NCBI GenBank assembly: GCA_964591805.1
Contig: CAZQDD010000008.1
Location: 27,667-91,666 of the forward strand
DNA length: 64,000 nucleotides
Origin: an uncultured Acidobacteriaceae bacterium
GTDB taxonomy: Bacteria > Acidobacteriota > Terriglobia > Terriglobales > Acidobacteriaceae
Direction: 5' to 3'
Under the pieces are notes generated by a model. That model ran no database searches. It saw nothing but the letters and a program-made list of their open reading frames with translations, and was not told where the DNA came from. A program made the translations under genes and the position numbers. Positions 1 to 64,000 of this stretch are shown here, in pieces. Positions within the stretch are counted from its first letter, which is position 1. Each line of letters starts with the position of its first letter.

Positions 1-1
1 C

Positions 2-1159
2 TTCTCGCTGCTGCCCGAAGGTGACGGCCGCTTTGCCTTTGACGGCCGCGGGGATTTTCTCGAAGAGTTTGGCTCCGAGTTCACCGGCCTCCTGAACGTA
101 ATCCGCCAGCTTCACTCCGAACTCCAGGCCATCCCCAACAAGCCCGATGAAGTCCACAACCTCATCCGCCGCAGCGACGAACTCCACGCCCAGCTCAGCT
201 TCCTCATGGAGAGCCACGAACGCAACACCGTCTATTGGATCGAGCGCCGCGGAGGCCAAAGCGCCAGCGGCCGGCAGCGTAGCGATACCCCGAGCGCCAG
301 CGGCCGGCAGCGTAGCGTTACCCGTAGCCGCCCCGCCAGGAATGAAAACGTCTTCCTCCAGGCCACGCCCATCGACGTCTCGGCCATCCTGCGCCAGTCG
401 CTGTTTGACCGCTTTGACTCCATCGTCCTCACCTCGGCCACCCTCGCCGTGGCCAATGGCTTCAGCTACATCAAGACGCGCCTCGGCCTCGACGGCGCCC
501 GCGAACTCATCGTTCCCTCACACTTCGATTACGAATCGCAGGTCATCTTCTACGTCCCGCCGGACATGCCCGATCCGCGCGATGCGAACTTCTCCGCCCA
601 GGCCACCGTGCGCATCCGCCAGCTACTGGAAATCACCCGTGGCCGCGCCTTCTGCCTCTTCACCAGCCTCGCCCAGATGCAGCAGGTCTACGACGCGCTT
701 CTCGGCCAACTTTCCTACCCCATGCTCTTGCAGGGCTCCGCACCCAAAACCGCGCTCATCGAGCAGTTCCGCGCCACCCCTAATGCCGTCCTGTTCGCCA
801 CCTCGTCTTTCTGGCAGGGAGTCGATGTCCAGGGCGAGCAGCTAAGCGCGGTCATCATCGACAAAATTCCCTTCGCCGTTCCCAGTGACCCAATCGTCCA
901 GGCCCGTGGCCGCGCCATCGACGAAGACGGCGGCAACTCTTTCTTCGATTACTCGGTCCCCGCCGCCGTCATCACCCTCAAGCAAGGCTTCGGACGCCTC
1001 ATCCGCTCCCTCAACGACCGTGGCCTGCTCGCGCTCATGGACAATCGCATCCTCAAGAAACAATATGGCCGGGTCTTTGTCGAAAGTCTCCCCGCCTACA
1101 CCCGCACCACGGATATCCGCAAAGTCGAAGAGTTCTTCGGCTGCTCCCACGACGAATAA
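2..1159 (+). CDS. dinG: ATP-dependent DNA helicase, DinG/XPD family, C-terminal part (5' end lies outside the window)
   Basis: Frame 2 is open from the first base to TAA at 1157-1159. The translation contains VLTSATLAV, LFATSSFWQGVDVQGEQLSAVIIDKIPFAVPSDP and LKQGFGRLIRS, which are typical of the helicase C-terminal domain of DinG-like helicases. The overlapping ORFs 147..845 and 885..1187 are Ser/Pro/Ala-rich artefacts. Confidence 0.75.
   Translation, partial: FSLLPEGDGRFAFDGRGDFLEEFGSEFTGLLNVIRQLHSELQAIPNKPDEVHNLIRRSDELHAQLSFLMESHERNTVYWIERRGGQSASGRQRSDTPSASGRQRSVTRSRPARNENVFLQATPIDVSAILRQSLFDRFDSIVLTSATLAVANGFSYIKTRLGLDGARELIVPSHFDYESQVIFYVPPDMPDPRDANFSAQATVRIRQLLEITRGRAFCLFTSLAQMQQVYDALLGQLSYPMLLQGSAPKTALIEQFRATPNAVLFATSSFWQGVDVQGEQLSAVIIDKIPFAVPSDPIVQARGRAIDEDGGNSFFDYSVPAAVITLKQGFGRLIRSLNDRGLLALMDNRILKKQYGRVFVESLPAYTRTTDIRKVEEFFGCSHDE
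260..325 (+). repeat. 33-bp in-frame tandem duplication inside dinG
   Basis: agcgccagcggccggcagcgtagcgataccccg (260-292) is followed directly by agcgccagcggccggcagcgtagcgttacccgt (293-325). The copies are 30/33 identical and encode SASGRQRSDTP / SASGRQRSVTR. Confidence 0.95.
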
Positions 1160-1411
1160 ATGTGCGAATGAATGGACCGAAGTGTGATTCAAAAACGCGG
1201 GGAAAACGCGAAGTCTGTGCGAAGCAAGAGGTCCAAGTGAAGGAAAAATCCTGGCGAAGTGAACTTCCGAGGGTGCCTCATCTTCGGCGCGCTCTATGCG
1301 CGGCTAAGGTGGGGTAGCTGACTTTGCTTCTGTTGTTGCATTTGTCCTTGTTGCTAAGGCTACTCTTGCTAGCCCCAGAGCCGCCGCGCCCTTTTTGCTC
1401 TTGCTTTGAAC

Positions 1412-1437
1412 CCTTGAAACTTTGAAACCTTGAAACC
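1412..1437. repeat. Short tandem TTGAAAC repeats (ccttgaaac-tttgaaac-cttgaaacc)
   Basis: Read directly in the intergenic region between the convergent genes dinG and 1445..2008. The 18-mer ccttgaaactttgaaacc (1412-1429) recurs exactly at 2569-2586. Confidence 0.9.
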
Positions 1438-1444
1438 TTTTCCT

Positions 1445-2008
1445 CTACAGATCGTCCGTCTCCTGCAACTCCGACTGCACCCATTCCCAGTGCGCCAGCA
1501 CCTCGCGTTCCTCCACGTCCATTTCTTCGTGGAAGTGGTGCGAATGCGGCACCGGCACGCGAATCATCTCCACTTCGGCAAAGTTTTTTTCCTTCAGCCG
1601 CGCCACAATTTGCGCAATCGGCCCATAGGCGTAGATCACCTCGTGGCGATCCAGCACCAGTTGTCCCGCCGGAGGCGCGGCCAGCCACAGGTTATGCCGT
1701 CCATCGCAGGCAAAATAATTCTCAAAGCGGTCCAGCAGCGCCAGAACCTCGACGCGGGTGTGCGGCGTGGCCGACTGATAGCGCCCCGCGGCCGCATCCG
1801 TGCGTGGCGTCACCAGCACGTAGAGCACCCAGAGCGGCTCCGGCAGCAGGGCCAGCAGCTCGCGCAGCAGCCCACCCGGGGGCGCACCCGCGGCAATCAC
1901 CAGCCGTTCCACTCCGCCCATTACCTGGCGCGCATAGCTCGCCGGGTAGCTCCATGCCACGTCTTGGCCGGCGCGAACCGTTCCCAGCTTCCATTTTTGC
2001 GGTGTCAT
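1445..2008 (-). CDS. Hypothetical protein (about 187 aa)
   Basis: I trimmed track ORF 1445..2425 to the ATG at 2008 (MTPQKWKLGTV...). The upstream extension is Gly/Ala/Val-rich, lies antisense to the GNAT gene and is implausible. No recognisable motif. Confidence 0.55.
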   Translation of the reverse strand: MTPQKWKLGTVRAGQDVAWSYPASYARQVMGGVERLVIAAGAPPGGLLRELLALLPEPLWVLYVLVTPRTDAAAGRYQSATPHTRVEVLALLDRFENYFACDGRHNLWLAAPPAGQLVLDRHEVIYAYGPIAQIVARLKEKNFAEVEMIRVPVPHSHHFHEEMDVEEREVLAHWEWVQSELQETDDL

Positions 2009-2044
2009 CGGAGTTATTCTAATTGAAGCCAGAGTCGCGAACCC

Positions 2045-2509
2045 GTGAAACCTGCGCCTTCCATCTCCGTCCAGCGCGCCACCGCCCAGCAGGCCGATGC
2101 CGCCTTCGCCCTCATCGAGGAGTATTACGAAGCCGTCGGCGTCGTTCTGCGCGACGACCGTACCGCCCTTGAGCACTACCTTGCCAGCCCCACCTCGCCC
2201 ATCTGGATCGCCTGCGCCGATACCGCCCCGGCCGGATGCGTCATGCTCCGCCCGCTGCCGGCAATCCCCCAGGCCGCCGAGGTCAAGCGCCTCTACGTCC
2301 GTCCCGCGTTCCGTGGCCTCGGCCTCGCCCACGCCCTCATGCAGGCCGCCGAGCAGCACGCCCGCGACGGCGGCCTCCACTGGCTTTACCTTGACACCAA
2401 GGACGACCTCCACGCCGCCATCCATTTCTATCTCGGCTCCGGATACCAGCCCTGTCGCCGCTACAATGACAATCCCCAGGCCACCCTTTTCCTCCGCAAG
2501 CGCCTCTAA
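2045..2509 (+). CDS. GNAT family N-acetyltransferase
   Basis: 154 aa with a GTG start. The acetyl-CoA binding motif region RLYVRPAFRGLGLAHALMQAAEQHA and the overall size are typical of GNAT enzymes. Confidence 0.8.
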   Translation: MKPAPSISVQRATAQQADAAFALIEEYYEAVGVVLRDDRTALEHYLASPTSPIWIACADTAPAGCVMLRPLPAIPQAAEVKRLYVRPAFRGLGLAHALMQAAEQHARDGGLHWLYLDTKDDLHAAIHFYLGSGYQPCRRYNDNPQATLFLRKRL

Positions 2510-2578
2510 TCCGCCGCTCGCACATTTCAGCCTCCGGCCTCATTGTTTGCCGCTGCCTTTGCCTTCCACCTTGAAACT

Positions 2579-2608
2579 TTGAAACCGCCATCGCACCCCC
2601 CGTATAAT
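2579..2608 (+). promoter_or_regulatory. Candidate sigma-70 promoter for queD-queE-queC (TTGAAA-N18-TATAAT)
   Basis: TTGAAA at 2579-2584, an 18-nt spacer, then TATAAT at 2603-2608. It lies about 110 nt upstream of the queD ATG. This is a sequence match only. Confidence 0.45.
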
Positions 2609-2717
2609 AGGAGACTGCACCACCTCCTTGAGACCTGTGCTGTGTCCCTTTCAATTTCCGAGGGCGCCCCGGCGCAACGTCAAGGCAAACGATGCCCCGC
2701 ATCCCGTCTGGAGATTC

Positions 2718-3095
2718 ATGTTTGAAGTAACCGTGCAAGACACTTTTTCCTCCGGTCACTACCTGCGCAACTACAAGGGAAAGTGCGAAAATCCGCATGG
2801 CCACAACTATCGTGTCCGCGTCACCCTGCAGGCCGCCGAGCTCGACCACGCCGGACTTCTGCTCGATTTCAAGGATTTGAAGCAGGTCATGAAGCCCGTC
2901 GTCGATTACCTCGATCACAGAATGATCAATGACCTCGAGCCTTTCACCGTCCTCAACCCGACCGCGGAAAATCTCGCCAAGTATTTCTTCGACGAGTGCA
3001 GCCGCGGCCTCAAGCAGGTCACCGCGGGCCGGGTCCGCGTCCAGCAGGTCACCATCTGGGAGACCGATACCTCCACCGCAACCTATTACGAATAG
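2718..3095 (+). CDS. queD: 6-carboxy-5,6,7,8-tetrahydropterin synthase
   Basis: MFEVTVQDTFSSGHYL...CENPHGHNYRVRV...LDHRMIND has the His-rich zinc/catalytic motifs and size (125 aa) of QueD. I trimmed the track ORF (2628) to the ATG at 2718. Confidence 0.85.
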   Translation: MFEVTVQDTFSSGHYLRNYKGKCENPHGHNYRVRVTLQAAELDHAGLLLDFKDLKQVMKPVVDYLDHRMINDLEPFTVLNPTAENLAKYFFDECSRGLKQVTAGRVRVQQVTIWETDTSTATYYE

Positions 3096-3100
3096 CTGCC

Positions 3101-3784
3101 ATGCATATCGTCGAAATCTACAAATCGCTGCAAGGAGAAAGTTCTTTTGCCGGACTCCCATGCGTCTTCGTGCGCCTGGCCGGATGTAACCTGCGCTGCG
3201 CCTGGTGCGACTCCGAGTACACCTTCAGCGGCGGCCATAAAATGTCCGAGGTGGAAATCCTCGCCGAGGTGCAGCGCCTGTCGCCCAGCGGCGGCCTGGT
3301 TGAAATCACCGGCGGCGAGCCCATGCTGCAGGATCGCGAACTGATCCCGCTGCTGCGCCAGCTTCTTGCCCTGGGTTACCAGTTGCTGCTCGAGACCAGC
3401 GGCGAGCGTCCCCTCGAACTTGTCCCGCGCGAGGTCCACAAGATCGTCGATGTCAAGTGTCCCGGCAGCGGCGAGCATCTGCGCTTCCGCCCGGAAAACC
3501 TCGCCACCCTCACCGCGCGCGATGAATTGAAGTTTGTCCTCGCCTCGCGCCAGGATTACGATTATGCGCGCGAGTTCATCCGCGGGCACCGGCTGGAGTC
3601 CAGCCCCGCCGGACTCATCCTCTCGCCTGCCTTTCGCAAAGGCGCAACCGGCTCGCGCTCCACGGAAAATTGCCTGCTCGACCCGCGCGACCTTGCCGGG
3701 TGGATGCTGGCCGACAATCTCCAGGTCCGCCTCGGCCTCCAGATCCACAAATTCATCTGGGAGCCGCAACTGAAAGGCGTCTAA
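3101..3784 (+). CDS. queE: 7-carboxy-7-deazaguanine synthase (radical SAM)
   Basis: MHIVEIYKSLQGESSFAGLPCVFVRLAGCNLRCAWCDSEYTF is the QueE N-terminus with a CxxxCxxC-type radical SAM cluster motif. I trimmed the track ORF (2996) to the ATG at 3101, 6 nt after the queD stop. Confidence 0.85.
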   Translation: MHIVEIYKSLQGESSFAGLPCVFVRLAGCNLRCAWCDSEYTFSGGHKMSEVEILAEVQRLSPSGGLVEITGGEPMLQDRELIPLLRQLLALGYQLLLETSGERPLELVPREVHKIVDVKCPGSGEHLRFRPENLATLTARDELKFVLASRQDYDYAREFIRGHRLESSPAGLILSPAFRKGATGSRSTENCLLDPRDLAGWMLADNLQVRLGLQIHKFIWEPQLKGV

Positions 3785-3890
3785 AGTTCGCAGCCCCCAG
3801 GTGGCCCACATCCGCCCGCGGTTGGCGAATGTGGGGAAGAGAATGTGGGAAAGATTCCGCGACCCGACGCCACACTAGAAAGAGAACCTT

Positions 3891-4586
3891 ATGCCCGACT
3901 CCATCCAATCCGTCGTCACTCTCTCCGGAGGCATGGACTCCACCGTCTGCGCCACCCTGGCCGTCCGTGACCATGGCGCGGCGCACGTCGCCGCCCTGCA
4001 CGTCTCCTACGGCCAGCGCACTGAAGCTCGCGAGCAGCGCGCCTTCACCGAAGTTTGCGACCGCCTCGGCATCACCCGCCGTCTCCTGGTGCGCAACCAG
4101 GCGCTCAGCCAGATTGGCGGCTCGGCCCTCACCGACTCCACCCTCGCCGTTCCCATCGCCGGGCCGGAGATCGGCTCCCAGGTTCCCATCACCTATGTGC
4201 CTTTCCGCAACGCCCATTTCCTAGCCGTTGCCGTCAGTTGGGCCGAGGTTCTAGGCGCCACCACCATTTACGCCGGCGCCGTCGCCCAGGACAGTTCCGG
4301 CTATCCCGACTGCCGTCCCGAGTATTACCAGGCCTTCAACCGCCTCATCCAGGCCGGGACCAAGGAGGGCAATATCCAGGTCCTGACCCCTCTGATTGCG
4401 CTCCGGAAAGTGGAGATCGTCAAGCTAGGTCTGGAATTGCAGGCTCCCTTCGAGCTAACATGGTCCTGCTACAGCCGGGAAGATTGTGCCTGCGGCGTTT
4501 GCGAGAGCTGCGCCCTGCGTCTGCGCGCCTTTAGAGCCGCCGGTACCTCCGATCCCATTCCTTATCTGGCGTCGCCCGCCGTCTAG
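3891..4586 (+). CDS. queC: 7-cyano-7-deazaguanine (preQ0) synthase
   Basis: LSGGMDSTVCA is a PP-loop ATP pyrophosphatase motif. The C-terminal Cys cluster CYSREDCACGVCESCALR is the QueC zinc site. Confidence 0.85.
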   Translation: MPDSIQSVVTLSGGMDSTVCATLAVRDHGAAHVAALHVSYGQRTEAREQRAFTEVCDRLGITRRLLVRNQALSQIGGSALTDSTLAVPIAGPEIGSQVPITYVPFRNAHFLAVAVSWAEVLGATTIYAGAVAQDSSGYPDCRPEYYQAFNRLIQAGTKEGNIQVLTPLIALRKVEIVKLGLELQAPFELTWSCYSREDCACGVCESCALRLRAFRAAGTSDPIPYLASPAV

Positions 4587-4645
4587 CCGGGGACGCCTTT
4601 GAGGCGCGCGTGGCAACCAGATCCTGTTCTCCGCTGGAGGCGGAA

Positions 4646-5719
4646 ATGATAAAGCGCACTGCACTCTTTTTCCTGCTCGCCATGATGATCGCCCTGTCCA
4701 CCGTCTGCGCCGTCGCGCAGAACTTCACCGCCATCAAAGGGAACTGCAAGGACGAAGCTGGCAAGCCCATCGCCGGCGTCAACGTCGAGCTTACCAATAA
4801 GGACACCGGCCGTTTGTACACCGCCAAGACCGACAGTAAGGGCGATTATTTCTACCTTGGCGCCACCAGGGGAATCTATAAGATCAGCCTCTTCGGCTCC
4901 GACGGAAAGGTGCTCTTCTCCCTCGACGGCGTGCCCGTCAACCTGGCCGTCGATAACGTCTACGACTTCGACCTGGCCAAGCAGAAGCGCGAAGCCGCCA
5001 AGGAAGTCGGCCTCACCGAGGAGCAGGTGAAGGCCAACGAGGCGGCAAAGAAGGAAAACGAGAAGATCAAGGGTATCAACGCGATGCTGGCCCTGGCCGT
5101 CGAGCAGAAGAGGGACAAGAAATACGACGAAGCGGTGACCACCATGGAGCAGGCCGCCGCGCTTGACCAGAAGCACGACGTCGTCTACGCCTCACTCGCC
5201 GACGCCTATCTGCTCGACAAGAAATACCCCGAGGCCGAATCCGCCTACACCAAGGCCATCGCACTCGCCCCGCCCACCTCAAAAGCCCTTGGCAGCTACC
5301 ACTCAAGTCTCGCCCTGGCCCTGCTGCGCCAGGATAAGACCCAGGCTGGCATGGCCGAGTGTGACAAGACCGCCCAACTTGATCCCTCCCAGGCCGGGCA
5401 GTGCTACTTCAACGAGGGCGCGATCCTTACCAATCAGGGCAAGCCCGACGAGGCCAACCAGGCATTCGACAAGGCCATCGCCGCCGATCCTGCCCGCGCC
5501 GAGGCTTACTACCAGAAGGGCGTCAACCTTCTCGGCAAGGCAACCCTCGGCAAGGATGGCAAGATGATCCCCGTTCCCGGCACGGTTGAGGCGCTCAACA
5601 AATACCTGGAGATCGCCCCCGACGGCAGGAATGCCCAGGCGGCCAAGGACCTGCTCGCCACCCTGGGAGCCGCCGTCCAGACCAGCTTCGGCAACCAGAA
5701 AAAATCCGGCAAAAAATAG
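4646..5719 (+). CDS. Secreted TPR-repeat protein with an N-terminal carboxypeptidase-regulatory-like (CarboxypepD_reg) domain
   Basis: Signal peptide MIKRTALFFLLAMMIALSTVCAVAQ. The segment GKPIAGVNVELTNKDTGRLYTAKTDSKGDYFY is typical of CarboxypepD_reg. The C-terminal half has TPR-like Ala/Tyr/Asp periodicity. Confidence 0.65.
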   Translation: MIKRTALFFLLAMMIALSTVCAVAQNFTAIKGNCKDEAGKPIAGVNVELTNKDTGRLYTAKTDSKGDYFYLGATRGIYKISLFGSDGKVLFSLDGVPVNLAVDNVYDFDLAKQKREAAKEVGLTEEQVKANEAAKKENEKIKGINAMLALAVEQKRDKKYDEAVTTMEQAAALDQKHDVVYASLADAYLLDKKYPEAESAYTKAIALAPPTSKALGSYHSSLALALLRQDKTQAGMAECDKTAQLDPSQAGQCYFNEGAILTNQGKPDEANQAFDKAIAADPARAEAYYQKGVNLLGKATLGKDGKMIPVPGTVEALNKYLEIAPDGRNAQAAKDLLATLGAAVQTSFGNQKKSGKK

Positions 5720-5736
5720 TTTGCCCCACACAGTCG

Positions 5737-5768
5737 AAGGGGACGGCTCCGGCCGTCCCCTTCTTTCT
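5737..5768 (+). terminator. Rho-independent terminator after 4646..5719
   Basis: aaggggacggc (5737-5747), loop tccg, then gccgtcccctt (5752-5762), followed by ctttctt. Confidence 0.7.
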
Positions 5769-5833
5769 TGAACTCCGCCTTGTTCGCGACCGCGCGCGTT
5801 TCCCGCGCCTTGTCTCCAACCAGCGTTTCAGCC

Positions 5834-6064
5834 CTATTGCACCATCGCGATCCGGTCCAGCTCCCGCTGCATCACCTCCAGCGAGCAGCCCGAGCCTTCC
5901 ACCGTGTACGCCGCCGCCCGCGCCGCCTCCAGCGAGACTCCATAGCCGCGGCCCGAGAGAAATGACTGCATCAACTCCGCCGCGTCGCGGGCATCCATTC
6001 CGCTCTGCAGCAGTTCACTGCGCAGCTCTGCAATCTCCAATACGGAAAACTTGTCAATTTGCAT
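5834..6064 (-). CDS. Small hypothetical protein (76 aa)
   Basis: I trimmed ORF 5834..6130 to the ATG at 6064 (MQIDKFSVLEIAEL...). No recognisable motif; coding status is uncertain. Confidence 0.4.
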   Translation of the reverse strand: MQIDKFSVLEIAELRSELLQSGMDARDAAELMQSFLSGRGYGVSLEAARAAAYTVEGSGCSLEVMQRELDRIAMVQ

Positions 6065-6302
6065 CGGGCCACCTCCACACATCTCTAGTAACCCGTTAGA
6101 CTCCGGAAGGTCGCGTTTCGTTACAGACATTGCCTGCCACCCCCCAGTTTGGCTCGCATCGCGACGCCGGGAATTTGAATCCAGGCCGGGACGCCGTCCT
6201 CGCGCCTTTGCCCTCGATTCATCCCCATTTTCGCAATCCGGGGCATAACTGTCTCATCGGACGAACTTCACAAAAGTTGAGAGCACCACGGTTAACTTTT
6301 TC

Positions 6303-6470
6303 TTACTCAGCCTCTTGCGCCAGCAGTACGGGGATCTCATCCTGCACTCTGAAGCGCTTGCCGCACTTGGTGCAACGCAATTTCGTAAAGTCGGCGTTAA
6401 AGCGCAGACCTCCATGGCAGATAGGGCACACCACGATCTTGACCAACTTGGCGGGAATCATCCCTGCCAT
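6303..6470 (-). CDS. Trm112/UPF0434-family small zinc-ribbon protein
   Basis: LVKIVVCPICHGGLRF...LRCTKCGKRFRVQDEIPVLL shows the two CxxC pairs and the D-IP-L ending characteristic of Trm112-like proteins. The start could instead be 6491 or 6461. Confidence 0.7.
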   Translation of the reverse strand: MAGMIPAKLVKIVVCPICHGGLRFNADFTKLRCTKCGKRFRVQDEIPVLLAQEAE

Positions 6471-6551
6471 TCTATCCTTCTCCACTCGCATCCCCGCGCC
6501 AATCCAGCTACACTAAGAGGTAATCCACTCAACAGGAGCCGGGAGACACGA

Positions 6552-7502
6552 ATGCCCGCAATCTTGCTCGACGGAAACCGGTTTGCCTCCGAGATCAAGG
6601 CCGAGATCGCCGAGGAGGTTCAGCAACTTGCTGCCTCGGGACTTCGTCCCGGTCTGGCCGCGGTCCTGGTCGGGAGCCACCCCGCCTCGCAGACCTATGT
6701 CCGCAGCAAGGTCCTCACCTGCGAGCGGATGGGCATTTTCAGTGAGCTGATTACCCCGCCGGAAACCTCGACCACCGCCGAGTTGGTTGCCATCGTCGAG
6801 CAGCTCAACGCCCGCGATGAGATCGATGGCATTCTCGTCCAGCTTCCGCTGCCCGCCCACGTCGATACCAAGCGCGTCCTGCTCGCCGTCTCTCCGGAGA
6901 AGGACGTCGATGGCTTTCATCCCGTCAACGTCGGCAATCTCAGCACCCAGCGTCCCAGCCTCGTTCCCTGCACGCCGTCCGGATGCATGGAGATCCTCCG
7001 CCGCGCCAATATCGCCATCGAAGGCCAGGAGGCGGTCATCGTCGGACGCAGTGACATCGTTGGCAAACCGCTGGCCATGCTTCTCATCAATGCTAACGCC
7101 ACGGTCACCATCTGCCACTCGCGCACCCGCGATCTGCCCTCGGTTTGCCGCCGCGGAGACATCCTGGTGGCCGCCATTGGCCGTCCCGGCTTCATCACCA
7201 CCGAGTTCGTCAAACCCGGCGCGACCATCCTCGATGTTGGCATCAATCACATCACCGACCCGGTCCTGTTCGAGCGCTTCTTCAAGGGCGACGAAAAGCG
7301 TGAAAAGCAGTTCGCCGAAAAAGGCAGCACCATCATCGGCGATTGCGATCCCAGGGTAACCCGCATGGCCGGAGCCTGCACCCCGGTGCCCGGAGGCGTC
7401 GGCAAGCTCACCATCGCCATGCTGATGAGCAACACGGTCAAGGCCGCCAAACTCCGCCGCGGCATCAAGCAGCCTCAGCCCGAGCCCGCCGCCCAAGGCT
7501 GA
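6552..7502 (+). CDS. folD: Bifunctional methylenetetrahydrofolate dehydrogenase / methenyltetrahydrofolate cyclohydrolase
   Basis: MPAILLDGNRFASEIKAEI..., PGLAAVLVGSHPASQTYVRSK, GILVQLPLP, VVGRSDIVGKP and TPVPGGVGKLT are FolD signature segments. I trimmed the track ORF (6315) to the ATG at 6552. Confidence 0.9.
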   Translation: MPAILLDGNRFASEIKAEIAEEVQQLAASGLRPGLAAVLVGSHPASQTYVRSKVLTCERMGIFSELITPPETSTTAELVAIVEQLNARDEIDGILVQLPLPAHVDTKRVLLAVSPEKDVDGFHPVNVGNLSTQRPSLVPCTPSGCMEILRRANIAIEGQEAVIVGRSDIVGKPLAMLLINANATVTICHSRTRDLPSVCRRGDILVAAIGRPGFITTEFVKPGATILDVGINHITDPVLFERFFKGDEKREKQFAEKGSTIIGDCDPRVTRMAGACTPVPGGVGKLTIAMLMSNTVKAAKLRRGIKQPQPEPAAQG

Positions 7503-7538
7503 CCCGTCCATTGCCAACGGCCATCTTCGCCACGCAAC

Positions 7539-7916
7539 CTATTTTGTGAACCACATGTGGACGCCCGTCAGCACCAGGAACACGGCGAAGCCTCTGCGCA
7601 ACGCCGCGTTGGACAACTGCTGCGCCCACCCCCCGCCCACCCATCCGCCCAGCAGCAGACCCAGAAAGATCAGCGCGCCCATCTTCAGGTCCACGTTTCC
7701 CGTGCGGTAGTATTGCCAGAAGGCCAGGGCCCCGGTGGGCGGCAGCAGCACCGCCAGCGACGTTCCCTGCGCCAGTTTCTGGTTGAAGCCTGCGAAGTAA
7801 ACCAGCGACGGCACAATCAACACGCCGCCGCCGATTCCCACCAACCCCGCCAGAATCCCCGCCACGGCTCCGGTTCCCAGTCCCACCATCAGAAATTTTC
7901 CGCTCAACATCTTCAT
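7539..7916 (-). CDS. Small TSUP (TauE/SafE-like) family membrane protein
   Basis: 125 aa from the ATG at 7916. It has four predicted TM segments, and GIGGGVLIVPSLVY and QGTSLAVLLP are typical of the TauE/SafE family. Confidence 0.65.
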   Translation of the reverse strand: MKMLSGKFLMVGLGTGAVAGILAGLVGIGGGVLIVPSLVYFAGFNQKLAQGTSLAVLLPPTGALAFWQYYRTGNVDLKMGALIFLGLLLGGWVGGGWAQQLSNAALRRGFAVFLVLTGVHMWFTK

Positions 7917-8028
7917 GCCATGTTCTCCGCCATCGCAGCCTAGTGTAACCTCACTGGCGCGCCCGCCGCCCAGGAAAGGCTGCCGCGCCTCCCGCGCAAC
8001 TTTCCATCGCCCCGCGCGTCTATAATCT

Positions 8029-9198
8029 ATGCCAGTGAAACAGGCATATACCATGAAAGCTCTACGCCCTTTTGTCCTCGGAATTCTGCTGGCCGCAGCG
8101 TTTTTCTACTACACCACCCATCGCGCCGGCTCCGCCGCTTCCTGGATCACCCGTGATCCCATCCACGTCACCGAGGCCGAGGCCGCTCCCGCGCTTGACG
8201 CCGAGGAGCAGAACAACGTCGATGTCTACAAACGCGTCGTTCCCGCCGTGGTCAACATCACTTCCACCGTCGTCTCCTACGATTTCTTTTTCGGCGCGCA
8301 GGCCCAGCAGGGCGCGGGCTCCGGCTTCATCATTGACAAGGAAGGCCACATCCTCACCAACTTCCACGTCATCGACGGCGCACGCAAGCTGGAAGTCATC
8401 CTCGAAAACAAAAAGCATTACCCGGCCACCGTCATCGGAGCCGACAAGTCGCACGACCTGGCCGTCATCCAGATCAAGGCGCCCAACCTGCAGACCGTAA
8501 CCCTTGGCAACAGTTCCAGCCTCCAGGTCGGCCAGAAGGTGCTCGCCATCGGCAATCCGTTCGGCATCTTCAACGGAACCATGACTCGCGGCATCGTCAG
8601 CTCCATCCGCCAGGTGCAGGAGCCGGACGGCACCTACATCGACGAGGCCATTCAAACCGATGCCGCCATCAATCCCGGCAACTCCGGCGGCCCGCTCCTC
8701 AACTCGCATGGCGAGGTCATCGGCATCAACACCATGATCGCCTCGGCCAGCGGCGGCAGCGCCGGGGTGGGATTCGCCATCCCCATCAACTCCGCCAAAG
8801 CCGTGCTCAACGACCTGGTGCAGTTCGGACGCGTCCGCCGTCCCACCCTCGGCATCCGGCCTTTGCCCGTGCCCATGAACCGCGAATTGGCCGAGCAACT
8901 CGATCTCCCCACCGACAGCGGCGTGCTGGTCATGCAGGTCGTTCCCGGTTCGGCCGCCGCCCGTGCCGGAATCCAGGGCGGCAATCAGCGCGTCTATTAC
9001 GGCAATTACGAAATCGTCATCGGCGGCGATCTCATCGTCGAGATCGACGGCCAGCCGGTCAAGGATACCCAGGACCTTGCCCACCTGATGAACAACCACC
9101 GCTCCGGCGACTCGGTCACCATCGTCTACTACCACGGCAAGAAGCGGCAGAGCGCCCGGGTACAACTCGATGAAGCGAAGAACGGCGCCCGAACCTAG
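8029..9198 (+). CDS. HtrA/DegP-type S1C serine protease with a PDZ domain
   Basis: Catalytic triad contexts are ILTNFHVIDG, HDLAVIQ and GNSGGPL. There is an N-terminal membrane anchor and a C-terminal PDZ-like region (GVLVMQVVPGSAAARAGIQ). The alternative start is at 8053. Confidence 0.85.
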   Translation: MPVKQAYTMKALRPFVLGILLAAAFFYYTTHRAGSAASWITRDPIHVTEAEAAPALDAEEQNNVDVYKRVVPAVVNITSTVVSYDFFFGAQAQQGAGSGFIIDKEGHILTNFHVIDGARKLEVILENKKHYPATVIGADKSHDLAVIQIKAPNLQTVTLGNSSSLQVGQKVLAIGNPFGIFNGTMTRGIVSSIRQVQEPDGTYIDEAIQTDAAINPGNSGGPLLNSHGEVIGINTMIASASGGSAGVGFAIPINSAKAVLNDLVQFGRVRRPTLGIRPLPVPMNRELAEQLDLPTDSGVLVMQVVPGSAAARAGIQGGNQRVYYGNYEIVIGGDLIVEIDGQPVKDTQDLAHLMNNHRSGDSVTIVYYHGKKRQSARVQLDEAKNGART

Positions 9199-9283
9199 CC
9201 TGTCTTTCAGTTCGGGCACCGCGTCATTATCGTTTAAGGTAATATCTCGCAGATAATCATCAACAAGATTATCGGTACCATTC

Positions 9284-9318
9284 AGTCAATCCTTTGCCAC
9301 TTCGCCAAAGGATTGACT
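9284..9318 (+). terminator. Perfect 13-bp hairpin, possibly a terminator for the protease gene
   Basis: agtcaatcctttg (9284-9296), a 9-nt loop, then caaaggattgact (9306-9318), followed by ctttgtgt. It lies 85 nt after the stop inside an AT-rich spacer. The T-tract is weak. Confidence 0.4.
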
Positions 9319-9496
9319 CTTTGTGTAAATTCCGCTTTCCAACGATTAACCCGGACGATAATGGTTCGATGACCTGGAAAGCATTCGCCGCCGCTGTCTG
9401 CGTCTCCCTCACGTCACCGGACAGCTACGGCCACCGTGCAACCTCGCGTAAGATCTCCGCGTAAGTTAGACTAGCCATCGGTGTTCTGGAGAGTTC

Positions 9497-10093
9497 ATGT
9501 TACTTCCCCACGAGTCGTTGATTACTGCCCGCATTACCGATCACCTCGCCCTCATGGCTTCTCTTCTCAAAGATGCTACTTACCTGGCCGCCTTATCCGG
9601 CGCGGCCGTGGCCATGGCTCACGCCTTGCGCGCCGGGAACAAAGTCCTGTTCTTCGGCAACGGAGGCAGCGCCGCCGACGCGCAGCACCTTGCCGCCGAA
9701 CTGACCGGGCGCTTCCTTCTGGAACGCCGCAGCCTGCCAGCCCTGGCGCTTACTACGAACAGTTCCGCCCTCACCGCAATCGGCAATGACTATGGCTTCG
9801 ACGATGTTTTCGCGCGCCCACTCGCCGGACTGGGCGCCGCCGGAGACATTGCCTTCGCCCTGAGTACCAGTGGTAACTCGCCCAACGTACTGCGCGCCGT
9901 TGAGGTCGCTCACGCCAAGCAGATGGTTACCATAGGACTTGGCGGGAGAGCCGGAAAACTGTCCATCCTGGCGCAACATCCTGTCTCGATTCCCTCTGAC
10001 TGCACCCCGCGCATCCAGGAAGCGCACATCCTTACCGGCCATATTCTTTGCGAGATTATCGAACGGGAGTTATTCGACGGCGTCGGACTCTAG
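9497..10093 (+). CDS. gmhA: D-sedoheptulose-7-phosphate isomerase (SIS domain)
   Basis: VLFFGNGGSAADAQHLAAELTGRF, ALTTNSSALTAIGNDYGFDDVF and ALSTSGNSPNV are GmhA/SIS signature blocks. Length is 198 aa. Confidence 0.8.
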   Translation: MLLPHESLITARITDHLALMASLLKDATYLAALSGAAVAMAHALRAGNKVLFFGNGGSAADAQHLAAELTGRFLLERRSLPALALTTNSSALTAIGNDYGFDDVFARPLAGLGAAGDIAFALSTSGNSPNVLRAVEVAHAKQMVTIGLGGRAGKLSILAQHPVSIPSDCTPRIQEAHILTGHILCEIIERELFDGVGL

Positions 10094-10172
10094 CAGCGGG
10101 AGCGGCTTGCTACTTACCACCCGGCATTACTCTTTACTTCTTTACTGAAGAGGTAAGGAAAAAACGCTCGTC

Positions 10173-10628
10173 CTATGTCTGGCGGAACGAGATGTGCTTA
10201 TGGCCGAAAAAGCTGAATACCACGGTGAGAACCGTCAGTAGAGCGCCGGCAATGTATGGAGCTTGTCTATCATAGCCCGAGTAATGTCGGATAATGAAGA
10301 CAACGATGGGCAGCAACGCCATGTTCAACGCGATACTGGTGCTGTAAACGGCTACGCACCGGCACCACTCGCGAAAATAGTTACCCTTGGTCTTGAAGAC
10401 AAACCATTTGTACCCGAGAAAAGAAACCGTAATATTAATCAGCGATGACGGAATGACCGCCAGCAGGTAACTCTGCCGTCCCAGGGGGGCCAGCAAGGCA
10501 GTAAAGAGCGCGAATGTTCCGTACCCAAAGAGAGTATTCCACACTCCGGTGACCAGGTAGCGCAGCAGTTGGCCGGGCGGAACATGTCTGGTCAGTAGCT
10601 GGAGCCAGGATTCGGAAGGTGTGCTCAC
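10173..10628 (-). CDS. GtrA-family membrane protein (putative polyprenyl-phosphate-sugar translocation component)
   Basis: 151 aa with four TM segments. LLRYLVTGVWNTLFGYGTFALF and the C-terminal FVFK/FSFFGHKHISFR pattern are typical of GtrA-like proteins. Confidence 0.7.
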   Translation of the reverse strand: MSTPSESWLQLLTRHVPPGQLLRYLVTGVWNTLFGYGTFALFTALLAPLGRQSYLLAVIPSSLINITVSFLGYKWFVFKTKGNYFREWCRCVAVYSTSIALNMALLPIVVFIIRHYSGYDRQAPYIAGALLTVLTVVFSFFGHKHISFRQT

Positions 10629-10631
10629 GTC

Positions 10632-11636
10632 TCAGGCTCCAGCGCTATTTTCTTCGTTGGTTTTCAGCGGCTCGCCGGGACCGAATTCAAAGTTAACCCG
10701 TTCCAGCTCAATTGCAAATGGCCGCTTCTGCACCATGGTGTGGATTGCGCCGATGTACTCGCCGATCATTCCGAGAAAGAGCAGGTGAATGGATGCAAGG
10801 AAAAAGAATCCGATCAGGATCGGCGCGACGCCAAGGGAAAAGCTTCTCCAATACAAAAGTTTGTACGCAAGGTAGACAAACGAAGTAAGTACCGAGAGAA
10901 CCGCGCCTCCAAATCCGGCAAAGACCGCCAGCCGCAGCGGCACCTTGGAGAGATTTGTAATCCCCAGCATTGCCATATCGTACAAGGTATAGAAGTTGTT
11001 TGCCGTCACTCCGTGCTTGCGTACCGGCTGGTGATAGGGTAACTCCACCCGCGGAAATCCAAGTTCGGCGATGATGCCACGGAAGTAAGGGTATGGGTCA
11101 TCGAGCGATTTGATTAGATCGGCCACCTTGCGGTCGTAGAGACCAAAGCCGGTAAAGTTCTCATAAGTCTCTATTCCGGAGAGCCGGTTCACCAGGCGGT
11201 AGTAACGCTTGCGAATCCAGAACATCAGGCTGCTCTCTTCGCTGGCGACCTTGACGCAGATGACCACCGGCGTACCGGCCTCCCAGTGCCGCACCATATC
11301 CACAATCATCTCGGGCGGATCCTGCAAATCGGCGACAATACCGATCACCGCGTCGCCCGTGGTCTGGTGGAATGCGTGCATGGGTGAGCGGATATGGCCA
11401 AAGTTACGCGTGTTGCGGATGACCTTGACATTCCTGTCCGCCGCCGCAATCGCTTTCAGTACGCCCAAGGTGTTATCCGTGGAAGCGTTGTCGATAAAGA
11501 TGTGCTCGTAGCGGTAGTTACCAAGTGAGGCGACGGCCGCCCTCACGCGTTCGTACAATTCGCGCACGTTTAACTCTTCGTTGTAGCATGGCGTAATAAT
11601 GCTAAGGGTCTTCAATGATTCACTCCGAGTCATCAA
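10632..11636 (-). CDS. GT2 polyprenyl-phosphate glycosyltransferase (GtrB/ArnC/DPM1-like)
   Basis: LSIITPCYNEELNV, IFIDNASTDNT and the DLQDPPE motif of the GT-A fold are present, plus two C-terminal TM helices as in GtrB/ArnC. Its start overlaps the 3' end of the upstream SDR gene. Confidence 0.75.
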   Translation of the reverse strand: MMTRSESLKTLSIITPCYNEELNVRELYERVRAAVASLGNYRYEHIFIDNASTDNTLGVLKAIAAADRNVKVIRNTRNFGHIRSPMHAFHQTTGDAVIGIVADLQDPPEMIVDMVRHWEAGTPVVICVKVASEESSLMFWIRKRYYRLVNRLSGIETYENFTGFGLYDRKVADLIKSLDDPYPYFRGIIAELGFPRVELPYHQPVRKHGVTANNFYTLYDMAMLGITNLSKVPLRLAVFAGFGGAVLSVLTSFVYLAYKLLYWRSFSLGVAPILIGFFFLASIHLLFLGMIGEYIGAIHTMVQKRPFAIELERVNFEFGPGEPLKTNEENSAGA

Positions 11637-12504
11637 ACGTTAGTTGTTCCACGCCGAACTGATCCGCGTGTGCTTCATACCACTGGTAAAGTTCCCGGAT
11701 GCAGGCATTCATCTGGCGCATGCAGGAGCCGCCAATCTCGCTCAACATGCGGGTGTTATCCCCGCTGTACTCCGGACCCATCGCCGGGTTACGCACGATG
11801 ATATCCGGATTGCGGCCCGACGCGGCGGCTACCATTCCCGCCAGTTCCAGCAGCGGAAAAGCTTCTCCTCGGCATACGTTATAAACTTTGTGCCGCGGAT
11901 CGTGTTCAAGGAACCATGCCAGTAACTCCGCAAGCTCGGAAACATAAAGATAGTCGAAGCGGACATCCTGCCGGATCACGATCGGCAGACCCTTCACTAC
12001 GCGCGCGCAGGCGTTTGAAATAAAGCGCACGTCCCATGCTTCGTACTTCCCAAATACTCCGAACAGGCGCAGCACGTAGAGATTGTCCGTAGTCTGGGCA
12101 TGTTTGCTGCAGAGATACTTCGAGAACCCGTACGCATCGGTTGGAATATAAGTGTCGAAGTAATCTTCGCTTACTCTGGCTGGCAGTCCGGCGCGGCAGT
12201 ACTCCGCGCCGGAGCCCAGGTGCAGCATCTTTCCGTACAAAGACCGGTCGAGCGCCAGGTTGAAGAACATCCGGCAGTTGCGGTCGAGCAGGTCGGGCGC
12301 AGCGCCCATGCGGCGGTTGGAGCGTGTGGTTGCCGTGTGCAGAATCACGTCGAACTGCCCCGCGCGCAGAAACTCGCGCACCGAGTTCTGGTCAAGCAGG
12401 TTCAGTTGCGCTGAAGTCGGCGCGACCATGGTGTAACGAGAGCCGAGCGATTCCAGCAGGTTCCGGCCAATGAAACCCGAGCCGCCAGTGAGCAATACTT
12501 TCAC
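11620..12504 (-). CDS. NAD-dependent epimerase/dehydratase (extended SDR)
   Basis: MKVLLTGGSGFIGRNL is a Rossmann GxxGxxG motif, and YGFSK is the catalytic YxxxK. Confidence 0.8.
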   Translation of the reverse strand: MKVLLTGGSGFIGRNLLESLGSRYTMVAPTSAQLNLLDQNSVREFLRAGQFDVILHTATTRSNRRMGAAPDLLDRNCRMFFNLALDRSLYGKMLHLGSGAEYCRAGLPARVSEDYFDTYIPTDAYGFSKYLCSKHAQTTDNLYVLRLFGVFGKYEAWDVRFISNACARVVKGLPIVIRQDVRFDYLYVSELAELLAWFLEHDPRHKVYNVCRGEAFPLLELAGMVAAASGRNPDIIVRNPAMGPEYSGDNTRMLSEIGGSCMRQMNACIRELYQWYEAHADQFGVEQLTFDDSE

Positions 12505-12596
12505 GCCGCCACCAGGCTGAACCGGGAAACCCTGGTCGAGCGTGCCGCATGGCTTCCCGTGGTTTTGCTGTCATCGCCGTGTTTCGATGCCATGGG

Positions 12597-14411
12597 TCAC
12601 TCCGGTAGTGGCGGAACAATCATGTTGGCGGCGAACTCGTCGCGGTCCAGGAACGGCCAGAGGTCTTCGAGCGGTTTGGAAACAAATGATCCGTCGGCGC
12701 GTTGCACCGACGAAAGACGCGGCGCGCGCAATTCATCGGGAATTACCTTCACATCGCAAATCACCGGGCCAGGCATCTCCAGAACCGCGCGCACCGAGGC
12801 ATGCAGATCGGACTGGTCCTCGATTGACACCGCCTTGATTCCGTAAGAGTGCGCAATCTTGAGCAGATCCGGAATTGTGATTCCGGTTTCCTCGCTGCAT
12901 CCGATGTTTGGTGCGCCAAAGAAATTTGTCTGCGAAGCGCGGATGGAGGCGTAGCCATTATTATTCAATACGAAAAACTTGATCGGAAGGCCGAGGTGCG
13001 CAACCGTGGCCAACTCCTGAATGTTCAACTGAAAGCCGCCGTCGCCGTCAACGCAAACCGTGCGCCGGCCTCCGCTGGCGATGCAGACGCCGATGCTGGC
13101 GGCGATGCCATAGCCCATGGCTCCCAGTCCCGCCGTATGGAAGGCGCGCTGGCCTTTACGCACCGGAAAAGCAAAGAGAAAAATTTCAATGCCACTGCCG
13201 GAACTGCCGGAAACAATGCAGTCCAGCGGCGAGGTTTCCGCGGCGATCACTTCGGCGAGATGAAAGATGCTGACGCGGCCACTGGAACGGCGATGCTCGG
13301 CGGTAATCAGGGGATACTTCGTCCTCCAATCCTGGCAGCGCTTCAGCCAGCCCTGGCGGTCGCGGCTGGCAATGTCACTGCGTTGCGCGAGTAATTCGTC
13401 GAGGAAAGCCTTGGCGTCCGCCTGCACCGGCATCTGCACGGTGCCGCCCAACTTCGCCAACTCGGCGGCATCAATATCGACCATCACCTTGAAGGCTCCC
13501 CGCGCCAGGTTCTCCGGGGAATAGCCCACAATAGGCAGGTCCATGCGCGCGCCAATCGCCAGGAGGAAGTCACAATTCTGCAGAACAAAGTTTGCCCCGC
13601 GCGCGGCCAGGGTTCCGGGCCGTCCGGCGAACAGGGGATCGTCTTCGCCCACCATGTCCATGGCCACCCAGGTGGTCTCAACGGGAAGCTGAAGAAGGCG
13701 GATGGTTTCTTCCAGTTGCGGCTGGGCACCCGCCAAACGCACGCCATTGCCGATCATCAGCAGGGGACGTTCGGCTTTGTTCAGCTCTCCGATGATCTGC
13801 TGAACCTGTCGTGAGAGCGCATCGTGCACAGACAAGGATGCGGGCTGGGGCTGGAAGCCGGGGAGCGAACGCTCGTCAATCTGGGCGCCTTGCACGTCGA
13901 TTGGAATGTCGATCCACACCGGTCCAGGCCGCCCGGTGCGCGCCAGATGCACGGCCTTTTCCAGGTGGTAGCGGATACTGGTGGGATCGACGATGGTGAC
14001 CGCGTACTTGGACAGCGGCTCCACGATGGAGACGATGTCGATCTCCTGATTCCCCATCTGCCGCACGCCGCGATGTTTTCCGTTGCCGTCATACATGCGA
14101 TCTGGCCGCTTCACCTGTCCGCTGATGAACAGGCAGGGGGTCGAGTCCAGCCATGCTCCGGCCAGCCCGGTGATCGCGTTGGTACCGCCGGGTCCGGTTG
14201 TAACCATGGCCACGCCGAGTTGATTGGTAAACTTGGCGTAATTCTCGGCGGCAATCGCCGATGCCTGCTCGTGCTGATTGCAGACGTAGTGCAATTCCTG
14301 GCAACGGGCCAGCGAATCGTTCAGGTGCATGGCGCCGCCGCCCACCAGCAGGAAGACGTGACCCACTCCCTGCCCGGCAACAAAGCGCATTACATAGTCG
14401 GACAACTTCAT
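12597..14411 (-). CDS. Thiamine-diphosphate-dependent enzyme (acetolactate synthase large-subunit-like)
   Basis: HEQASAIAAENYAK contains the catalytic Glu region. GLGAMGYGIAASIG and GDGGFQLNIQEL...FVLNNNGY form the ThDP-binding GDG...NN motif. I trimmed the start to the ATG at 14411 (MKLSDYVMRF...). Confidence 0.8.
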   Translation of the reverse strand: MKLSDYVMRFVAGQGVGHVFLLVGGGAMHLNDSLARCQELHYVCNQHEQASAIAAENYAKFTNQLGVAMVTTGPGGTNAITGLAGAWLDSTPCLFISGQVKRPDRMYDGNGKHRGVRQMGNQEIDIVSIVEPLSKYAVTIVDPTSIRYHLEKAVHLARTGRPGPVWIDIPIDVQGAQIDERSLPGFQPQPASLSVHDALSRQVQQIIGELNKAERPLLMIGNGVRLAGAQPQLEETIRLLQLPVETTWVAMDMVGEDDPLFAGRPGTLAARGANFVLQNCDFLLAIGARMDLPIVGYSPENLARGAFKVMVDIDAAELAKLGGTVQMPVQADAKAFLDELLAQRSDIASRDRQGWLKRCQDWRTKYPLITAEHRRSSGRVSIFHLAEVIAAETSPLDCIVSGSSGSGIEIFLFAFPVRKGQRAFHTAGLGAMGYGIAASIGVCIASGGRRTVCVDGDGGFQLNIQELATVAHLGLPIKFFVLNNNGYASIRASQTNFFGAPNIGCSEETGITIPDLLKIAHSYGIKAVSIEDQSDLHASVRAVLEMPGPVICDVKVIPDELRAPRLSSVQRADGSFVSKPLEDLWPFLDRDEFAANMIVPPLPE

Positions 14412-14418
14412 GTGCTGG

Positions 14419-14910
14419 CTATCCCTTGTCCGCAATTGTGCGGGAGATGGAATCGGAAAGAATCATTTCGATCAGTTCGCGCACCGCGCCGTTTCCTCCC
14501 TTGGCGGCCGTAACGAAACGGCATTGCTTGCGGATCGCTGGTTGGGCATCGGCCGGGGCGGCGGGCAGGCCCGCGATTGCAAGCGCCGGCAGATCGTTCA
14601 CATCGTCACCCATGAAGCAGATCTGGTCGAGTGAGAGATTGTGCAGCGCGGCGATTCGCCGCAAGGCCGCCGCTTTGTCCTTGCACGCCTTTTCCACATC
14701 GCCGATTTGCATCTTCGCCGCCAGACGGTCGATCAGCGGGCTATCCTCACCGGAGACGAGGGCCAGCAGCAAGCCCGCTTTCCGGGCCCGTGACAGCCCC
14801 ATGATGTCCGCGAAGTGGAAGCGCTTCCACTCTTCGCCGTTCGGCCCCCACCAGAATGAACCGTCGGTGAGTACGCCATCCACATCCATTGCGATCAGCT
14901 TAATTGCCAC
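14419..14910 (-). CDS. HAD-superfamily phosphatase, KdsC / ulosonate-phosphate phosphatase-like
   Basis: IKLIAMDVDGVLTDG is the DxD nucleophile motif, and FMGDDVNDLPAL is motif IV. Size is about 163 aa. The proposed GTG start at 14910 overlaps the end of the NeuB-like gene by 11 nt. The track extension to 15153 is implausible. Confidence 0.7.
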   Translation of the reverse strand: MAIKLIAMDVDGVLTDGSFWWGPNGEEWKRFHFADIMGLSRARKAGLLLALVSGEDSPLIDRLAAKMQIGDVEKACKDKAAALRRIAALHNLSLDQICFMGDDVNDLPALAIAGLPAAPADAQPAIRKQCRFVTAAKGGNGAVRELIEMILSDSISRTIADKG

Positions 14911-15805
14911 TGCCGGCTCCAACACGGCGCAGCTTCTTGAGGATTGGCTGTTCCCGCTCCAGCACGCGCTTGACGCCATCTCCCATGGAGCGCTCGACGA
15001 CCCGGATGTAGCTGACCAGCTTGGTAATTCCGTTCGGCTCCAGCGAAGCTGCCTGGTCCGATCCCCACATGGCGCGATCGGTTGTGATGTGGCGCTCGAC
15101 GATGCAGGCTCCCAATGCGATGGCCGCAACCGAGGAGGGAAGTCCGGACTCATGTCCCGAGTAGCCCACCGGCAACCCGTAGCGTTCCGCCAAGGTGCGG
15201 ATCGCCTGCAGGTTCAGCTCTTCATAATAGGCAGGATAGGTGCTGCAGGCGTGCAGGAGCACCAGGTTTTCCTTGCCCAGAACTTCCACCGCATGGTCGA
15301 TCTCTTTCACCGTGCTCATACCGGTGGAGAGCAGGATCGGCTTGCCGGTTGCCCGGGTGTGGCGAAGCAGGTTGTCATCGGTCAGCGAAGCCGAGGCGAT
15401 CTTGAAACATGGAACATTGAATCGATGGATGAAGTCGACCGAAGGCTCATCCCAGCAGGATGCAAACCACGGAATCTTTACGGCGCGGCAGTATTGATCG
15501 ATGTCGAGGAAATCCTCGTAGTCGAATTCGAGCGCGCGCTTGAGGTCGCCGTTTGTTGTCCCAAAGGGACTTTCACGAGGTTTGGCCAACTCCTCGGCGG
15601 AATACACGATCTCCACGGTGCGCTTCTGGAACTTGACTGCATCGCAGCCCGCGGCCACGGCGATGCTGATTAAACGCTTCGCCAGATCAACGTCGCCGTT
15701 ATGGTTGATTCCAATCTCGGCGATCACATAACAAGGGTGGCCGTTTCCTATCGTCTTCGTCCCAATTTGTACTGGCTGCAATTTGTTCTGCACTGTCTCC
15801 GACAT
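14900..15805 (-). CDS. NeuB-family (N-acylneuraminate / ulosonic acid) synthase, short form
   Basis: IGNGHPCYVIAEIGINHNGDVDLAKRLI..AGCDAVKFQKR is the NeuB/SpsE signature. The ATG at 15805 is preceded by GGAG. At about 301 aa the protein ends where the SAF (antifreeze-like) domain of canonical NeuB would begin. Confidence 0.75.
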   Translation of the reverse strand: MSETVQNKLQPVQIGTKTIGNGHPCYVIAEIGINHNGDVDLAKRLISIAVAAGCDAVKFQKRTVEIVYSAEELAKPRESPFGTTNGDLKRALEFDYEDFLDIDQYCRAVKIPWFASCWDEPSVDFIHRFNVPCFKIASASLTDDNLLRHTRATGKPILLSTGMSTVKEIDHAVEVLGKENLVLLHACSTYPAYYEELNLQAIRTLAERYGLPVGYSGHESGLPSSVAAIALGACIVERHITTDRAMWGSDQAASLEPNGITKLVSYIRVVERSMGDGVKRVLEREQPILKKLRRVGAGSGN

Positions 15806-16297
15806 AATCCGGTCTCCGCCCCGCAGTCTGGTCCAACGATTCGACAACCCGACCCACTATAAACCTGGCAACCCAGTGTGCCTTGAGTCCCGGCTGCAAC
15901 TGGATGTGCAGCCTTGGGTCCGCGTTCCGTAACATTACAACCCTGCAACCTTGTTTCCATCTTACGGCGCTTCGAGCGCGCCTGCCTTCCAAAACTCGAA
16001 AGCCTCGCGCTGCGGAATTCGGCGACCAGGCTTGCGGCCTCCGGCTCTGCCAGACGCGACATCCGCGCGTTGCTGGTAGCCCAATCTGTCGCCAGCGGAT
16101 TCCGTGCCGGGAAACCAGTCGATTATATATCGATTGCCCGGCGCCACTGTTCCGCCGTTTCGTCTGCGATGGCAGCGAAGCCGGTTCGCGGCGCGGCCCT
16201 GGCACCGCTGGCGACGCAAAGCCGCGCTGCCTGGCATGGCCTCCCGGTTTGACCAGCCGCCGTGCTTGGGTTAGCGTTGGAAAATCTCTGGAGGCAC

Positions 16298-18028
16298 ATG
16301 ATCCCCAATCTCTGCCGCGCCGCGATTCTGGTTCTCTGCTGCTGGTTGCCGCTCTGGCCACTGCTTTGGGCCCAGGGATTTCAGCCGGTTCGGGCGCGCC
16401 ACGCCATGGTGGCCAGCGTGCATCCGGCGGCGTCCAGCGTTGGCGCCAGGATCATGCGCGAGGGCGGCAACGCGGTCGATGCCGCGGTCGCCACCGGCTT
16501 TGCGCTGGCCGTGGTGCATCCATCGGCGGGGAATCTGGGCGGCGGCGGATTCATGCTCTACCGCACCGCCAGGGGCGAGACGCACTTTCTCGACTTTCGC
16601 GAGAAGGCTCCCACGGCGGCCACGCGCGATATGTATCTGGACAAGCAGGGAAACGTGACCGGCGAAAGCCAGTTCGGCTATCGCTCGGCAGGCGTGCCCG
16701 GCACGGTCGCCGGCCTGGTGGATGCCGAGCGCCGCTGGGGCAAACTGGGGTTGGCCAAAGTGATGCAACCGGCGATTCGCCTGGCGCGCGAGGGAGCGGC
16801 GGTCACGCAGTACGAAGCAGCGTCGATGCACGACGCCGATCTGGCGCGCGATCCCGAGTCCAGGCGGATCTTCCAGCGCAACGGCCGTTTCTACGAGCAG
16901 GGCGAAGTCCTGAAACAGCCGCAACTGGCACGGACCCTGGAGCGTATTGCGCGTAATCCCAAAGAGTTTTATCACGGAGCGCTGGCCGCCCGGATCGCGG
17001 CGGCAATCGAGCGCGGTGGAGGGTTGATCACCACCGCCGATCTGGCCGGTTACAAGGTCGTCGAGCGCGTGCCCGTGCACGGAACCTATCGCGGTTATGA
17101 CATTTACAGCGCGCCGCCGCCATCCTCGGGAGGCATCGTGCTGATTGAGACGCTCAACATTCTGGAAGGATTCGACCTGCGTGCGGCCGAGCGCAACTCC
17201 GCCCAGCACTTGCACCTGGTGGCCGAGGCGTATCGCCGGGCGTTCTTTGACCGCGCGGTCTTTCTTGGCGATCCGGACTTCGTGGATGTACCCGTCGCGC
17301 AGTTGATCGACAAGAAGTACGCGGCGGAATGGCGCTCCTCGATTGATCCCAACAAGGCTTCGGTGAGTGCCGATCTGCAGCGGCCGAGCATGGGGCAATT
17401 GGATCAATCGGCAGCCTTGCAGGCTCCCTACCTGGGGCCGGAGAAGCAGGACACCACGCACTACTCCATTGTGGACGCGGCCGGCAATGCGGTTGCGGTG
17501 ACGACCACGCTCAACGACTCGTTTGGCTCGCGCGCCACTCTGCCCGGTCTCGGCTTCCTGCTCAACGACGAGATGGACGACTTTGCGTCCAAGGTGGGAG
17601 TGCCCAACATGTACGGATTGCTGCAGGGCGAAGCCAATGCCATTGCTCCCGGCAAGCGTCCGCTCAGTGCGATGACTCCGACCATGGTGGTGAAGGATGG
17701 GCGGTTGCTGCTGGTGCTGGGCTCGCCGGGCGGCCCCACGATCATTACAACCGTTGCCAACGTGCTGACCAACGCGGTAGATTTCGGCGAAGACGTTCAG
17801 CGTGCGGTGAATGCTCCGCGCTTCCATCACCAGTGGATGCCTGACGAGTTGAGGGTCGAGGCGTGGCAAATTTCACCGGACACTCTTGCGCTGCTGCAGA
17901 AGATGGGACACAAGATCAAGCGCACCGGCTCCTGGGGAGATGCCGAGTGCGTGGCCATCGACTGGAAGACCGGCGAGCGGCTGGGCGCCAGCGACGCGCG
18001 CACCGGCGGCAGTGCCGTAGGATGGTAG
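16298..18028 (+). CDS. ggt: Gamma-glutamyltranspeptidase
   Basis: A signal-like N-terminus is followed by GNLGGGGFML, the autoprocessing/catalytic Thr context QDTTHYSIVD, GLGFLLNDEMDDF and GSPGGPTIITTV. The antisense ORF 16271..17869 is an artefact. Confidence 0.9.
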   Translation: MIPNLCRAAILVLCCWLPLWPLLWAQGFQPVRARHAMVASVHPAASSVGARIMREGGNAVDAAVATGFALAVVHPSAGNLGGGGFMLYRTARGETHFLDFREKAPTAATRDMYLDKQGNVTGESQFGYRSAGVPGTVAGLVDAERRWGKLGLAKVMQPAIRLAREGAAVTQYEAASMHDADLARDPESRRIFQRNGRFYEQGEVLKQPQLARTLERIARNPKEFYHGALAARIAAAIERGGGLITTADLAGYKVVERVPVHGTYRGYDIYSAPPPSSGGIVLIETLNILEGFDLRAAERNSAQHLHLVAEAYRRAFFDRAVFLGDPDFVDVPVAQLIDKKYAAEWRSSIDPNKASVSADLQRPSMGQLDQSAALQAPYLGPEKQDTTHYSIVDAAGNAVAVTTTLNDSFGSRATLPGLGFLLNDEMDDFASKVGVPNMYGLLQGEANAIAPGKRPLSAMTPTMVVKDGRLLLVLGSPGGPTIITTVANVLTNAVDFGEDVQRAVNAPRFHHQWMPDELRVEAWQISPDTLALLQKMGHKIKRTGSWGDAECVAIDWKTGERLGASDARTGGSAVGW

Positions 18029-18046
18029 AGAAAGCGGAGAAACCCA

Positions 18047-18883
18047 ATGCTGAAAGCGATATCGACACACCTGCATCTAAGGGAGCGGCTGCATCCGGGA
18101 ATTCTGGACCGACTGGCCGGGGGAGGAGTCACGGGAATCGAAATCTTTGCCATGCGTGGCCATTTCGATTACGACAGTCCGCAGCAGGTTCGCGAGATCG
18201 CGTCCTGGTTCGCTTCGCAAGACGGAGTCAGTGCGCAGTCGATGCATGCGCCGATGTTCCCCTCGGGGGATCGGGGACGATTCGATTTGCCTCCGCTTAA
18301 CATCGCGGGCCATGATCGGCGGGAGCGCATCGAAGCGATGGACGAGATCAAGCGCGCCATTGCAGCCGGGGAGGCGATTCCGTTTCGTTTCCTTGTATTG
18401 CACGTGGGCGTTGCGGGGGAGGGCTTTGATGAACACAAGTTCGAGCAGGCGCTGACTTCCATCGAGCATCTGCGGGCCTTTGCCAAGCCGCTCGGCATGC
18501 GCCTGCTGCTGGAAAACATCGGCAACGAACTCAGCACTCCGGAACAACTGGTAAAGCTGATCCAGACCCTGCGTTACGATGACATCGGAGTGTGCCTCGA
18601 TCTTGGACACGCCCACCTGGGCCCGGGAGTAGAGACGGCGATTGAAATCCTCAAGCCCTGGATCCGTTCGGTTCACGTGCATGACAATCACGGCGTGAAA
18701 GACGAGCACCTGTGGCCGGGCGAAGGCACGATCGACTTCCCCCGCACCATGGAGTTGCTGCGAGCGGCGCCGCAGGTGCCGGCCCTGGTGCTGGAGATCG
18801 AAGGCGATCCCGCGGGCAATCCCGCCTACGGGAAAACCGTGCCCGGAAAGATGCTTGCGTGCTGGAAAATGCTGGAGCCGTAA
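18047..18883 (+). CDS. Sugar phosphate isomerase/epimerase (xylose isomerase-like TIM barrel)
   Basis: LVLHVGV, LLLENIGNE, CLDLGHAHLG and VHVHDNHG..DEHLWPGEGTIDF are metal-binding motifs of the AP_endonuc_2/TIM-barrel family. The antisense ORF 18077..19270 is rejected. Confidence 0.75.
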   Translation: MLKAISTHLHLRERLHPGILDRLAGGGVTGIEIFAMRGHFDYDSPQQVREIASWFASQDGVSAQSMHAPMFPSGDRGRFDLPPLNIAGHDRRERIEAMDEIKRAIAAGEAIPFRFLVLHVGVAGEGFDEHKFEQALTSIEHLRAFAKPLGMRLLLENIGNELSTPEQLVKLIQTLRYDDIGVCLDLGHAHLGPGVETAIEILKPWIRSVHVHDNHGVKDEHLWPGEGTIDFPRTMELLRAAPQVPALVLEIEGDPAGNPAYGKTVPGKMLACWKMLEP

Positions 18884-19227
18884 GCCGCGCGAAACGAATG
18901 TGGCCAGTGGCGTGAGGCTGGCATGCGGATTCTGCGTGCCGGTCAGATACATCTGTGACAGCAGAGAGGTCATCCTCTTATTTATGGAGACTTGCCTCGG
19001 CGGCAACCTCAGCTCGCAACGTGACAGGAGATGACCATGGCATCCGTCGCCCAATCGCCAGCCGCTCCTGTCTGCGCCCTGTGCTCGCTGGCGCGGCGAC
19101 CGGAAGACGCAGAAGCCGTACTCCGCGGACTTGACTAGTCTGCAGTTCCTCTTCATTCTTAGTGTTTTGTTTCCGAACCGACATTGCAAGGATTTTTCCA
19201 AGCCGGACGAACGGAGCGGGCGCTTCC

Positions 19228-20688
19228 ATGGGCGAACTTTCAGTATCGAAGGGTTCCACAGGTCTACCATGTGGCGAAGCTACGTTCCCAGCTAACCAGC
19301 TGCGCCGGAGCCTTCGCATCCGAGATGGCGTTGCTCTCATAGTTTCCAACGTAGTGGGTGTCGGCATTTTCACTACTCCGGCGATCATTGCCGCGCTGGT
19401 TCCCAATCCGGCTGCAATGCTTGTGCTCTGGATCGTTGGAGGACTTCTGGCGCTTGCGGGAGCAATGTCATACGGCGAATTGGCCAGGATCATCCCTCGC
19501 GCCGGAGGAGAGTACGTATACCTGACGAAGGTGTACGGGCCAGCGGCGGGATTTCTTTCGGGCTGGACGTCGCTGATCGCGGGCTTTTCCGGCGCCGTCG
19601 CTGCCTGTTCCGTGGGACTGGTGGCTTATGCAGGCGAATATTTCCCCCGGATGGCTTCGACCCGCGTTCTCTGGTCGGCCCACGTCTCCGTTCTCGGTCT
19701 CACGTTCACGCCACGGTCGCTAAGCGCTGCTGCAATCATCCTGATGTTTGCCGTGATTCACGTGTTCAGCCTCGGCAAGGTGAAGATTGTGCAGAACACG
19801 CTGGCATTGCTGATTGCAACCATGATCTTTGCATTTGCAATCTGCGGATTTGCGTTCGGGCATGGCTCGTGGACGCACTTTGCGCCGTCGTCTGAACCCT
19901 TGCGCCCGATGAACTGGATGCTGGCGCTGATTCCGGTCATGTTCACCTATAGCGGGTGGAATGCCGCCGCCTACGTGGCAGAAGAATTGCACGATGTAAA
20001 ACGCACGATCGGTCCGGTTCTGCTCATCGGAACCACCATCGTGGTTGGTCTCTATGCGCTCTTGAACACGCTCTATATCTATGCGATTCCGGCCGGGAAA
20101 ATGAGCAGCGCGATCAACGTCGGGGACGTAGCGGCGCAAGCCCTGTTCGGGGTGGGCAGCAACTTTGTGACTCCGCTGTTGATGGTCGCGCTCCTGGGCA
20201 GTATCAGCGCCATGACGATTGCAGGGCCGCGCGTCTATTTCGCCATGGCTCGCGACGGCGCCTTCATACCGGCTTTTGGCCGCACCAGCAGGAGGTTCGG
20301 AACACCGGCGTTGGCAATCGCCCTGCAGGCGATGTGGAGCGTGATCCTGGTTACCGCCGGAAAGTTCGAGCAGATATTGCTCTACACCGGATTCGCGGTC
20401 ATGTTGTCTTCCGGTGTCGCCGTGGCGGGACTGCTGGTGATCCGCCGGGATGAACTGAGACGCAGCCGCGCGGCGCGGATACGAGCGCTGGTTCCCGCGG
20501 CGTTTGTCCTCGCCTGCATCGCGATTGTGCTCAATGCAATACTCCGGGCGCCAGGAACTGCCGCGGTGGGGGCGGCGTTGATTGCCGCGGGAATTCCGCT
20601 CTTTCTGTTTTTGAAAATGGGCAGGACGGAGGGCGCCACGCCGCAGCCTGTCTGCAATAAGGAAATTTCCGTGGAGGAAACATTCTAA
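19228..20688 (+). CDS. APC-family amino acid permease
   Basis: About 12 TM segments. VSNVVGVGIFTTPAII and YGELARIIPRAGGEYVY are typical of amino acid/polyamine/organocation transporters. The alternative start is at 19162. Confidence 0.8.
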   Translation: MGELSVSKGSTGLPCGEATFPANQLRRSLRIRDGVALIVSNVVGVGIFTTPAIIAALVPNPAAMLVLWIVGGLLALAGAMSYGELARIIPRAGGEYVYLTKVYGPAAGFLSGWTSLIAGFSGAVAACSVGLVAYAGEYFPRMASTRVLWSAHVSVLGLTFTPRSLSAAAIILMFAVIHVFSLGKVKIVQNTLALLIATMIFAFAICGFAFGHGSWTHFAPSSEPLRPMNWMLALIPVMFTYSGWNAAAYVAEELHDVKRTIGPVLLIGTTIVVGLYALLNTLYIYAIPAGKMSSAINVGDVAAQALFGVGSNFVTPLLMVALLGSISAMTIAGPRVYFAMARDGAFIPAFGRTSRRFGTPALAIALQAMWSVILVTAGKFEQILLYTGFAVMLSSGVAVAGLLVIRRDELRRSRAARIRALVPAAFVLACIAIVLNAILRAPGTAAVGAALIAAGIPLFLFLKMGRTEGATPQPVCNKEISVEETF

Positions 20689-22100
20689 TGGAGAGAAAAC
20701 CGGTTCTTCTCTTGCTCTTCCTGTTGCTCGGCGGGTTGACTCTATTTTCGGTGCCTGCTTGCTGTCAACTCCCGGCGCCGGAATTCATATCGCTGGATTC
20801 CGCTGCACCGGTGCTGGACGGAACCAGGGAAATATTGCCCGCGGAGTTGAAGCACTCAGACGGCAAATTAAGCCGGGAAGACTGGGACCGATGGGTGCGC
20901 GCGCAAGACACGGCGGTTCGTCACCGTCTGGAAACTGGCGAAGAAGACACGCTGACGAACCTGCTGCGCTTTGGAGTGACATTCACAAAAGAATACAGAA
21001 TCGATCGTGAGTATCTGACCGCGTACGGTCATAGCAGCCTGGTGGATTCCTTTGCCGGCAACCGCGCCAATGACCTGATCCGTGCGCTGGCTTCTCCCGC
21101 AACTAAGAACGAGGGTCTGTTACAGGAGCGTGTACTGCTGGAAAAGAAGGGATTCTCATTCAACACCCCGCAGGAACGCGCACGGCTAAAGAAGTATCTG
21201 CTGGAGAATCTTGCACGCATGCGGGACGAATTCGCGGCTTACCGCGAGAAACTGAAAACCGCTGGAACAGCGGAAGAATCGCAGATGTACGCAGACCGTG
21301 GCATCTCGCTGGATACCAACCTGTGGCCCGACTATGCTCTCGACCGGACCTTTCGAGAAATGTTGGAATCAGGAAAGCTGAAACCGGGCAGTATCAGGAG
21401 GATTGCGATTGTAGGACCCGGGCTCGACTTTGCAAACAAGGAGAATGGAAACGACTTCTATCCTCCACAGACCATCCAGCCCTTCGCCGTGATCGATTCG
21501 CTGACCCGGTTGGGGCTCTCCAACACGGCAACGCTGGAGATGTTCACGCTCGATATAAGCCAGAGCGTCAATGTCCACCTGCAGCGCGCGCGCCGAAACG
21601 CGTCGCAGGGGAAAGCCTACGGTGTACAGCTTCCATGGAACAGTTCGGTTCCATTCAGCCAGGAGTATCTGGCGAGCTTTACCCAGTATTGGAAAAGGCT
21701 GGGAGATCAGATCGGCGTACCGGCGAAACCTGTCGCCGTCCCCGAGGCGCTGGCACAAGAAGTCAACATCCGCGCAGTTTCGATTCGTCCGCAAGTGGTC
21801 GAACGCATCACGCCGATCGATGTCAATATCGTTTTCCAGCGGCTGCCAATCTCGAATCCAGAACAGCAGTTTGACCTCATCATCGGAACCAATATTTTCA
21901 TTTACTACGATGCCTTCGAGCAGTCGCTGGCGAGAGCCAACGTGGCAGCCATGCTCAGGCCGGGCGGCTACCTGCTCACCAACAACCTGCTGGCAGACAA
22001 GGTCGCGTCAAAACTGATTCCGGCACAAACCACCACGATCATTGTCTCTGCCGAACCTCTGATCAAGGAGCAGGTATTCTGCTACGAACGGGAGCGGTAG
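20688..22100 (+). CDS. Hypothetical protein with a signal peptide/anchor and CheR-like methyltransferase-type motifs
   Basis: N-terminus MERKPVLLLLFLLLGGLTLFSVPA. IAIVGPGLDF resembles SAM motif I, and FDLIIGTNIFIYYD resembles the CheR FD.I.CRNVLIYF block. The ATG overlaps the permease stop (TAATG). Confidence 0.5.
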   Translation: MERKPVLLLLFLLLGGLTLFSVPACCQLPAPEFISLDSAAPVLDGTREILPAELKHSDGKLSREDWDRWVRAQDTAVRHRLETGEEDTLTNLLRFGVTFTKEYRIDREYLTAYGHSSLVDSFAGNRANDLIRALASPATKNEGLLQERVLLEKKGFSFNTPQERARLKKYLLENLARMRDEFAAYREKLKTAGTAEESQMYADRGISLDTNLWPDYALDRTFREMLESGKLKPGSIRRIAIVGPGLDFANKENGNDFYPPQTIQPFAVIDSLTRLGLSNTATLEMFTLDISQSVNVHLQRARRNASQGKAYGVQLPWNSSVPFSQEYLASFTQYWKRLGDQIGVPAKPVAVPEALAQEVNIRAVSIRPQVVERITPIDVNIVFQRLPISNPEQQFDLIIGTNIFIYYDAFEQSLARANVAAMLRPGGYLLTNNLLADKVASKLIPAQTTTIIVSAEPLIKEQVFCYERER

Positions 22101-22296
22101 CGCGGCACAAAGTCCGGTGGGGTTCGGCAAACAGCAAACTGCGGATTCGGGCGAGGATTGAAACGAATCAGGAAACTCCGTGACCGACATCACACAGACT
22201 GCCTGCCCGGAGGGCATACTATAATTTCTGCAAACGGCAAGGCATCAGGCTGCAACCCGTGCCATGCCCGCTTCAGATCATCTCAAGGACGGACCT

Positions 22297-22977
22297 ATGG
22301 CAGAAACGAGTGGGGGCAACAGTTCCCAGAGTTGGACGAGCACGCAGGCATACATCATGGCAGTTCTCTGCCTTCTGGTGGGAGGCGCGGTGGGATACCT
22401 GCTGCGCGGTTCCGTGGGCAGCAGCAGCGCTCCCGCACCGGCTGCGGTTGAGCAGCAACCGGGAGTACCGCCGGCCGGCATGGGGCAGCAGATGCCTTCC
22501 CCTGAACAACTAAAGGCAATGGCGGATAAGCAGGCGGCGCCGCTGCTGGAACAGCTCAAGGCAAAGCCCAATGACGCGCCCCTGTTGTCGCAGATTGGCA
22601 ACATGTATTACGACGCGCAGGTTTTTCCGGTTGCAATCGATTATTACCAGAAGGCCCTGGCGATTGACCCGAAGAACTCGTCCGTGCGCACGGACCTGGC
22701 CACCGCGCTGTTTTATAACGGCGACCTCGATCACTCGATTGCCGAGTTTGATCACGCCCTGAAGGATGATCCCAAGAACAGCAATGCACTGTTCAACCGC
22801 GGAATCGTGAAGTGGCAGGGAAGAATGGACGTCAATGGCGCAGTGGCGGATTGGGAGCTGCTTTTGAAGCAGAATCCCAATTACGATCAAGCCGACAAGG
22901 TCCGGATGTATATGGCGCAGGCCAAGAAACACGCCAACATCAAGCCCGGCCAGAAGACCGATAAGCCGGCGATGTAA
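22297..22977 (+). CDS. TM-anchored TPR protein (CcmH/NrfG-like architecture), paralogue of 49676..50332
   Basis: A single TM segment (AYIMAVLCLLVGGAVGYLL) is followed by a Pro/Ala linker and TPR repeats (AIDYYQKALAIDPKN, AEFDHALKDDPKN). It is colinear with 49676..50332. The start was chosen by alignment with that paralogue; the track start is 22264. Confidence 0.65.
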   Translation: MAETSGGNSSQSWTSTQAYIMAVLCLLVGGAVGYLLRGSVGSSSAPAPAAVEQQPGVPPAGMGQQMPSPEQLKAMADKQAAPLLEQLKAKPNDAPLLSQIGNMYYDAQVFPVAIDYYQKALAIDPKNSSVRTDLATALFYNGDLDHSIAEFDHALKDDPKNSNALFNRGIVKWQGRMDVNGAVADWELLLKQNPNYDQADKVRMYMAQAKKHANIKPGQKTDKPAM

Positions 22978-23021
22978 GACTCGATCCGGGCCGTGGTGAC
23001 CTCTGGATCAACCACCATCTG

Positions 23022-23047
23022 GAACCCGCGGATGATTCCGCGGGTTT
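23022..23047 (+). terminator. Hairpin after the TPR gene, a possible terminator
   Basis: gaacccgcgga, loop tgat, then tccgcgggttt. The T-tract has only three T residues. Confidence 0.4.
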
Positions 23048-23114
23048 GATCGTGGGCAAAGAATTCGCGAACCAGACTCGGGAAACGCCAATCCAGGAGT
23101 TCGGGAATTTCTAA

Positions 23115-25256
23115 ATGCAGAACTTTACGGTCGCCGACCTGGTGCAGACCACCTTCGCGACGTTGGCCTTCGCTCTATTTCTTCTTCCTCCCGGATATCT
23201 GCTGGGTCTGGCCAGCAACCTTTTCGGCATGCGCAGCCGTTCCGCGGCCGAAAAGATACTGTTCAGCGTGGCGTTTTCCATTGCCGCCACTCCCATCCTG
23301 GCAGTGCTACTGACGCGAATTTCTTCCTACAAGATCACGCTGGCGTTTTTCCTTCTGCTTGCCGTGATCGCCATGGCAAACGTCCTCAGGCAGCTCCCGC
23401 TTCCGGCAGGATTTTTCAGGGGTATTCGGCAGAGCACATGGCTCCTGCTCGGCATGATGCTGGCCTGGTTCCTGGCCGTGCAGTTCGCGCTCGCCGACCT
23501 GCAGATCGGGCATCGTCTCTACATCAGCTTTGTGGCCTTCGATCACTCCGTGCGCCTGCCGCTGGTCGAGGCGGCGGCAAGAGGTGGAATCCCGCCCCGC
23601 AATCCCTTCTACGGCGTAGGGAAAATTCCCGTTCTTCGATATTTCTACTACTGGTATGTCGTGTGTGCCTTGCCGATGCGGCTGGCCGGCCTGAGCGCCA
23701 AAGGTTGCTTCGACGCCAGCGTGTTCTGGAGCGGACTCGGACTCGGGGCCATCATTCCACTTTTCCTGAAGTACTTCCTTGGCGAGACGGAACATCTTCG
23801 CAGAAAATCCGTGATCGGGATCGCGTTGCTTGCGGTGACCGGCCTGGATCTTCTCCCTTATAGTGCAAAGGTCCTGCACCTTCACGCATTGTTCCCCGAC
23901 ATGGAGTGGTGGGACTCAAACCAGGTCACGTCCTGGCTGGGTTCGCTGTTATGGGTGCCGCATCATGTGGCGGCGCTTACGGCCTGCATGGCTGGCCTGC
24001 TCGCGCTCTCCACGGTCGAGGAGGATCACCCGCTGCGACCCAGGGCCTGGGCCGCGGCATTGGCAGGATTGGCCTTTGCCAGCGCCGCCGGCCTCTCGGT
24101 CTACGTGACCTTTACCTTCGCCGTTTTTGCGATTTGCTGGGCGCTGCAGACGCTCCGGCAGAAGAGAATCAAGACCGTTGCCACCTATGTGGCGACGGCT
24201 GCTTTTTCGCTATTGCTCTCATGGCCTTTCCTGCTGGATTTGCTTTTAAATCCGGCGGCTACGGTTGTGGGCTCCTCCCCTGGCGGCGGGCAATTCGCTC
24301 GTTTCGCGATCCGCGATTGTTCCGATGCGCTCCTGCTCCTGGGCCAGTTGGGCCTGCACAACGTCTGGCTGCTCAATCTGGCGAAGCTGCCGGTACTTCT
24401 GATCGTGTACCTCCTCGAGTTCGGATTTTTCGCCCTGATCATGGTGTTGAATCTGCGCAGAGACCGGCGGAACCCGGTTCCGCTGACCAGGCAGCGCCGC
24501 ATGGCGTGGATGATGTTCGTGGTCTGCCTGCTGACAATGAGCATTGCCAAGTCTGACGCGACGAGTCAAAACGACCTGGGGTACAGGGGTATGCTCGTCG
24601 TCCAGTTTGTCCTGCTACTATGGTCGGCACCGCTGCTGCACGATGCTTTCTACCATAAAGGTGCCAGTGCGCCCGTGGGTCCTGAGCCGGCGTGGATCAA
24701 GAGTCTATTGATTTGCACGCTGGTGCTCGGTGTGGCCGGAACCACGTACCAGTTCGTTACGCTGCGCGTTTACGCACCCCTGGCGGACACCGGGAAGTGG
24801 GCGCGTGCGGAAACCTTTCTTGGCGACCCGGGGTTTGGAGAGCGAACCTACTGGATGCGCGAGGGCTTCAGCCGGCTCAACGGACTCACTTCCTCCAGCA
24901 CGTCGGTGCAATACAACCCGGTGCGGGACGAGGCCCTGATCGCCCGTCTGTATTCCACGCGGCAGACGGCTATGGCAGATGCGTTTTGCGGCAGCGCCTT
25001 TGGCGGCGACCTGCAAAAATGCAGGGAGGCGTTTCCGCGCATCGCCTCGGCTTTCAATTCTCCAAGTGCCGCGCACCGCCTGAATCTGGATGGCTTTTGC
25101 GATGACTTCCGGGTGAATGTGCTGGTGGCCACCGATGTGGACCCTGTCTGGCAGGATAAGAGTAGCTGGGTCTGGGCCCGGCCCAGCCTCCTGTCCAACC
25201 CATCGCTGCGCGCAATCCGTTGCGGCACCGCACCTGGTTCTCCCCTCGGGCGATAA
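23115..25256 (+). CDS. Large polytopic membrane protein of unknown function (713 aa)
   Basis: At least 12 hydrophobic segments are followed by a C-terminal soluble region of about 150 aa. I recognise no defining motif. It belongs to the set of large membrane proteins around the cytochrome cluster. Confidence 0.7.
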   Translation: MQNFTVADLVQTTFATLAFALFLLPPGYLLGLASNLFGMRSRSAAEKILFSVAFSIAATPILAVLLTRISSYKITLAFFLLLAVIAMANVLRQLPLPAGFFRGIRQSTWLLLGMMLAWFLAVQFALADLQIGHRLYISFVAFDHSVRLPLVEAAARGGIPPRNPFYGVGKIPVLRYFYYWYVVCALPMRLAGLSAKGCFDASVFWSGLGLGAIIPLFLKYFLGETEHLRRKSVIGIALLAVTGLDLLPYSAKVLHLHALFPDMEWWDSNQVTSWLGSLLWVPHHVAALTACMAGLLALSTVEEDHPLRPRAWAAALAGLAFASAAGLSVYVTFTFAVFAICWALQTLRQKRIKTVATYVATAAFSLLLSWPFLLDLLLNPAATVVGSSPGGGQFARFAIRDCSDALLLLGQLGLHNVWLLNLAKLPVLLIVYLLEFGFFALIMVLNLRRDRRNPVPLTRQRRMAWMMFVVCLLTMSIAKSDATSQNDLGYRGMLVVQFVLLLWSAPLLHDAFYHKGASAPVGPEPAWIKSLLICTLVLGVAGTTYQFVTLRVYAPLADTGKWARAETFLGDPGFGERTYWMREGFSRLNGLTSSSTSVQYNPVRDEALIARLYSTRQTAMADAFCGSAFGGDLQKCREAFPRIASAFNSPSAAHRLNLDGFCDDFRVNVLVATDVDPVWQDKSSWVWARPSLLSNPSLRAIRCGTAPGSPLGR

Positions 25257-25376
25257 ACCGGAAACCGTGAGGCGGGCCGCACCCGGTTGCCATCCGCTGC
25301 GCGGGTTGGCGCGCAATAGAGTCCGGTTGAAACCTTTCATGCGCAATGGGATACTTGAAACGCTTTCGTCGCCATC

Positions 25377-27692
25377 ATGAATTTCCCCGCAGAGAAATCT
25401 TATCGAATTGCCGTTCTGGTCCTTCTCGTTCTGGTGCTGGCAAATGCGCTGGCCGCAGGGCTGCGCACGGTATCGGATTCCGACATGGGCTGGCACCTTG
25501 CCACCGGCAGATACGTTGTCCAGCATCATTCCATCCCCAGCACCGACGTACTTTCCTATACCGCAGCGGGCATGCCGTGGATCTATCCTCCGTTTGCCGG
25601 AGTACTGCTGTACCTGATCTATGGCGCCTTCGGCTACGCGGGACTCAGCTGGTTCTGCGCCCTGGCATGCGGGGCGACGGTGGCGTACCTGGTGCGCAGA
25701 TGTGATCTTGCGTCTATCGTCTTAGCCATGTGCGCCGTGGAGCCGATTGCGTTTCGCACCGGGCCGCGCGCCGACCTGTTCAACACTGTCTTCTTCACCA
25801 TTTTTCTTGGCGTATTGTGGGCGTTCCAGCGGGGGTCCAACAAACGACTGTGGCCGTTGGCGATCACCATGTTCCTCTGGGTCAACGTGCATCCTGGGTT
25901 CATCCTCGGATTGGCCGTGATTGGCGCCTACCTTTTGCTGGAAGCCTGCGAGTTGCCTTTTGCCGGGCGCCGTCCGGCAGCGCTGGAGCGTCTTCGGCAA
26001 GCGTGGCCGTGGCTCGCCGGAACTGTTGCGGTAACCCTGTTAAACCCCTGGGGCTATAGACTTTATTCCGCCTCGTTCACCCTGGCGGGATTGTAAGGTC
26101 AGCAGCAAGGCGCCTTCAACACATCCGCGTTTATCAACGAATTTCTCTCGGTTCCTCTGTCGTCCCATTTGCTGACACAGCTTGTGGATATCAGGCATCC
26201 CGAGAATGGTTTTACCTGGCTGATGCTGGTTGCCATCGTGGTGATTGCCCTGGCATTGTGGCGAACCCAATTCGGCGCGGCGGTAATCCAGGCAGCGGCC
26301 CTCTATCTTGCGGTCGAGCACGCGCGCTACATCGGGCTCTTCTGCGTGACGACCGTGATCGCCGGTGGCACGCTGCTGGGCGAAGCGTTTAGCACCGGTC
26401 CGCCGGAGCCGGGGCCGCAGTTCCGGCCAAAACCTCAACCACTGATTCGCGTGCCGGTGGTCCTAGCGCTGGTTTTCATTTGTGCCATCTGCGCGATCAC
26501 CGTGCTGCACGCGGCCGATTTCATCTCCAACCGTACCCACGTCGTCTTCCGCACCGAGTCTCGTTTTGGCGCCGGCGAAGCATCCTGGTTTCCCGAGCGT
26601 GCCGCCAGTTTCATCCGGCGCGAACGGCTGCCGGGAAACATTTTCGAGGAGTACGGTCTGGGTGGTTTTGCCGCGTGGCGTCTGGGCCCTGAGCACGCAG
26701 ACTTCATCGATGGGCGCTTCGATCACCTGGCCCCCGCGGTGTTGGTAGAAGAGCAGAAGCTTCTGTCGCAGGCGCCCGGCTCGCCAGCCTGGCAGGCTGC
26801 GGCAGACAAGTGGGGCATCAATGTGCTGCTGATTCTGGAGGCGGAGCCCCGGGCCGTTGACCGCGAGGATGCCATGGCTTTCTGCCAGAGCGCAAACTGG
26901 AGTCCGATCTACATGGACGAAATCTCGCTGGTGCTCGTGCGCAATATTCCATCCAACCGGCCCTGGATCGATCGTCTCCAGATCGACTGCCGCATCCAGC
27001 GGCTCGTGCCACCGCCATCGGCTTCGCGTAAAGACCTCTATGACTACTTCGCCAACGCCGGGGGAATGCTTTACGCATTACAACGCGATCATGAATCTGA
27101 GGCGGCGCTGCGGGGTGCCCTGGTTCTTTACCCGGAGGACCCCAACGCAAGATTGGTGCTGGCACAGCTTTACCAACGTCACCAAATGCTGGACAAAGCC
27201 GAGGCCGAATACCGCGCCAGCCTGGCGCTGAGCGAGAGCGATCAGCCCTGGTATGAGCTGGGGCAAATCTATGTGCAGCAAAGGCGCTTGCCTGAAGCCG
27301 GACAGGCATTTGCGCGAGCTGCCCATCTTTCCGTGAATCCGCTGATTCCATACATGGCGCTGGCGCAAGTAGAACTCTGGCAGAAGCATCCCGAAGCGGC
27401 ACTGGAGGCGTTCTCCGGCGCCGAAAGGAGCAGCCCGTACCGCAGCGGAGCGGAATCGCTGGCGCCCGATCTCTATGCGGAGATCGCCGACGGGCGCTCC
27501 GACGCCCAGTTCATGCTTTCCCATCTCTCCCAGGCGATCGAATTTCAGAAGGAAGCCGTGCGGCTCACTCCGTCCGTCGCCAACCGCTGGAACAAGCTCG
27601 CCGATCTCTATGATTCGGCGGGCCAGTCGGATTTGTCCCAGCAGGCGCGAGAGAAAGCGCGAGAGCTGGACCACAACGCGGGTCCACGCTAA
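25377..27692 (+). pseudogene. GT-C-like polytopic membrane protein with a C-terminal TPR domain, interrupted by one in-frame TAA (26094-26096)
   Basis: Track ORFs 25377..26096 and 26169..27692 are in the same frame (both start coordinates divisible by 3), and no other stop lies between them. The joined product (about 771 codons) is colinear with the intact 787-aa paralogue 46844..49207 across the stop: NPWGYRLYS...stop...IRHPENGFTWL aligns with NPWGWRIYS... Confidence 0.7.
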
Positions 27693-28183
27693 ACCGGAAG
27701 TGTCCCGGATCCCCCCTCAGTTGCCAGCCGCTCGCTTGGCCCCATCGAGCGGCTGGGCAAGTGCACCGCAGTGCGGGGGCGGATTCGTGCCATGATCGGG
27801 CGCTGTCCTGCCGGCCCTAATCGCTGGTTTTGATCAGGTCCAGCCTTTCCCGTGCAGCATCCCAAGCGGTGCCTCGTCCCGGCCCGGTCAGGCGACATCA
27901 AAAACGGTAGCAACAATAAGGATGGCGATCCCACACCTCCGGCGCCCTGGAGAGCACCCCGTCGGAGGTGTGGAATATGGCCAATCCCAGCCTTGGACCT
28001 GTGTCAGATTCCTCAACTGACTCCCCAATGGGCGCAAACCATCACCGTTGGAAATATCAACACTTTGAATATCCAGAGGATTATAGTGTTTAGTTTCAAT
28101 AAATTAAGGAGAATGTATGTGCCAGGTCAGTGATGGATTTTGCAACGGCGACACAATTGCACTTTGCTCTGCCGGAGGCAGGA

Positions 28184-29608
28184 GTGGACAGGGCTCTGAG
28201 GGCAATTTCAATCATGGTTCTAGCGAGCGCATTTTCGGCGGCGGCTTGGGCGGGAATCCATCCGGTTCCCCTGGATCCCAAGCAGGATCCCGCGACCTGC
28301 GCTCAATGCCATGAGGACAAAACGAAGGGCAAGTCGGTCCATTCGGCAATTGCCATGGGCTGTACCAGCTGCCACGAGATCAGAGTAAACAGGGACGTTA
28401 CCCGCACAAAACTCCTCACTACCACTACCGTAGCCCTTTGCATCACCTGCCACGCCGACAAGAAAGCTGCTGACATCAAGGGGAAAATTCATCCTCCGGC
28501 GGTGCGCGACTGTGTGAAGTGCCACGACCCGCACACCTCCGACAACAAAAACCAGCTGCTCAAACCCGAAAGTGGAGACACAAAGGATACGAATCTTTGT
28601 TTGAGCTGCCACAAGATCGGGCTCGACGTCCCGAAAGATGGCAGCCGTCACGCCGCGCTGGATATGGGCTGCGACACCTGCCACGTAACCCACAAGACCG
28701 GCGAGCGCGGCAAGCGCGAATTCGACTTTCACCTGACCAAGGATGCGCCGGCGCTCTGCATCGATTGTCACGACCCGAAAGATGCGGCACTCGTCAAGGC
28801 GCACCAGGGACAGCCGTTTGAGAAGGCGGATTGTCTCTCCTGTCACGATCCGCACCAGTCCACCAGCAAGAAGCTGATGGCGAAGTTCACTCACGTGCCG
28901 TTTGCCGGTGGCCAGTGTGATTCCTGCCACGCCCCGGCCAAGGACGGCAAGGTGGTGCTGATCGCGGCGACGACGAAGGAAATTTGCCTGACCTGCCACT
29001 CCGATAAGGGCGAACAGATTGAGAAGGCGAAAGTGCAGCATCCGGGTGCAGCGGGCGATTGCACCGACTGCCACAGTCCGCATGCCGGCAACTCTCCAGG
29101 GTTCCCAAGGCCGAATCCGGTCGCCGTCTGTTTGACCTGCCATACCGAGCAGGCCGAGCAGGGGAAAAAGGCGCACGTTCACCAGCCGGCGTTCGAGCAA
29201 GGTTGCGCTACCTGTCATGAGCCGCACGGCGGTGATAACTTGCACCTGTTGCGCGCCAAGACTCCGAACGCCCTTTGCCTGGAGTGCCACGGTCCGGATA
29301 CCGAGCCGCCCGCCAAGCTGCAGGGTGAGCACATGGTTACCATCTTCGGCGGCAAGGTGAAGCTGCCGGATACGTATTTCGACAAAGTCGTGGTGCTGCC
29401 AATCCGCTATGGCCTCGGCCATCCCGTGAATGGTCACCCGGTCTCTGACTTGATGGATCCGACAGATGTCACCAAGGTTAAGACTCCGTTGTCGTGCTTG
29501 AGCTGCCATCAGCCGCACTCTTCGGCTCACGCCGACCTGTTGATAAAGGATGAGCAGAACAATATGGAGTTTTGCGACAACTGCCACAAGAACAGATTCA
29601 AGATGTAG
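28184..29608 (+). CDS. Periplasmic multihaem c-type cytochrome, 16 CxxCH motifs
   Basis: Sixteen CxxCH motifs were counted, many as CxxCHxPH. The proposed GTG start at 28184 is preceded by GGAGG (28174-28178). It gives the signal peptide (M)DRALRAISIMVLASAFSAAAWA-G. The track start is 28130. Confidence 0.85.
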   Translation: MDRALRAISIMVLASAFSAAAWAGIHPVPLDPKQDPATCAQCHEDKTKGKSVHSAIAMGCTSCHEIRVNRDVTRTKLLTTTTVALCITCHADKKAADIKGKIHPPAVRDCVKCHDPHTSDNKNQLLKPESGDTKDTNLCLSCHKIGLDVPKDGSRHAALDMGCDTCHVTHKTGERGKREFDFHLTKDAPALCIDCHDPKDAALVKAHQGQPFEKADCLSCHDPHQSTSKKLMAKFTHVPFAGGQCDSCHAPAKDGKVVLIAATTKEICLTCHSDKGEQIEKAKVQHPGAAGDCTDCHSPHAGNSPGFPRPNPVAVCLTCHTEQAEQGKKAHVHQPAFEQGCATCHEPHGGDNLHLLRAKTPNALCLECHGPDTEPPAKLQGEHMVTIFGGKVKLPDTYFDKVVVLPIRYGLGHPVNGHPVSDLMDPTDVTKVKTPLSCLSCHQPHSSAHADLLIKDEQNNMEFCDNCHKNRFKM

Positions 29609-29635
29609 TGCAAGTTTGCGGTGGAGAACAGAGAG

Positions 29636-30988
29636 ATGTTCGCAGTTCCTCTAAATTCGGTTCGCGGTGGCAAGTGGATCGCTCTCGCGCTGCTTCTGTC
29701 CGTCGCCCTAGCCGCACCATCGGCGGCTCACGGTGACAAGAAGAAGAAGAACGCCACTGCGCCCACGCCGAGCGCCCCGGCCAAGCCCAATGATTTCTCA
29801 GCGCTGGTCTGGCCCCAGCCTCCCGACATCATCCGGGTCCGCTACGTGGACTACTTCGCCGGGATGAAGTTCGACCGCACCGATGCGGTTGTGGTGAAGA
29901 AGAAGCAAAGCTGGATGGACCGCATGGCAGGTACTCCAGAGGGATCCGAGAGACAGGAAAAAATGCTCAAGGACTTCCCTTACCAGCTGATCGGGCCTTA
30001 CGGGGTCGCCGCCGATTCCAAGGGCCTTGTGTATGTGGCGGATCAGAAAGTGGGCGCGGTCTTCATCTTTAATACGGAAACCAGGGATGTGCAGCTGATT
30101 GCCAACGGCAAAGACGCTCACTTCGAGTGGATCAACGGCATTGCGATTGACGACAACGATCGCGTCTTTGTCTCTGACGGCAAGCTGGCTCACGTTCTGG
30201 TTTTCAACGCCAAGCATCAGATCGAGGGCCAGATCAGGGAAGGCCTGGTGAATCCGAACGGGTTGGCCATCGATACGGAAAATCGTCTTCTGTACGTGGT
30301 AGACACCCAGCAGGATCAGGTTCTGGTGTATGACCCCGACACCTACAAATTGCTGAGGCGGATGGGTACAGGCGGTAAAAAGCATGCCCTGACTACGCCT
30401 GGAGATTTTGCCGCGCCAACCAACGTGGCGGTCGATGCGGATGGGAATGTTTACGTAACGGACACGCTGAATGACCGCGTGGAGATTTTCGATGCGGACG
30501 GCAACTTCGTCAGCACCTTTGGCAAGAATTGTGACTCACCAGGCTGCTTTGAGCGGCCCAAGGGAATTGCCATTGACTCCGACGGGCACATCTGGGTTGC
30601 TGACGCCATGATGGATCGTTTGCAGGTCTTCAACCGCGAGGGCCAGGTGCTTCTGCCTATCGGCTCGCATGGAAACCTGCCCAGCCAGTTCGACTCGCTG
30701 GTGGGAGTAGCGTTCGACAAGACGAAGAAACGGATTCTCACTACTGAGCAGTACCCGGGCCGGATGCAGGTGTTCCGGTATGTAACCGACGCGGAAGCGG
30801 ATGCCGATCGGCAGCGCCAGGCAGAGGAGCGCAAACAGAAGTATGCAGGCGCGCAAGTGCCGTCTCCAGCCGGCAGCGCGGCGGCAAAGCCGGGAGAAGC
30901 GCCGGCGGTGAAGCCGCCCGAAGCAGGCGTACCGCAGCCGGCCGCGACGCCCGCGCAGGTTAGCGCACAAGGATCCGCGGCGAAGTGA
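29636..30988 (+). CDS. NHL-repeat six-bladed beta-propeller protein with a signal peptide and a C-terminal Ala/Pro-rich tail
   Basis: Six repeats of the type P.G.A.D..G..YV.D....R...F are present. Examples are YGVAADSKGLVYVADQK, NGIAIDDNDRVFVSDG, TNVAVDADGNVYVTDTLNDRVEIFD and PKGIAIDSDGHIWVADAMMDRLQVFN. The N-terminal signal is WIALALLLSVALAAPSAAHG. Confidence 0.8.
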   Translation: MFAVPLNSVRGGKWIALALLLSVALAAPSAAHGDKKKKNATAPTPSAPAKPNDFSALVWPQPPDIIRVRYVDYFAGMKFDRTDAVVVKKKQSWMDRMAGTPEGSERQEKMLKDFPYQLIGPYGVAADSKGLVYVADQKVGAVFIFNTETRDVQLIANGKDAHFEWINGIAIDDNDRVFVSDGKLAHVLVFNAKHQIEGQIREGLVNPNGLAIDTENRLLYVVDTQQDQVLVYDPDTYKLLRRMGTGGKKHALTTPGDFAAPTNVAVDADGNVYVTDTLNDRVEIFDADGNFVSTFGKNCDSPGCFERPKGIAIDSDGHIWVADAMMDRLQVFNREGQVLLPIGSHGNLPSQFDSLVGVAFDKTKKRILTTEQYPGRMQVFRYVTDAEADADRQRQAEERKQKYAGAQVPSPAGSAAAKPGEAPAVKPPEAGVPQPAATPAQVSAQGSAAK

Positions 30989-31110
30989 GCCGCGACAAGT
31001 TTGGGGGCCAAAGGCCGCCGAAACGGAGAGACGAACGACCGCTCCTCCGGAAGCTGTAAACACTGAAGAGATTTAAGGCTCTTCACTATTACCAGGAGGT
31101 TTCACCTTTT

Positions 31111-31986
31111 ATGAAAAAGTTCATGCTCGTCCTCGTTGTCCTCGCCCTTGGCACATTCGTCATGGCGCAAATTGGTGTGCCCACGGGTGACGTTCTGGGC
31201 GCCCACTTGAACTACGGCCGTGGTTGCGCGGCTTGCCACTCACCGCACGGCGGTCAGGCTGGTAACGGCGCGGCCCACACTCAGACTGTCGCAAACTCGT
31301 ACCTCTGGGGCCAGGACACCACTGCCCTGCTAGGTCAGACCATCACGTTCAGCGGCAACACCGTTGAAGTTCTGCCTGCCACTCTTGCTGCCGGTTCGCC
31401 TGACGTCAGCGGCCTCCTGATGTGCCTTAGCTGCCATGACGGCAACTATGCCACTGGCGCCATGATGAAGAACGCGATTTATGAGACCGTGCCGCTAACC
31501 AAGTACGGAGCCAACACGATTCCTACCCTGATGGGCAATGAAGGCGCCCTCGGTGTTGGAGCCGGAAGCTACCTTGCCAACCACCCGGTGGGTCTGAATG
31601 CCACCGTCTCCTGCGGCGGACAGTACAACTGGGATTGCGTCCAGGCTGCCAACGGCACCATCTCGATGACCGGCACCAACTCGGCGCAGTTCGTCAAGGA
31701 CTATGGCTTCTTCGTCTCTCTGTCGGCCTATAACAACACTGCGGTCGTCACCTGCACGAGCTGCCACAACCAGCACTTGATGAACATTGTTTCGGTCACC
31801 AACGGCGCGAAGTCCGGTCTGCCGACTGGCTACTATCAGACCATGTTCTTCATTCGCGCGCCCTACAATGGCGCCAACAGCAGCAACGTAGCGTCGAACC
31901 AGAACGCCCAATTCTGCCGCCAGTGCCACGGTGGCGAAGCGAACGAATCGAACGGCGCCGGCGCGACGATCCCAACCACGTTCTAA
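31111..31986 (+). CDS. Small secreted tetrahaem c-type cytochrome (291 aa)
   Basis: AGGAGG ribosome-binding site and signal peptide MKKFMLVLVVLALGTFVMAQ. The four CxxCH motifs are CAACH, CLSCH, CTSCH and CRQCH. Five further His residues are available as distal ligands. The N-terminal 130 aa are colinear with the N-terminus of the 12-haem protein 36283..38217. Confidence 0.85.
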   Translation: MKKFMLVLVVLALGTFVMAQIGVPTGDVLGAHLNYGRGCAACHSPHGGQAGNGAAHTQTVANSYLWGQDTTALLGQTITFSGNTVEVLPATLAAGSPDVSGLLMCLSCHDGNYATGAMMKNAIYETVPLTKYGANTIPTLMGNEGALGVGAGSYLANHPVGLNATVSCGGQYNWDCVQAANGTISMTGTNSAQFVKDYGFFVSLSAYNNTAVVTCTSCHNQHLMNIVSVTNGAKSGLPTGYYQTMFFIRAPYNGANSSNVASNQNAQFCRQCHGGEANESNGAGATIPTTF

Positions 31987-32002
31987 ATTTGTTGCCTTAC
32001 CA

Positions 32003-32040
32003 GGGGGAGAGAAGTTCTCTCCCCCTTACTTTTGTGTTTG
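32003..32040 (+). terminator. Strong rho-independent terminator directly after the tetrahaem cytochrome gene
   Basis: gggggagagaa (32003-32013) pairs with ttctctccccc (32015-32025), followed by ttacttttgtgttt. It starts 17 nt after the stop codon. Confidence 0.8.
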
Positions 32041-32053
32041 CCAGCGAGGGATC

Positions 32054-33076
32054 ATGAAGTTCCAGCTCTCAGCCTGCGCCCTGCTTTTCGTGGCGTTCGC
32101 TTCGCTTTCAGCCCAGCCCGTCCCATCCCATGCCCCAACAAACTACTCCATCGGCGAGGCAACGGCTCCCATGCAGGTGGTGGGCAAGCCCGTTGCCAGG
32201 GTGAACGGCTCGGTGTTAACGGATAAAGACCTTCAAAGTACGATGTATGCAATGTTTCCGTACGCCCGCCAGCACAACGGTTCAATCCCGAAGGCAATGG
32301 AGCCGGACATCCGGGCCGGCGCGATGAAGATGATGGTCTTCGAGGAACTGGTATATCAGGAAGCATTGCGCCGCAAAATGACGGTGCCTCCCGGAAAACT
32401 GGAGAAGGCCGAGGCTGATTTTGCCCGCCGTTTTAACAGCCCAAGCGAATTCCAGCGGTATTTGCAGGTGGAGTTTCACGGCTCCCGGCCGTTGTTGCGC
32501 AGCAAGATCAGGCGCTCGCTGCTGATTGAGCAGCTATTGAAGCTCGAGATAGAGCAGAAGGCGACGGTCTCAGCGGCCGAACTCAAGGGGTATTACGACA
32601 AGAATCCGGCACGTTTCCACGTCGAGGAATCCTTTGCCTTTCAGACGATCTCCATCCTTCCTCCGGCGAATGCGACCCCGGATCAGTTGAAAGAGGCACG
32701 CAAGCGGGCTGGCGAAGCTCTGACCCAGGCCAAGACGGCGAAAACCTACGAGCAGTTTGGATTGTTGGCGGAGAAGTACAGCGACGACGATTACCGCGTC
32801 GTGATGGGCGATCACAAGGCCGTGGAGCGTGCCAAGTTGCCGCCTTCGGTGGTGCAGGCCCTACTGGCACTCGCACCCGATCAGGCCAGCGGCCTGATCC
32901 AGGTCGAGAACGCCTACACGATCGTCCGCTTGAATAAGCACATCATGGCTGGCCAGCAGAAGTTCGAAGATGTGAAAGCAAGTCTGCGGAAAGAGATGGT
33001 AAGCAAAAAGACCGAGCAGTTGCGCTCGGCCCTCGACCAGAGGCTGCACCAGGGCGCCAAGATTGAGGTACTTTAA
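32054..33076 (+). CDS. SurA/PpiD-like periplasmic chaperone with a parvulin-type PPIase domain
   Basis: Signal peptide MKFQLSACALLFVAFASLSAQP. The SurA_N-like segment is VARVNGSVLTDKDL...FEELVYQEALRRK. The parvulin-like C-terminal part is FGLLAEKYSDD...GLIQVENAYTIVRLNKH. I trimmed the track ORF (31931), whose extension overlaps the upstream gene and terminator. Confidence 0.7.
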   Translation: MKFQLSACALLFVAFASLSAQPVPSHAPTNYSIGEATAPMQVVGKPVARVNGSVLTDKDLQSTMYAMFPYARQHNGSIPKAMEPDIRAGAMKMMVFEELVYQEALRRKMTVPPGKLEKAEADFARRFNSPSEFQRYLQVEFHGSRPLLRSKIRRSLLIEQLLKLEIEQKATVSAAELKGYYDKNPARFHVEESFAFQTISILPPANATPDQLKEARKRAGEALTQAKTAKTYEQFGLLAEKYSDDDYRVVMGDHKAVERAKLPPSVVQALLALAPDQASGLIQVENAYTIVRLNKHIMAGQQKFEDVKASLRKEMVSKKTEQLRSALDQRLHQGAKIEVL

Positions 33077-33283
33077 TTCCATCGCGCGCAGCCTGTGGCG
33101 GAATTCCGGCTGGCTCCGGGTACGGCCGCAGGGAATGGTATTTCAGCCGTGAACGCCATCGGCCCAGGAGCAGCATGGAATCGGGAGCCACTGCGCCATA
33201 TCGCGCAATCCAAGATAGATGCAGACCGCTGCAGAGTGTTAGTATTAACCGATATTTCAACTACTTAGGGATGAGTACAGCGT

Positions 33284-33299
33284 TGGTCTTCTAATTGCT
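33284..33299 (+). promoter_or_regulatory. Candidate sigma-54 (-24/-12) promoter: TGGTCT-N5-TTGCT
   Basis: GG at 33285-33286 and GC at 33297-33298 have the canonical spacing. It lies 35-60 nt upstream of the possible barrel start codons in a 256-nt intergenic region. The -24 half is weak (TGG only). Confidence 0.4.
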
Positions 33300-33332
33300 C
33301 TATCACCGTGTGGTTCTCATTTCGCCACCCCG

Positions 33333-35204
33333 TTGTTTGTGACCACCCGTGAGGGCCTTGTGGTGCGCCGTTCCATACGAAATGCCTTTATTCTTTTGGC
33401 CGGGGCTTTAGTATTGACTGCGCCGCTGCTTGCCCAGCTTCAGGTGGGTGACAACCTCAACCTGCGTCTCAATGGCACACTTTCCGCCGGATACAACGGA
33501 GACTACGGAAACCAGACCAGCTCGGATCACAGCCTTGGGCTGGGCGGCTCCGGCACGGCTTCGGGCTATTACTACAGCCCCAATTTCCTCTCCTTTACGG
33601 CCACGCCATTCTTCAACCAGGCACGGGACAACTCCAGCTATCGTTCCATTTCCGATGCCAGCGGCGTGGACGCGCAGACCGCGCTCTTCAGCGGCAGCCC
33701 CTTTCCGGGATCAATCAGCTATTCCAAGTCTTATAACAGCGAGGGAAACTACGCCGTACCGGGGTTGGCCAACTACACCACCCACGGCAACAGCGACACT
33801 TTTGGCCTTTCATGGGCGGAGCGCGTGCGTGGACGGCCAAGTCTCAGTGTAAGCTTCCAGAGGAGCGGAGGCGAGAATTCAATCTACGGCACCGGGTTGA
33901 ATGCCGATTCCACCGCTCATTCCTTCAACGTGAACAGTTCCTATAACTGGGCGGGCTTCGGCTTGGGCGCCTTCTATTACAAGGGTGCTTCCAACTCGCA
34001 GTTTCCGGAGGTCCTTGCCGGTACGCAACAGATCACCGCGACCAACGCGACGGACCACGGCTACGGTTTCACTGCGTCTCACAAACTTCCCTGGAATGGC
34101 TCAGTGTTTTGCAATTTCAGTAATTCCAGCGTGAACACGAGTTACCTGGGCGAAAGCGAAAACTATTCGGTGGACAATTTCAACGCCGCGGCATCGTTCC
34201 AGCCAACCCAGAAATTGCATGCGTCGTTGAGCATGAATTACTCGAGTAACCTCAGCGGCTCCATTTTCGAAACGGTGCTCGCCTCCGGAGGAGTGGTTTC
34301 ACAATCGACCCAGAGCCCGCCTTCGCACGCTGACGATTTCGCGGCCAGTGCCGGTTATGTGCCTCTGCCGAATATGCTTGTGCAGGGCGAAGTCGAGCGC
34401 CGGACCCAGGACTACTTTGGGATTGAATACGGAAGCAATGCCTACAGCGGCACCGGCAGCTATTGGCGTAAGATCTTCGGTGGCAGTTTTAGTACCACCA
34501 TGTTGGTGGCGGACATAACAATTGATGGCAGCCCCCAGAACTCGCTCGGCTTTACCGTCAACACCAATTTCAACCGCCGGTTCGGAGCCTGGACTGCAAA
34601 TGGTAACTTCAATTATTCGCAGAATGCGGAAACGCTCCTCGTTACCTATACGACTTCCCAATACGGCTACGGGGGTGGTGTGAGGCGGCGCTGGGGGAAA
34701 GTGAGTTGGAGCCTTTCCGCTCAGGCAAACAGAAGCGGTCTAACCGGCTTCACGGGTACCAGCAACCAGAGCACAAGCGCGAGTAGCGGCCTCTCTTACG
34801 GGCGCTGGGCCAACGTGGGTGCAAGTTACTCACAGTCGAGCGGAAACGGAATTCTGACTGGGACCGGGGTCGTGACGGTGCCGGTACCCTCGCCCGTCTT
34901 GCCCGCCAGCTCAGTTATACTCTTTGGCGGCCACAGTTACTCAGTCTCGATCGGCAGTTCGCCGTTGCGCAGACTCACCATCGCGGCGGCCTACGCGAAA
35001 TCGGATAGCAACACTGGGGTCGGTTCGACCGGTTCGACAAACACAACTTCGGTGTTTAACACTCTCGTCCAGTACCAATTCCGGAAGATGTATGTGACGG
35101 GTGGTTTCAGCCAGCTGACGCAAGGATTTAGCGCGTCTGGAACTGTGCCGCAGACCATATCGTCGTTCTATATTGGGGTATCGCGATGGTTCAACTTCTT
35201 CTAG
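33333..35204 (+). CDS. Large outer-membrane beta-barrel protein (porin-like, about 615-623 aa)
   Basis: Signal peptide (VRRSIRNAFILLAGALVLTAPLLAQ; the likely GTG start is at 33360/33363). The protein is Ser/Gly/Asn/Tyr/Thr-rich with alternating hydrophobic residues and has no Cys. The C-terminal beta-signal ends YIGVSRWFNFF with a terminal Phe. Confidence 0.75.
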   Translation: MFVTTREGLVVRRSIRNAFILLAGALVLTAPLLAQLQVGDNLNLRLNGTLSAGYNGDYGNQTSSDHSLGLGGSGTASGYYYSPNFLSFTATPFFNQARDNSSYRSISDASGVDAQTALFSGSPFPGSISYSKSYNSEGNYAVPGLANYTTHGNSDTFGLSWAERVRGRPSLSVSFQRSGGENSIYGTGLNADSTAHSFNVNSSYNWAGFGLGAFYYKGASNSQFPEVLAGTQQITATNATDHGYGFTASHKLPWNGSVFCNFSNSSVNTSYLGESENYSVDNFNAAASFQPTQKLHASLSMNYSSNLSGSIFETVLASGGVVSQSTQSPPSHADDFAASAGYVPLPNMLVQGEVERRTQDYFGIEYGSNAYSGTGSYWRKIFGGSFSTTMLVADITIDGSPQNSLGFTVNTNFNRRFGAWTANGNFNYSQNAETLLVTYTTSQYGYGGGVRRRWGKVSWSLSAQANRSGLTGFTGTSNQSTSASSGLSYGRWANVGASYSQSSGNGILTGTGVVTVPVPSPVLPASSVILFGGHSYSVSIGSSPLRRLTIAAAYAKSDSNTGVGSTGSTNTTSVFNTLVQYQFRKMYVTGGFSQLTQGFSASGTVPQTISSFYIGVSRWFNFF

Positions 35205-36286
35205 CCCAAGCGCGCGGAAGGAGCCTGCGGTTGGCTCTGCGGATGGCCTGCGCTGTACTGCTTCTGCTGACGCCGGCGCTGGCGTCGCGGCAGGCCAAAG
35301 TAGCCGATGTGGGTCCGCCCGACCTTTTGCTGGAAGGCGGCCGCAAGCTGAGCTACGAACGCAGCTTCAGCTCCGAACGCGAAGTAAAACCGAAGCGGGG
35401 CTTCTGGAACAGGGTGCTCGACGTTGTTGCCGGCGAACCGGAGTTCCACTACCTGGTTCGCCCCTATAGTGTCATAACCGATTCCCATGGCCGCATTATT
35501 GTGACCGATCCGGGAGCGCACGGGATCCACATCTTCGACTTTACCCAACAGAAGTATAAGTTCATCTCGCGCCGGGAAAATACGAAGGATCCAATGCATT
35601 CTCCGCAATGCGTCGCCCTGGACGCAGAAGACAACATTTACGTGACCGATTCGGATGCGGGCAAAATCTTCGTGTTCGACTCCAGCGGAAAGTATAAGCG
35701 GGTGATCGGCAGTTTGAGGGGCGGCGAAGGCTATTTCAAGCGTCCCACCGGGATTGCTGTCGATTCCTCCGCACAGCGAATTTACCTGACGGATACACTG
35801 CGCAACCAGGTATTCGTGCTCGATATGCAGGGCAACATCCTGCAGAAAATCGGCAAGAACGGCGAGGGCGACGGGGAATTCAACTACCCCACGGAATTAC
35901 GGCTGGCCGGAGAAAGCCTTCTCGTTGTGGACGCGATGAATTTCCGGGTCCAGGCACTGGATCGCTCAGGAGTTTTTCGCTATGCCATCGGCGCGATCGG
36001 TGACGGTGGCGGATCCATGTTCAGGCCAAAAGGGATTGGAGTCGATTCGGAAGGCGATCTCTATGTGGTGGATGGTTTGTGGGCCGTGGTGCAGATCTTC
36101 AACCCCCAAGGCGATCTACTGTATTCCTTTGGAAAATCAGGGACGCAGCCAGGAGAGTTTCAGTTGCCTGCCGGGCTGTTCATTGATCGCAACGACCGTA
36201 TTTACGTGGTGGATTCCTATAACCGTCGCGTCCAGGTCTTTCATTATTACGGATTGCACCAGCAGACCAAGGGAGGTAGTCAATGA
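35186..36286 (+). CDS. NHL-repeat six-bladed beta-propeller protein (second copy)
   Basis: Repeats include PYSVITDSHGRIIVTDPGAHGIHIFD, PQCVALDAEDNIYVTDSDAGKIFVFD, PTGIAVDSSAQRIYLTDTLRNQVFVLD, PKGIGVDSEGDLYVVDGLWAVVQIFN and PAGLFIDRNDRIYVVDSYNRRVQVFHY. The signal-like N-terminus has an ATG at 35186, overlapping the barrel gene by 19 nt. The alternative start is at 35243. Confidence 0.8.
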   Translation: MVQLLLAQARGRSLRLALRMACAVLLLLTPALASRQAKVADVGPPDLLLEGGRKLSYERSFSSEREVKPKRGFWNRVLDVVAGEPEFHYLVRPYSVITDSHGRIIVTDPGAHGIHIFDFTQQKYKFISRRENTKDPMHSPQCVALDAEDNIYVTDSDAGKIFVFDSSGKYKRVIGSLRGGEGYFKRPTGIAVDSSAQRIYLTDTLRNQVFVLDMQGNILQKIGKNGEGDGEFNYPTELRLAGESLLVVDAMNFRVQALDRSGVFRYAIGAIGDGGGSMFRPKGIGVDSEGDLYVVDGLWAVVQIFNPQGDLLYSFGKSGTQPGEFQLPAGLFIDRNDRIYVVDSYNRRVQVFHYYGLHQQTKGGSQ

Positions 36287-38217
36287 GGTCGAAGGTTTTA
36301 TTGGGATGCCTGATGATCGTATTGGCTGCGGGTAACCTGTTGGCGCAGGTTACGGGCGATGTAATTGGCGTGCACAACCTGGGACCGGGAAGCAAGTCTC
36401 CCATTACCGGTACGAGGAATGACATGTGTTCCTACTGCCATGCTCCCCATTCCGGAACTGGAAAAGGGCCTCTATGGAGTCAGCAACTTTCGACCCAGAC
36501 CTACACTCCCTACACCAGTAGCACCTATGTAGAGAAGGGCAATACCCAGCCGTTTGTAGGCGGCCCCAGCAGTCTCTGTCTTAGCTGTCACGACGGCACC
36601 GTCGCGCCCGGAACGACCCAGCCCTATGGCAAGATAACGATGACTGGGACCATGTACAGCGCCGATGTCTTTGGGACGAACCTTTCCAACTCACATCCCT
36701 TCAGCCTCGTTCTTCCACTCAAGGATTCCATAGTTCTGGTTTCGACCCTTGTTTCAAAGCACCAAACGTCTGATCCAACCGGTGCCATCAAGCTCATCCA
36801 TGGCAATATCGAGTGCACCTCCTGTCATAATCCCCACGTCCAGGCCAAGGATCTGATCTCACTGAACTTCCTGGTCCGCGACAGTTCCAGAGGCCAGATG
36901 TGTCTCGCCTGCCATGACCCAACCCGAACCCTGTCAGGACAGGTCAACCCGATGGCGGTTTGGTCGACGAGCATTCACGCCACGGCTACCAACAAAGTAA
37001 CCATCCAGGCCAGCGTTGGAAGCTACAGTACGGTCGCACTGAATGCATGCATCTCCTGCCATGCGCCCCATGAAGCAGGCGGGCCGTTGCGACTGCTCCG
37101 GGGGCCGAACGAACAGGACTGCATCGCCTGCCACAGCGGCGGTTCGAATATGTCTCCCGCCGCACTCAACATCTATGCCGAGTTCAGCAAGGTCGGGCAT
37201 CCGTTCCCGGCGGGCACCAACACCCATGACGCAGACGAAGGCTTCCCGGCTGCCTCTGGTTCCGTCCCACTCGTACTCCTCAACAATAATCGTCACTCCA
37301 CCTGTGCGGATTGTCATAACGCGCATTCCTCCATGCAAGTGACTACGTTTACCGCGCCACCCGCAATACGCGTCTCGCAGAATGGCATTGCCGGTATCAG
37401 CGCGACGGATGGCACGACGATTGTGAATCCTGCGGTCAATCAGTATGAGAACTGTTTGCGTTGTCATGGCACCAGCGCGGGAAAATCCGTGAACGCCGTC
37501 TTTGGTTACTTGCCGGTGCGGGTAGTTGCCGCCGGCGACCCCTTGAATATCATTCCAGAGTTCAGTTTCACGGCCACGTCGAGTCATCCGGTGACGCACG
37601 TCAGCAACAGTAAGTACGCGCAACCCAGCCTGCTCGCCAACATGTTGGATCTCGACGGAATCACCAAGGGACGCCTGACGGGTACGCAGATTCTATGTAC
37701 CGACTGCCACAACAGTGACGATAACCGCGAGTTCGGGGGTGCTGGTCCGGCCGGCCCGCACGGATCCAAGTGGACGCACATTCTCGAGCGCCAATACCTT
37801 GACAATCAGGCGCCGGGACCGGGACAGCCGATTACGAATCTTTACCCAAATCCTGATCTCAGCGTCAATGGCCCCTATGCACTGTGCGGCAAATGTCACG
37901 ACCTGACCAACCAGATCATGCAGAACACCAGTTTCGTCCAGCACTCGCTCCACATCAACACTGGCTTCTCCTGTTCGGTTTGCCACACCGCTCACGGAAT
38001 GGGTACGACCAGCGCAACCATTACGGGCGAGAGACTGGTGAACTTCGACGCGAATGTGGTTGGCCCGAACGGGGCCACGCCCATCTCCTACAATCGCAGC
38101 GCCAATACTTGCACTCTTACATGCCATGGCTACGCGCATAATGCGGACGGATCGGTCACCGCTGACAAGGCTGCGATTCATGGGGTGAAGAACTTGCCCG
38201 CCGGAAAGGGGAAGTGA
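36283..38217 (+). CDS. Secreted multihaem c-type cytochrome, 11 CxxCH motifs plus one CxxxCH motif
   Basis: The ATG overlaps the upstream stop (ATGA), and GGGAGG lies 6 nt upstream. Signal peptide MRSKVLLGCLMIVLAAGNLLAQ. Eleven CxxCH motifs and CTLTCH (38110-38127) were counted. There is no lipobox Cys. Confidence 0.85.
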   Translation: MRSKVLLGCLMIVLAAGNLLAQVTGDVIGVHNLGPGSKSPITGTRNDMCSYCHAPHSGTGKGPLWSQQLSTQTYTPYTSSTYVEKGNTQPFVGGPSSLCLSCHDGTVAPGTTQPYGKITMTGTMYSADVFGTNLSNSHPFSLVLPLKDSIVLVSTLVSKHQTSDPTGAIKLIHGNIECTSCHNPHVQAKDLISLNFLVRDSSRGQMCLACHDPTRTLSGQVNPMAVWSTSIHATATNKVTIQASVGSYSTVALNACISCHAPHEAGGPLRLLRGPNEQDCIACHSGGSNMSPAALNIYAEFSKVGHPFPAGTNTHDADEGFPAASGSVPLVLLNNNRHSTCADCHNAHSSMQVTTFTAPPAIRVSQNGIAGISATDGTTIVNPAVNQYENCLRCHGTSAGKSVNAVFGYLPVRVVAAGDPLNIIPEFSFTATSSHPVTHVSNSKYAQPSLLANMLDLDGITKGRLTGTQILCTDCHNSDDNREFGGAGPAGPHGSKWTHILERQYLDNQAPGPGQPITNLYPNPDLSVNGPYALCGKCHDLTNQIMQNTSFVQHSLHINTGFSCSVCHTAHGMGTTSATITGERLVNFDANVVGPNGATPISYNRSANTCTLTCHGYAHNADGSVTADKAAIHGVKNLPAGKGK

Positions 38218-38374
38218 CCTCCTGAAGACCTCCGGCCTTCGCGAGCAAGAGATGCACGGGTGAGTGCTGGCTGAGTCAGTAGTTCTGCGAGGCGAAGGGG
38301 CACAACCGTATTCCATTGCTGTTCGCTGAGGTTTCATACGCAGCAGGTCACGGCGTCTTAACCAACTTGACCGG

Positions 38375-39901
38375 ATGAAGTTGTTGAAGACTATGTCCAT
38401 GAGTTTGGAGTCACCAGCACGCGCAACGCGCAGCGCACACGGAGATGGATTTGCCGTTCCCCCGCTACGGGTTCTCACCCTGCTGCTGCTGTTTAACGCC
38501 GCCGCCGTTTATGAGTCCATTCATCTGACCTCGCTGGCTGATGCTGATGTCTGGTGGCACTTGCGCACGGGTATCTGGATTCTGCAGAATCACGCAGTGC
38601 CGCACAGCGGAGTATTTTCGCAATACCCGGCTTTGCCCTGGACGGCTGGCAGTTGGGGCTATGATGGATTGCTTGCGGCAGCGTATAAGTTATTCGGACT
38701 ACGGGCTGTCCCGCTGTCGTTGATGGTGCTCGAGGTTACACTCGCGGTGTCAGCATTTGTGCTGGCGGGCGGCAGGCGACGGCATTTCTGCCTCGCTGTA
38801 ATCCTCGCCATTGCCGCGCAGTACGCTTTTCTGCACGTGCGTCCCCTGCCCAATCTTGGCTCGCTCGTGTTATTTTCCGTCGAGTTGGCGTTGCTATTCC
38901 AGAGCCGGCGAACGGGCAGTGTGCGAGCGCTCCTCTGGCTGCCTCTTCTATTCGTCCTATGGACCAACTTCGACATCCAGTTCGTCTATGGACTCTACGT
39001 TTTGGGCCTGTTCTTCGTATCAGCGTTCACTGCAGAGATCTGCCGCCGTCGCGGCCTGGCTTGGACCAGCGATGCGCCCACCTTGCCGATGGGAGTGATC
39101 GCGGCGGTCGCCGCCGTCTCCGCGGTTGCCACCCTGCTATCGCCCTATACCTATCACGTCTACGAAGCTGCGATCAAGAATGCCACCCCGGTAGCATATG
39201 TCGCGCAACACCACGCCATGAACTTCCGCCACCCGCAACACTACGTGTTATTGTTGCTGGCCATGGCCGCTTTCCTTACTCTAGGAAGGCAACGCTCGCG
39301 TGATCTGTTCAAAATTACGCTTATGATCGCCAGCGCCATGGTATCGTTTCGCATGCAATGCGATGCCGGGTTCCTTGCCTTGGCCTCCGTGGCTGTGATT
39401 GGCGATGCATTCGCAATCGATAAGTCTGAGACAGAGCAGGAGGCTGGCGCACACCTTGGGAAATGGGAATCCCTGGCGGCGGCCGGACTGCTGTTCGTAG
39501 TGACTGCGGCCGCGGCCTACCGTATTCCCTCCGGCAGCCAAGCGCTGTTGAAGAAGATAGGCGAGAGCTTTCCCGTGCAAGCCTCCGATTACATTCGAGC
39601 CAACCAGCTTCCGAATCCCTTGTTTAACGAATATCAATGGGGAGGTTTCTTGACCTGGTATTTGCCCGGGTACCCGGTGGCCATCGACGGACGTAGGGAC
39701 CTTTATGGCGAAGACATCAACCTTCGCTATTTCCAGGTAACAAGCGCCGAGATTCCTCTCAACGCCGATCCCGACTTCGCCAATGCCCAGACGATCTTGC
39801 TACCTGCCAACTCTCTTATGGCCGAGGCGCTTGCTACCATCCCCGACTTCAAGGTGGTATACCGCGACGCCTTAGCCACGGTACTGGTGCGGCAGAACTG
39901 A
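38375..39901 (+). CDS. Polytopic membrane protein, GT-C-like paralogue family (short form without TPR)
   Basis: 508 aa, about 11-13 TM segments. The first-loop motif is ADADVWWHLRTGIWILQNHAVP, and the C-terminal block is NEYQWGGFLTWYLPGYPVAIDGRRDLYGE. It is clearly homologous to 45326..46807 and more distantly to 25377..27692 and 46844..49174. Confidence 0.75.
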   Translation: MKLLKTMSMSLESPARATRSAHGDGFAVPPLRVLTLLLLFNAAAVYESIHLTSLADADVWWHLRTGIWILQNHAVPHSGVFSQYPALPWTAGSWGYDGLLAAAYKLFGLRAVPLSLMVLEVTLAVSAFVLAGGRRRHFCLAVILAIAAQYAFLHVRPLPNLGSLVLFSVELALLFQSRRTGSVRALLWLPLLFVLWTNFDIQFVYGLYVLGLFFVSAFTAEICRRRGLAWTSDAPTLPMGVIAAVAAVSAVATLLSPYTYHVYEAAIKNATPVAYVAQHHAMNFRHPQHYVLLLLAMAAFLTLGRQRSRDLFKITLMIASAMVSFRMQCDAGFLALASVAVIGDAFAIDKSETEQEAGAHLGKWESLAAAGLLFVVTAAAAYRIPSGSQALLKKIGESFPVQASDYIRANQLPNPLFNEYQWGGFLTWYLPGYPVAIDGRRDLYGEDINLRYFQVTSAEIPLNADPDFANAQTILLPANSLMAEALATIPDFKVVYRDALATVLVRQN

Positions 39902-39985
39902 CCCTCCTGGGCGCAGACAATCCGTGACGAACGAAACGTAAAACTGCTACATCGTTCTGATCAAACGTGCGCGGACACGAATGCG

Positions 39986-41488
39986 TCAGTTCCCATCCCG
40001 ACTGTAGATCAGGTAGGCCGCAGCACCGAAATCAGTTCGTTTGTAAAAGATATGGCCGTCGGAGAAGTGTACCAGTCGATAGCCGATTCTGTTCAATGGA
40101 CGGTTTACAATCTTGAAATCGCTTTCCGGGGAAGCGCTGTAGATAATGACATATTCCGGAGCGACGGATTGCAGTTCATCCAGGTTCGTCTCAAATCCAT
40201 AGAATGGCTGCCCGTAGTGGATGTAGGTGGTTGGAATATTGATCAGAATGTCGTGGTTAAAGTAGGCCTGCACTGCTGACATTCCATAGGTGTAACCGAA
40301 AATCGTGGACTTGTCTGCTCCAACCTGTCTCAAGAACCTGGCGGCATCCTCGGAACCGCTGTAAGGGTAAAGGTAATCATTTCTCATTGACACTCCGGCG
40401 TCCCAGATGTTCAGGCAAAACAGGCACGCCAGCAGCGCTATCATCCCGTTCGTTGCCAGGCGCGCAGTGCCGGTAAAAGACCGGGCCTCATTGTCGCTTG
40501 GCCATGCAACCCACAGGCCCGCGATCGCCGCCAGGAATACCGTGCCGTGATGGTGCGGCCGGCCAGCAACCATCACAAACAGCAAAATCATTACCGAGAC
40601 AGAGAGCAGAAACGGCAGCAGCTTCCGCCGCATGCAGCACCATCCTGCCGCTGCCAGCAGGAAGAGAGAAGAAAGTAGCCATTGATCGAAAAAAGCAAAG
40701 TCGACAGCATCCCCAAACCGGCTCAGACTGACCACATGTCTCGTGCTGGCCGGCATCTTGTCCGGCGCGAACATAAGCATGTCATGGGTCGGCTTCAGAA
40801 TGACAAAGAGGAATAGAAAGACGAGAAGCACGGCGCCAATGTAGAAAAAATAGCGCCGCCGCAGTGTTTCGCCCAGCCGTGGCCAATTCCTGATTGCCTC
40901 GACCAGGTAGCACAACCCAAAAGCCGCGGCCAACACAATCCCGTGCAAGGAGACATTTGCGAGCAGAATCAAGGCCAGCGCCATCCGGCCTGGATGTTCG
41001 CGATCACTATAGAAGGAAGCAGTAACGAACAGTAGCAACGGCAACAGGTTGTAAGAGCGTGCTACTACTGCGTACTGGTAGACGATAACGTAGGAAAACA
41101 CCAGCAGGTAACGAAGCGGGCGGGGAAACGGCGCCTTCCACAGAATGAAAGCAACTCCCAGCGCGGCACATATCGCGCCAATCACACCCATCGCACCATA
41201 AGGTGCATGGAAAACATGCTGTACGATCCAAAGAATAGTGTGCCACAGGCCGGGCGTGCCTTCGTAGCGTAATTCGTAAAACCAGATTGACTTCAGATCG
41301 AGATCACGCGCAATCAGCCATGTCTGGGATTCGTCAGCCCAAGGCTCGTGATGCCGCAGGATGAAGGCAACCAGAGTTACCCAGATACCAAACACCCCCA
41401 GATCGGCGATATGCCACCAGCGGCTCTGGAGTCCCGCCGTCTGCTGTTCGGGCAATTCGAGTGTGATCTTTTCTCGAGTGGTCGTCAT
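39986..41488 (-). CDS. Polytopic membrane protein, probable GT-C-fold glycosyltransferase (ArnT/PMT-like)
   Basis: 500 aa, about 11 TM segments. An acidic first-loop motif HEPWADESQTWLIARD follows TM1, as a DE-type GT-C motif would. The C-terminal domain is soluble. GC content is lower than the surroundings. Confidence 0.6.
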   Translation of the reverse strand: MTTTREKITLELPEQQTAGLQSRWWHIADLGVFGIWVTLVAFILRHHEPWADESQTWLIARDLDLKSIWFYELRYEGTPGLWHTILWIVQHVFHAPYGAMGVIGAICAALGVAFILWKAPFPRPLRYLLVFSYVIVYQYAVVARSYNLLPLLLFVTASFYSDREHPGRMALALILLANVSLHGIVLAAAFGLCYLVEAIRNWPRLGETLRRRYFFYIGAVLLVFLFLFVILKPTHDMLMFAPDKMPASTRHVVSLSRFGDAVDFAFFDQWLLSSLFLLAAAGWCCMRRKLLPFLLSVSVMILLFVMVAGRPHHHGTVFLAAIAGLWVAWPSDNEARSFTGTARLATNGMIALLACLFCLNIWDAGVSMRNDYLYPYSGSEDAARFLRQVGADKSTIFGYTYGMSAVQAYFNHDILINIPTTYIHYGQPFYGFETNLDELQSVAPEYVIIYSASPESDFKIVNRPLNRIGYRLVHFSDGHIFYKRTDFGAAAYLIYSRDGN

Positions 41489-41541
41489 GCCGCTCTCAAT
41501 GGAAGCTGTCCGCTTGCGGACGTACGCTCCAAGTCTTTACG

Positions 41542-43431
41542 TTATTGTCTGCCGGAACCTTCCGCGTCGGGCCGCACGAAGACATAGACTGGGTCTCCGA
41601 ACGGATACAATCTGAATACCTGTACGAATTTGTATTTCCTTGCCAACACTTCGACCGCAGCAATAATATCCCGTTGACCGCTGCGCTTCCCATGGCGCCA
41701 GTACGATTCGTTCGCGCGCAGGAATTCCTCCGGTGTCGGCCCGTATATAAGCACTGCCGGCCGTACTCGGAGCAACCTCTCAGCTTCCTCCTTCGCGAAC
41801 GAGTCGGGAACAACGTCAAAGTTATGCGAACTGGAGAACGTTGCAGGTCTGCGTTCCGTCGCACCATAAAAAAATCCAAGTTCCGGATAAATAAAGATTG
41901 TGTCCGCCGGGGTGGAGTTTTCCCGAATGATGCGAATGGTCGAATCGGCGAATTCGATGGTGTTCGCCGGAAGCAAGAATCCCCGTAACTCTGGGAGCGA
42001 CGACTTCATGGTCGCAATCTTCACGGTAGGCTCTTGCCAACCGTTAAACCCGAACGGCACTCTCTCCTTGAACTGGGTTTCGCAGCAAAGCAGCGCACCG
42101 CAAACTGCATAGACAACCCATCGCCGCCAGTTATCGAAATCATTTAAAAGCACTGCTAAAAACAGTCCCAGCCCCGGAATTGTCATGGCTTCAAATGCCG
42201 GATACGAAAGCGAAGTCATGAACGCGACAATGAAAGCAACGGACGCAATCAGGGCGAACTGTGATTGCCTTCTCGAGATGTTTCCGCTCAGGTAACGCCA
42301 GAAGTAATAAGCGATCAGCAGGCCACTTCCGATAAGCGAAATATATATGGTTGGCTTTGCAGCCAGGTCCGGCCTGAATGGGAGAGGCTGCATGGATGAG
42401 GCTCCGATGATACCTAGCCCAAGCAGCAATACCAGTAGAATTCCCTTCAGTGAATCTGTGTCCGTATCCTTCTTTTCTTTGTCCTCGGACCTGCGCAGAG
42501 CTCCCCAGCAGATTACCAGTACAACCAATGCAATCAACGCCGCCCACCAATAGTCCCTCAGGGTCACAATGGTATGCGCGAGGAAGTCACCGGGATGCGC
42601 CGCCTTGGCTGCGGGGCCGGTAATAAAGGCCTGCGTCAGAAATGCGCGAAGGATGCCGAAGTGCACCATCCAGCCAAGCAAGACGGCCGCCGCGAGTGAC
42701 CAACCGGCGGTAAATCCCGCCAGAAACCTTAATGCCTTTTGAGCGCTTTCCAGCCTAACCAGGCAGAGACCCAGAACAAACGGAATTGCCAGAGTCACGC
42801 CTAGCCCTATGGTTTGCTTCGCGGCGAGGCACAGCAGAGAAATAATTCCCGCCAAACACCCGATTGCCGCCACGGCACGCTTGGTTCGCCCGGCATCGAG
42901 CGCATAACTCGCAGCGAACCCATCGGCAATTGCCAGCATGATCGTAAAATGGTTATAGGAGCTCACCGGATCCGCGTAGTCGCCCGCCGAAACCACCATG
43001 GTGACGATCGCGGCCCATGCCGCATCCTTAACGCGAAAGAAACGGACCAGCCAGCCGTACAACAGCAGAGAAAGAATCACTCGCTCAAAAACAGCGTAGC
43101 CCCTCAGTACGATTGGCAGCTTTCCGAAAATAGCAAGCACCGCCGCACAGCGAGCCACCCACAAGGGAGGGACCGGAACATAATAATCTCTGTACGGAAG
43201 GATTCCCTTCAGAAAGAATACTGCGCCCGTGAAGCCGCCATCCCCCGATCTGAGTCCAAGGAAGCGGTTCCAGAAAAGCAGGAAAAAGCAAAGTGTCACC
43301 GAGGCGGTAACCAACGCGCCTGCTATGGCGGTTCTTCCTTTCGAGGAGTGCGAAGCGCTGGAGTCAATTCCCGGATCTGTGACCCGAGCGAATGGGGCTT
43401 GCTCTTCGTTTCTCTGCGGGAAACTGCTCAT
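41542..43431 (-). CDS. Polytopic membrane protein, probable GT-C-fold glycosyltransferase (PMT_2/ArnT-like)
   Basis: 629 aa with more than 12 TM segments. GILPYRDYYVPVPPLW resembles the PYRDF...PPL block I recall from bacterial PMT_2-type proteins. The C-terminal soluble domain is about 170 aa. Confidence 0.55.
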   Translation of the reverse strand: MSSFPQRNEEQAPFARVTDPGIDSSASHSSKGRTAIAGALVTASVTLCFFLLFWNRFLGLRSGDGGFTGAVFFLKGILPYRDYYVPVPPLWVARCAAVLAIFGKLPIVLRGYAVFERVILSLLLYGWLVRFFRVKDAAWAAIVTMVVSAGDYADPVSSYNHFTIMLAIADGFAASYALDAGRTKRAVAAIGCLAGIISLLCLAAKQTIGLGVTLAIPFVLGLCLVRLESAQKALRFLAGFTAGWSLAAAVLLGWMVHFGILRAFLTQAFITGPAAKAAHPGDFLAHTIVTLRDYWWAALIALVVLVICWGALRRSEDKEKKDTDTDSLKGILLVLLLGLGIIGASSMQPLPFRPDLAAKPTIYISLIGSGLLIAYYFWRYLSGNISRRQSQFALIASVAFIVAFMTSLSYPAFEAMTIPGLGLFLAVLLNDFDNWRRWVVYAVCGALLCCETQFKERVPFGFNGWQEPTVKIATMKSSLPELRGFLLPANTIEFADSTIRIIRENSTPADTIFIYPELGFFYGATERRPATFSSSHNFDVVPDSFAKEEAERLLRVRPAVLIYGPTPEEFLRANESYWRHGKRSGQRDIIAAVEVLARKYKFVQVFRLYPFGDPVYVFVRPDAEGSGRQ

Positions 43432-43584
43432 GATGGGTATTCCCCTCGTTTGCTCTGACTGTCTGTACTCCTGATCGGGAGTATGAACTCGTCGCCGTAT
43501 CCAGCTTCATCGATTCGGCGCCCGCTACAACGGAGTAACTCAACAGTGAGTCGATTGTCTCCTGTTCGGTACCACCGCCGGGGC

Positions 43585-45117
43585 TTAGTTGTCTTTGCTT
43601 TCGTGGTAATCCGGTTCGGTATTCACATCCCAGATGTTTCGCTTGTCGATGCGGCCAGAGATGATATTGTCCACGGCCGTCATCGCCGTCAGCATCGAGT
43701 GGTCCTGGTTGTTGTACTTGTGCATGCCATTGCGGCCTACCATGTACAAATTTGAGATCGCATCGACGTACTCACGTACTTCCTGGAAGCGGCCATAGAG
43801 ACCAAAATATGCCGGGTAGGTCTTGGCCATGTGGATCACCACGGCGTCTCGCACATCGCAGCGCTCGATGATGTCAATTTTTGCCAACTCGTCGGCAGCC
43901 AGGCTCGCCATGCTCTCCTCCGGGCGCGTCCATAACTCGTCACCCTCATAGCAGAAGTACTCGGCGCCCAGCCAGACTTTTGATGGGTCGGCCACCAAAA
44001 ACGGGCTCCAATTGTTGAAGACCTGCAGCCGGCCCACGAGCACATCGGGTTCCTGTATATAGATCCAGTTGTCTGCAACCAACTGTCCCGGTTTGCCGCC
44101 CGGATCGCGCACCTTCAGCCTATCTACCAGCAGACCCACGGCGATAAAATCCCGATACTGCAGATTCTCCGCCACCTCGCGCACATTCGCCGGCACGCGG
44201 CTGCCGCCTTCCACCATGGCCTGCACCAACTCTTTCACCGACGTGGTGGAGAAAAAATAGTCGCCCGTGAAGCGGCGCTCGGTGCCGTCGGAGGCGCGCC
44301 CGCTTACGGCCACGATGCGTCCATCTTCCACCTCCACGGATGTGACGTTGAAGTTGGTGATGACCTCGCCGCCCATCTTCAGCACGCGCCCGGCGACTTT
44401 CTCCCACATCTGTCCCGGCCCGAACTTGGGATACAGGAACTGTTCGATCAGCGAGGTTTCGGTGCCCTTCTGGGCGATGTCTCCCGGCTTGCCGGATGGC
44501 TTCAGAAAATGCGCAATGGCCTTGCGGATGGAAAGACCCTTGATGCGCTGCGCGCCCCACTCCGCGCTGATCTTGTTGCACGGAACGCCCCAGACTTTTT
44601 CAGTGTAGGACTTGAAGAACGTGAGATAGAGTTCACGCCCAAAGCGGTTGATGAAAAACTGCTCCAGGTTCTCTACCTTGCGGATGGGAAATAGCGCGGA
44701 ACGCAGGTAGCTGAAGCCGATGCGCACGGTGCGGGCCGGGCCCAGATTCTTCAGGGTCGCCTTGCTGAGCTGGATGGGATACTCGAAGAGCTTTCGCAGA
44801 AAATAGATGCGCGACTTACGGCCTCGCACCAGCATGATGTCGTCCTGCTTCTCCGACTCGCCGGGCGTCTCCCGCGGCAACTGTTCCAGCCACCAGTCCA
44901 TGACGCGGTCGCTCTTGGAAAAGAAACGGTGACCGCCAATATCCATGCGATTACCCTTGTACCGCACGGTGCGCGAGATGCCGCCCATGTAGTCAAAGCG
45001 CTCGAGGACGATGGGGCGGATGCCTGTCCGGGTAAGCAGTTCGTAGGCCGCAGTCAATCCCGCAGGGCCCGCGCCGATGATGACTGCAGTTGGTTGTTCC
45101 ACGTTGATACCGCGCAT
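43585..45117 (-). CDS. NAD(P)/FAD-dependent oxidoreductase (amine-oxidase / UDP-galactopyranose-mutase-like fold)
   Basis: [17 protein letters not shown] is a dinucleotide-binding GxGxxG motif, followed by MGGISRT...[11 protein letters not shown]. At 510 aa it is the first gene of a minus-strand operon with the two GT-C-like genes. Confidence 0.7.
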
Positions 45118-45325
45118 CCCAAATAGTATAAGAATGATTGCAAGGTAAAACTATACCAGCTCCCACACCCTGGAAATGATTTCTGTCCCATCTTGCCTGG
45201 CTAAGGCATCGGTGACATGGACCAGGTCCAGACCTTGGCGCCACGCGGACACCCGCCGCCCTCTCGGCGGCGCAAGGTCCGGCGTTTTCTCCCGTAGGGT
45301 CTTGGATAGCGAGGTGTTCCAGATC

Positions 45326-46807
45326 ATGAGTGTTCTTCAGGAGATACGCGAACTGCTTCGAAAACGTCTCTTGCAGTTGCTCACTCTAGCCGCACTGATG
45401 GCCGGGCTGGGAGGGTATTGCTTCACCCTCAAGTACTGCGTTCTTGACCTCGATCTCTGGTGGCATCTCGGAGTTGGCAATTGGATACTCCAACATCATT
45501 GCGTCCCTCGAACAGGAATCCTTTCGCATACTGCGGCCAGCCGTCCGTGGGTGGCCTATAGCTGGGGATATGAAGTGCTGCTCTCGCTCACCTATCGATG
45601 GTTTGGGCTTCTCGGAGTTGGCCTCCTCGGTGTGTTGCTGACCCTCTTAGTGGCCGGTTGCGTGTACTGGATGCTGCATCGGCTCTCCGGCCGCTTCTGG
45701 GTGGCAACCCCGCTTGCCGTCGTCACCTGTTGGGCGTTTCTCTTTTCCCTGATGCCCAGGCCGGTGTTCTTTTCCATGGTCCTATTCATGGTCACACTTA
45801 CCCTGATTCTGGAAGCTCAGCGCAGCGGCAGGGTGCAAACGCTTTACTGGCTGCCGCTCATCTTTGCACTGTGGGCGAACGTTCACATCCAGTTTATCTA
45901 CGGACTTTTTCTGCTTGGCCTGTTCGTCGCGGTCAACCTGCTGCAACGCCTGGCGGACAGGCTGGCGGTCACGCCCACGTTTGTTCTGCGCCCGTCGCTT
46001 GCGCTCAAACCGTTGGCCGCAATCTTCGCCATTTGCCTCCTGGCCACCTGCATCGGGCCGTACTCGTTTCACCTGTACCAGGTGATCTTCGAGTACTCAA
46101 AGTCCAAGCTTCCCTACGAGATGATCAGGGAGTTGCAACCACTCAATTTTCGCTTTGGCGCTCATTACGCACAGCTCCTATTGGCCGCTGCGGGGTTCTT
46201 CGCCGTCGGATATCAGAAGAGACTGGACCCTTTCAAGTTGGCCCTGCTGATCATTGCCAGCGTCGTCGCCTTCCGCACCATGCGCGATTCCTGGTTCCTC
46301 TGTATTCCGGCAGCGGCCTGCATCGCCGATTTTCCGGTTGAAGACGCCCGCCGCGATCCGGCGGAAACTCCCGTTGAATTGGCCGGCTTGGCGGCCGTCG
46401 TCTTCGTGTTGTTACTGCTGTTCGCGCACAACACCGACTTCAACACCCGCGGCCTTGATGCGGCGATCAGCAGCCAGTTTCCGGTGCGGGCCGTTAACTT
46501 CCTGAGGCAAAATCCTCCCCCGGGGCCGCTCTACAACGATCTTAACTTCGGCGGCTTTCTTATCTGGTACATGCCGGATTATCCAGTGGCGATCGACGGA
46601 CGCAACGACCTCTACGGAGACGAGTTGGATCACAGGTTTTTCAGCTCGGCGAACGGGAACAAATCCTATGCGAGCGATCCTTACCTGAACCAGGCAGGCG
46701 TGGTGCTGCTGGGTAAGGACGTACCCCTGGTCAATCTCTTGAAGATCGACCCGCGTTTCACAATCATCTACGAAGATCGCATCGCCGCGGTTTTTGTCCG
46801 CAGGTAG
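45326..46807 (+). CDS. Polytopic membrane protein, GT-C-like paralogue family (short form)
   Basis: Motifs are LDLDLWWHLGVGNWILQHHCVP and NDLNFGGFLIWYMPDYPVAIDGRNDLYGD. It is colinear with 38375..39901. I trimmed the track ORF (45176) to the ATG at 45326 (MSVLQEIREL...). Confidence 0.75.
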   Translation: MSVLQEIRELLRKRLLQLLTLAALMAGLGGYCFTLKYCVLDLDLWWHLGVGNWILQHHCVPRTGILSHTAASRPWVAYSWGYEVLLSLTYRWFGLLGVGLLGVLLTLLVAGCVYWMLHRLSGRFWVATPLAVVTCWAFLFSLMPRPVFFSMVLFMVTLTLILEAQRSGRVQTLYWLPLIFALWANVHIQFIYGLFLLGLFVAVNLLQRLADRLAVTPTFVLRPSLALKPLAAIFAICLLATCIGPYSFHLYQVIFEYSKSKLPYEMIRELQPLNFRFGAHYAQLLLAAAGFFAVGYQKRLDPFKLALLIIASVVAFRTMRDSWFLCIPAAACIADFPVEDARRDPAETPVELAGLAAVVFVLLLLFAHNTDFNTRGLDAAISSQFPVRAVNFLRQNPPPGPLYNDLNFGGFLIWYMPDYPVAIDGRNDLYGDELDHRFFSSANGNKSYASDPYLNQAGVVLLGKDVPLVNLLKIDPRFTIIYEDRIAAVFVRR

Positions 46808-46843
46808 AGTCCAGATTGTCCGGAGCCTCGCCGCCTGGAATAT

Positions 46844-49174
46844 TCAACGCAAGTTCGATTTCACCTGGCCTTCGCCAAGCTTCGCCGCATTTTCGCGCGC
46901 TCGTTGCGCATCTTCGATTCGGCCTTCAGACTCGTACAACTGGGCGAGTTCAAACCAATCGTCGGCGCGATCGGGAGCAAGCCGCACCACATCTTCTTCG
47001 AACACGATTGCCTGCCTGGAGTTCCGGAGACCGATCCAGGCCATTGCCCTGCCGTGGGCAAGGTTGGCATAGAAAGACTTGTTTTGTTCTATTCCAGCGG
47101 GAGCAACGTCAAGTGCGCGATCGAATGCCTTCAGCGCTTCCTGGGGGCGCTGTTCACCAAGATAGTCGTACCCAATGGAAAGCAGACTCGAGTACCGGTC
47201 TGAGGCCAGATCAGCGACATGTTCCCAAGCTACGATGGCCTCGCCCAACCTTCCTTCCCTCTCATACATCTCCGCCAAAGCTGTCCAAACAGGAGCCTTT
47301 GGGGTGAGCGCTGCCGCCAGGAGATATTCCGATTCCGCAGCACGCGCGTTTCCGGTTTCGGCAAACAGGTTGCCGCGCAGAAAGTGTAGGTAAGAGCTGT
47401 CTGGAAAGATGGCTAACGCACTTGTTGTTGCCGTAAAGGCCTCTGACCTGCGTCCCAAGGCAGACAAAACAGAGGCGGCGTTCGCCCACTGATTAAAGGC
47501 TTTGCTGCCGGACTGCGCAGGGATGACCGCCGGCAAAGGTGCGGTGCCGCAATCGACCTGAGCGCGCTGAATAAGCCCCTCGGTCTCGGGCGCCCGCCGG
47601 ACAAAAACCGCGGAGACTTCGTCCAGATAAACCGGCCGCCAGGTTTCACTTGCGCAGAACTGGCGAAGAACCGGAAAGAACTGCAACGCATCGTATCGTC
47701 CCAGGGGAACGATGATGGCGTACATTCCATAATGCTCTGCTTCATTTTGCCAGGCGGGCGAAGCCGGCAAAGATCCCAGCAGATCACCGCTTCGCCGCAC
47801 CAGTTCCATCCCAAAAGGATCGCCGCGCCCGTCAACATAGTCACGGTGTTTGGGCCCGAGTCTCCACGCAATATAGCCGCCCTCGTCGTAGCTGTTGAAG
47901 ATCTGTTCTGGAATGTTTTCCCGCTCTATGAAAGACGCAGCGCCCTCGGGAAACCACCAGGACAGTCCGGTTCCGAACGATGCCAGGTTGGTGTCCATCA
48001 GGTAAGTCCGGTCAGAAATCACGTCGGCCGACCATGCACATGTGAACACAACGGCGAGGCAACACAATCCAACCTTGAGGATCACCTTGATGCGTGAATC
48101 GCGGATCGCGTTCTGCCAGGTACGCCAGGCCGATGTCAGCACGGCGCTCCCGATCACGACCAGGACCACGCTGAACAAGGCCTGAAACCGCACATGACGA
48201 ATCCCGAGAAAAGCTGCGCCGCCGAGCAGCAAGGCTGGTCCAGGTTGCCGGCGCAATAATGCCAGGGGAATGGCAAAAGCAGCCACCAATAGCAGCAAAA
48301 GAAAACTGTCGGGATTGCGTGGGGACAGCCCGGCGAGAACGCTGGTCCAGTTCAAATTCGCCGGAGCCCATTCGGCGATGGAGATGGCCGCAGACTGAGT
48401 CGTCATAGGAGCCATGAACCCGAGCATTTGTGAGTAGATCCGCCAGCCCCACGGGTTAACAAAAGTCGCGGCGAATGTGGCCACCAGCCACGGCCACGAG
48501 CTTCGCAGCCGGTGCCGCGCAGCTTGGCGCCGTTCGGGCCACACCATGTCAAAGCATTCGAGCAGAACGTATCCGCCCAGTAGCGCCAATCCTGCGGCAA
48601 GCCCCAGGTGCAAGTTGACCCATGCGATCATCAGGGCCGGCAAAAGCCACAGGCGGGCCCGCCCGCTCTCATGCTGCTGCCAAATCAAGCTCAGAAAAGT
48701 GGCAAATAGCAGCAGCGTAAACATATCGGCTCGAGGGTTTGTGTGTACCGCAATCAGTGGGACTGCCAGAATCGCTAATCCAACGCTGATCAGTGAACCC
48801 CGCCGCAGCAAGAGGGCAACAGTCCCGGCGCAGACCACAGCTCCAAGCCAAGACAACAACGAATATCCGCCCAGGAGATAGAGAGCATAAAAGAACAATG
48901 CAGAGCCAACCGGATAAATCCAGGGCTGGCCTTGGGCTGTGTACGAGAGCACGTCCGTCGCGGGGATCTGGTGGTGTTGAGCAATCCATCTCCCGGTTGC
49001 CAACTGCCAGCCGAGGTCATATTGGGTAAGGGTCCGCAGACCCGTCAGCAACGCGTAACCCAGCGCAACCACGCAGAGCAGAAGGTGCAGGTTCCGGTCC
49101 AGGGGAAGACCCTGCGGGCTCGCCGCAGCCGAACTGTTGTGCCCGGTCAGGATTTGCTCTGAAGTTGTTTCCAT
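46844..49174 (-). CDS. Polytopic membrane protein with a C-terminal TPR domain, GT-C-like paralogue family (long form, intact)
   Basis: Motifs are QYDLGWQLATGRWIAQHHQIPATDVLSYT and FNSYDEGGYIAWRLGPKHRDYVDGRGDPFG. The C-terminal 250 aa or so are TPR-like. It is the full-length counterpart of the interrupted 25377..27692. The start is at 49174 (METTSEQ) or 49207. Confidence 0.75.
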   Translation of the reverse strand: METTSEQILTGHNSSAAASPQGLPLDRNLHLLLCVVALGYALLTGLRTLTQYDLGWQLATGRWIAQHHQIPATDVLSYTAQGQPWIYPVGSALFFYALYLLGGYSLLSWLGAVVCAGTVALLLRRGSLISVGLAILAVPLIAVHTNPRADMFTLLLFATFLSLIWQQHESGRARLWLLPALMIAWVNLHLGLAAGLALLGGYVLLECFDMVWPERRQAARHRLRSSWPWLVATFAATFVNPWGWRIYSQMLGFMAPMTTQSAAISIAEWAPANLNWTSVLAGLSPRNPDSFLLLLLVAAFAIPLALLRRQPGPALLLGGAAFLGIRHVRFQALFSVVLVVIGSAVLTSAWRTWQNAIRDSRIKVILKVGLCCLAVVFTCAWSADVISDRTYLMDTNLASFGTGLSWWFPEGAASFIERENIPEQIFNSYDEGGYIAWRLGPKHRDYVDGRGDPFGMELVRRSGDLLGSLPASPAWQNEAEHYGMYAIIVPLGRYDALQFFPVLRQFCASETWRPVYLDEVSAVFVRRAPETEGLIQRAQVDCGTAPLPAVIPAQSGSKAFNQWANAASVLSALGRRSEAFTATTSALAIFPDSSYLHFLRGNLFAETGNARAAESEYLLAAALTPKAPVWTALAEMYEREGRLGEAIVAWEHVADLASDRYSSLLSIGYDYLGEQRPQEALKAFDRALDVAPAGIEQNKSFYANLAHGRAMAWIGLRNSRQAIVFEEDVVRLAPDRADDWFELAQLYESEGRIEDAQRARENAAKLGEGQVKSNLR

Positions 49175-49519
49175 GTTTTCCACAACGCGCAGAATAATTC
49201 CAAACAATAAGCAGCCTTGCTGCCAAACACAAACGCCGCCGCCAACTTCCGGTGGAGTTCCTATCTTCAGTAGTTTACGACGAATCGCGGGATTAACCTG
49301 TTGGCTGCGGCCAATCCTTCTGCGGCGGCTCGCGCGGTTCTCAAGGAACTTTGGCTCATGTCAATCACCCAGCGGCGCAACTCGACCTTTGGGGCATCTC
49401 GCGCACAGGCTGCGCTAGAAGCCGTAAAATCCGGCGTCGCAGTCTGCTCGTCCCCGGACACGCTTCACGTATGTTATTCATAACATGAGACTAGAAGTGT
49501 TCTTTTTGAGCAGCGCCTT

Positions 49520-49535
49520 TGGCAGCCGAAGTGCT
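49520..49535 (+). promoter_or_regulatory. Candidate sigma-54 promoter: TGGCAG-N5-GTGCT
   Basis: GG at 49521-49522 and GC at 49533-49534 have canonical spacing. It lies in the 500-nt divergent intergenic region, about 140 nt upstream of the TPR gene 49676. Confidence 0.35.
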
Positions 49536-49675
49536 ACTCTCATCACCAAGTAAGTTCGCGCGCCACCATCACCGTGCCATCCGTGAGCATTTGCCTGCGT
49601 AGACGGCAGCGCCACCGAGTTCAAAGCGGCCATATTTGCCACCAGCCCGCGGACATCCTTAGGAGTTACTGAAAG

Positions 49676-50332
49676 ATGGAAAATCAACCCCCCACCGCCA
49701 GTGTCGAGTGGACCTCGACAAAGGTCTATACCCTTGGTGTGATCTGCCTGGCACTCGGAGTCGCTCTAGGCGCACTGTTCCACGGTCCGGCCCAGCCATC
49801 GCCTGTCCCTGCGGCCATCGTTGCATCCGATCAGCAGATACCACCTGGCGCCGGGCAGATGCCTCCGCCGTCCGCCTCGGGAAATCCCCATGCGATGTCA
49901 CCGAGCCTGGTCAAGGATCCTGCGCTTGAGAAACTCAAGAGCGATCCCAATAATTTCGATTTGCTCTCGCAGGCTGGAAATGCAGAAATGAAGGCCAATG
50001 ACCCGAAGTCGGCGGAAGGCTACTACATCCACGCGCTTAACGTGAAGGATGATCTGGACGTTCGCATCAACCTGGCAAATGCATATTTCCGGGCGGACGA
50101 CGCCGATCAGTCCCTGGCGGAGCTGGCGAAAGTGCTTAAGGTGGATCCCAGGAACGATAAGGCCCTTTACAACACGGGAATGGTGCGGCTGCTAGGCAAA
50201 AACGATCCGAACGGCGCCATCGCCGTCTGGCAAACCTTTTTGAAATACCACCCGGACCATCCCCATAAAGCCCAAGTGCAGGAGATGATCAAGCGGGTAC
50301 AGAACGCAACCAGACTCAAAGCCCAGGGATGA
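49676..50332 (+). CDS. TM-anchored TPR protein (CcmH/NrfG-like cytochrome c biogenesis accessory architecture)
   Basis: A single TM segment (VYTLGVICLALGVALGALF) is followed by a Pro-rich linker and TPR repeats. It sits directly upstream of resB-ccsA and is a paralogue of 22297..22977. Confidence 0.6.
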   Translation: MENQPPTASVEWTSTKVYTLGVICLALGVALGALFHGPAQPSPVPAAIVASDQQIPPGAGQMPPPSASGNPHAMSPSLVKDPALEKLKSDPNNFDLLSQAGNAEMKANDPKSAEGYYIHALNVKDDLDVRINLANAYFRADDADQSLAELAKVLKVDPRNDKALYNTGMVRLLGKNDPNGAIAVWQTFLKYHPDHPHKAQVQEMIKRVQNATRLKAQG

Positions 50333-50729
50333 GCAGGTCCTCGCGCCAGGCGCAACCCTTGCGAGCAGTATCGGTTGCGTGGCAGCGTTCCTGGGCGCTT
50401 CGCGGGACAATGCAAAAACTCGCCATGGCCGCCTACCCGCCGCCGGGTGATTTCCAGCCCACCGCGGGCCTTGCGCAGGAGATAAAGTAATATCAAAGGG
50501 GCGGGAATTCACCTTCAGGCCAGCCGGTCCCAGGGTGGAAGTGGGCTCAGCCAGGCTGGCAAGAGCTGGATTCCAGGATGTGGATTTACGCTCATCGTTT
50601 GGAATCATGAGTGAACACACTCGAAAATCGGCGATTGATGCGCGATATGCCCCATGATTGGTCCGGAAATATAACTTTGCAATCTACATAATTCACTCGA
50701 AACAAACCGCTTGCTCGGTAGGTCGCAAT

Positions 50730-50745
50730 TGGCCCACCAGTTGCA
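50730..50745 (+). promoter_or_regulatory. Candidate sigma-54 promoter: TGGCCC-N5-TTGCA
   Basis: TGGCCCACCAGTTGCA matches the TGGCAC-N5-TTGCA consensus at 10 of 11 fixed positions with correct spacing. It lies 39 nt upstream of the resB ATG. Confidence 0.55.
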
Positions 50746-50783
50746 ATTCAAGATTTGTGCTGTTCAAGGAGCAGGAGCCCGGC

Positions 50784-52241
50784 ATGGGTTTGAAGTCAAT
50801 CTGGACCAAGTTGTATCAAACGCTCGCTTCCGTACGAACGGGTATCTTCCTCATTATCATAGTGGGTGTTTTCTCTGCCATTGGCACGGTCATTTTGCAG
50901 CGTCCCACCTCGGAGCCCGAAGATGTGCAGCGCGCATATTCACCGGAGACCCTGATGTGGCTCGACCGTCTCGGTCTCACCGATATTTTCCATGCCTGGT
51001 GGTTCCTGCTCTTACTGTCATTATTCTGTGTCTGCCTGATTTTCGTTTCGGTGGACCACTGGCCGAATTCCTGGAAGGTCTACTCCAAGCCCATCCGTTT
51101 CGCCGAGCCTCACTTCCGCGCCAGCCTGCCCCGCACGGTAAAGATCGCAGTGACCGATGAAGCCGGCGCGCTGACGGTTGCCGAACGCGTGTTGAGCCGC
51201 TTCGGTTTCAAACCGGAACGGGTGACTGAAAATGGTGCCACCGGGATATACGCCGAAAAGCAGCGCTATTCTGTCTTTGCCGTTTACCTGGTACACCTGA
51301 GCCTGCTCTGCATTTTTGCCGGATACATCGTGGATGGCATCGTGGGTTATCGCGGCAACATCATGGTCCCGGAGGGACAGGCCCTCGGGCAGATCACCTT
51401 GCGGGATGACCGGGGCGGCCAGAGCAAGAAGACGCTTCCGTTCCTCATTCGTTGTGATGGCGCCGGGGAAGAGACCTACGCCGACGGCAGCCCGAAAAAA
51501 TGGTGGTCCAAGCTGGCGCTGATCGAAGGTGGCAAGCAGGTTGCCGCCAAAACGATCGTGGTGAATGACCCCTTCGTGTACCACGGAATTCGGATTTATC
51601 AGGCGAGCATGGGACAGTCGAGCACACCCAGAACCCTCACCTTCGCGGCAACGCCAACCAGCGGGGGAGAAGCGGCGCCAGTCGAGGTTCCTTTGAATGG
51701 CAAGGCGGTGCTGGCCGACGGTGAGAGCCTTAGCGTGCTGCGCTGGGTTCCTGATTACTATGTTCAGGATAACGAGGTCTACAAAAAGTCCGACGAGCCG
51801 GAGAATCCGGCGGTCCAGCTTGGCCTGACCAACGCCAAGGGTGAGACCAGGAAACTCTGGATCCTCTATTCGCAGTTGAACAGCACCAAGGGACAAGATG
51901 CGCCCTATGAGTTTGCACTCAAGAGCGCAACATGGGAGAAATACACGGGCCTGGAGGTTTCACACCAGCCCGGGCAGTATGGAGTCTGGATAGGCGTCGT
52001 GCTGATGGCCTGCGGCTTAGTGATCGCCTTCTATACCCAGCATGTCCGCATCTGGGCCGCGATCGCCGATGACGGCAAGGGCGGAAAGCTCCTCTGGGTG
52101 GGTGGCACGACCAACAAGAACCGCGACCGCTTCCAGGTAAAGTTTGAGCAGATCAAGACGGCGCTGCAAGAGGAGCTCGGCGGAGCCACCTCCAAGGCCG
52201 GCCAAAAGAATCATGAAGAGAAGACGCTGACCCAGGCATAG
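50784..52241 (+). CDS. resB: Cytochrome c biogenesis protein ResB/Ccs1 (system II)
   Basis: [39 protein letters not shown] is a typical ResB N-terminus. There is a large periplasmic domain and a C-terminal TM segment. It is followed by ccsA. I trimmed the track ORF (50658) to the ATG at 50784. Confidence 0.8.
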
Positions 52242-52273
52242 AGTCCGGGGCCAACCTAAGGAGTTATAAAGTT

Positions 52274-53686
52274 ATGTCAGACGCACACGTGGAACCGCAG
52301 CGCCCGGCCAGTGGAGCCACCCTGCTGGTTCTGGTAGGACTGGGAATTGCCTTCGCGTTGCTGGTGGCGCTGCTGGCTGCGGCCAAGACGCACTCCGGCC
52401 CCATCTATGGCGAGGCAAATATGCTCTATGCGGCGCTGGTTCTGTACACCGGCGCGGCAACCCTCTACATGGGATACGGTGTGACGGGGATCGAACGCTA
52501 CGTCAGCGCCGCCTCGCTGCTGACAGCGCTTGGCTTTATCGCCAATACGGCCGCCGTGGCGCATCGTTGGTCGGTGGCTGGCCGTCCGCCATTCTCCAAC
52601 ATGTATGAGATGTTGCTCAGCTTCGTCTGGACCCTCGCCTTGCTGACGCTGATTGCCGAGCGCGCCTACAAGGTCAAGATCATCGGATCGATCACCATGC
52701 CAATTACCGTGGTCTCCGTGATTCTCATGCAGCTGCTGCCAAGCGACGTGCGGCCCCTGGTTCCGGCGCTGCAGTCCACCTGGTTGCAGGTGCATGTGAC
52801 CCTCGCCATGCTCTCCTACGCGGCCTGCGCGGTCAGCTTTGCGCTGGCCCTGATGTTCCTGATCCAGGACAACATGAAGACCGAATCATTCCAGGCGTTG
52901 ACTTCCGCGGGAATGGTTGCGATCTACGCAGCGATGCTGCTGACGCGCTTCCGCTCGGGCGCCCTTGGGGTGACCGCCTACGATCTGGAAGCCAAGACCG
53001 AAGTGATGGTTTCACGCGGCCATCCGCTGTTCATTCAAATTCCCGACCTGGGCTGGCTTTACCTGCTGGTTCTGCTCTCGGCGCTGGCGCCCCTGGCACT
53101 TTACATTGTGGGGCAACTCAAGAAGGATGCCTCGTGGTTCGACGTTGCCAGCAAGGGCATGTTTGTCACCCTGATGCTGCAAGCGGCAGGGCTGGCAATC
53201 TTTGTCGCCCGCGTCAAGCACGGCCAGTACGGCGCGCCCGAGGCAGACGGCCTCTACTCGACCGCCTTGCCGGCCAATCCTTTCCTGCTCGCGGGCATGG
53301 TGGGCAGCATCGTTGCCGGTCTGCTCTACCTGCTGCTCCTGTGGAGGCGTGAAGGGTTGCAGAGAATGATGCCATCGGCCAACGATCTGGACCGCGTCAC
53401 TTACAAGATCATCTGCATCGCCTTCCCGCTGCTGACCTTGATGATCGCCGCCGGAGCCTATTGGGCGAACCAGGCGTGGGGAAGCTACTGGAGTTGGGAT
53501 CCGAAGGAAACCTGGGCGGCCATCACCTGGCTGGTCTACGCCGGCTACCTGCACATGCGCATCACCCGGGGTTGGAAGGGCCGCCGCGCAGCGTGGTTTG
53601 CCATCCTGGGTTTTGCCGTGGTCATCTTCACCTTCTTCGGCGTTACCTATCTGCTGCCTGGTCTGCATGCCTACGCTGCGGGCTAA
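52274..53686 (+). CDS. ccsA: Cytochrome c biogenesis protein CcsA/ResC (system II haem-handling protein)
   Basis: Polytopic, with the WWD-domain signature [26 protein letters not shown] near the C-terminus. AAGGAG lies upstream. Confidence 0.85.
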
Positions 53687-53705
53687 TCCGGATTTCTGAG
53701 TTCCC

Positions 53706-53739
53706 GGCCGCCGCGCTGAGTCGCGTCGGCCCTTTTTTT
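53706..53739 (+). terminator. Rho-independent terminator after ccsA
   Basis: ggccgccgcg, loop ctgagt, then cgcgtcggcc (one mismatch), followed by a run of seven T residues (53733-53739). Confidence 0.75.
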
Positions 53740-53935
53740 GCCATGGCCGGCGCGCCTGCCGGAACGTCGGCAACCACGCTGCGCGAAGCATTCTGGCTGG
53801 CTAATTCCGCCCCTGGGGCAGCCATTTCTGACCGTCGCTTTCCACCGCGATTTTCCGCATCCGGTGGAATGACTTTGCTTTTCGCGGTTGCGCCCGGATA
53901 ATGGAACCAGCTTTGTACTCTCCGAGGAGATCCCG

Positions 53936-54991
53936 GTGGGCCGACTTCGCCTGAACTGGCAAATCAAGACGTTGTTGCCGGTGGCGCTGGTGATGATCAA
54001 CGGATTGCTGCTGTTCATGCTGGTGACCCTTACCTTGCAGGACCCGGCGCGCAATCAGGTCCTGGCCGTGGCCGCTGCCGGCGGCATCGTAATCTGTGCC
54101 GTTCTCTTCATGGTGCTCGCGGTTGTGATCCATCGTCCCATGGTGGAGTTGCAAGCAAAAATGGCGCGGGTGCGTTCCGGCGATCTGTTTGTGAATGTGG
54201 GCTTTGCCGGCCGCAACGATGAAATCGGCGACCTCGGCCGGCACTTCAACGAAATGGTGCAGCAGCTGCGCGAGAGCCGCGAGGAGATTGAGCGGCTGCA
54301 CCGTACTCAGATGTCCCGCGCCGAGCATCTTTCGACCTTGGGCGAGATGGCCGCTGGATTGGCCCACGAGATTCGCAACCCCCTGGCCGGCATCGCCGGG
54401 GTCATGGAAATTGTCGGGCGCGACTTACCCCCCAATTCCGCCGCGATCAGCGTGCTGGGCGAGGTCCGGCACGAGGTGGTTCACATCAACAAGATCGTCA
54501 GCGAACTGCTGGAGATTGCGCGTCCCAAGCCGCCGGTCTTCCGGCTGGCAAACCTGGTGTCGGTGGCCGAGCACGCCGCCCTGTTCGCACGCGATCAGGC
54601 GGCGGCCAGGAAAGTAACATTGGAAGTGATCAGGAACGAAGTGCTCCCGAACCTGGAATTTGATAGTGGACAGATCCATCAGGTGCTGCTGAACCTGGTG
54701 TTGAATGCGGTCCAGGCCTGCGGTGAAGGCGGCAGTGTCCGCGTCGAGTTCTCGTCCGATGAACGTACGGTCACCGTGACCGTGGCCGACACGGGGAAGG
54801 GAATTCCGCCGGCCGTACTGCCGAATATCTTCCGGCCCTTCTTTACTACCAAGGGAAACGGCACCGGCTTGGGGCTCTCCCTGGCGCGCCGCATCGTGGA
54901 GGATCACGGAGGGCGGCTTGAAGCCACCAGCGAACTGGACAAGGGAAGTGAATTCACATTGGTCCTCCCGAAAACCAGACCAACCGAGTGA
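53936..54991 (+). CDS. Sensor histidine kinase (2 TM, HAMP, HisKA, HATPase_c)
   Basis: Two TM helices are separated by a roughly 9-residue loop. A HAMP-like region (DEIGDLGRHFNEMV) is followed by the H-box LAHEIRNPL and the N/G boxes LLNLVLNAVQA, DTGKGI and GTGLGLS. The proposed GTG start at 53936 follows GAGGAG; the track start is 53888. Confidence 0.85.
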   Translation: MGRLRLNWQIKTLLPVALVMINGLLLFMLVTLTLQDPARNQVLAVAAAGGIVICAVLFMVLAVVIHRPMVELQAKMARVRSGDLFVNVGFAGRNDEIGDLGRHFNEMVQQLRESREEIERLHRTQMSRAEHLSTLGEMAAGLAHEIRNPLAGIAGVMEIVGRDLPPNSAAISVLGEVRHEVVHINKIVSELLEIARPKPPVFRLANLVSVAEHAALFARDQAAARKVTLEVIRNEVLPNLEFDSGQIHQVLLNLVLNAVQACGEGGSVRVEFSSDERTVTVTVADTGKGIPPAVLPNIFRPFFTTKGNGTGLGLSLARRIVEDHGGRLEATSELDKGSEFTLVLPKTRPTE

Positions 54992-55077
54992 ATCGGGCAC
55001 GGGGAACCTGCGAAAGCCTCCACCGGATATGCTCTTCCGTGATAATCTCAAGAACCGATTTCGGGTAACCGATCTAG

Positions 55078-56574
55078 ATGCCGAGTGAAAAAGTCCTAAT
55101 CGTCGATGACGAAAAGTTGGTGCGTTGGTCCCTGCGCCAGAAGTGCGAAGAGTGGGGATACCAGGTATCGGAAGCCGAGAATGGCACGGACGGACTGCGC
55201 CTGGCCCACAACGACTCTCCCAACCTGGTGTTGCTGGACGTGCGCCTGCCCGACATGAACGGCTTGCAGGTGCTGCAGCGTCTAAAGCAGGCGGGAGACG
55301 CGCGCGCCATCATCATGATTACGGCGGACCCTCAACTGGAAGACGTAAAGCAGGCCCTCAAACAGGGCGCATACGATTTCATCGGAAAGCCGATCGACTA
55401 CGACGAACTGCGGGTCGCGGTGAAAAACGCGCTGGAAGCAACCAAGTTGCGTTCCGAGAACGAGACGCTGAAGAAAGAGGTGATGCAGCGCCGCCGCGCC
55501 TCCTATCACGATGTGGTCGGCGAGTCCCAGCGGATGCACGACCTGATGTCGTTCGTCAACAAGGTTGCCTCCAGCGAAGCCACCACCATCCTCATCCAGG
55601 GCGAGAGCGGAACGGGTAAGGACCTGATCTCTCGCGCCATTCACTTCGAGAGCCGGAGAAAAGACAAGCCGCTGATCGTCATCAATTGCTCGGCGATTCC
55701 CGAGACCCTGATGGAGGCCGAGCTCTTCGGCCACGAAAAGGGCGCATTCACCGACGCAAAATCGATGAAGAAGGGCTTGTTTGAACAGGCGGATGGCGGC
55801 ACGCTCTTCCTGGATGAGATTGGCGAACTCTCCGGCCTGTTGCAGGCCAAACTGCTCAGGGTGCTGGAGGAGCAGGTCATCCGCCGAGTCGGCGGCGTGA
55901 AAGACCAGGAAGTGGATGTGCGCGTGATTGCCGCCAGCAACCGCGATCTGGAGCGCGCCGTACGCGACGGACAATTCCGCCAGGATCTCTACTACCGCCT
56001 GGCCATCATTTCGCTCTTCCTGCCGCCGCTGCGTGACCGCCGCGAAGACATTCTGCCACTGGTGCACTTTTTCATCGAGCGCTACAACAAACGATTTCGC
56101 AAGTCCGTACGCGGTATTACTCCGGAGACCCGCGAGCTGCTGACCAAGTATGACTGGCCCGGCAATGTGCGCGAACTGAAAAACGCAATCGAACGCGCCA
56201 TGATTCTTGAAGACGACGACTTGCTGCGTCCGGTCTACCTGCCATTTTCCGTCGGTTCGCCCCTCAGCAGCCTGACCGCCTTTGAAGTCTCGTCGGGAGG
56301 AAACGTCGCGGCCGGCAGCGGGCTCATCCTGTCCCCGCCTGAGACCCAGGTCGTCAACGGCAAAAACCTGCCCCGGCTATCGATTCCGGAAGGCGGCACG
56401 AGCCTGGAGGAGATCGAGCGAACTTTTGTCGAAATGGCAATGCAGCAGGCCAATCGTAACCAGACCCAGGCAGCCAAACTGCTTGACATCAGTCGCGACG
56501 CTCTACGCTACAAGCTGAAGAAATTCGGTCTGATGCATTCGGAAGACGAAGAGGTGAGTACTCCCCGGCAGTGA
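55078..56574 (+). CDS. Sigma-54-dependent response regulator (NtrC family: REC, AAA+, Fis-type HTH)
   Basis: The REC domain has LLDVRLPDMNG. Walker A is GESGTGKD. The GAFTGA-type loop reads EKGAFTDA. Also present are ELFGHEKGAF, RVIAASNRDL and the C-terminal HTH NQTQAAKLLDISRDALRYKLKKFG. Confidence 0.9.
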   Translation: MPSEKVLIVDDEKLVRWSLRQKCEEWGYQVSEAENGTDGLRLAHNDSPNLVLLDVRLPDMNGLQVLQRLKQAGDARAIIMITADPQLEDVKQALKQGAYDFIGKPIDYDELRVAVKNALEATKLRSENETLKKEVMQRRRASYHDVVGESQRMHDLMSFVNKVASSEATTILIQGESGTGKDLISRAIHFESRRKDKPLIVINCSAIPETLMEAELFGHEKGAFTDAKSMKKGLFEQADGGTLFLDEIGELSGLLQAKLLRVLEEQVIRRVGGVKDQEVDVRVIAASNRDLERAVRDGQFRQDLYYRLAIISLFLPPLRDRREDILPLVHFFIERYNKRFRKSVRGITPETRELLTKYDWPGNVRELKNAIERAMILEDDDLLRPVYLPFSVGSPLSSLTAFEVSSGGNVAAGSGLILSPPETQVVNGKNLPRLSIPEGGTSLEEIERTFVEMAMQQANRNQTQAAKLLDISRDALRYKLKKFGLMHSEDEEVSTPRQ

Positions 56575-56648
56575 AGCAGGCGAACGGCGGAGAATTCGGG
56601 ACGCGGATTTCCGTCGCATGATTCCAGGGTGTAATCCGCACTTCCAAG

Positions 56649-56671
56649 CGGCCCTCGCGGCCGTTTTTTTT
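56649..56671 (+). terminator. Short GC hairpin plus T8 run after the response regulator gene
   Basis: cggcc, loop ctcgc, then ggccg, followed by tttttttt (56664-56671). Confidence 0.55.
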
Positions 56672-56864
56672 CGACACTTCCGCCGCCATTCACCATGGGC
56701 CCCGGAAATCGGAGCGATGGCTCCGCAACCAAAGATGCGGAATCGTCCGCACATCTGGGGCAATTCGCACAGAGGAAAAGACGAGTCTTGCACAAGCAGC
56801 GTAGTGGTTAATTCTAAGTGGTTGAAAAGAAAAAGAAAAACTTCACGAGAATTTGTGTACAGTT

Positions 56865-56880
56865 TGGCCCACTATGTGCC
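56865..56880 (+). promoter_or_regulatory. Candidate sigma-54 promoter: TGGCCC-N5-GTGCC
   Basis: TGGCCCACTATGTGCC has canonical GG/GC spacing and shares the first eight bases (TGGCCCAC) with the resB candidate. It ends 29 nt upstream of the proposed hemA TTG start. Confidence 0.45.
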
Positions 56881-56908
56881 TTTCTACGAGGGACAAAGGA
56901 GAATTTCC

Positions 56909-58195
56909 TTGGAACCGACCTTGGTGGTGATCGGCATCAGCCTCCGCAGCGCCAAACTGGCCACGCGTGAGCGCTTTCTGCTGGACACTGGCAAGAGATC
57001 GGAGGCGCTCTCCGCGTTGGGCCGCTCGGATGCGATCGATGAAGTAATCGTTCTCTCCAATTGCAACCGCACCGAATTTCTTGTCTGGACGCAGGATGCT
57101 TCCGAGGCTGCCAACTCGGTGCTCCGCTTCTTGACGCGGTCGAGCAATTTGAAGCTGGCGGAGTGGTCGAACTTCTACCGGCTGGTAGGCGATGCTGCCG
57201 TGGCCCACATCCTGCGCGTAGCATCAGGCATTGATTCTCCCGTCTTCGGCGAACCGGAGGCAGCCAATTCTGCCCTTTCCGCCTGGCAACAGGCACAGAG
57301 AGCCAGCACCACCGGACGGTTTCTTGACGCGTTGATGGCCAAGGCATTCAGCGTGTCGTCCCGAGTTCGACAGGAGCTGGGGACTGCTTCGACCAAGACA
57401 ACCACGGCAGAGGCCGCGCTTGCAGCGTGCCGCGAGTCGCTTGGCGACCTGCGCCACAGCCGCGTTCTCATCCTGGGTGCAGGGCAGATGGCCCTGGCCG
57501 CGGTGCGCGAGTTTCAAGCTGCGGAGACCGGTGAAATCACGGTCGTGAATCGCAACTGGGATCACGCCCTGCAGCTTGCCCGGCAGTGCAAGGTCAAGGC
57601 AGCCCACGCGGAAACCTTATGGGAACAGGTCCTGCGGGCAGACGCGGTTGTTTCCGCCGCCGCGCAGCGGGTGCTGCTGACGCGCGAGGAAATGGAAGTT
57701 GTGCTGCGCGAGCGCAAGGACAGGAAGATCGTAATCGTCGATCTGGGTGTACCCCGCACGGTTGATTTCCAGGTTCGCACTCTGGCCGGAGTTACCGCCT
57801 ACGACCTCGACGATCTTTGCGACGCCATGGACAGGAGTGAGCAACGCCGCACCATGCTGCCGAAGGCGGAACGCATCATCGCCGAAGAGGCCGCGGGTTT
57901 TCGCAATAAGCTTCTGTCGGAGTCGATCCTGCCCACGATTTCCGCCGTGCGCGAGAGGCTGGAACTCATTTGTCAGCAGGAAATGGATCAGTTGAACGAA
58001 CAGTTCGGGCCCTTTACCGAGGATCAGGCGGTCGCCTTGGCGGCGCTCTCGGCGCACATCACGCAGCGCATTTCGGCGACGATGGCGAGGCAGCTGAAAG
58101 AGATGCCGGGGCGCTCCGAGTTGACCGCTGCCATTCAGCACCTGTTTCAACTGGAAGTGCACATCTCAAAGGCCGCCCCCAAAGTTACTGACTAG
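56909..58195 (+). CDS. hemA: Glutamyl-tRNA reductase
   Basis: LVVIGISLRSAKLATRERF, NRTEFLVW, VASGIDSPVFGEPE and ILGAGQMALAAV are HemA signature blocks. The proposed TTG start at 56909 lies 7 nt after AAGGAG. I judge the track extension from 56618 to be non-coding. Confidence 0.85.
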   Translation: MEPTLVVIGISLRSAKLATRERFLLDTGKRSEALSALGRSDAIDEVIVLSNCNRTEFLVWTQDASEAANSVLRFLTRSSNLKLAEWSNFYRLVGDAAVAHILRVASGIDSPVFGEPEAANSALSAWQQAQRASTTGRFLDALMAKAFSVSSRVRQELGTASTKTTTAEAALAACRESLGDLRHSRVLILGAGQMALAAVREFQAAETGEITVVNRNWDHALQLARQCKVKAAHAETLWEQVLRADAVVSAAAQRVLLTREEMEVVLRERKDRKIVIVDLGVPRTVDFQVRTLAGVTAYDLDDLCDAMDRSEQRRTMLPKAERIIAEEAAGFRNKLLSESILPTISAVRERLELICQQEMDQLNEQFGPFTEDQAVALAALSAHITQRISATMARQLKEMPGRSELTAAIQHLFQLEVHISKAAPKVTD

Positions 58196-58428
58196 TCAGG
58201 CGATCACTCCCGCTGCATCCCGGTCAATCTGTTTCGTTCCCCACGATCCCAAATCGAACCCTAACCACCCTGTACCGATCCGGGAACAACTGCGCCTGAT
58301 GGTTTGAGCAGGCCGCTGCTGTCTGCCGGCTCATCTTCCGTTATAGAACACAGATGCTTGGTGCAGGCAGTTTCGCGGAACGTCGCGTCGCCCACATCGC
58401 GTCTGCCGGTTGATCCGGGGAGGGTGGA

Positions 58429-58902
58429 ATGAAGCGCATGGCGTTGCTATTCGTAATGGTACTGAGTGCCGCAACTTTCTTGCAGGCCCAGGGCCACTGG
58501 TCCTTCAAGGGCACCGTGATCAAAATGCGAATGACCGATTGCGCGATGCAGCGCGGTTTCATGGCCACCATGTCTGGAGTTTCGGCGCCTGCCGGGATTA
58601 TGTGCCCGGAGTTTACGGTGATGAGCGACAAGGTCGTGTACGTGGTCGTGGGGCGGCGCGGCGAAGAGTTTATTCCCCTGGCGGAGGATATGGAATTCCT
58701 GATCCGCAAGAATGAGCTGGTCATCTTTTCCGACGACGAGAAAACAAAAACGCATTTTGCGATTCAGCAGATGACACTGCGCGCGGACTGGGATCGCGAG
58801 GAGGAACGCAAGGAACAAGCCGCGAGAATGATGGATCGCAGCGCGGACTACGAAGTGCGTAATTCTCCCCGGGCCTCCATGGTTTCCACCAACGCAAGAT
58901 GA
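58429..58902 (+). CDS. Small secreted hypothetical protein
   Basis: Signal peptide MKRMALLFVMVLSAATFLQAQG. No recognisable motif. Confidence 0.55.
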   Translation: MKRMALLFVMVLSAATFLQAQGHWSFKGTVIKMRMTDCAMQRGFMATMSGVSAPAGIMCPEFTVMSDKVVYVVVGRRGEEFIPLAEDMEFLIRKNELVIFSDDEKTKTHFAIQQMTLRADWDREEERKEQAARMMDRSADYEVRNSPRASMVSTNAR

Positions 58903-58993
58903 TGCTTCGAAGGGCATCCCGATCGCGCTGTCGCGTACCGCGCAACCAACCGGCGGATGCAGCCGTTCGTGAGGATGAACGGAGGGTTTTGCA

Positions 58994-59923
58994 ATGCAGC
59001 TTTCGACGCGGAGCCGAATCGCACTTTTCCTGTTCTCATTACTCGTGGCCATTGTGCTGTCATTCCTTCCTCTCCGTGCCGCCGATGAAACCGGTTACAC
59101 GTTCCGGGCCGGCACGAACGAAGTGCGGCTCGCCTTCGCAGCCTCCGACCGCCAGGGCCGCGTCATCAAGACATTGCAGAGCTCTGACGTTGCGGTGGTG
59201 GACAACGGATCGATCATTCGCCGCTTTCGCAGTTTCCGTTCCGCCTCTGAAAGCCCGCTGGAACTGGTGGTCGTGCTGGATGCCAGCGACTCGGTCGAAT
59301 CGCAAATTCCACTGGAGATCGCCGCGGTAAAAAATTTTGTTGAAGACTCGGCCTGGGGAGAGCGGGACAGGGTGTCAATTCTGTCATTCGGCGGGCTGCA
59401 GCCAGAGCTGCTTTGCGCGCGGAACTGCCATGAAGAAGCCGCGCGAATCAAGCTGAGTGCGCTGCGCGCCAACGGCGATACGCCACTGTACGACGCGCTG
59501 TTTCAGGCGGCGGAGATCCTGAAGGAAAACCGCGATCCCGCGTCCCGTCCAGCGATGATTCTGCTCTCCGATGGCGCGGACACGATCAGCATGCACTCGC
59601 TGCCCGACGCCCTAAACGCAGCGCAGAATTTGCAGTCCCCTATCTACTCGGTCAACTCCCGCTCCAGAAAATCCGCGCCGGGCAACGGGGATGGGGTGCT
59701 GGATTATCTTGCCGTGTGCACGGGTGGACTGAGTTTTGCGCCGGGACAAAACGTGGAGGAAGTTTTGCGCGTGGTACTGGAAGATCTGCACAGCGGTTAC
59801 GTGCTGACCTACGAGTTGCCCGAGCGATCCATGGGGCCGCACTCGGTGCAAATTCTTCCGACCAGGGATCCGGCACTGCAATTCCGTTCACGCCGGGCCT
59901 ACAACAATACTTCAAATGAGTAG
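58994..59923 (+). CDS. VWA (von Willebrand factor A) domain protein, acidobacterial type
   Basis: An N-terminal anchor is followed by a beta-rich region and then the MIDAS-type VVVLDASDSV motif and GDTPLYDAL. The architecture resembles the VWFA-related domain proteins abundant in Acidobacteria, as far as I recall. Confidence 0.7.
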   Translation: MQLSTRSRIALFLFSLLVAIVLSFLPLRAADETGYTFRAGTNEVRLAFAASDRQGRVIKTLQSSDVAVVDNGSIIRRFRSFRSASESPLELVVVLDASDSVESQIPLEIAAVKNFVEDSAWGERDRVSILSFGGLQPELLCARNCHEEAARIKLSALRANGDTPLYDALFQAAEILKENRDPASRPAMILLSDGADTISMHSLPDALNAAQNLQSPIYSVNSRSRKSAPGNGDGVLDYLAVCTGGLSFAPGQNVEEVLRVVLEDLHSGYVLTYELPERSMGPHSVQILPTRDPALQFRSRRAYNNTSNE

Positions 59924-60160
59924 AACAGGAAATAAGTATAAAAACGGAACAATCCGGCGGGGTGTGGGGTACGGAGCAAACGCGCCGGCGGCGGCCAGAC
60001 GATTGGCGAGATGGATAATCGTTTGGAAGGCGAAATTTAGCATTCCGGCAATCGTTTGGCACAGCTCCGAAGGATTGGCAAGACAGGCAAATTTCCCTCT
60101 GGCAACCATTGCCTGATTGGACAATGGTTGCCAGGGTTCGGCCGTGGTCGCGGCCGAGGT

Positions 60161-61327
60161 TTACAGGGAACGCTGATAAACTTCCTTCAATTCTTCCAGG
60201 GAGAGCACAACGGGATTCGCCTTCATGCTGCTGGCGCGAGCAGATTTGCTCACCACCTCATCGGCGTCGCCGGCGGTCATACCGAATTTTGCCAGTGGCG
60301 GGATCGCCAGTTCGCGGCTGAGCATCTGCACGAACTCAACACCGTCGGCAGGTTCCGCCGCCGGGTTTCCGGTGAGGCTGCGGGCGACGGTGCGATAGCG
60401 CTGGAGCATGGCTTCGGAGCCCTGGTCTCCGACGGCCTTGAGGTGCGCGATGTTAGCCGCCATGCCATGGGGAAGAATGGCGGCGCAGATGGCGCCGTGG
60501 GGCGCGGGGAACATGCCGCCAATCACGCCGGCAAAGCCGTGCACGACGCCGAGGCCGGCATTGGCCAGGGCCAGGCCGCCGAAGAGACTGACCAGCGACA
60601 TCCCGGTGCGAGCCTCCATGTCAGTGCCATCGTGGAAGGCGCGCGGCAGCGATTGCGCACCCTGGGGGATGGCCTGCAGGCAAAGCGCATCGGTGAATGG
60701 ATTGGCGCGCGCCGATGTGTAAGGCTCGATCACCTGGGTGAGTGCGTCCATGCCGCTCCAGGCGGTTGTGCTTGGAGGAAGATTGCGGGTGAGATCGGGA
60801 TCAACGATGGCGGCGACAGGCAGCATGGAGGCCGAGCGCAGGCTGACCTTGACGGCATGCTCAGGCGAGAAAAGCACGGCGTTGCGGCTGACCTCGGCGC
60901 CGGTGCCCGAGGTGGTGGGGATGGCAATGCAGGGTGCGCTGGCGTGCTCCATCGGGTGGCCCTTGCCGATCACCTCGAGGTACTCGAACAGGTCGGAGGT
61001 GTTGCGCATGAGTGCGGCGATGGCCTTGCCGGTATCCATCACGGCGCCGCCGCCGATGGCGACAACTCCGTCGCAGCGCGCCTCGATGGCCATCGCCACG
61101 CTCTTTTGTATTACGGGAATGCTGGGCTCGGAATCGACACCGAGATGGACGACCTCGATTCCTGCCTGGATCAAAAGGTCGATGACCGGTTGCAAGGAGT
61201 CCACGGGATTGTAGGTGACGACAAGCACGCGGCGGAGAGCATGACGAGCGGCTAGGGCGGGTAACTGGGCGACTTTGCCTCGTCCAAAAAGAATCTGCTG
61301 CGCGGTGGCGAATTCGAAGGATTGCAT
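60161..61327 (-). CDS. Iron-containing (group III) alcohol dehydrogenase
   Basis: AIGGGAVMDTGKAIA, IAIPTTSGTGAEVS and the GVVHGFAGVIGGMF..PHGAICA His motifs are present. The antisense ORF 60056..61255 is rejected. Confidence 0.85.
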   Translation of the reverse strand: MQSFEFATAQQILFGRGKVAQLPALAARHALRRVLVVTYNPVDSLQPVIDLLIQAGIEVVHLGVDSEPSIPVIQKSVAMAIEARCDGVVAIGGGAVMDTGKAIAALMRNTSDLFEYLEVIGKGHPMEHASAPCIAIPTTSGTGAEVSRNAVLFSPEHAVKVSLRSASMLPVAAIVDPDLTRNLPPSTTAWSGMDALTQVIEPYTSARANPFTDALCLQAIPQGAQSLPRAFHDGTDMEARTGMSLVSLFGGLALANAGLGVVHGFAGVIGGMFPAPHGAICAAILPHGMAANIAHLKAVGDQGSEAMLQRYRTVARSLTGNPAAEPADGVEFVQMLSRELAIPPLAKFGMTAGDADEVVSKSARASSMKANPVVLSLEELKEVYQRSL

Positions 61328-61574
61328 GGGATTAGCTCCTGAGCAATCATCCTACAACCCTGGAAGCTGGCTGCGCGGGAAAATGTTGGGCTGGGAGCGG
61401 CGATTCCCGGCGGGGTTGGGAGGTTGAAGCGTCCCCTGCGGCCGCACGGGAGATTCAAGCGGTGCTCGAGTCGTCGCCTGGCTGGCGACGGCACTCTTGG
61501 GAAAACGCCCGGCCAGGGCAGCGCCCACACGGGGTGCGAGCGCTGCGGGCAAAAACAAAAGAACGGGCCGCTGG

Positions 61575-63917
61575 CTATTGCAAGGTGACAAGGACCTCGA
61601 TGACGCCGGTGCCTTGGTCGAGTGAGCCGAGCGCCTTGCCGACGACGGCGCCGAGCATGCGGTTGCGGTCAGTGCCCTTCATGGCGTGGCCGGGGGTAGA
61701 GGATGAGACCAGCAGGTCGCCGCGATGGATGGGACCATTTTCGGCAGTCACCTTGCAGGGCACGATTCCCACCATGGCGAGGGGAATTTCCGAGGCCAGG
61801 CGGGGATCATCCATGGTGTGAGGCGTGGCCAGGATTCCGGGCTTGGTGGCATAAATGCCGGCGACCAGGGTGGAATAGGGTTGGGAGACCTGTTTGAACT
61901 GGCGGTCGCGGGCGGGATCGACCGTCATCAGGTCTCCGGGAGCGTAGGCGGCAACCGCACCTTCGACCTCGACGGACTCGGCAAAGTCGGCCCCGCCGGT
62001 TTGGGTGCCGTTGTCGAAGAAGCCCTTGCCGGTGGCGTCAACGCGGAAGACGTTGGTGGCGACGGCACTCGAGTTCACGACCTGCCCGAGTAGCACCGTG
62101 CCTCCGGTGCCGGCCTGGAAGAGACCGGCGTTGCCGCCGGAAACGGGAGTGCAGCCGCTGTTGGTACAGGTGCTGCCGACTCCGTAACCGACGACGCCAT
62201 AACCATTGGGGTCAAATGATTGTCCCCACACGGCATAGCCACTGGGACTGAAAACCTGTCCCTTGACCCCGACCGTGCTTCCGGTGTTTGCGCCGGAGTA
62301 GCCAAAAACGCCAACACCAGAAGTCGAATATACGACACCCTCAACCCCGGCTACGCCGCCGGATGTAATTGTGGAGACGCCTACGACTGGAACGCCTAAA
62401 CCGGTGGTTTGGCCAACGACTGCGGAAGCGGCCGATGCGGCGTTGGTGGCAATTGCGTAGATCACGTTGGCCCCGGCATCGCCCGAGGCCGAGGTGGCAT
62501 AGATGGTGTTCGGCGACAGGCCGGTGTTGTCATCCTCCACCTTGAGCCCGAAACCATATTGGCCGGTTCCCACGTTAATGGTCTGCGGGAGAGTGAAAAC
62601 ATTGGCGGCCACAAGGCTGGCCGCGCCCGTAACCTTGGAGACGCTGACGTCATGCACCTTGGCATCGGTGATGCCAAGGCTGGCGACAGCAACGGTGGGA
62701 ACTGAGGCGGTGCCTGCGACCGTGATGGACGAGTCCCCCGCTTTGACCGAACTGACCCCGCCGCCGCCCCCGGTCGCGGCCGTTGTCTGGGTGGTGCCGT
62801 CGGGGAACCGGAAGCCGCCGCTGGTGCTCTGGATGACGCCATTGACGGAGAGCGGAAAGGCTGGCGTAGTGGTGCCGATGCCGACGTTGCCGGTGTTGTC
62901 AATGCGCAGACGCTCGGCGCGGGAGGTGGTGCCGTTCCCGGTGGTCGCAATGGTCATCGCCGTACCGTTGGCGGATGAAGTCCAGTTCTCGGTGGCGATG
63001 AAGCTGACCTTGACCCGGCTGCCGGGGAACGCCGAGCCGTTGTATCCGGCGGCGGCGAACTGTCCGAGGTTGTCGCCGCTCCGGGTGGCGAGCGGGGTGG
63101 TCGAGGTGCCGCGGGCGCTGATGAAGTTGAAGTTAGGCGAGTCGCCTGGGGTGTTGGAATAGTTGTCGATGCGCAGTGTGGGGTTGGTTCCCGAGACTTC
63201 CAGCGGGTTGGCCGGTTTGGTGGTGCCGATGCCGACGTTTCCGCCGGTCTGGAAGATCAACGAGTTGCCGAGGTCTCCTGCGGTATCGGTAAAGACCGGC
63301 AGGTATCCGGCAATGGCGCCCGAGGCCGCGATGGCGGCAACGACAGCCTTGTTGACGGCCGCGTTTACGGCAGCCGTGTTGATGTAAGCGCCAGGCGCGG
63401 CGGAGGATGGCGGAACGGTGACGGCGTCGGCGCGCAGGAAGGCCGACGCGGGCAGGCCGCCGAGGGTCTCGGAGTCCGAGGCTTTGAGCGCGTAGGGAAC
63501 GCTGACCAGCAGGACGCGAGGCTGTTCGGGCTGACCCTCGGCTTGGACGCCGAGCCAGCGCGCTTCCCCGTTGCTGAAGACTTCGACCGGGATGCCGTTG
63601 ACGCTGCGTGCGCCGAGCAGCGAGTTGTAATGGCCACTGGAGTCAACAGTGATGTTCTGGACTTCCTGCCAGAGCGGAGCGCCCCCGGTTTGATCCTTGT
63701 AAAGCGCGAAGATGACGCCAGCGGTTCCGGCCTGGGCACCGGAGATGGTTCCGCTGAACTTGACCAGATGCGGCACCGTGACGCCGTCTTCAGCGTAGGC
63801 ACGGCCGAGCACAAGAGTGGCGCATAACACGATGGTAGCCAAGATTGTAACCAGGATTGTAACCAAGCGGCGTAGATGGGGAACGAGCGAGTTGCCAACG
63901 GCGTGCCGTCCAGACAT
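61575..63917 (-). CDS. Large secreted Gly/Thr/Ser/Ala/Val-rich surface protein, tail-fibre-like, with a distinct C-terminal domain
   Basis: An N-terminal anchor/signal is followed by the VSVPYALKASDSETLGG block, which is common in tail-fibre-like proteins. About 450 aa of low-complexity G/T/S/V/N beta-type sequence follow. The C-terminal globular part begins GGADFAESVEV, resembling the DYAE-type autoproteolytic (peptidase G2-like) motif. Confidence 0.6.
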   Translation of the reverse strand: MSGRHAVGNSLVPHLRRLVTILVTILATIVLCATLVLGRAYAEDGVTVPHLVKFSGTISGAQAGTAGVIFALYKDQTGGAPLWQEVQNITVDSSGHYNSLLGARSVNGIPVEVFSNGEARWLGVQAEGQPEQPRVLLVSVPYALKASDSETLGGLPASAFLRADAVTVPPSSAAPGAYINTAAVNAAVNKAVVAAIAASGAIAGYLPVFTDTAGDLGNSLIFQTGGNVGIGTTKPANPLEVSGTNPTLRIDNYSNTPGDSPNFNFISARGTSTTPLATRSGDNLGQFAAAGYNGSAFPGSRVKVSFIATENWTSSANGTAMTIATTGNGTTSRAERLRIDNTGNVGIGTTTPAFPLSVNGVIQSTSGGFRFPDGTTQTTAATGGGGGVSSVKAGDSSITVAGTASVPTVAVASLGITDAKVHDVSVSKVTGAASLVAANVFTLPQTINVGTGQYGFGLKVEDDNTGLSPNTIYATSASGDAGANVIYAIATNAASAASAVVGQTTGLGVPVVGVSTITSGGVAGVEGVVYSTSGVGVFGYSGANTGSTVGVKGQVFSPSGYAVWGQSFDPNGYGVVGYGVGSTCTNSGCTPVSGGNAGLFQAGTGGTVLLGQVVNSSAVATNVFRVDATGKGFFDNGTQTGGADFAESVEVEGAVAAYAPGDLMTVDPARDRQFKQVSQPYSTLVAGIYATKPGILATPHTMDDPRLASEIPLAMVGIVPCKVTAENGPIHRGDLLVSSSTPGHAMKGTDRNRMLGAVVGKALGSLDQGTGVIEVLVTLQ

Positions 63918-64000
63918 GGATCCTCCATTCTCAAGTTGTTGGTTGAAAATTGATTTCTAACAACAGCGCAGATGAGACCAAAGAAGGATGATGTTGGAGC

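Follow-up and report, generated by a model that had tools for sequence, protein, structure and literature searches.

An OmcE-family tetrahaem cytochrome and its conserved gene cluster in an uncultured Acidobacteriaceae bacterium

Genes and transcript features at the tetrahaem locus

The window analysed here, a stretch of 64,000 nucleotides from the genome of an uncultured Acidobacteriaceae bacterium, contains a gene for a small tetrahaem c-type cytochrome surrounded by genes for other multihaem cytochromes, beta-propeller proteins, a chaperone and a predicted outer-membrane barrel. The features of this region are as follows, with the basis of each assignment in brackets.

28130..29608, forward strand: 16-haem cytochrome, paired-CXXCH, DmsE/GSU2203-like (16 CxxCH; Pfam, NCBIfam)
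29621..30988, forward strand: NHL-repeat beta-propeller protein 1, six-bladed; signal peptide present, lipobox absent (Pfam NHL, DUF5128)
30989..31110, forward strand: spacer or 5' leader of 122 nt, with a Shine-Dalgarno sequence AGGAGG at 31094..31099 (sequence)
31111..31986, forward strand: tetrahaem c-type cytochrome assigned to the OmcE family, ATG start, 291 aa (ORF call, profile against the PDB, hhalign)
32002..32036, forward strand: intrinsic-terminator-like hairpin (11 bp) with a T tract, between the cytochrome and isomerase genes (folding, conservation)
32054..33076, forward strand: SurA-like periplasmic peptidyl-prolyl isomerase/chaperone, in the position of UetB (Pfam Rotamase_2, SurA_N)
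33333..35204, forward strand: predicted outer-membrane beta-barrel of about 28 strands, C-terminus ..WFNFF (AF2 model)
35186..36286, forward strand: NHL-repeat beta-propeller protein 2; its gene shares 19 nt with that of the barrel and 4 nt with the one that follows (Pfam)
36283..38217, forward strand: 12-haem cytochrome (11 CxxCH and one CxxxxCH, given as CTLTCH in the feature list)
50658..53686, forward strand: ResB and CcsA, system II cytochrome c maturation, 12 kb downstream (Pfam ResB, Cytochrom_C_asm)

The 16-, 4- and 12-haem proteins are the only cytochromes encoded in the window, and no reductase or oxidoreductase partner gene is present in the cluster. The 16-haem protein, a candidate periplasmic electron relay, is 27% identical (E 3e-19) to the cytochrome found in the same position in an OmcE-type cluster, and the first propeller shares 27-33% identity and an N-terminal WPxPP motif with propellers of such clusters. 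No Pfam match was obtained for the barrel, which found its best fold match in the PDB in MtrB (6R2Q_B, E 4e-11, TM 0.48) and, as modelled, is a candidate secretion or anchoring pore. A ResB/CcsA pair also adjoins both an OmcE-type cluster (L085) and the cluster of a 45%-identical homologue (L089). The polytopic membrane proteins encoded at 38375..49207 remained without a match when Pfam, NCBIfam and the PDB were searched, up to E <= 10, and no glycosyltransferase family (GT2/4/39 block) was detected among the flanking genes scanned, from about 12.6 to 58.2 kb, which left the "glycosyltransferase-like" neighbours of the original prediction unconfirmed.

The tetrahaem family comprises 3091 proteins in a set of 5.8 billion proteins and 419 loci among GTDB species genomes, and all close relatives of the present locus are found in Terriglobales MAGs. 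Of 84 Terriglobales loci, about 70-80 share the layout of the cluster and 80 have the isomerase gene adjoining the tetrahaem gene; synteny extends to the locus of the 45%-identical homologue. In some genomes there are also orphan extra copies of the tetrahaem gene, away from any barrel.

The tetrahaem reading frame ends at 31986, and the end coordinate of 32040 reported earlier corresponds to this frame plus the terminator. Given that the upstream NHL gene ends at 30988, the spacer measures 122 nt, and AGGAGG lies 11 nt before the ATG, so that both elements described upstream of this gene from the sequence are indeed present. A similarly spaced AGGAG(G/A) appears before the ATG in the start-codon-anchored consensus of 56 related loci, and no sigma-70-like promoter was scored in the spacer. 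A conserved stabilising hairpin in the 5'-UTR upstream of the Shine-Dalgarno sequence was also considered and rejected, since the median z-score over the 56 loci was 0.

On the 3' side of the gene, the G/C-rich hairpin of 11 bp with a T tract that had been proposed was recovered: its stem (32002..32026) consists of 11 pairs, seven of them G-C, closed by a loop of 3 and followed by the tail TACTTTTGTG, with a minimum free energy of -21.8 kcal/mol (z = -3.8) and an equally good fold in none of 200 shuffles. No other terminator-like site with more than nine pairs occurs within 27.5-40.5 kb, where the 9-pair site is this same hairpin read with a shift of one base. In 91% of 80 loci a hairpin of -15 kcal/mol or lower with a T-rich tail stands 3' of the tetrahaem gene, while the same type of hairpin follows other cluster genes in 9-30% of loci and hairpins are found 3' of the 12-haem gene in 9-17%. 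A comparably strong hairpin or terminator stands 3' of omcE in four OmcE-type loci. The element at 32002..32036 is probably a partial terminator or a transcript-stabilising 3' end.

Relationship of the tetrahaem protein to OmcE

The tetrahaem precursor has a predicted Sec signal peptide (aa 1-19, cleavage after A19) and no membrane anchor at its N-terminus beyond this cleavable peptide. The mature protein of 272 aa carries CxxCH motifs at C39, C105, C215 and C269, the first of which reads CAACHSPH. Nine histidines are present in total and four belong to the haem motifs, therefore five are extra (H32, H46, H56, H158 and H222). The composition expected for the protein (about 270 residues, four CxxCH motifs, five extra histidines and a first motif of the CxxCHxxH form) was thus borne out, but the suggestion that one histidine would be to spare was not, as H56 is unconserved even in close homologues. 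In 40 diverse homologues, each with exactly four CxxCH motifs, H32, H158 and H222 never vary and at least 90% have H46, and the family as a whole conserves exactly eight histidines, enough for four bis-His haems. As far as the sequence tells, ligation of all four haems in cis would be equally compatible with this number. The C-terminal tail of 18 aa, ending in ..PTTF, is conserved in relatives as ..SNE..G...PT[TA]F. The five N-x-S/T sequons that had been pointed out as notable are present, but at a chance level (shuffle mean 4.06, sd 1.74, P = 0.38), and they are mostly unconserved.

A single-sequence phmmer search of the PDB with the tetrahaem protein returned no match at E <= 10, the identity to OmcE being too low for this kind of detection, whereas profile searches were positive; the link to OmcE is therefore visible only with profiles. 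An hmmsearch of the PDB with a profile of the 40 homologues retrieved as top match 9YUQ_N (E 2.7e-12, nearly full length), from the OmcE filament bundle of D. soudanensis (WTL), and as second match 7TFS_A, the OmcE of G. sulfurreducens (E 2.7e-4), while no OmcS chain was matched by the family profile even at E <= 10. Alignment of the family with hhalign gave a probability of 99.0% (E 2.8e-18) against the 9YUQ sequence and, against a profile of 32 OmcE-family sequences, 99.6% in local mode and 99.87% in global mode (E 1.1e-30, 226 columns). In the global alignment, the four CxxCH motifs coincide with their counterparts, as does the CHxxH of motif 3, and both families share the pattern H..CxxCHxPH..CLSCHDG..(N/D)HP(V/I)G..CxSCHxxH..CxxCH, with four extra conserved histidines in the same order. 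The equivalence of H32 with the N-terminal histidine of OmcE was bridged via the 12-haem paralogue. The N-terminus of the latter (about 145 residues) is an OmcE-like two-haem module (hhalign against the OmcE profile, 98.8%, E 1e-16), and its reported colinearity with the tetrahaem protein was reproduced by BLASTP (E 6e-9) and hhalign (98.3%).

Both proteins carry a signal peptide for Sec and four CxxCH, and they share the motifs CxxCHxPH, CLSCHDG, (N/D)HPxG and CxSCHxxH; the homology spans the whole length of OmcE. However, the mature protein described here is about 70 residues longer, OmcE precursors having 218 and 232 aa; the additional length consists of insertions between the DHP motif, motif 3 and motif 4 together with the conserved 18-aa tail, which is absent from OmcE. 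The N-terminal histidine is placed 7 residues before motif 1, in contrast to about 18 in OmcE. Judging from these alignments, the tetrahaem protein appears to be a divergent, enlarged member of the OmcE family.

Small tetrahaem cytochromes may also be soluble periplasmic shuttles or enzyme-associated proteins of the c3/c7, NapC/NrfH or c554 type, and it should be considered that the protein gives weak Pfam matches to Cytochrome_C7 (29.7 bits) and Paired_CXXCH_1 (30 bits) and that one source labels it "cytochrome c553". These matches, however, span only stretches of haem motifs. A clear match to a NapC/NrfH/c554-type family had been named as the result that would speak against a filament subunit, and none was obtained: the NapC/NirT and NrfH, NrfB and c554 models (PF03264, PF13435, PF22678 and the NrfH TIGRFAM) were unmatched at E <= 0.01 in Pfam and NCBIfam. 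The protein, moreover, has only a cleavable signal peptide and no membrane anchor, the cluster offers no reductase or oxidoreductase partner, and OmcE filament subunits are both its strongest relatives and the only ones that match over the full length, all of which makes a role of this kind highly improbable.

The haem-free AF2 model of the monomer has a pLDDT of 69, with values below 50 in the N-terminal half. A Foldseek search of the PDB with it gave no meaningful match, a result that we treat as uninformative because the model is haem-free, of low confidence and rich in coil; Foldseek has been reported to fail even for OmcE itself.

Comparison with nanowire and conduit gene clusters

OmcS, another cytochrome filament subunit, also has a first motif of the CxxCHxxH form, and in OmcS His16 ligates a haem in the next subunit; it differs from the protein studied here in having six haems instead of four. 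A companion cluster of OmcS comprises genes for a channel, a beta-propeller and a chaperone of the prolyl isomerase type.

The minimal OmcE cluster has been described as encoding a pair of multihaem cytochromes, a pair of NHL propellers and one large barrel, and the presence of such a barrel and of a beta-propeller next to the cytochrome gene served as the criterion for nanowire-type homologues (bioRxiv 10.1101/2025.10.22.684050). In the present locus this context is provided by the barrel (33333..35204) and the two propellers (29621..30988 and 35186..36286). The resemblance to the OmcE-type clusters extends to the three metagenomic loci used for comparison (L090, L085 and L091), with two multihaem cytochromes, two NHL propellers and a big barrel; ResB/CcsA likewise lie near OmcE-type clusters. 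There are also clear differences: the gene order is not the same, a SurA-like isomerase gene is inserted here, the barrel has about 620 aa as opposed to 740-785 aa and could not be related in sequence to either of two barrels from OmcE clusters by BLASTP or a 67-sequence HMM, and the propellers lack the lipoprotein signal and lipobox that those of OmcE clusters carry. One-to-one orthology between the propellers of the two cluster types was considered and set aside, as all pairs are 26-33% identical and the OmcE-cluster propellers are no closer than the paralogues are to each other. In addition, Acidobacteriota are absent from the five phyla of the OmcE census (bioRxiv 10.1101/2025.10.22.684050). 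The original prediction of an OmcE-class tetrahaem subunit among assembly genes, with high expression and perhaps polymerisation, is nonetheless supported by the full-length colinear profile homology, by the adjoining barrel and propeller and by the junction-specific terminator.

A second similar cluster is uet from Ca. Tenderia electrophaga, for which a role in electron uptake by autotrophs is proposed and which, by its description, has the same order of tetrahaem cytochrome (UetA), prolyl isomerase (UetB) and barrel (UetC). Both clusters have a predicted barrel of about 28 strands, two NHL proteins (UetH and UetI in uet), an extracellular cytochrome of 11 or 12 haems (UetJ being an undecahaem protein) and CcsAB and TPR proteins nearby. 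On the other hand, the trihaem c7 proteins UetD, UetE and UetG are absent here, a 16-haem cytochrome being present instead, and no cupredoxin corresponding to UetF was found in the genes scanned by family models. The authors of the uet study likewise speculate on polymerisation. Taking these comparisons together, the tetrahaem protein is very probably an OmcE-family homologue in a cluster of the OmcE/Uet type.

The EET1 "Porin-NHL-CytC" locus of peat Terriglobales is almost certainly of the same type, given its barrel matching MtrB at an equal TM of 0.48, its NHL scaffold, its large "OmcE-like" multihaem cytochrome and its occurrence in Terriglobales (bioRxiv 10.64898/2026.05.27.727921). This core of barrel, NHL protein and large OmcE-like cytochrome is found in the genes at 33333..38217, and the 12-haem protein corresponds to the "13-heme OmcE-like MHC" of EET1. 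EET1 genes are transcribed at depth in bog peat (Fiorito et al., bioRxiv 10.64898/2026.05.27.727921). EET1, however, was defined by a core of three genes; the tetrahaem, isomerase, first NHL and 16-haem genes are unmentioned in the main text and in the EET1 section of the supplement, and the words "tetraheme" and "nanowire" are absent from the main text (bioRxiv 10.64898/2026.05.27.727921).

Fiorito et al. read this cluster as a porin-scaffold-cytochrome conduit (bioRxiv 10.64898/2026.05.27.727921), and the Uet model proposes exactly such roles for UetA and UetJ. The tetrahaem protein would then be a non-polymerising surface or pore-inserted cytochrome, a single copy of which, lodged in the 28-strand barrel or attached to it, would relay electrons between the periplasmic 16-haem and the extracellular 12-haem proteins. 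In common with MtrCAB, the cluster pairs a large outer-membrane barrel with multihaem cytochromes to either side of it; in the PDB the barrel's fold is closest to that of MtrB, and eight histidines can satisfy four haems in cis. There is, however, no sequence homology to MtrA, MtrB or MtrC, and about 28 long strands were counted in the barrel model, as opposed to 26 for MtrB (Fiorito et al., bioRxiv 10.64898/2026.05.27.727921). The small cytochrome resembles OmcE rather than MtrA, and the proteins to which it is homologous over its full length are filament subunits; MtrA/MtrC and OmaB/OmcB are not among them. A dedicated terminator would be needless for a component required at 1:1, yet it is conserved in 91% of loci, as it is in omcE loci, and the orphan tetrahaem copies of some genomes lie away from barrels. 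A conduit component that does not polymerise is thus a rather unlikely description of the tetrahaem protein.

OmcE-like tetrahaem sequences are reported by the OmcE authors to be widespread (bioRxiv 10.1101/2025.10.22.684050), which implies that some of them do not form wires. The same authors discuss OmcE-like "stopper" proteins with a ninth histidine, and the tetrahaem ORF has nine histidines, so it could be argued that the protein is a minor cap, stopper or adaptor that shares a docking module with the 12-haem "OmcE-like" protein, the latter being the long-range element. The N-terminus of the 12-haem protein is OmcE-like, and its AF3 model matches 7TFS with a TM of 0.70 (supplement, bioRxiv 10.64898/2026.05.27.727921). 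A ninth "stopper" histidine was nevertheless rejected, as H56 shows no conservation. Moreover, the tetrahaem protein aligns with OmcE from end to end and the 12-haem protein only over its first 145 or so residues, and the consensus Shine-Dalgarno sequence and the junction-specific terminator mark the tetrahaem gene, not the 12-haem gene, as that of the abundant product. Such an exchange of roles between the two cytochromes is accordingly regarded as improbable.

A secreted, possibly polymerising subunit

We favour the reading, with a probability of roughly 0.55, that the protein is a secreted OmcE-family tetrahaem cytochrome and that, among the products of a conserved Terriglobales cluster for extracellular electron transfer, it is the one expressed at the highest level. 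We infer that it is located outside the cell and polymerises; as regards the formation of homopolymeric filaments in particular, the chances seem to us about even. It may further be proposed, quite tentatively, that peat Terriglobales possess a new type of nanowire, with an enlarged tetrahaem subunit, export by a barrel and a SurA-like chaperone, and the 12-haem protein as base or tip adaptor.

To our knowledge, the solved cytochrome nanowires all come from Geobacter, one Desulfuromonas and two archaea. Terriglobales are counted among the dominant bacteria of northern bogs in a recent preprint, and their anaerobic respiration is an open question tied to CO2:CH4 ratios. EET1 as published is a porin conduit of three genes; the small tetrahaem gene adds a homologue of the OmcE size class that is probably the major subunit, and the working model of the EET1 locus would shift to a seven-gene assembly system similar to OmcE and Uet clusters. 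The cluster of this peat-soil acidobacterium may thus be a route by which electrons leave the cell in an abundant soil group and, if the favoured reading is true, would allow long-range electron transfer to peat organic matter by one of the most abundant soil phyla. The tetrahaem protein is a concrete target for peat metaproteomes and for cryo-EM of extracellular fractions, and the 12-haem partner, with its OmcE-like docking module, is a testable candidate for the start or end of a wire; workers on OmcE have noted that they find no base or tip adaptor in Geobacter operons.

According to the mechanism that we propose for a secreted, polymerising subunit, the apoprotein would be exported by Sec and its haems attached by system II (ResB/CcsA), and the SurA-like isomerase and the NHL propellers would hold the coil-rich subunit competent for assembly until it passes through, or becomes anchored in, the barrel of about 28 strands. 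At the cell surface it would polymerise head to tail in the manner of OmcE, H32 or H46 of the neighbouring subunit completing one haem per interface. Transfer of electrons across the periplasm would fall to the 16-haem protein. The 12-haem protein shares the OmcE-like module at its N-terminus and would for this reason attach to one end of the polymer, acting there as base or tip adaptor. Through the partial terminator, far more subunit than machinery would be made. The hairpin itself is kept in 79 of 80 related loci, with stem sequences that differ between loci.

The tetrahaem gene and its neighbours

The small tetrahaem cytochrome gene singled out in the original prediction is a real ORF and lies in the following cluster:

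28130..29608, 16-haem paired-CXXCH cytochrome
29621..30988, six-bladed NHL propeller 1
31111..31986, + strand, tetrahaem cytochrome, 291 aa
32054..33076, SurA-like prolyl isomerase
33333..35204, 623-aa protein ending in ..WFNFF, without family match
35186..36286, NHL propeller 2
36283..38217, 12-haem cytochrome

The expression signals described for the tetrahaem gene were all confirmed. A spacer of 122 nt follows the stop of the NHL-repeat gene at 30988, a ribosome-binding site (AGGAGG, 31094..31099) precedes the ATG by 11 nt, and an 11-bp hairpin (32002..32026; 7 G-C pairs, loop of 3, tail TACTTTTGTG) lies 16 nt past the stop. The minimum free energy of this hairpin is -21.8 kcal/mol (z = -3.8), a value equalled by none of 200 shuffles. 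The 623-aa protein is predicted, from an alignment of 38 homologues, to form a barrel of about 28 long antiparallel strands; among PDB folds it is matched best by MtrB, from the Mtr complex of Shewanella (6R2Q_B, E 4e-11, TM 0.48). The NHL2 gene shares 19 nt with the barrel gene before it (35186..35204) and 4 nt with the 12-haem gene after it (36283..36286); this layout suggests that these three genes, the core of the published EET1 cluster, are translationally coupled, whereas the tetrahaem gene is free-standing.

Just 5' of the tetrahaem ribosome-binding site the window has GAAGAG..CTCTTC, at the place where five related loci (L023, L024, L027, L032 and L042) carry the recurrent palindrome GTGTTGCAACAC, 20-30 nt upstream of the SD. 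This palindrome is a possible operator; the idea of a general 5' hairpin in the related tetrahaem loci found no statistical support.

Homology of the tetrahaem protein to OmcE

The tetrahaem protein begins with a typical Sec signal peptide (MKKFMLVLVVLALGTFVMA, with Q as the next residue) and contains nine histidines and four CxxCH motifs (C39, C105, C215 and C269), the first of which reads CAACHSPH, as had been reported. Its family comprises 3091 proteins at E <= 1e-3 (452 representatives at 50% clustering), the nearest 120 being at least 65% identical; where a source is named, as for a few of them, it is a Terriglobales or Terracidiphilus MAG. Across 40 diverse members aligned at identities down to 30% (alignment A2), the four CxxCH motifs, H32, H46, H158, H222, D110-G111 after motif 2, P159 and E279 are invariant or nearly so. 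The supposedly spare histidine, His56, is not conserved in A2, which leaves exactly eight histidines conserved across the family for four haems. The five N-x-S/T sequons noted earlier are present, but they represent no enrichment (4.06 +/- 1.74 in shuffles, P = 0.38). Also conserved is an 18-residue C-terminal tail (aa 274-291, window 31930..31983; (S/A)NE..G...(P/V)T(T/A)(F/Y)), in which E279 is invariant and the terminal residue is F or Y in most of the 40 homologues; this tail resembles the C-terminal signal of outer-membrane proteins. An additional cysteine pair, C168 and C176 (SCGGQYNWDC, window 31612..31638), is present without exception in the close subfamily, is not invariant across the wider family, and probably forms a disulfide within an insertion relative to OmcE.

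Searched singly against all PDB chains, the tetrahaem sequence found no match, and in Pfam and NCBIfam it gave only generic haem-motif matches, none of them to the NapC/NrfH, c554 or NrfB models. The A2 profile, by contrast, matched the OmcE filaments of Desulfuromonas soudanensis (9YUQ_N, E 2.7e-12, nearly end to end) and, in second place, Geobacter sulfurreducens (7TFS_A, E 2.7e-4). That the protein might be a periplasmic shuttle is unlikely given these results. With hhalign, A2 aligned to the 9YUQ sequence, as reconstructed from a printed alignment, at 99.0% (E 2.8e-18), and to a 32-sequence OmcE-family alignment at 99.6% locally and 99.87% globally (E 1.1e-30, 226 columns). In the global alignment all four CxxCH motifs find their counterparts, as do the motif 3 CHxxH and the residues ahead of motif 4. 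Both families share the pattern H..CxxCHxPH..LW..CLSCHDG..(N/D)HP(V/I)G..CxSCHxxH..CxxCH, the sole positional shift being that of the N-terminal histidine, which lies 7 residues ahead of motif 1 in the tetrahaem protein and about 18 in OmcE. The tetrahaem protein is about 70 residues longer, owing to insertions after the DHP motif and to its tail (..SNE..G...PT[TA]F), which OmcE lacks. On these alignments we conclude that it is a full-length, divergent and enlarged OmcE homologue.

The predicted colinearity of the tetrahaem and 12-haem N-termini over about 130 residues was borne out (BLASTP E 6e-9, hhalign 98.3%). The first 145 or so residues of the 12-haem protein (window 36283..36720) constitute an OmcE-like two-haem module (hhalign to the OmcE profile, 98.8%, E 1e-16). 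The mature 12-haem protein starts with QVTGDVIGVH, close to the tetrahaem QIGVPTGDVLGAH, and retains the long OmcE spacing, its histidine pairing with that of the OmcE "KHD"; the 12-haem protein thus bridges the gap in N-terminal histidine position between the tetrahaem protein and OmcE.

A conserved terminator in related loci

The tetrahaem family was found at 419 loci in a scan of one genome per GTDB species. The best 80 of these are nearly all labelled Acidobacteriota (three records carry other labels), mostly from Terriglobales lineages (Acidobacteriaceae, Korobacteraceae, Sulfotelmatobacter and Terracidiphilus), and by our reading of isolate names many related loci come from bogs, palsa, SPRUCE and Danish soils. 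The seven-gene order is retained in about 70-80 of 84 loci, and a 45%-identical tetrahaem homologue has the same order, with ResB and CcsA nearby.

The most telling feature of the comparative evidence is the conserved terminator. Within about 30 nt of the tetrahaem stop, 79 of the best 80 loci have a hairpin with a T-rich tail, the stem sequences varying among loci and the energies being mostly -16 to -23 kcal/mol. When one scan was applied to all junctions, the tetrahaem gene had a hairpin of -15 kcal/mol or stronger behind it in 91% of loci, the other five cluster genes in only 9-30%. In all four OmcE-type loci examined, a hairpin of -20 to -30 kcal/mol lies immediately 3' of omcE. This pattern fits a tetrahaem transcript made or kept in excess over those of the downstream assembly genes, as is the case for major pilin genes.

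Some Terriglobales genomes carry orphan tetrahaem copies (L005, L011, L069, L071 and L081, gene at about 10001..10880), which are 64-74% identical and located away from barrel, isomerase and propeller genes. Most retain their own downstream hairpin, and one genome has three copies.

Related clusters and a possible extracellular wire

The minimal omcE cluster of Bond, Wang and colleagues, which adjoins resB/ccsB, comprises OmcE, a large barrel and a pair each of multihaem cytochromes and beta-propeller proteins (bioRxiv 10.1101/2025.10.22.684050), the same content as in the window. Among the retrieved OmcE-type loci (L085, L090 and L091), L090 has the order purHDE, MHC, NHL, MHC, NHL, OmcE-like, barrel and ffh. 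However, the window barrel has no sequence similarity to OmcE-cluster barrels, and the propellers are only 26-33% identical to those of OmcE clusters, which is the paralogue level, and lack the lipoprotein signal that the latter have.

The uet cluster of Ca. Tenderia electrophaga agrees with the window in having a tetrahaem gene, an isomerase, a barrel (likewise predicted to have 28 strands) and then an NHL protein and an 11/12-haem cytochrome, although uetH/I and uetJ follow uetABC after intervening genes, and its trihaem and cupredoxin genes are absent from the window cluster. On the Mtr or Uet model, the tetrahaem protein could be a monomeric component of a conduit, which we consider less likely than a role as a wire subunit. 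Fiorito et al. described EET1 as a Porin-NHL-CytC core of Terriglobales, transcribed in deep peat, with a large cytochrome named "13-heme OmcE-like" (bioRxiv, May 2026, 10.64898/2026.05.27.727921). This core corresponds to window 33333..38217, and the TM of 0.48 between barrel and MtrB is the same in both studies. A wire could instead consist of the 12-haem protein, as they suggest, with the tetrahaem protein as its accessory, again a less likely reading. Three observations count against both the conduit and the accessory role: the terminator is conserved, the OmcE homology runs from end to end, and the ninth histidine is not conserved. The main text and EET1 supplement section of that paper do not mention the tetrahaem gene, isomerase, first propeller or 16-haem protein, and the OmcE census covers five phyla without Acidobacteriota (10.1101/2025.10.22.684050); the tetrahaem protein is therefore a new, divergent OmcE-type member in a partly described cluster.

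Family membership, the complement of haems and histidines, the gene content of the cluster and the conserved terminator specific to the tetrahaem junction are shown; beyond these, we propose that the tetrahaem protein may itself form a wire. It would be exported by Sec, receive its haems from system II, be chaperoned by the SurA-like isomerase and the NHL propellers, and pass through, or be anchored in, the barrel. On the cell surface it would polymerise head to tail, one haem at the interface taking a histidine of the neighbouring subunit as ligand (candidates H32 or H46), as in OmcE and OmcS. The 16-haem protein would supply electrons across the periplasm. Because of its OmcE-like N-terminal module, the 12-haem protein could dock at one end of the polymer; its sequence suggests use of the same interface as the tetrahaem protein, as a candidate base or tip, a component that the OmcE authors did not find in their operons (10.1101/2025.10.22.684050).

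Upstream of the cluster, between TPR proteins, two ORFs in succession (23115..26096; 713 and 239 aa), neither with a family match, are fully conserved in the window's own lineage; beyond it, the 713-aa ORF has few matches and those of the 239-aa ORF are weak and on the opposite side. Downstream genes encode further TPR proteins. The downstream stretch 50658..58195 holds ResB and CcsA, which belong to system II of cytochrome c maturation, together with HemA and a two-component pair consisting of a HAMP histidine kinase and a response regulator dependent on sigma-54; these may act with the cytochrome cluster in maturation and regulation.

The flanking genes taken earlier for glycosyltransferase-like do not bear out that description, since the polytopic membrane proteins they encode have no match in Pfam, NCBIfam or PDB:

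38375..39901, + strand, polytopic membrane protein
39986..41488, - strand, polytopic membrane protein
41542..43431, - strand, polytopic membrane protein
45176..46807, + strand, polytopic membrane protein
46844..49207, - strand, polytopic membrane protein with C-terminal TPR repeats

This block sits where Geobacter omcE clusters have glycosylation genes, a role that is hypothetical here. The two + strand proteins are paralogues (37% identity, E 1e-95), both with a C-terminal PVAIDGRxDLYG motif.

Follow-up and report, generated by a model that had tools for sequence, protein, structure and literature searches.

A probable sigma-54 regulon for making c-type cytochromes in an uncultured peat-soil acidobacterium

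Within a 64,000-nt stretch of DNA from an uncultured peat-soil acidobacterium (the window, analyzed at its full length), genes for a histidine kinase and a sigma-54 activator lie between ccsA and hemA, an arrangement reported in a preliminary description and with which the Pfam domains agree (53936-54991 and 55078-56574). The same description proposed that haem synthesis, system II cytochrome maturation and a multihaem cytochrome operon are placed under one circuit by -24/-12 elements. We therefore asked whether these genes form a sigma-54 regulon and whether the adjoining pair drives it. The genes and terminators concerned are as follows.

33360..38217, + strand: barrel operon, with barrel gene (33360-35204), NHL beta-propeller gene (35186-36286) and multihaem cytochrome gene (36283-38217) (Pfam)
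49676..50332, + strand: TPR gene (Pfam); product membrane-anchored, with a weak CcmH/CycH-type TPR match
50784..52241, + strand: resB, system II cytochrome c maturation (Pfam ResB, 8.5e-89)
52274..53686, + strand: ccsA, system II cytochrome c maturation (Pfam Cytochrom_C_asm, 1.7e-49)
53706..53739, + strand: terminator-like hairpin with a run of seven Ts, after ccsA
53936..54991, + strand: histidine kinase gene; two membrane spans ~9 residues apart, HAMP, HisKA and HATPase domains (Pfam)
55078..56574, + strand: NtrC-type enhancer-binding response regulator gene; REC, AAA+ sigma-54 and HTH_8 domains (Pfam)
56646..56676, + strand: intrinsic terminator 3´ of the regulator gene, a hairpin with a T-run
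56909..58195, + strand: hemA, glutamyl-tRNA reductase, TTG start (Pfam GlutR_N, Shikimate_DH, GlutR_dimer)

The genes thus fall into separate units bounded by terminators. In the barrel operon, the cytochrome has an MtrC/MtrF-like domain (Pfam), while the first protein, a putative outer-membrane barrel, had no Pfam match; among 71 homologous loci, the NHL gene is present in 66 and the cytochrome gene in 57. The TPR protein is likely a cytochrome maturation helper, judging from its sequence, and in distant relatives a TPR gene encoding a 33-35% identical protein lies directly 3´ of hemA.

The four -24/-12 elements named in the preliminary description were all found as written, on the coding strand and inside non-coding gaps, together with a possible fifth in divergent orientation.

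33284..33299, + strand: TGGTCTTCTAATTGC / TGGTCTTCTAATTGCT, barrel operon, 76 nt 5´ of the likely GTG start (33360); the weakest of the four
49520..49535, + strand: TGGCAGCCGAAGTGCT, TPR gene, 156 nt 5´ of the ATG (49676)
50730..50745, + strand: TGGCCCACCAGTTGCA, resB, 54 nt 5´ of the ATG (50784)
56865..56880, + strand: TGGCCCACTATGTGCC, hemA, 44 nt 5´ of the TTG (56909)
49211..49225, - strand: TGGCAGCAAGGCTGC, possible divergent element, 51 nt 5´ of the ATG (49174) of a gene for a 776-aa membrane/TPR protein

The hemA and resB elements share their first eight bases, as claimed. Scored against the textbook consensus TGGCAC-N5-TTGCW (11 positions), the resB element matched at 10 positions, a level reached by two sites in the window, and was the sole near-textbook element among the four. 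The TPR element matched at nine (33 such sites in the window) and the hemA and barrel elements at eight each, which is within background (249 sites); the -12 element is mostly GTGC rather than TTGC. The minimal pattern TGG-N9-TGC occurred 62 times in the window compared to 51.9 ± 7.0 times in shuffled sequence, so that counting matches is by itself no evidence. The preliminary description had cautioned as much, though its estimate of about 30 chance matches in 128 kb was too low. Using a clade matrix trained only on relatives, with no orthologue of this TPR gene included, the window sites ranked 1, 2, 4, 5 and 16 among 127,958 positions, with the hemA element first, the TPR element fourth, the divergent element fifth and the barrel element only 16th. 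The divergent element, whose own start is 180 nt from a dyad at 49390 (see below), can also form a hairpin and is retained only in one close relative (L011). A fifth, divergent unit in the regulon is thus possible but uncertain.

As judged from the sequences, the case is carried by conservation in relatives and by a shared upstream dyad rather than by the number of matches. Of 41 Terriglobales resB loci, 39 have TGG-N9-TGC no more than 130 nt from the gene start, as do 13 of 13 hemA loci, against a background of 0.05 per 100 nt, and the hemA element was kept in all 13 relatives even where hemA sits elsewhere or on the opposite strand. The elements persist at 41-47% protein identity (down to 42% for resB), where the flanks can no longer be aligned. 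In the alignments of relatives, exactly the canonically spaced GG and GC stay invariant, and the intervening bases drift. The barrel homologues comprise 44 that head their own unit and 27 directly behind a PPIase gene; a dyad with a -24/-12 element was present for 36 of the former and none of the latter. The TPR site of the window could be compared only with that of L011, which is very close; TPR paralogues in nine relatives have TGGCA-N..-CTGC elements ~130 nt 5´ of their start codons.

The dyad, an enhancer-like site absent from the preliminary description, is 16 bp long with the consensus TG.G..ATAT..C.CA. It lies at a fixed distance upstream of each of the four promoters in the window and of the majority of the sites in relatives. 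The dyads and the other upstream elements are listed without strand.

33192..33207: dyad TGCGCCATATCGCGCA, candidate UAS of the barrel operon, starting 92 nt 5´ of the -24 TGG
49390..49405: dyad TGGGGCATCTCGCGCA, candidate UAS of the TPR gene, starting 130 nt 5´ of the -24 element
50601..50616: conserved block GGAATCATGAGTGAAC, 38 nt 5´ of the resB dyad in an alignment of 17 close relatives
50639..50654: dyad TGCGCGATATGCCCCA, candidate UAS of resB-ccsA, starting 91 nt 5´ of the -24 element
56736..56751: perfect dyad TGCGGAATCGTCCGCA, 20 nt 5´ of the hemA UAS
56756..56771: dyad TGGGGCAATTCGCACA, candidate UAS of hemA, starting 109 nt 5´ of the -24 element
56815..56827: IHF-like element TAAGTGGTTGAAA, between the hemA UAS and promoter

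Scores with a UAS matrix were 23.5 for the resB dyad (the best in the window), 20.2 for the hemA dyad and 17.4 for the barrel dyad (the third best). The relaxed pattern TG.G..AWHT..C.CA had six matches in the window, four of them upstream of the four named promoters, and the chance of one match in a given 50-nt interval is ~0.005; the strict pattern was present in 34 of 41 resB loci. The distance from dyad to promoter is fixed by class: 88-92 nt for resB and the barrel operon (88-91 nt in barrel homologues), 109-110 nt for hemA and 130 nt for the TPR gene, with 70 of 87 non-redundant pairs in 1.6 Mb of sequence at 87-93 nt. The steps between classes are about two helical turns, and the dyad centre is ~108 nt (or 128, or 148) 5´ of the predicted transcription start. 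The same dyad at helically phased distances is as expected of a common enhancer-binding activator. The block 5´ of the resB dyad may be a second activator site, and the perfect dyad near the hemA UAS retains its symmetry in relatives through paired changes (TGAGG...CCTCA). TAAGTGGTTGAAA is IHF-like, with a single mismatch to the reverse complement of the consensus (WATCAANNNNTTR); CTAA-N4-TTGAAA was retained in 15 of 15 hemA upstream regions.

Perfectly matching metatranscriptome contigs document expression of these genes in peat and wetland samples. For the TPR gene, resB and hemA, the 5´ ends of contigs mapped 13-35 nt past the start that was predicted: contigs of the TPR gene start at 49572-49584, an RNA fragment end for resB lies at 50770, and a 1223-nt contig of hemA starts at 56908. 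Immediately 5´ of the TPR and hemA promoter regions, depth is zero (over 49200-49500 and 56424-56724). Two low-depth contigs also run across the promoters of resB (50677-51092) and hemA (56791-57072), and others cross the gap between the PPIase gene and the barrel operon (32881-33225 and 33182-33454), so that read-through or DNA carry-over may contribute. The RNA contigs fit the predicted starts without fixing them.

The kinase and activator pair looks functional from its sequence. The kinase was described as having almost no periplasmic loop, consistent with its closely set hydrophobic spans, and a cysteine in the second span is invariant in an alignment of 20 orthologues. The activator is complete (Pfam Sigma54_activat, 1.6e-68), with readable Walker A and B motifs and a helix-turn-helix segment whose DNA-reading helix is invariant across orthologues, matching the invariant core of the dyad. 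Its loop reads GAFTDA, as it does in each of the 20 orthologues for which the alignment reaches that far; D. vulgaris DVU2106 is listed with this variant as a working one (PMC4641369). The protein fell below every NCBIfam equivalog cut-off, including those for AtoC, NtrC and ZraR. No dyad or -24/-12 element was found upstream of the kinase and activator genes, and thus no signal of autoregulation. Among ~45 loci, the kinase gene follows ccsA in 36 and the activator gene does so in 21; throughout the order, no other gene stays beside resB-ccsA as constantly as that of the kinase (57-89% identity).

We consider it probable that the four units form a sigma-54 regulon that serves the production of c-type cytochromes and is driven by the adjoining pair. 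Each unit is laid out as a 16-bp dyad, an A/T-rich IHF-like element and a -24 GG/-12 GC element. The kinase would sense a cue, probably membrane or redox-linked, and phosphorylate the activator, which would assemble on the dyads and, presumably with the help of IHF, spend ATP to open closed complexes of sigma-54, a factor that this genome presumably encodes. The supply of haem by HemA, its export and attachment by CcsBA and the TPR protein, and the haem-hungry conduit would then rise jointly.

The single circuit of the preliminary description is thus largely supported by the conserved elements, the dyad and the synteny, while the activator that binds the dyad is assigned by inference and the barrel site is the weakest. 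The promoters and their common enhancer could be genuine while the gene for the enhancer-binding protein that occupies the dyad lies elsewhere in the genome; the adjacent pair would then control something else or only some units. Six close relatives (L003, L004, L005, L008, L012 and L036) do keep the resB dyad and promoter without the pair beside ccsA, and a clade (L016-L027 and L040-L043) retains the kinase with STAS or other genes at the place of the activator. Since the pair is not always adjacent, what assigns the dyad to this activator is synteny and motif shape. The constancy of the kinase beside resB-ccsA and the matching invariance of helix-turn-helix and dyad core nevertheless argue for the pair, and the window holds no other enhancer-binding protein gene, which leaves a different binder unlikely.

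It is less likely still that only resB-ccsA and hemA are enhancer-dependent here, with the barrel (33284) and TPR (49520, 49225) sites decayed or due to chance and those genes read from other promoters or by read-through. The low rank and 8/11 match of the barrel site, the RNA contigs across its gap, the 27 of 71 homologues that lack their own promoter and the narrow comparison available for the TPR site would fit such a reduced regulon. Against it stand the phased positions of the two dyads (92 and 130 nt), each improbable by chance, the paired sites at 36 of the 44 loci where the barrel homologue has a gap of its own, and the similarly placed elements of the TPR paralogues. We give very little credence to the idea that the motifs are unrelated to sigma-54, a CRP/FNR-like protein or some other dimeric regulator using the dyad as its operator and the TGGC...GTGC box serving as a further operator or as an atypical promoter of the sigma-70 family. 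The dyad shares the 5-6-5 geometry of CRP-type sites (consensus TGTGA-N6-TCACA), the -12 element is mostly GTGC, and sigma-54 is itself inferred, no RpoN box having been found in the 1.6 Mb of sequence searched. Yet the invariant bases are exactly the canonically spaced GG and GC, the fixed ~90 nt to the dyad with an IHF-like element is an enhancer layout rather than a class I/II position, a gene for a complete sigma-54 activator lies next to these units, and no good sigma-70 hexamers were found in the promoter gaps.

The layout preferred here, a sigma-54 regulon driven by the adjoining pair, resembles known systems in part. Classical NtrC/NifA-type sigma-54 promoters such as glnAp2 and nifH combine a UAS, an IHF site and a -24/-12 element, the NifA UAS being the 16-bp TGT-N10-ACA. 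The promoters described here share the GG/GC spacing, a 16-bp TG-N12-CA dyad centred at least ~108 nt upstream, an A/T-rich IHF-like element in between and an activator of the response-regulator type, composed of REC, AAA+ and a Fis-type HTH. They differ in the mostly GTGC -12 element, in the GAFTDA loop and equivalog scores of the activator, and in targets that concern haem synthesis, system II maturation and an outer-membrane cytochrome conduit instead of nitrogen metabolism. In Bacillus subtilis, resB and resC (ccsA) are followed by the two-component system ResD-ResE, which controls respiratory and haem-related genes. The neighbourhood logic is the same, but the kinase gene comes first here, the kinase is without the large outer loop and PAS domain of ResE, and the regulator is an NtrC-type sigma-54 activator, whereas the OmpR-type ResD works at sigma-A promoters. 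In Desulfovibrio, comparative genomics identified an enhancer-binding protein (DVU3142) and sigma-54 promoters preceding the multihaem cytochrome operon ohcBAC (PMC4641369, which also lists GAFTDA as functional); that regulon is without hemA and cytochrome maturation genes and belongs to another lineage, with another activator family and site. Porin-multihaem cytochrome clusters transcribed in peat were reported for peat Terriglobales (10.64898/2026.05.27.727921), the same kind of organism and gene clusters as here. Neither sigma factors nor resB or hemA come up in that preprint, where 'regulat' occurs twice in senses other than gene control, and the regulatory circuit is absent from it.

The mechanism is a standard one, and the novelty is in the set of genes controlled, which was previously undescribed. 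Collectively, the sequences show one conserved promoter-plus-enhancer design of the sigma-54 type at the genes for haem synthesis, for the maturation of cytochrome c and for an outer-membrane cytochrome conduit, in the source organism and in more than 100 relatives.

We consider it likely that the sigma-54 promoters predicted before the barrel operon, the TPR gene, resB-ccsA and hemA are co-regulated through a shared 16-bp dyad (TG.G..ATAT..C.CA), a candidate upstream activator site, by the two-component pair encoded between ccsA and hemA. The four -24/-12 elements, whose sequences are identical to those quoted in the preliminary description, are all located in non-coding gaps, on the coding strand and oriented towards the downstream gene. 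The elements and the genes concerned, as assigned with Pfam, are as follows:

33284 (+), -24/-12 element of the barrel operon, TGGTCTTCTAATTGC; 76 nt to start codon
33360-38217, barrel protein (without Pfam match), NHL propeller and multihaem cytochrome with MtrC/MtrF-like domains
49520 (+), -24/-12 element of the TPR gene, TGGCAGCCGAAGTGCT; 156 nt to start codon
49676-50332, membrane-anchored TPR protein
50730 (+), -24/-12 element of resB, TGGCCCACCAGTTGCA; 54 nt to start codon
50784-52241, ResB; start is ATG 50784, not the ORF-finder TTG 50658
52274-53686, CcsA
53936-54991, HAMP-HisKA-HATPase kinase; likely GTG start at 53936
55078-56574, REC/Sigma54_activat/HTH_8 response regulator (the activator)
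56865 (+), -24/-12 element of hemA, TGGCCCACTATGTGCC; 44 nt to start codon
56909, TTG start of HemA

The TPR protein gave a weak CcmH/CycH-type match, and even at E = 1 there was no Pfam match for the barrel protein, the N-terminal part of the large TPR protein or ORF 38375-39901. Terminator-like hairpins with T-runs were found after ccsA (53706-53739) and after the regulator gene (56646-56676), indicating three separate units: resB-ccsA, kinase/activator and hemA.

It had been cautioned that the minimal TGG-N9-TGC pattern arises readily by chance, and this is borne out by 62 occurrences in the window versus 51.9 ± 7.0 in shuffles (rather than the ~30 expected earlier). Since this is no enrichment, minimal-pattern counting was dropped as evidence. 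Compared with the textbook sigma-54 consensus, TGGCAC-N5-TTGCW, the resB element, correctly described as near consensus, agrees at 10 of 11 positions and is one of two such sites in the window, the other being inside a permease gene. The TPR element agrees at 9 of 11 positions, and the hemA and barrel elements at 8 of 11, a level that 249 other positions reach too. From the window alone, resB would be the sole element to stand out.

The weight-matrix scan suggested in the preliminary description was made over the window with clade matrices trained on relatives' sites, leaving out the window and its near-twin locus L011. Among 127,958 window positions, hemA ranked 1, resB 2, TPR 4, a minus-strand site at 49225 5 and barrel 16; since orthologous sites were used for training, the resB, hemA and barrel ranks are not independent of them, and the two TPR-region sites (49520 and 49225) have no such dependence. 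Rank 3 is a match inside a KdsC-like coding region, without a dyad. High-scoring matches inside the KdsC-like gene (14723, -) and a permease gene (19976, +), both without a dyad, were treated as chance, as was a match inside ORF 39986-41488 (41166-41181, -). The last of these, TTGGCGCGATATGTGC, is an odd hybrid, probably due to chance, in which a match to the -24/-12 pattern also holds the dyad core GCGCGATATG.

The evidence that carries the promoter predictions comes from relatives. A ResB scan of species-representative genomes gave 49 loci, nearly all from uncultured Terriglobales/Korobacteraceae-type Acidobacteriota, and TGG-N9-TGC was present at most 130 nt from the resB start in 39 of the 41 with usable upstream sequence, against a background of 0.05 per 100 nt. 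The element is kept at 42-47% ResB identity, where the flanks are unalignable (for example, TGGCTCCCGACGTGCG and TGGCGCGGAACGTGCT), with TGGC and (T/G)TGC as the unchanging letters. For hemA, TTTGGC-N7-GTGC was detected 38-64 nt before the start in 13/13 evaluable loci, including five with hemA several kb off on the opposite strand (41-45% identity). A metagenome scan for the barrel protein gave 80 loci (40-53% identity); promoter and dyad were found in 36/44 loci whose barrel gene is the first of its own unit versus 0/27 with a PPIase gene directly before it. The window locus is intermediate, with a PPIase gene upstream and a 283-nt gap containing the dyad and a weaker promoter. As expected for sigma-54 promoters, the resB, hemA and barrel elements are thus kept at orthologues despite divergence of the flanks. 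In one clade, a gene for a 474-aa secreted protein without Pfam match, directly before resB (8339-9790 of locus L018), has its own dyad (90 nt upstream) and -24/-12 element and may be a further regulon member. An RpoN box had no match in the window and 129 loci (1.6 Mb), which is uninformative on the presence of rpoN in the genome.

Alignment of the upstream regions revealed several conserved blocks, of which the dyad, a 16-bp imperfect palindrome, is common to resB (TGCGCGATATGCCCCA) and hemA (TGGGGCAATTCGCACA). A degenerate pattern, defined without the barrel and TPR sites, has seven matches in the window, which is about the chance number, and five of them are upstream of the four promoters:

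33192, dyad of the barrel promoter; 92 nt to TGG of the -24 element
49390, dyad of the TPR promoter; 130 nt to TGG of the -24 element
50639, dyad of the resB promoter; 91 nt to TGG of the -24 element
56736, second dyad of the hemA promoter; 129 nt to TGG of the -24 element
56756, dyad of the hemA promoter; 109 nt to TGG of the -24 element

Matches at 42492 and 44544, inside genes, were taken as chance. The chance of a match in a given 50-nt interval is ~0.005, and a tighter pattern, TG.G..AWHT..C.CA, occurs at six places in the window, four of which are dyads of the named promoters. In the window and the 129 loci, we found 87 non-redundant dyad/promoter pairs, 70 of them spaced 87-93 nt apart; the spacing is 109-110 nt at hemA sites and 130 nt at TPR sites, giving steps of ~20 nt, or two helical turns. 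Distant clades have TGGGTGATATGCCTCA or TGGGTTATATGGCCCA, with the core unchanged. The dyad thus resembles an enhancer in lying within the ~80-150 nt upstream expected of one, in being common to the promoters and in its conserved phasing. Taking TGG as -26 places the centre of the main dyad at about -108, where NtrC and NifA sites are found in classical promoters, and the architecture resembles that of glnAp2-/nifH-type promoters. A conserved A/T-rich element between dyad and promoter (CTAA-N4-TTGAAA at hemA, AA-N4-TTA at resB and barrel) may be an IHF-type site. A leader-RNA reading was rejected because no known RNA families were found in 27000-59000. Together, promoter conservation in relatives and the shared, phased dyad support the sigma-54 regulon first proposed from the sequence. 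Upstream of resB, there is also a direct repeat, cactcgaaa (50618-50626 and 50693-50701), overlapping blocks that close relatives keep in part (TCGAAA); the element there with strong conservation and wide sharing is the dyad (50639-50654), between the two copies.

The inclusion of the TPR gene is in line with the gene order of distant relatives, where a TPR gene directly follows hemA (L014, L019, L030, L031, L034, L037 and L045; proteins 32-35% identical to the window TPR protein). This operon ties the TPR family functionally to haem/cytochrome biogenesis. Divergent from the window TPR gene is a gene (49174-46844, -) whose 776-aa product has several membrane spans and TPR repeats at the C-terminal end. 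This gene is preceded by TTTGGCAGCAAGGCTGC (49211-49225, -), a sequence of -24/-12 geometry that is also able to form a hairpin; in L011, the outer letters are kept and the middle is changed. A second TPR paralogue, for which the closest window gene is 22264-22977, is present in nine relatives (L001, L002, L004, L007, L010, L012, L013, L015 and L032), most of which have a conserved TGGCA-N..-CTGC ~126-139 nt before the start. In L010, the element occurs twice (-216 and -180); the dyad is present as well in L007 alone, and the window copy at 22264 has no TGGCA-N..-CTGC element. Finally, two dyad-like sites 31 nt apart (TGTGGAATATGGCCAA and TGTGTCAGATTCCTCA, 27969-28017) are located ~100-150 nt before a 16-haem cytochrome gene (ATG ~28117), adjoining an 11-bp inverted repeat and followed by an A/T-rich gap. 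No -24/-12 element follows them, and this gene was not taken as a regulon member.

Perfect-match contigs for TPR, resB, ccsA and hemA were detected in four peat/wetland metatranscriptomes, showing in situ expression of these genes by the organism itself or by a strain nearly identical to it. The contigs, which are assemblies and not reads, begin about 13-35 nt after the predicted starts:

TPR, contigs begin at 49572-49584; predicted start ~49546
resB, contig begins at 50770, joined directly to adapter; predicted start ~50756
hemA, contig (1223 nt) begins at 56908; predicted start ~56891

Contig depth is zero at 49200-49500 and 56424-56724, two low-depth contigs span promoters (50677-51092 and 56791-57072), and RNA contigs also cross the PPIase-barrel gap. 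The contigs are compatible with the predicted starts and not decisive; as assemblies that include promoter-spanning contigs, they were set aside as a start-site map. In the peat metatranscriptomes, expression in this region is by far the highest for a small c-type cytochrome gene (31111-31986), just upstream of PPIase/barrel, with a contig depth of 130-360 versus <=20 for its neighbours.

The activator has the REC, AAA+ sigma-54 interaction and HTH_8 domains of NtrC-class enhancer-binding proteins (Response_reg, 2.3e-30; Sigma54_activat, 1.6e-68; HTH_8, 4.2e-11). Walker A (GESGTGK) and Walker B (FLDEIGE) motifs were read from its sequence, and the sigma-54 contact loop is present as a variant, GAFTDA instead of GAFTGA, in 20/20 orthologues covering the loop (70-95% identity). 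Its earlier designation as a sigma-54 enhancer-binding response regulator therefore stands. GAFTDA is listed among activation-keeping variants for Desulfovibrio vulgaris DVU2106 (PMC4641369). The protein scored below all NCBIfam equivalog cut-offs (447 versus 714 for AtoC, 402 versus 559 for NtrC, 381 versus 760 for ZraR, and others) and is thus an unnamed member of the NtrC class. The helix-turn-helix segment, NQT.AA.LLDISRDALRYKLKKFG, does not vary between clades, in keeping with the invariance of the dyad core. In the RNA contigs of three runs, 155 nt of the activator gene (55998-56154) are skipped, the shorter side being just 24 letters; the skip most likely derives from paralogous AAA+ genes of other organisms.

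The kinase follows ccsA in 36 of ~45 complete loci and is then followed by the activator in 21; in one clade, other genes follow. This synteny and the invariant helix-turn-helix make it probable that the adjacent activator acts at the dyad, and only probable because six close relatives have no pair at resB-ccsA yet keep dyad and promoter. The pair itself is probably not autoregulated through the dyad site, since the region upstream of the kinase gene (53740-53935) has no -24/-12 element, no dyad and no convincing sigma-70 hexamers. As originally noted, the kinase has almost no periplasmic loop, its two hydrophobic spans being ~nine residues apart. In 20 orthologues, NW..K..LP and a second-span Cys (window 53936-54200) as well as an Arg in the 9-residue outer loop are invariant, making these residues candidate signal readers.

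The mechanism is most likely that of the usual enhancer-dependent switch run by a two-component system, in which the kinase would phosphorylate the activator. The activator would then form oligomers on the dyads, reach the closed sigma-54 complex through DNA bending and open the promoter by ATP hydrolysis. HemA catalyses the first committed step of tetrapyrrole synthesis and CcsBA exports and attaches haem, so that HemA, CcsBA, the TPR protein and the many-haem conduit cytochrome form a coherent target set. The lack of a periplasmic domain and the invariant membrane Cys may point to a cue within the membrane, for example redox state, haem or the load on maturation. A more specific and rather improbable reading is that the kinase is a flux sensor of cytochrome c biogenesis, reading haem or CcsBA exporter load in the membrane via the invariant Cys or ResB/CcsA contact. 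If so, haem synthesis and maturation capacity would be matched to multihaem cytochrome demand by feedback, a type of circuit for which no cytochrome maturation system offers a described precedent.

In the Bacillus resABCDE cluster, resB-resC are followed by genes for ResD, an OmpR-type regulator, and ResE, a PAS-containing kinase. Two-component genes follow resB-ccsA here too; unlike ResDE, however, the window pair consists of an NtrC-type regulator and a kinase whose only domains are HAMP, HisKA and HATPase. The pair is therefore a ResDE analogue by neighbourhood, not a member. A cytochrome operon under sigma-54 control has been reported in Desulfovibrio (PMC4641369), and Terriglobales porin-cytochrome clusters were described, without regulatory analysis, in a 2026 preprint (10.64898/2026.05.27.727921). 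Our literature searches returned no paper on sigma-54 in Acidobacteria and none in which hemA or system II maturation genes (ccsBA) are under sigma-54 control. This is probably a new regulon whose mechanism is well known, and it is conserved throughout a lineage that is uncultured and ecologically dominant.

Acidic peat is dominated by Terriglobales Acidobacteriota, which have large transcribed sets of multihaem cytochromes with a presumed role in respiration on extracellular acceptors. Such respiration has a bearing on peat CO2 versus methane release. To our knowledge, nothing is known about the control of these cytochrome genes. Here, one conserved putative circuit joins the first committed haem-synthesis step, the haem export/attachment machine and the outer-membrane conduit; its promoter and 16-bp candidate activator site are defined, and it has a candidate sensor pair. 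These are concrete handles for reporter constructs, and the dyad can serve as a search site for more regulon members in metagenomes. The kinase signal may reveal the switch to cytochrome-based respiration in these bacteria.
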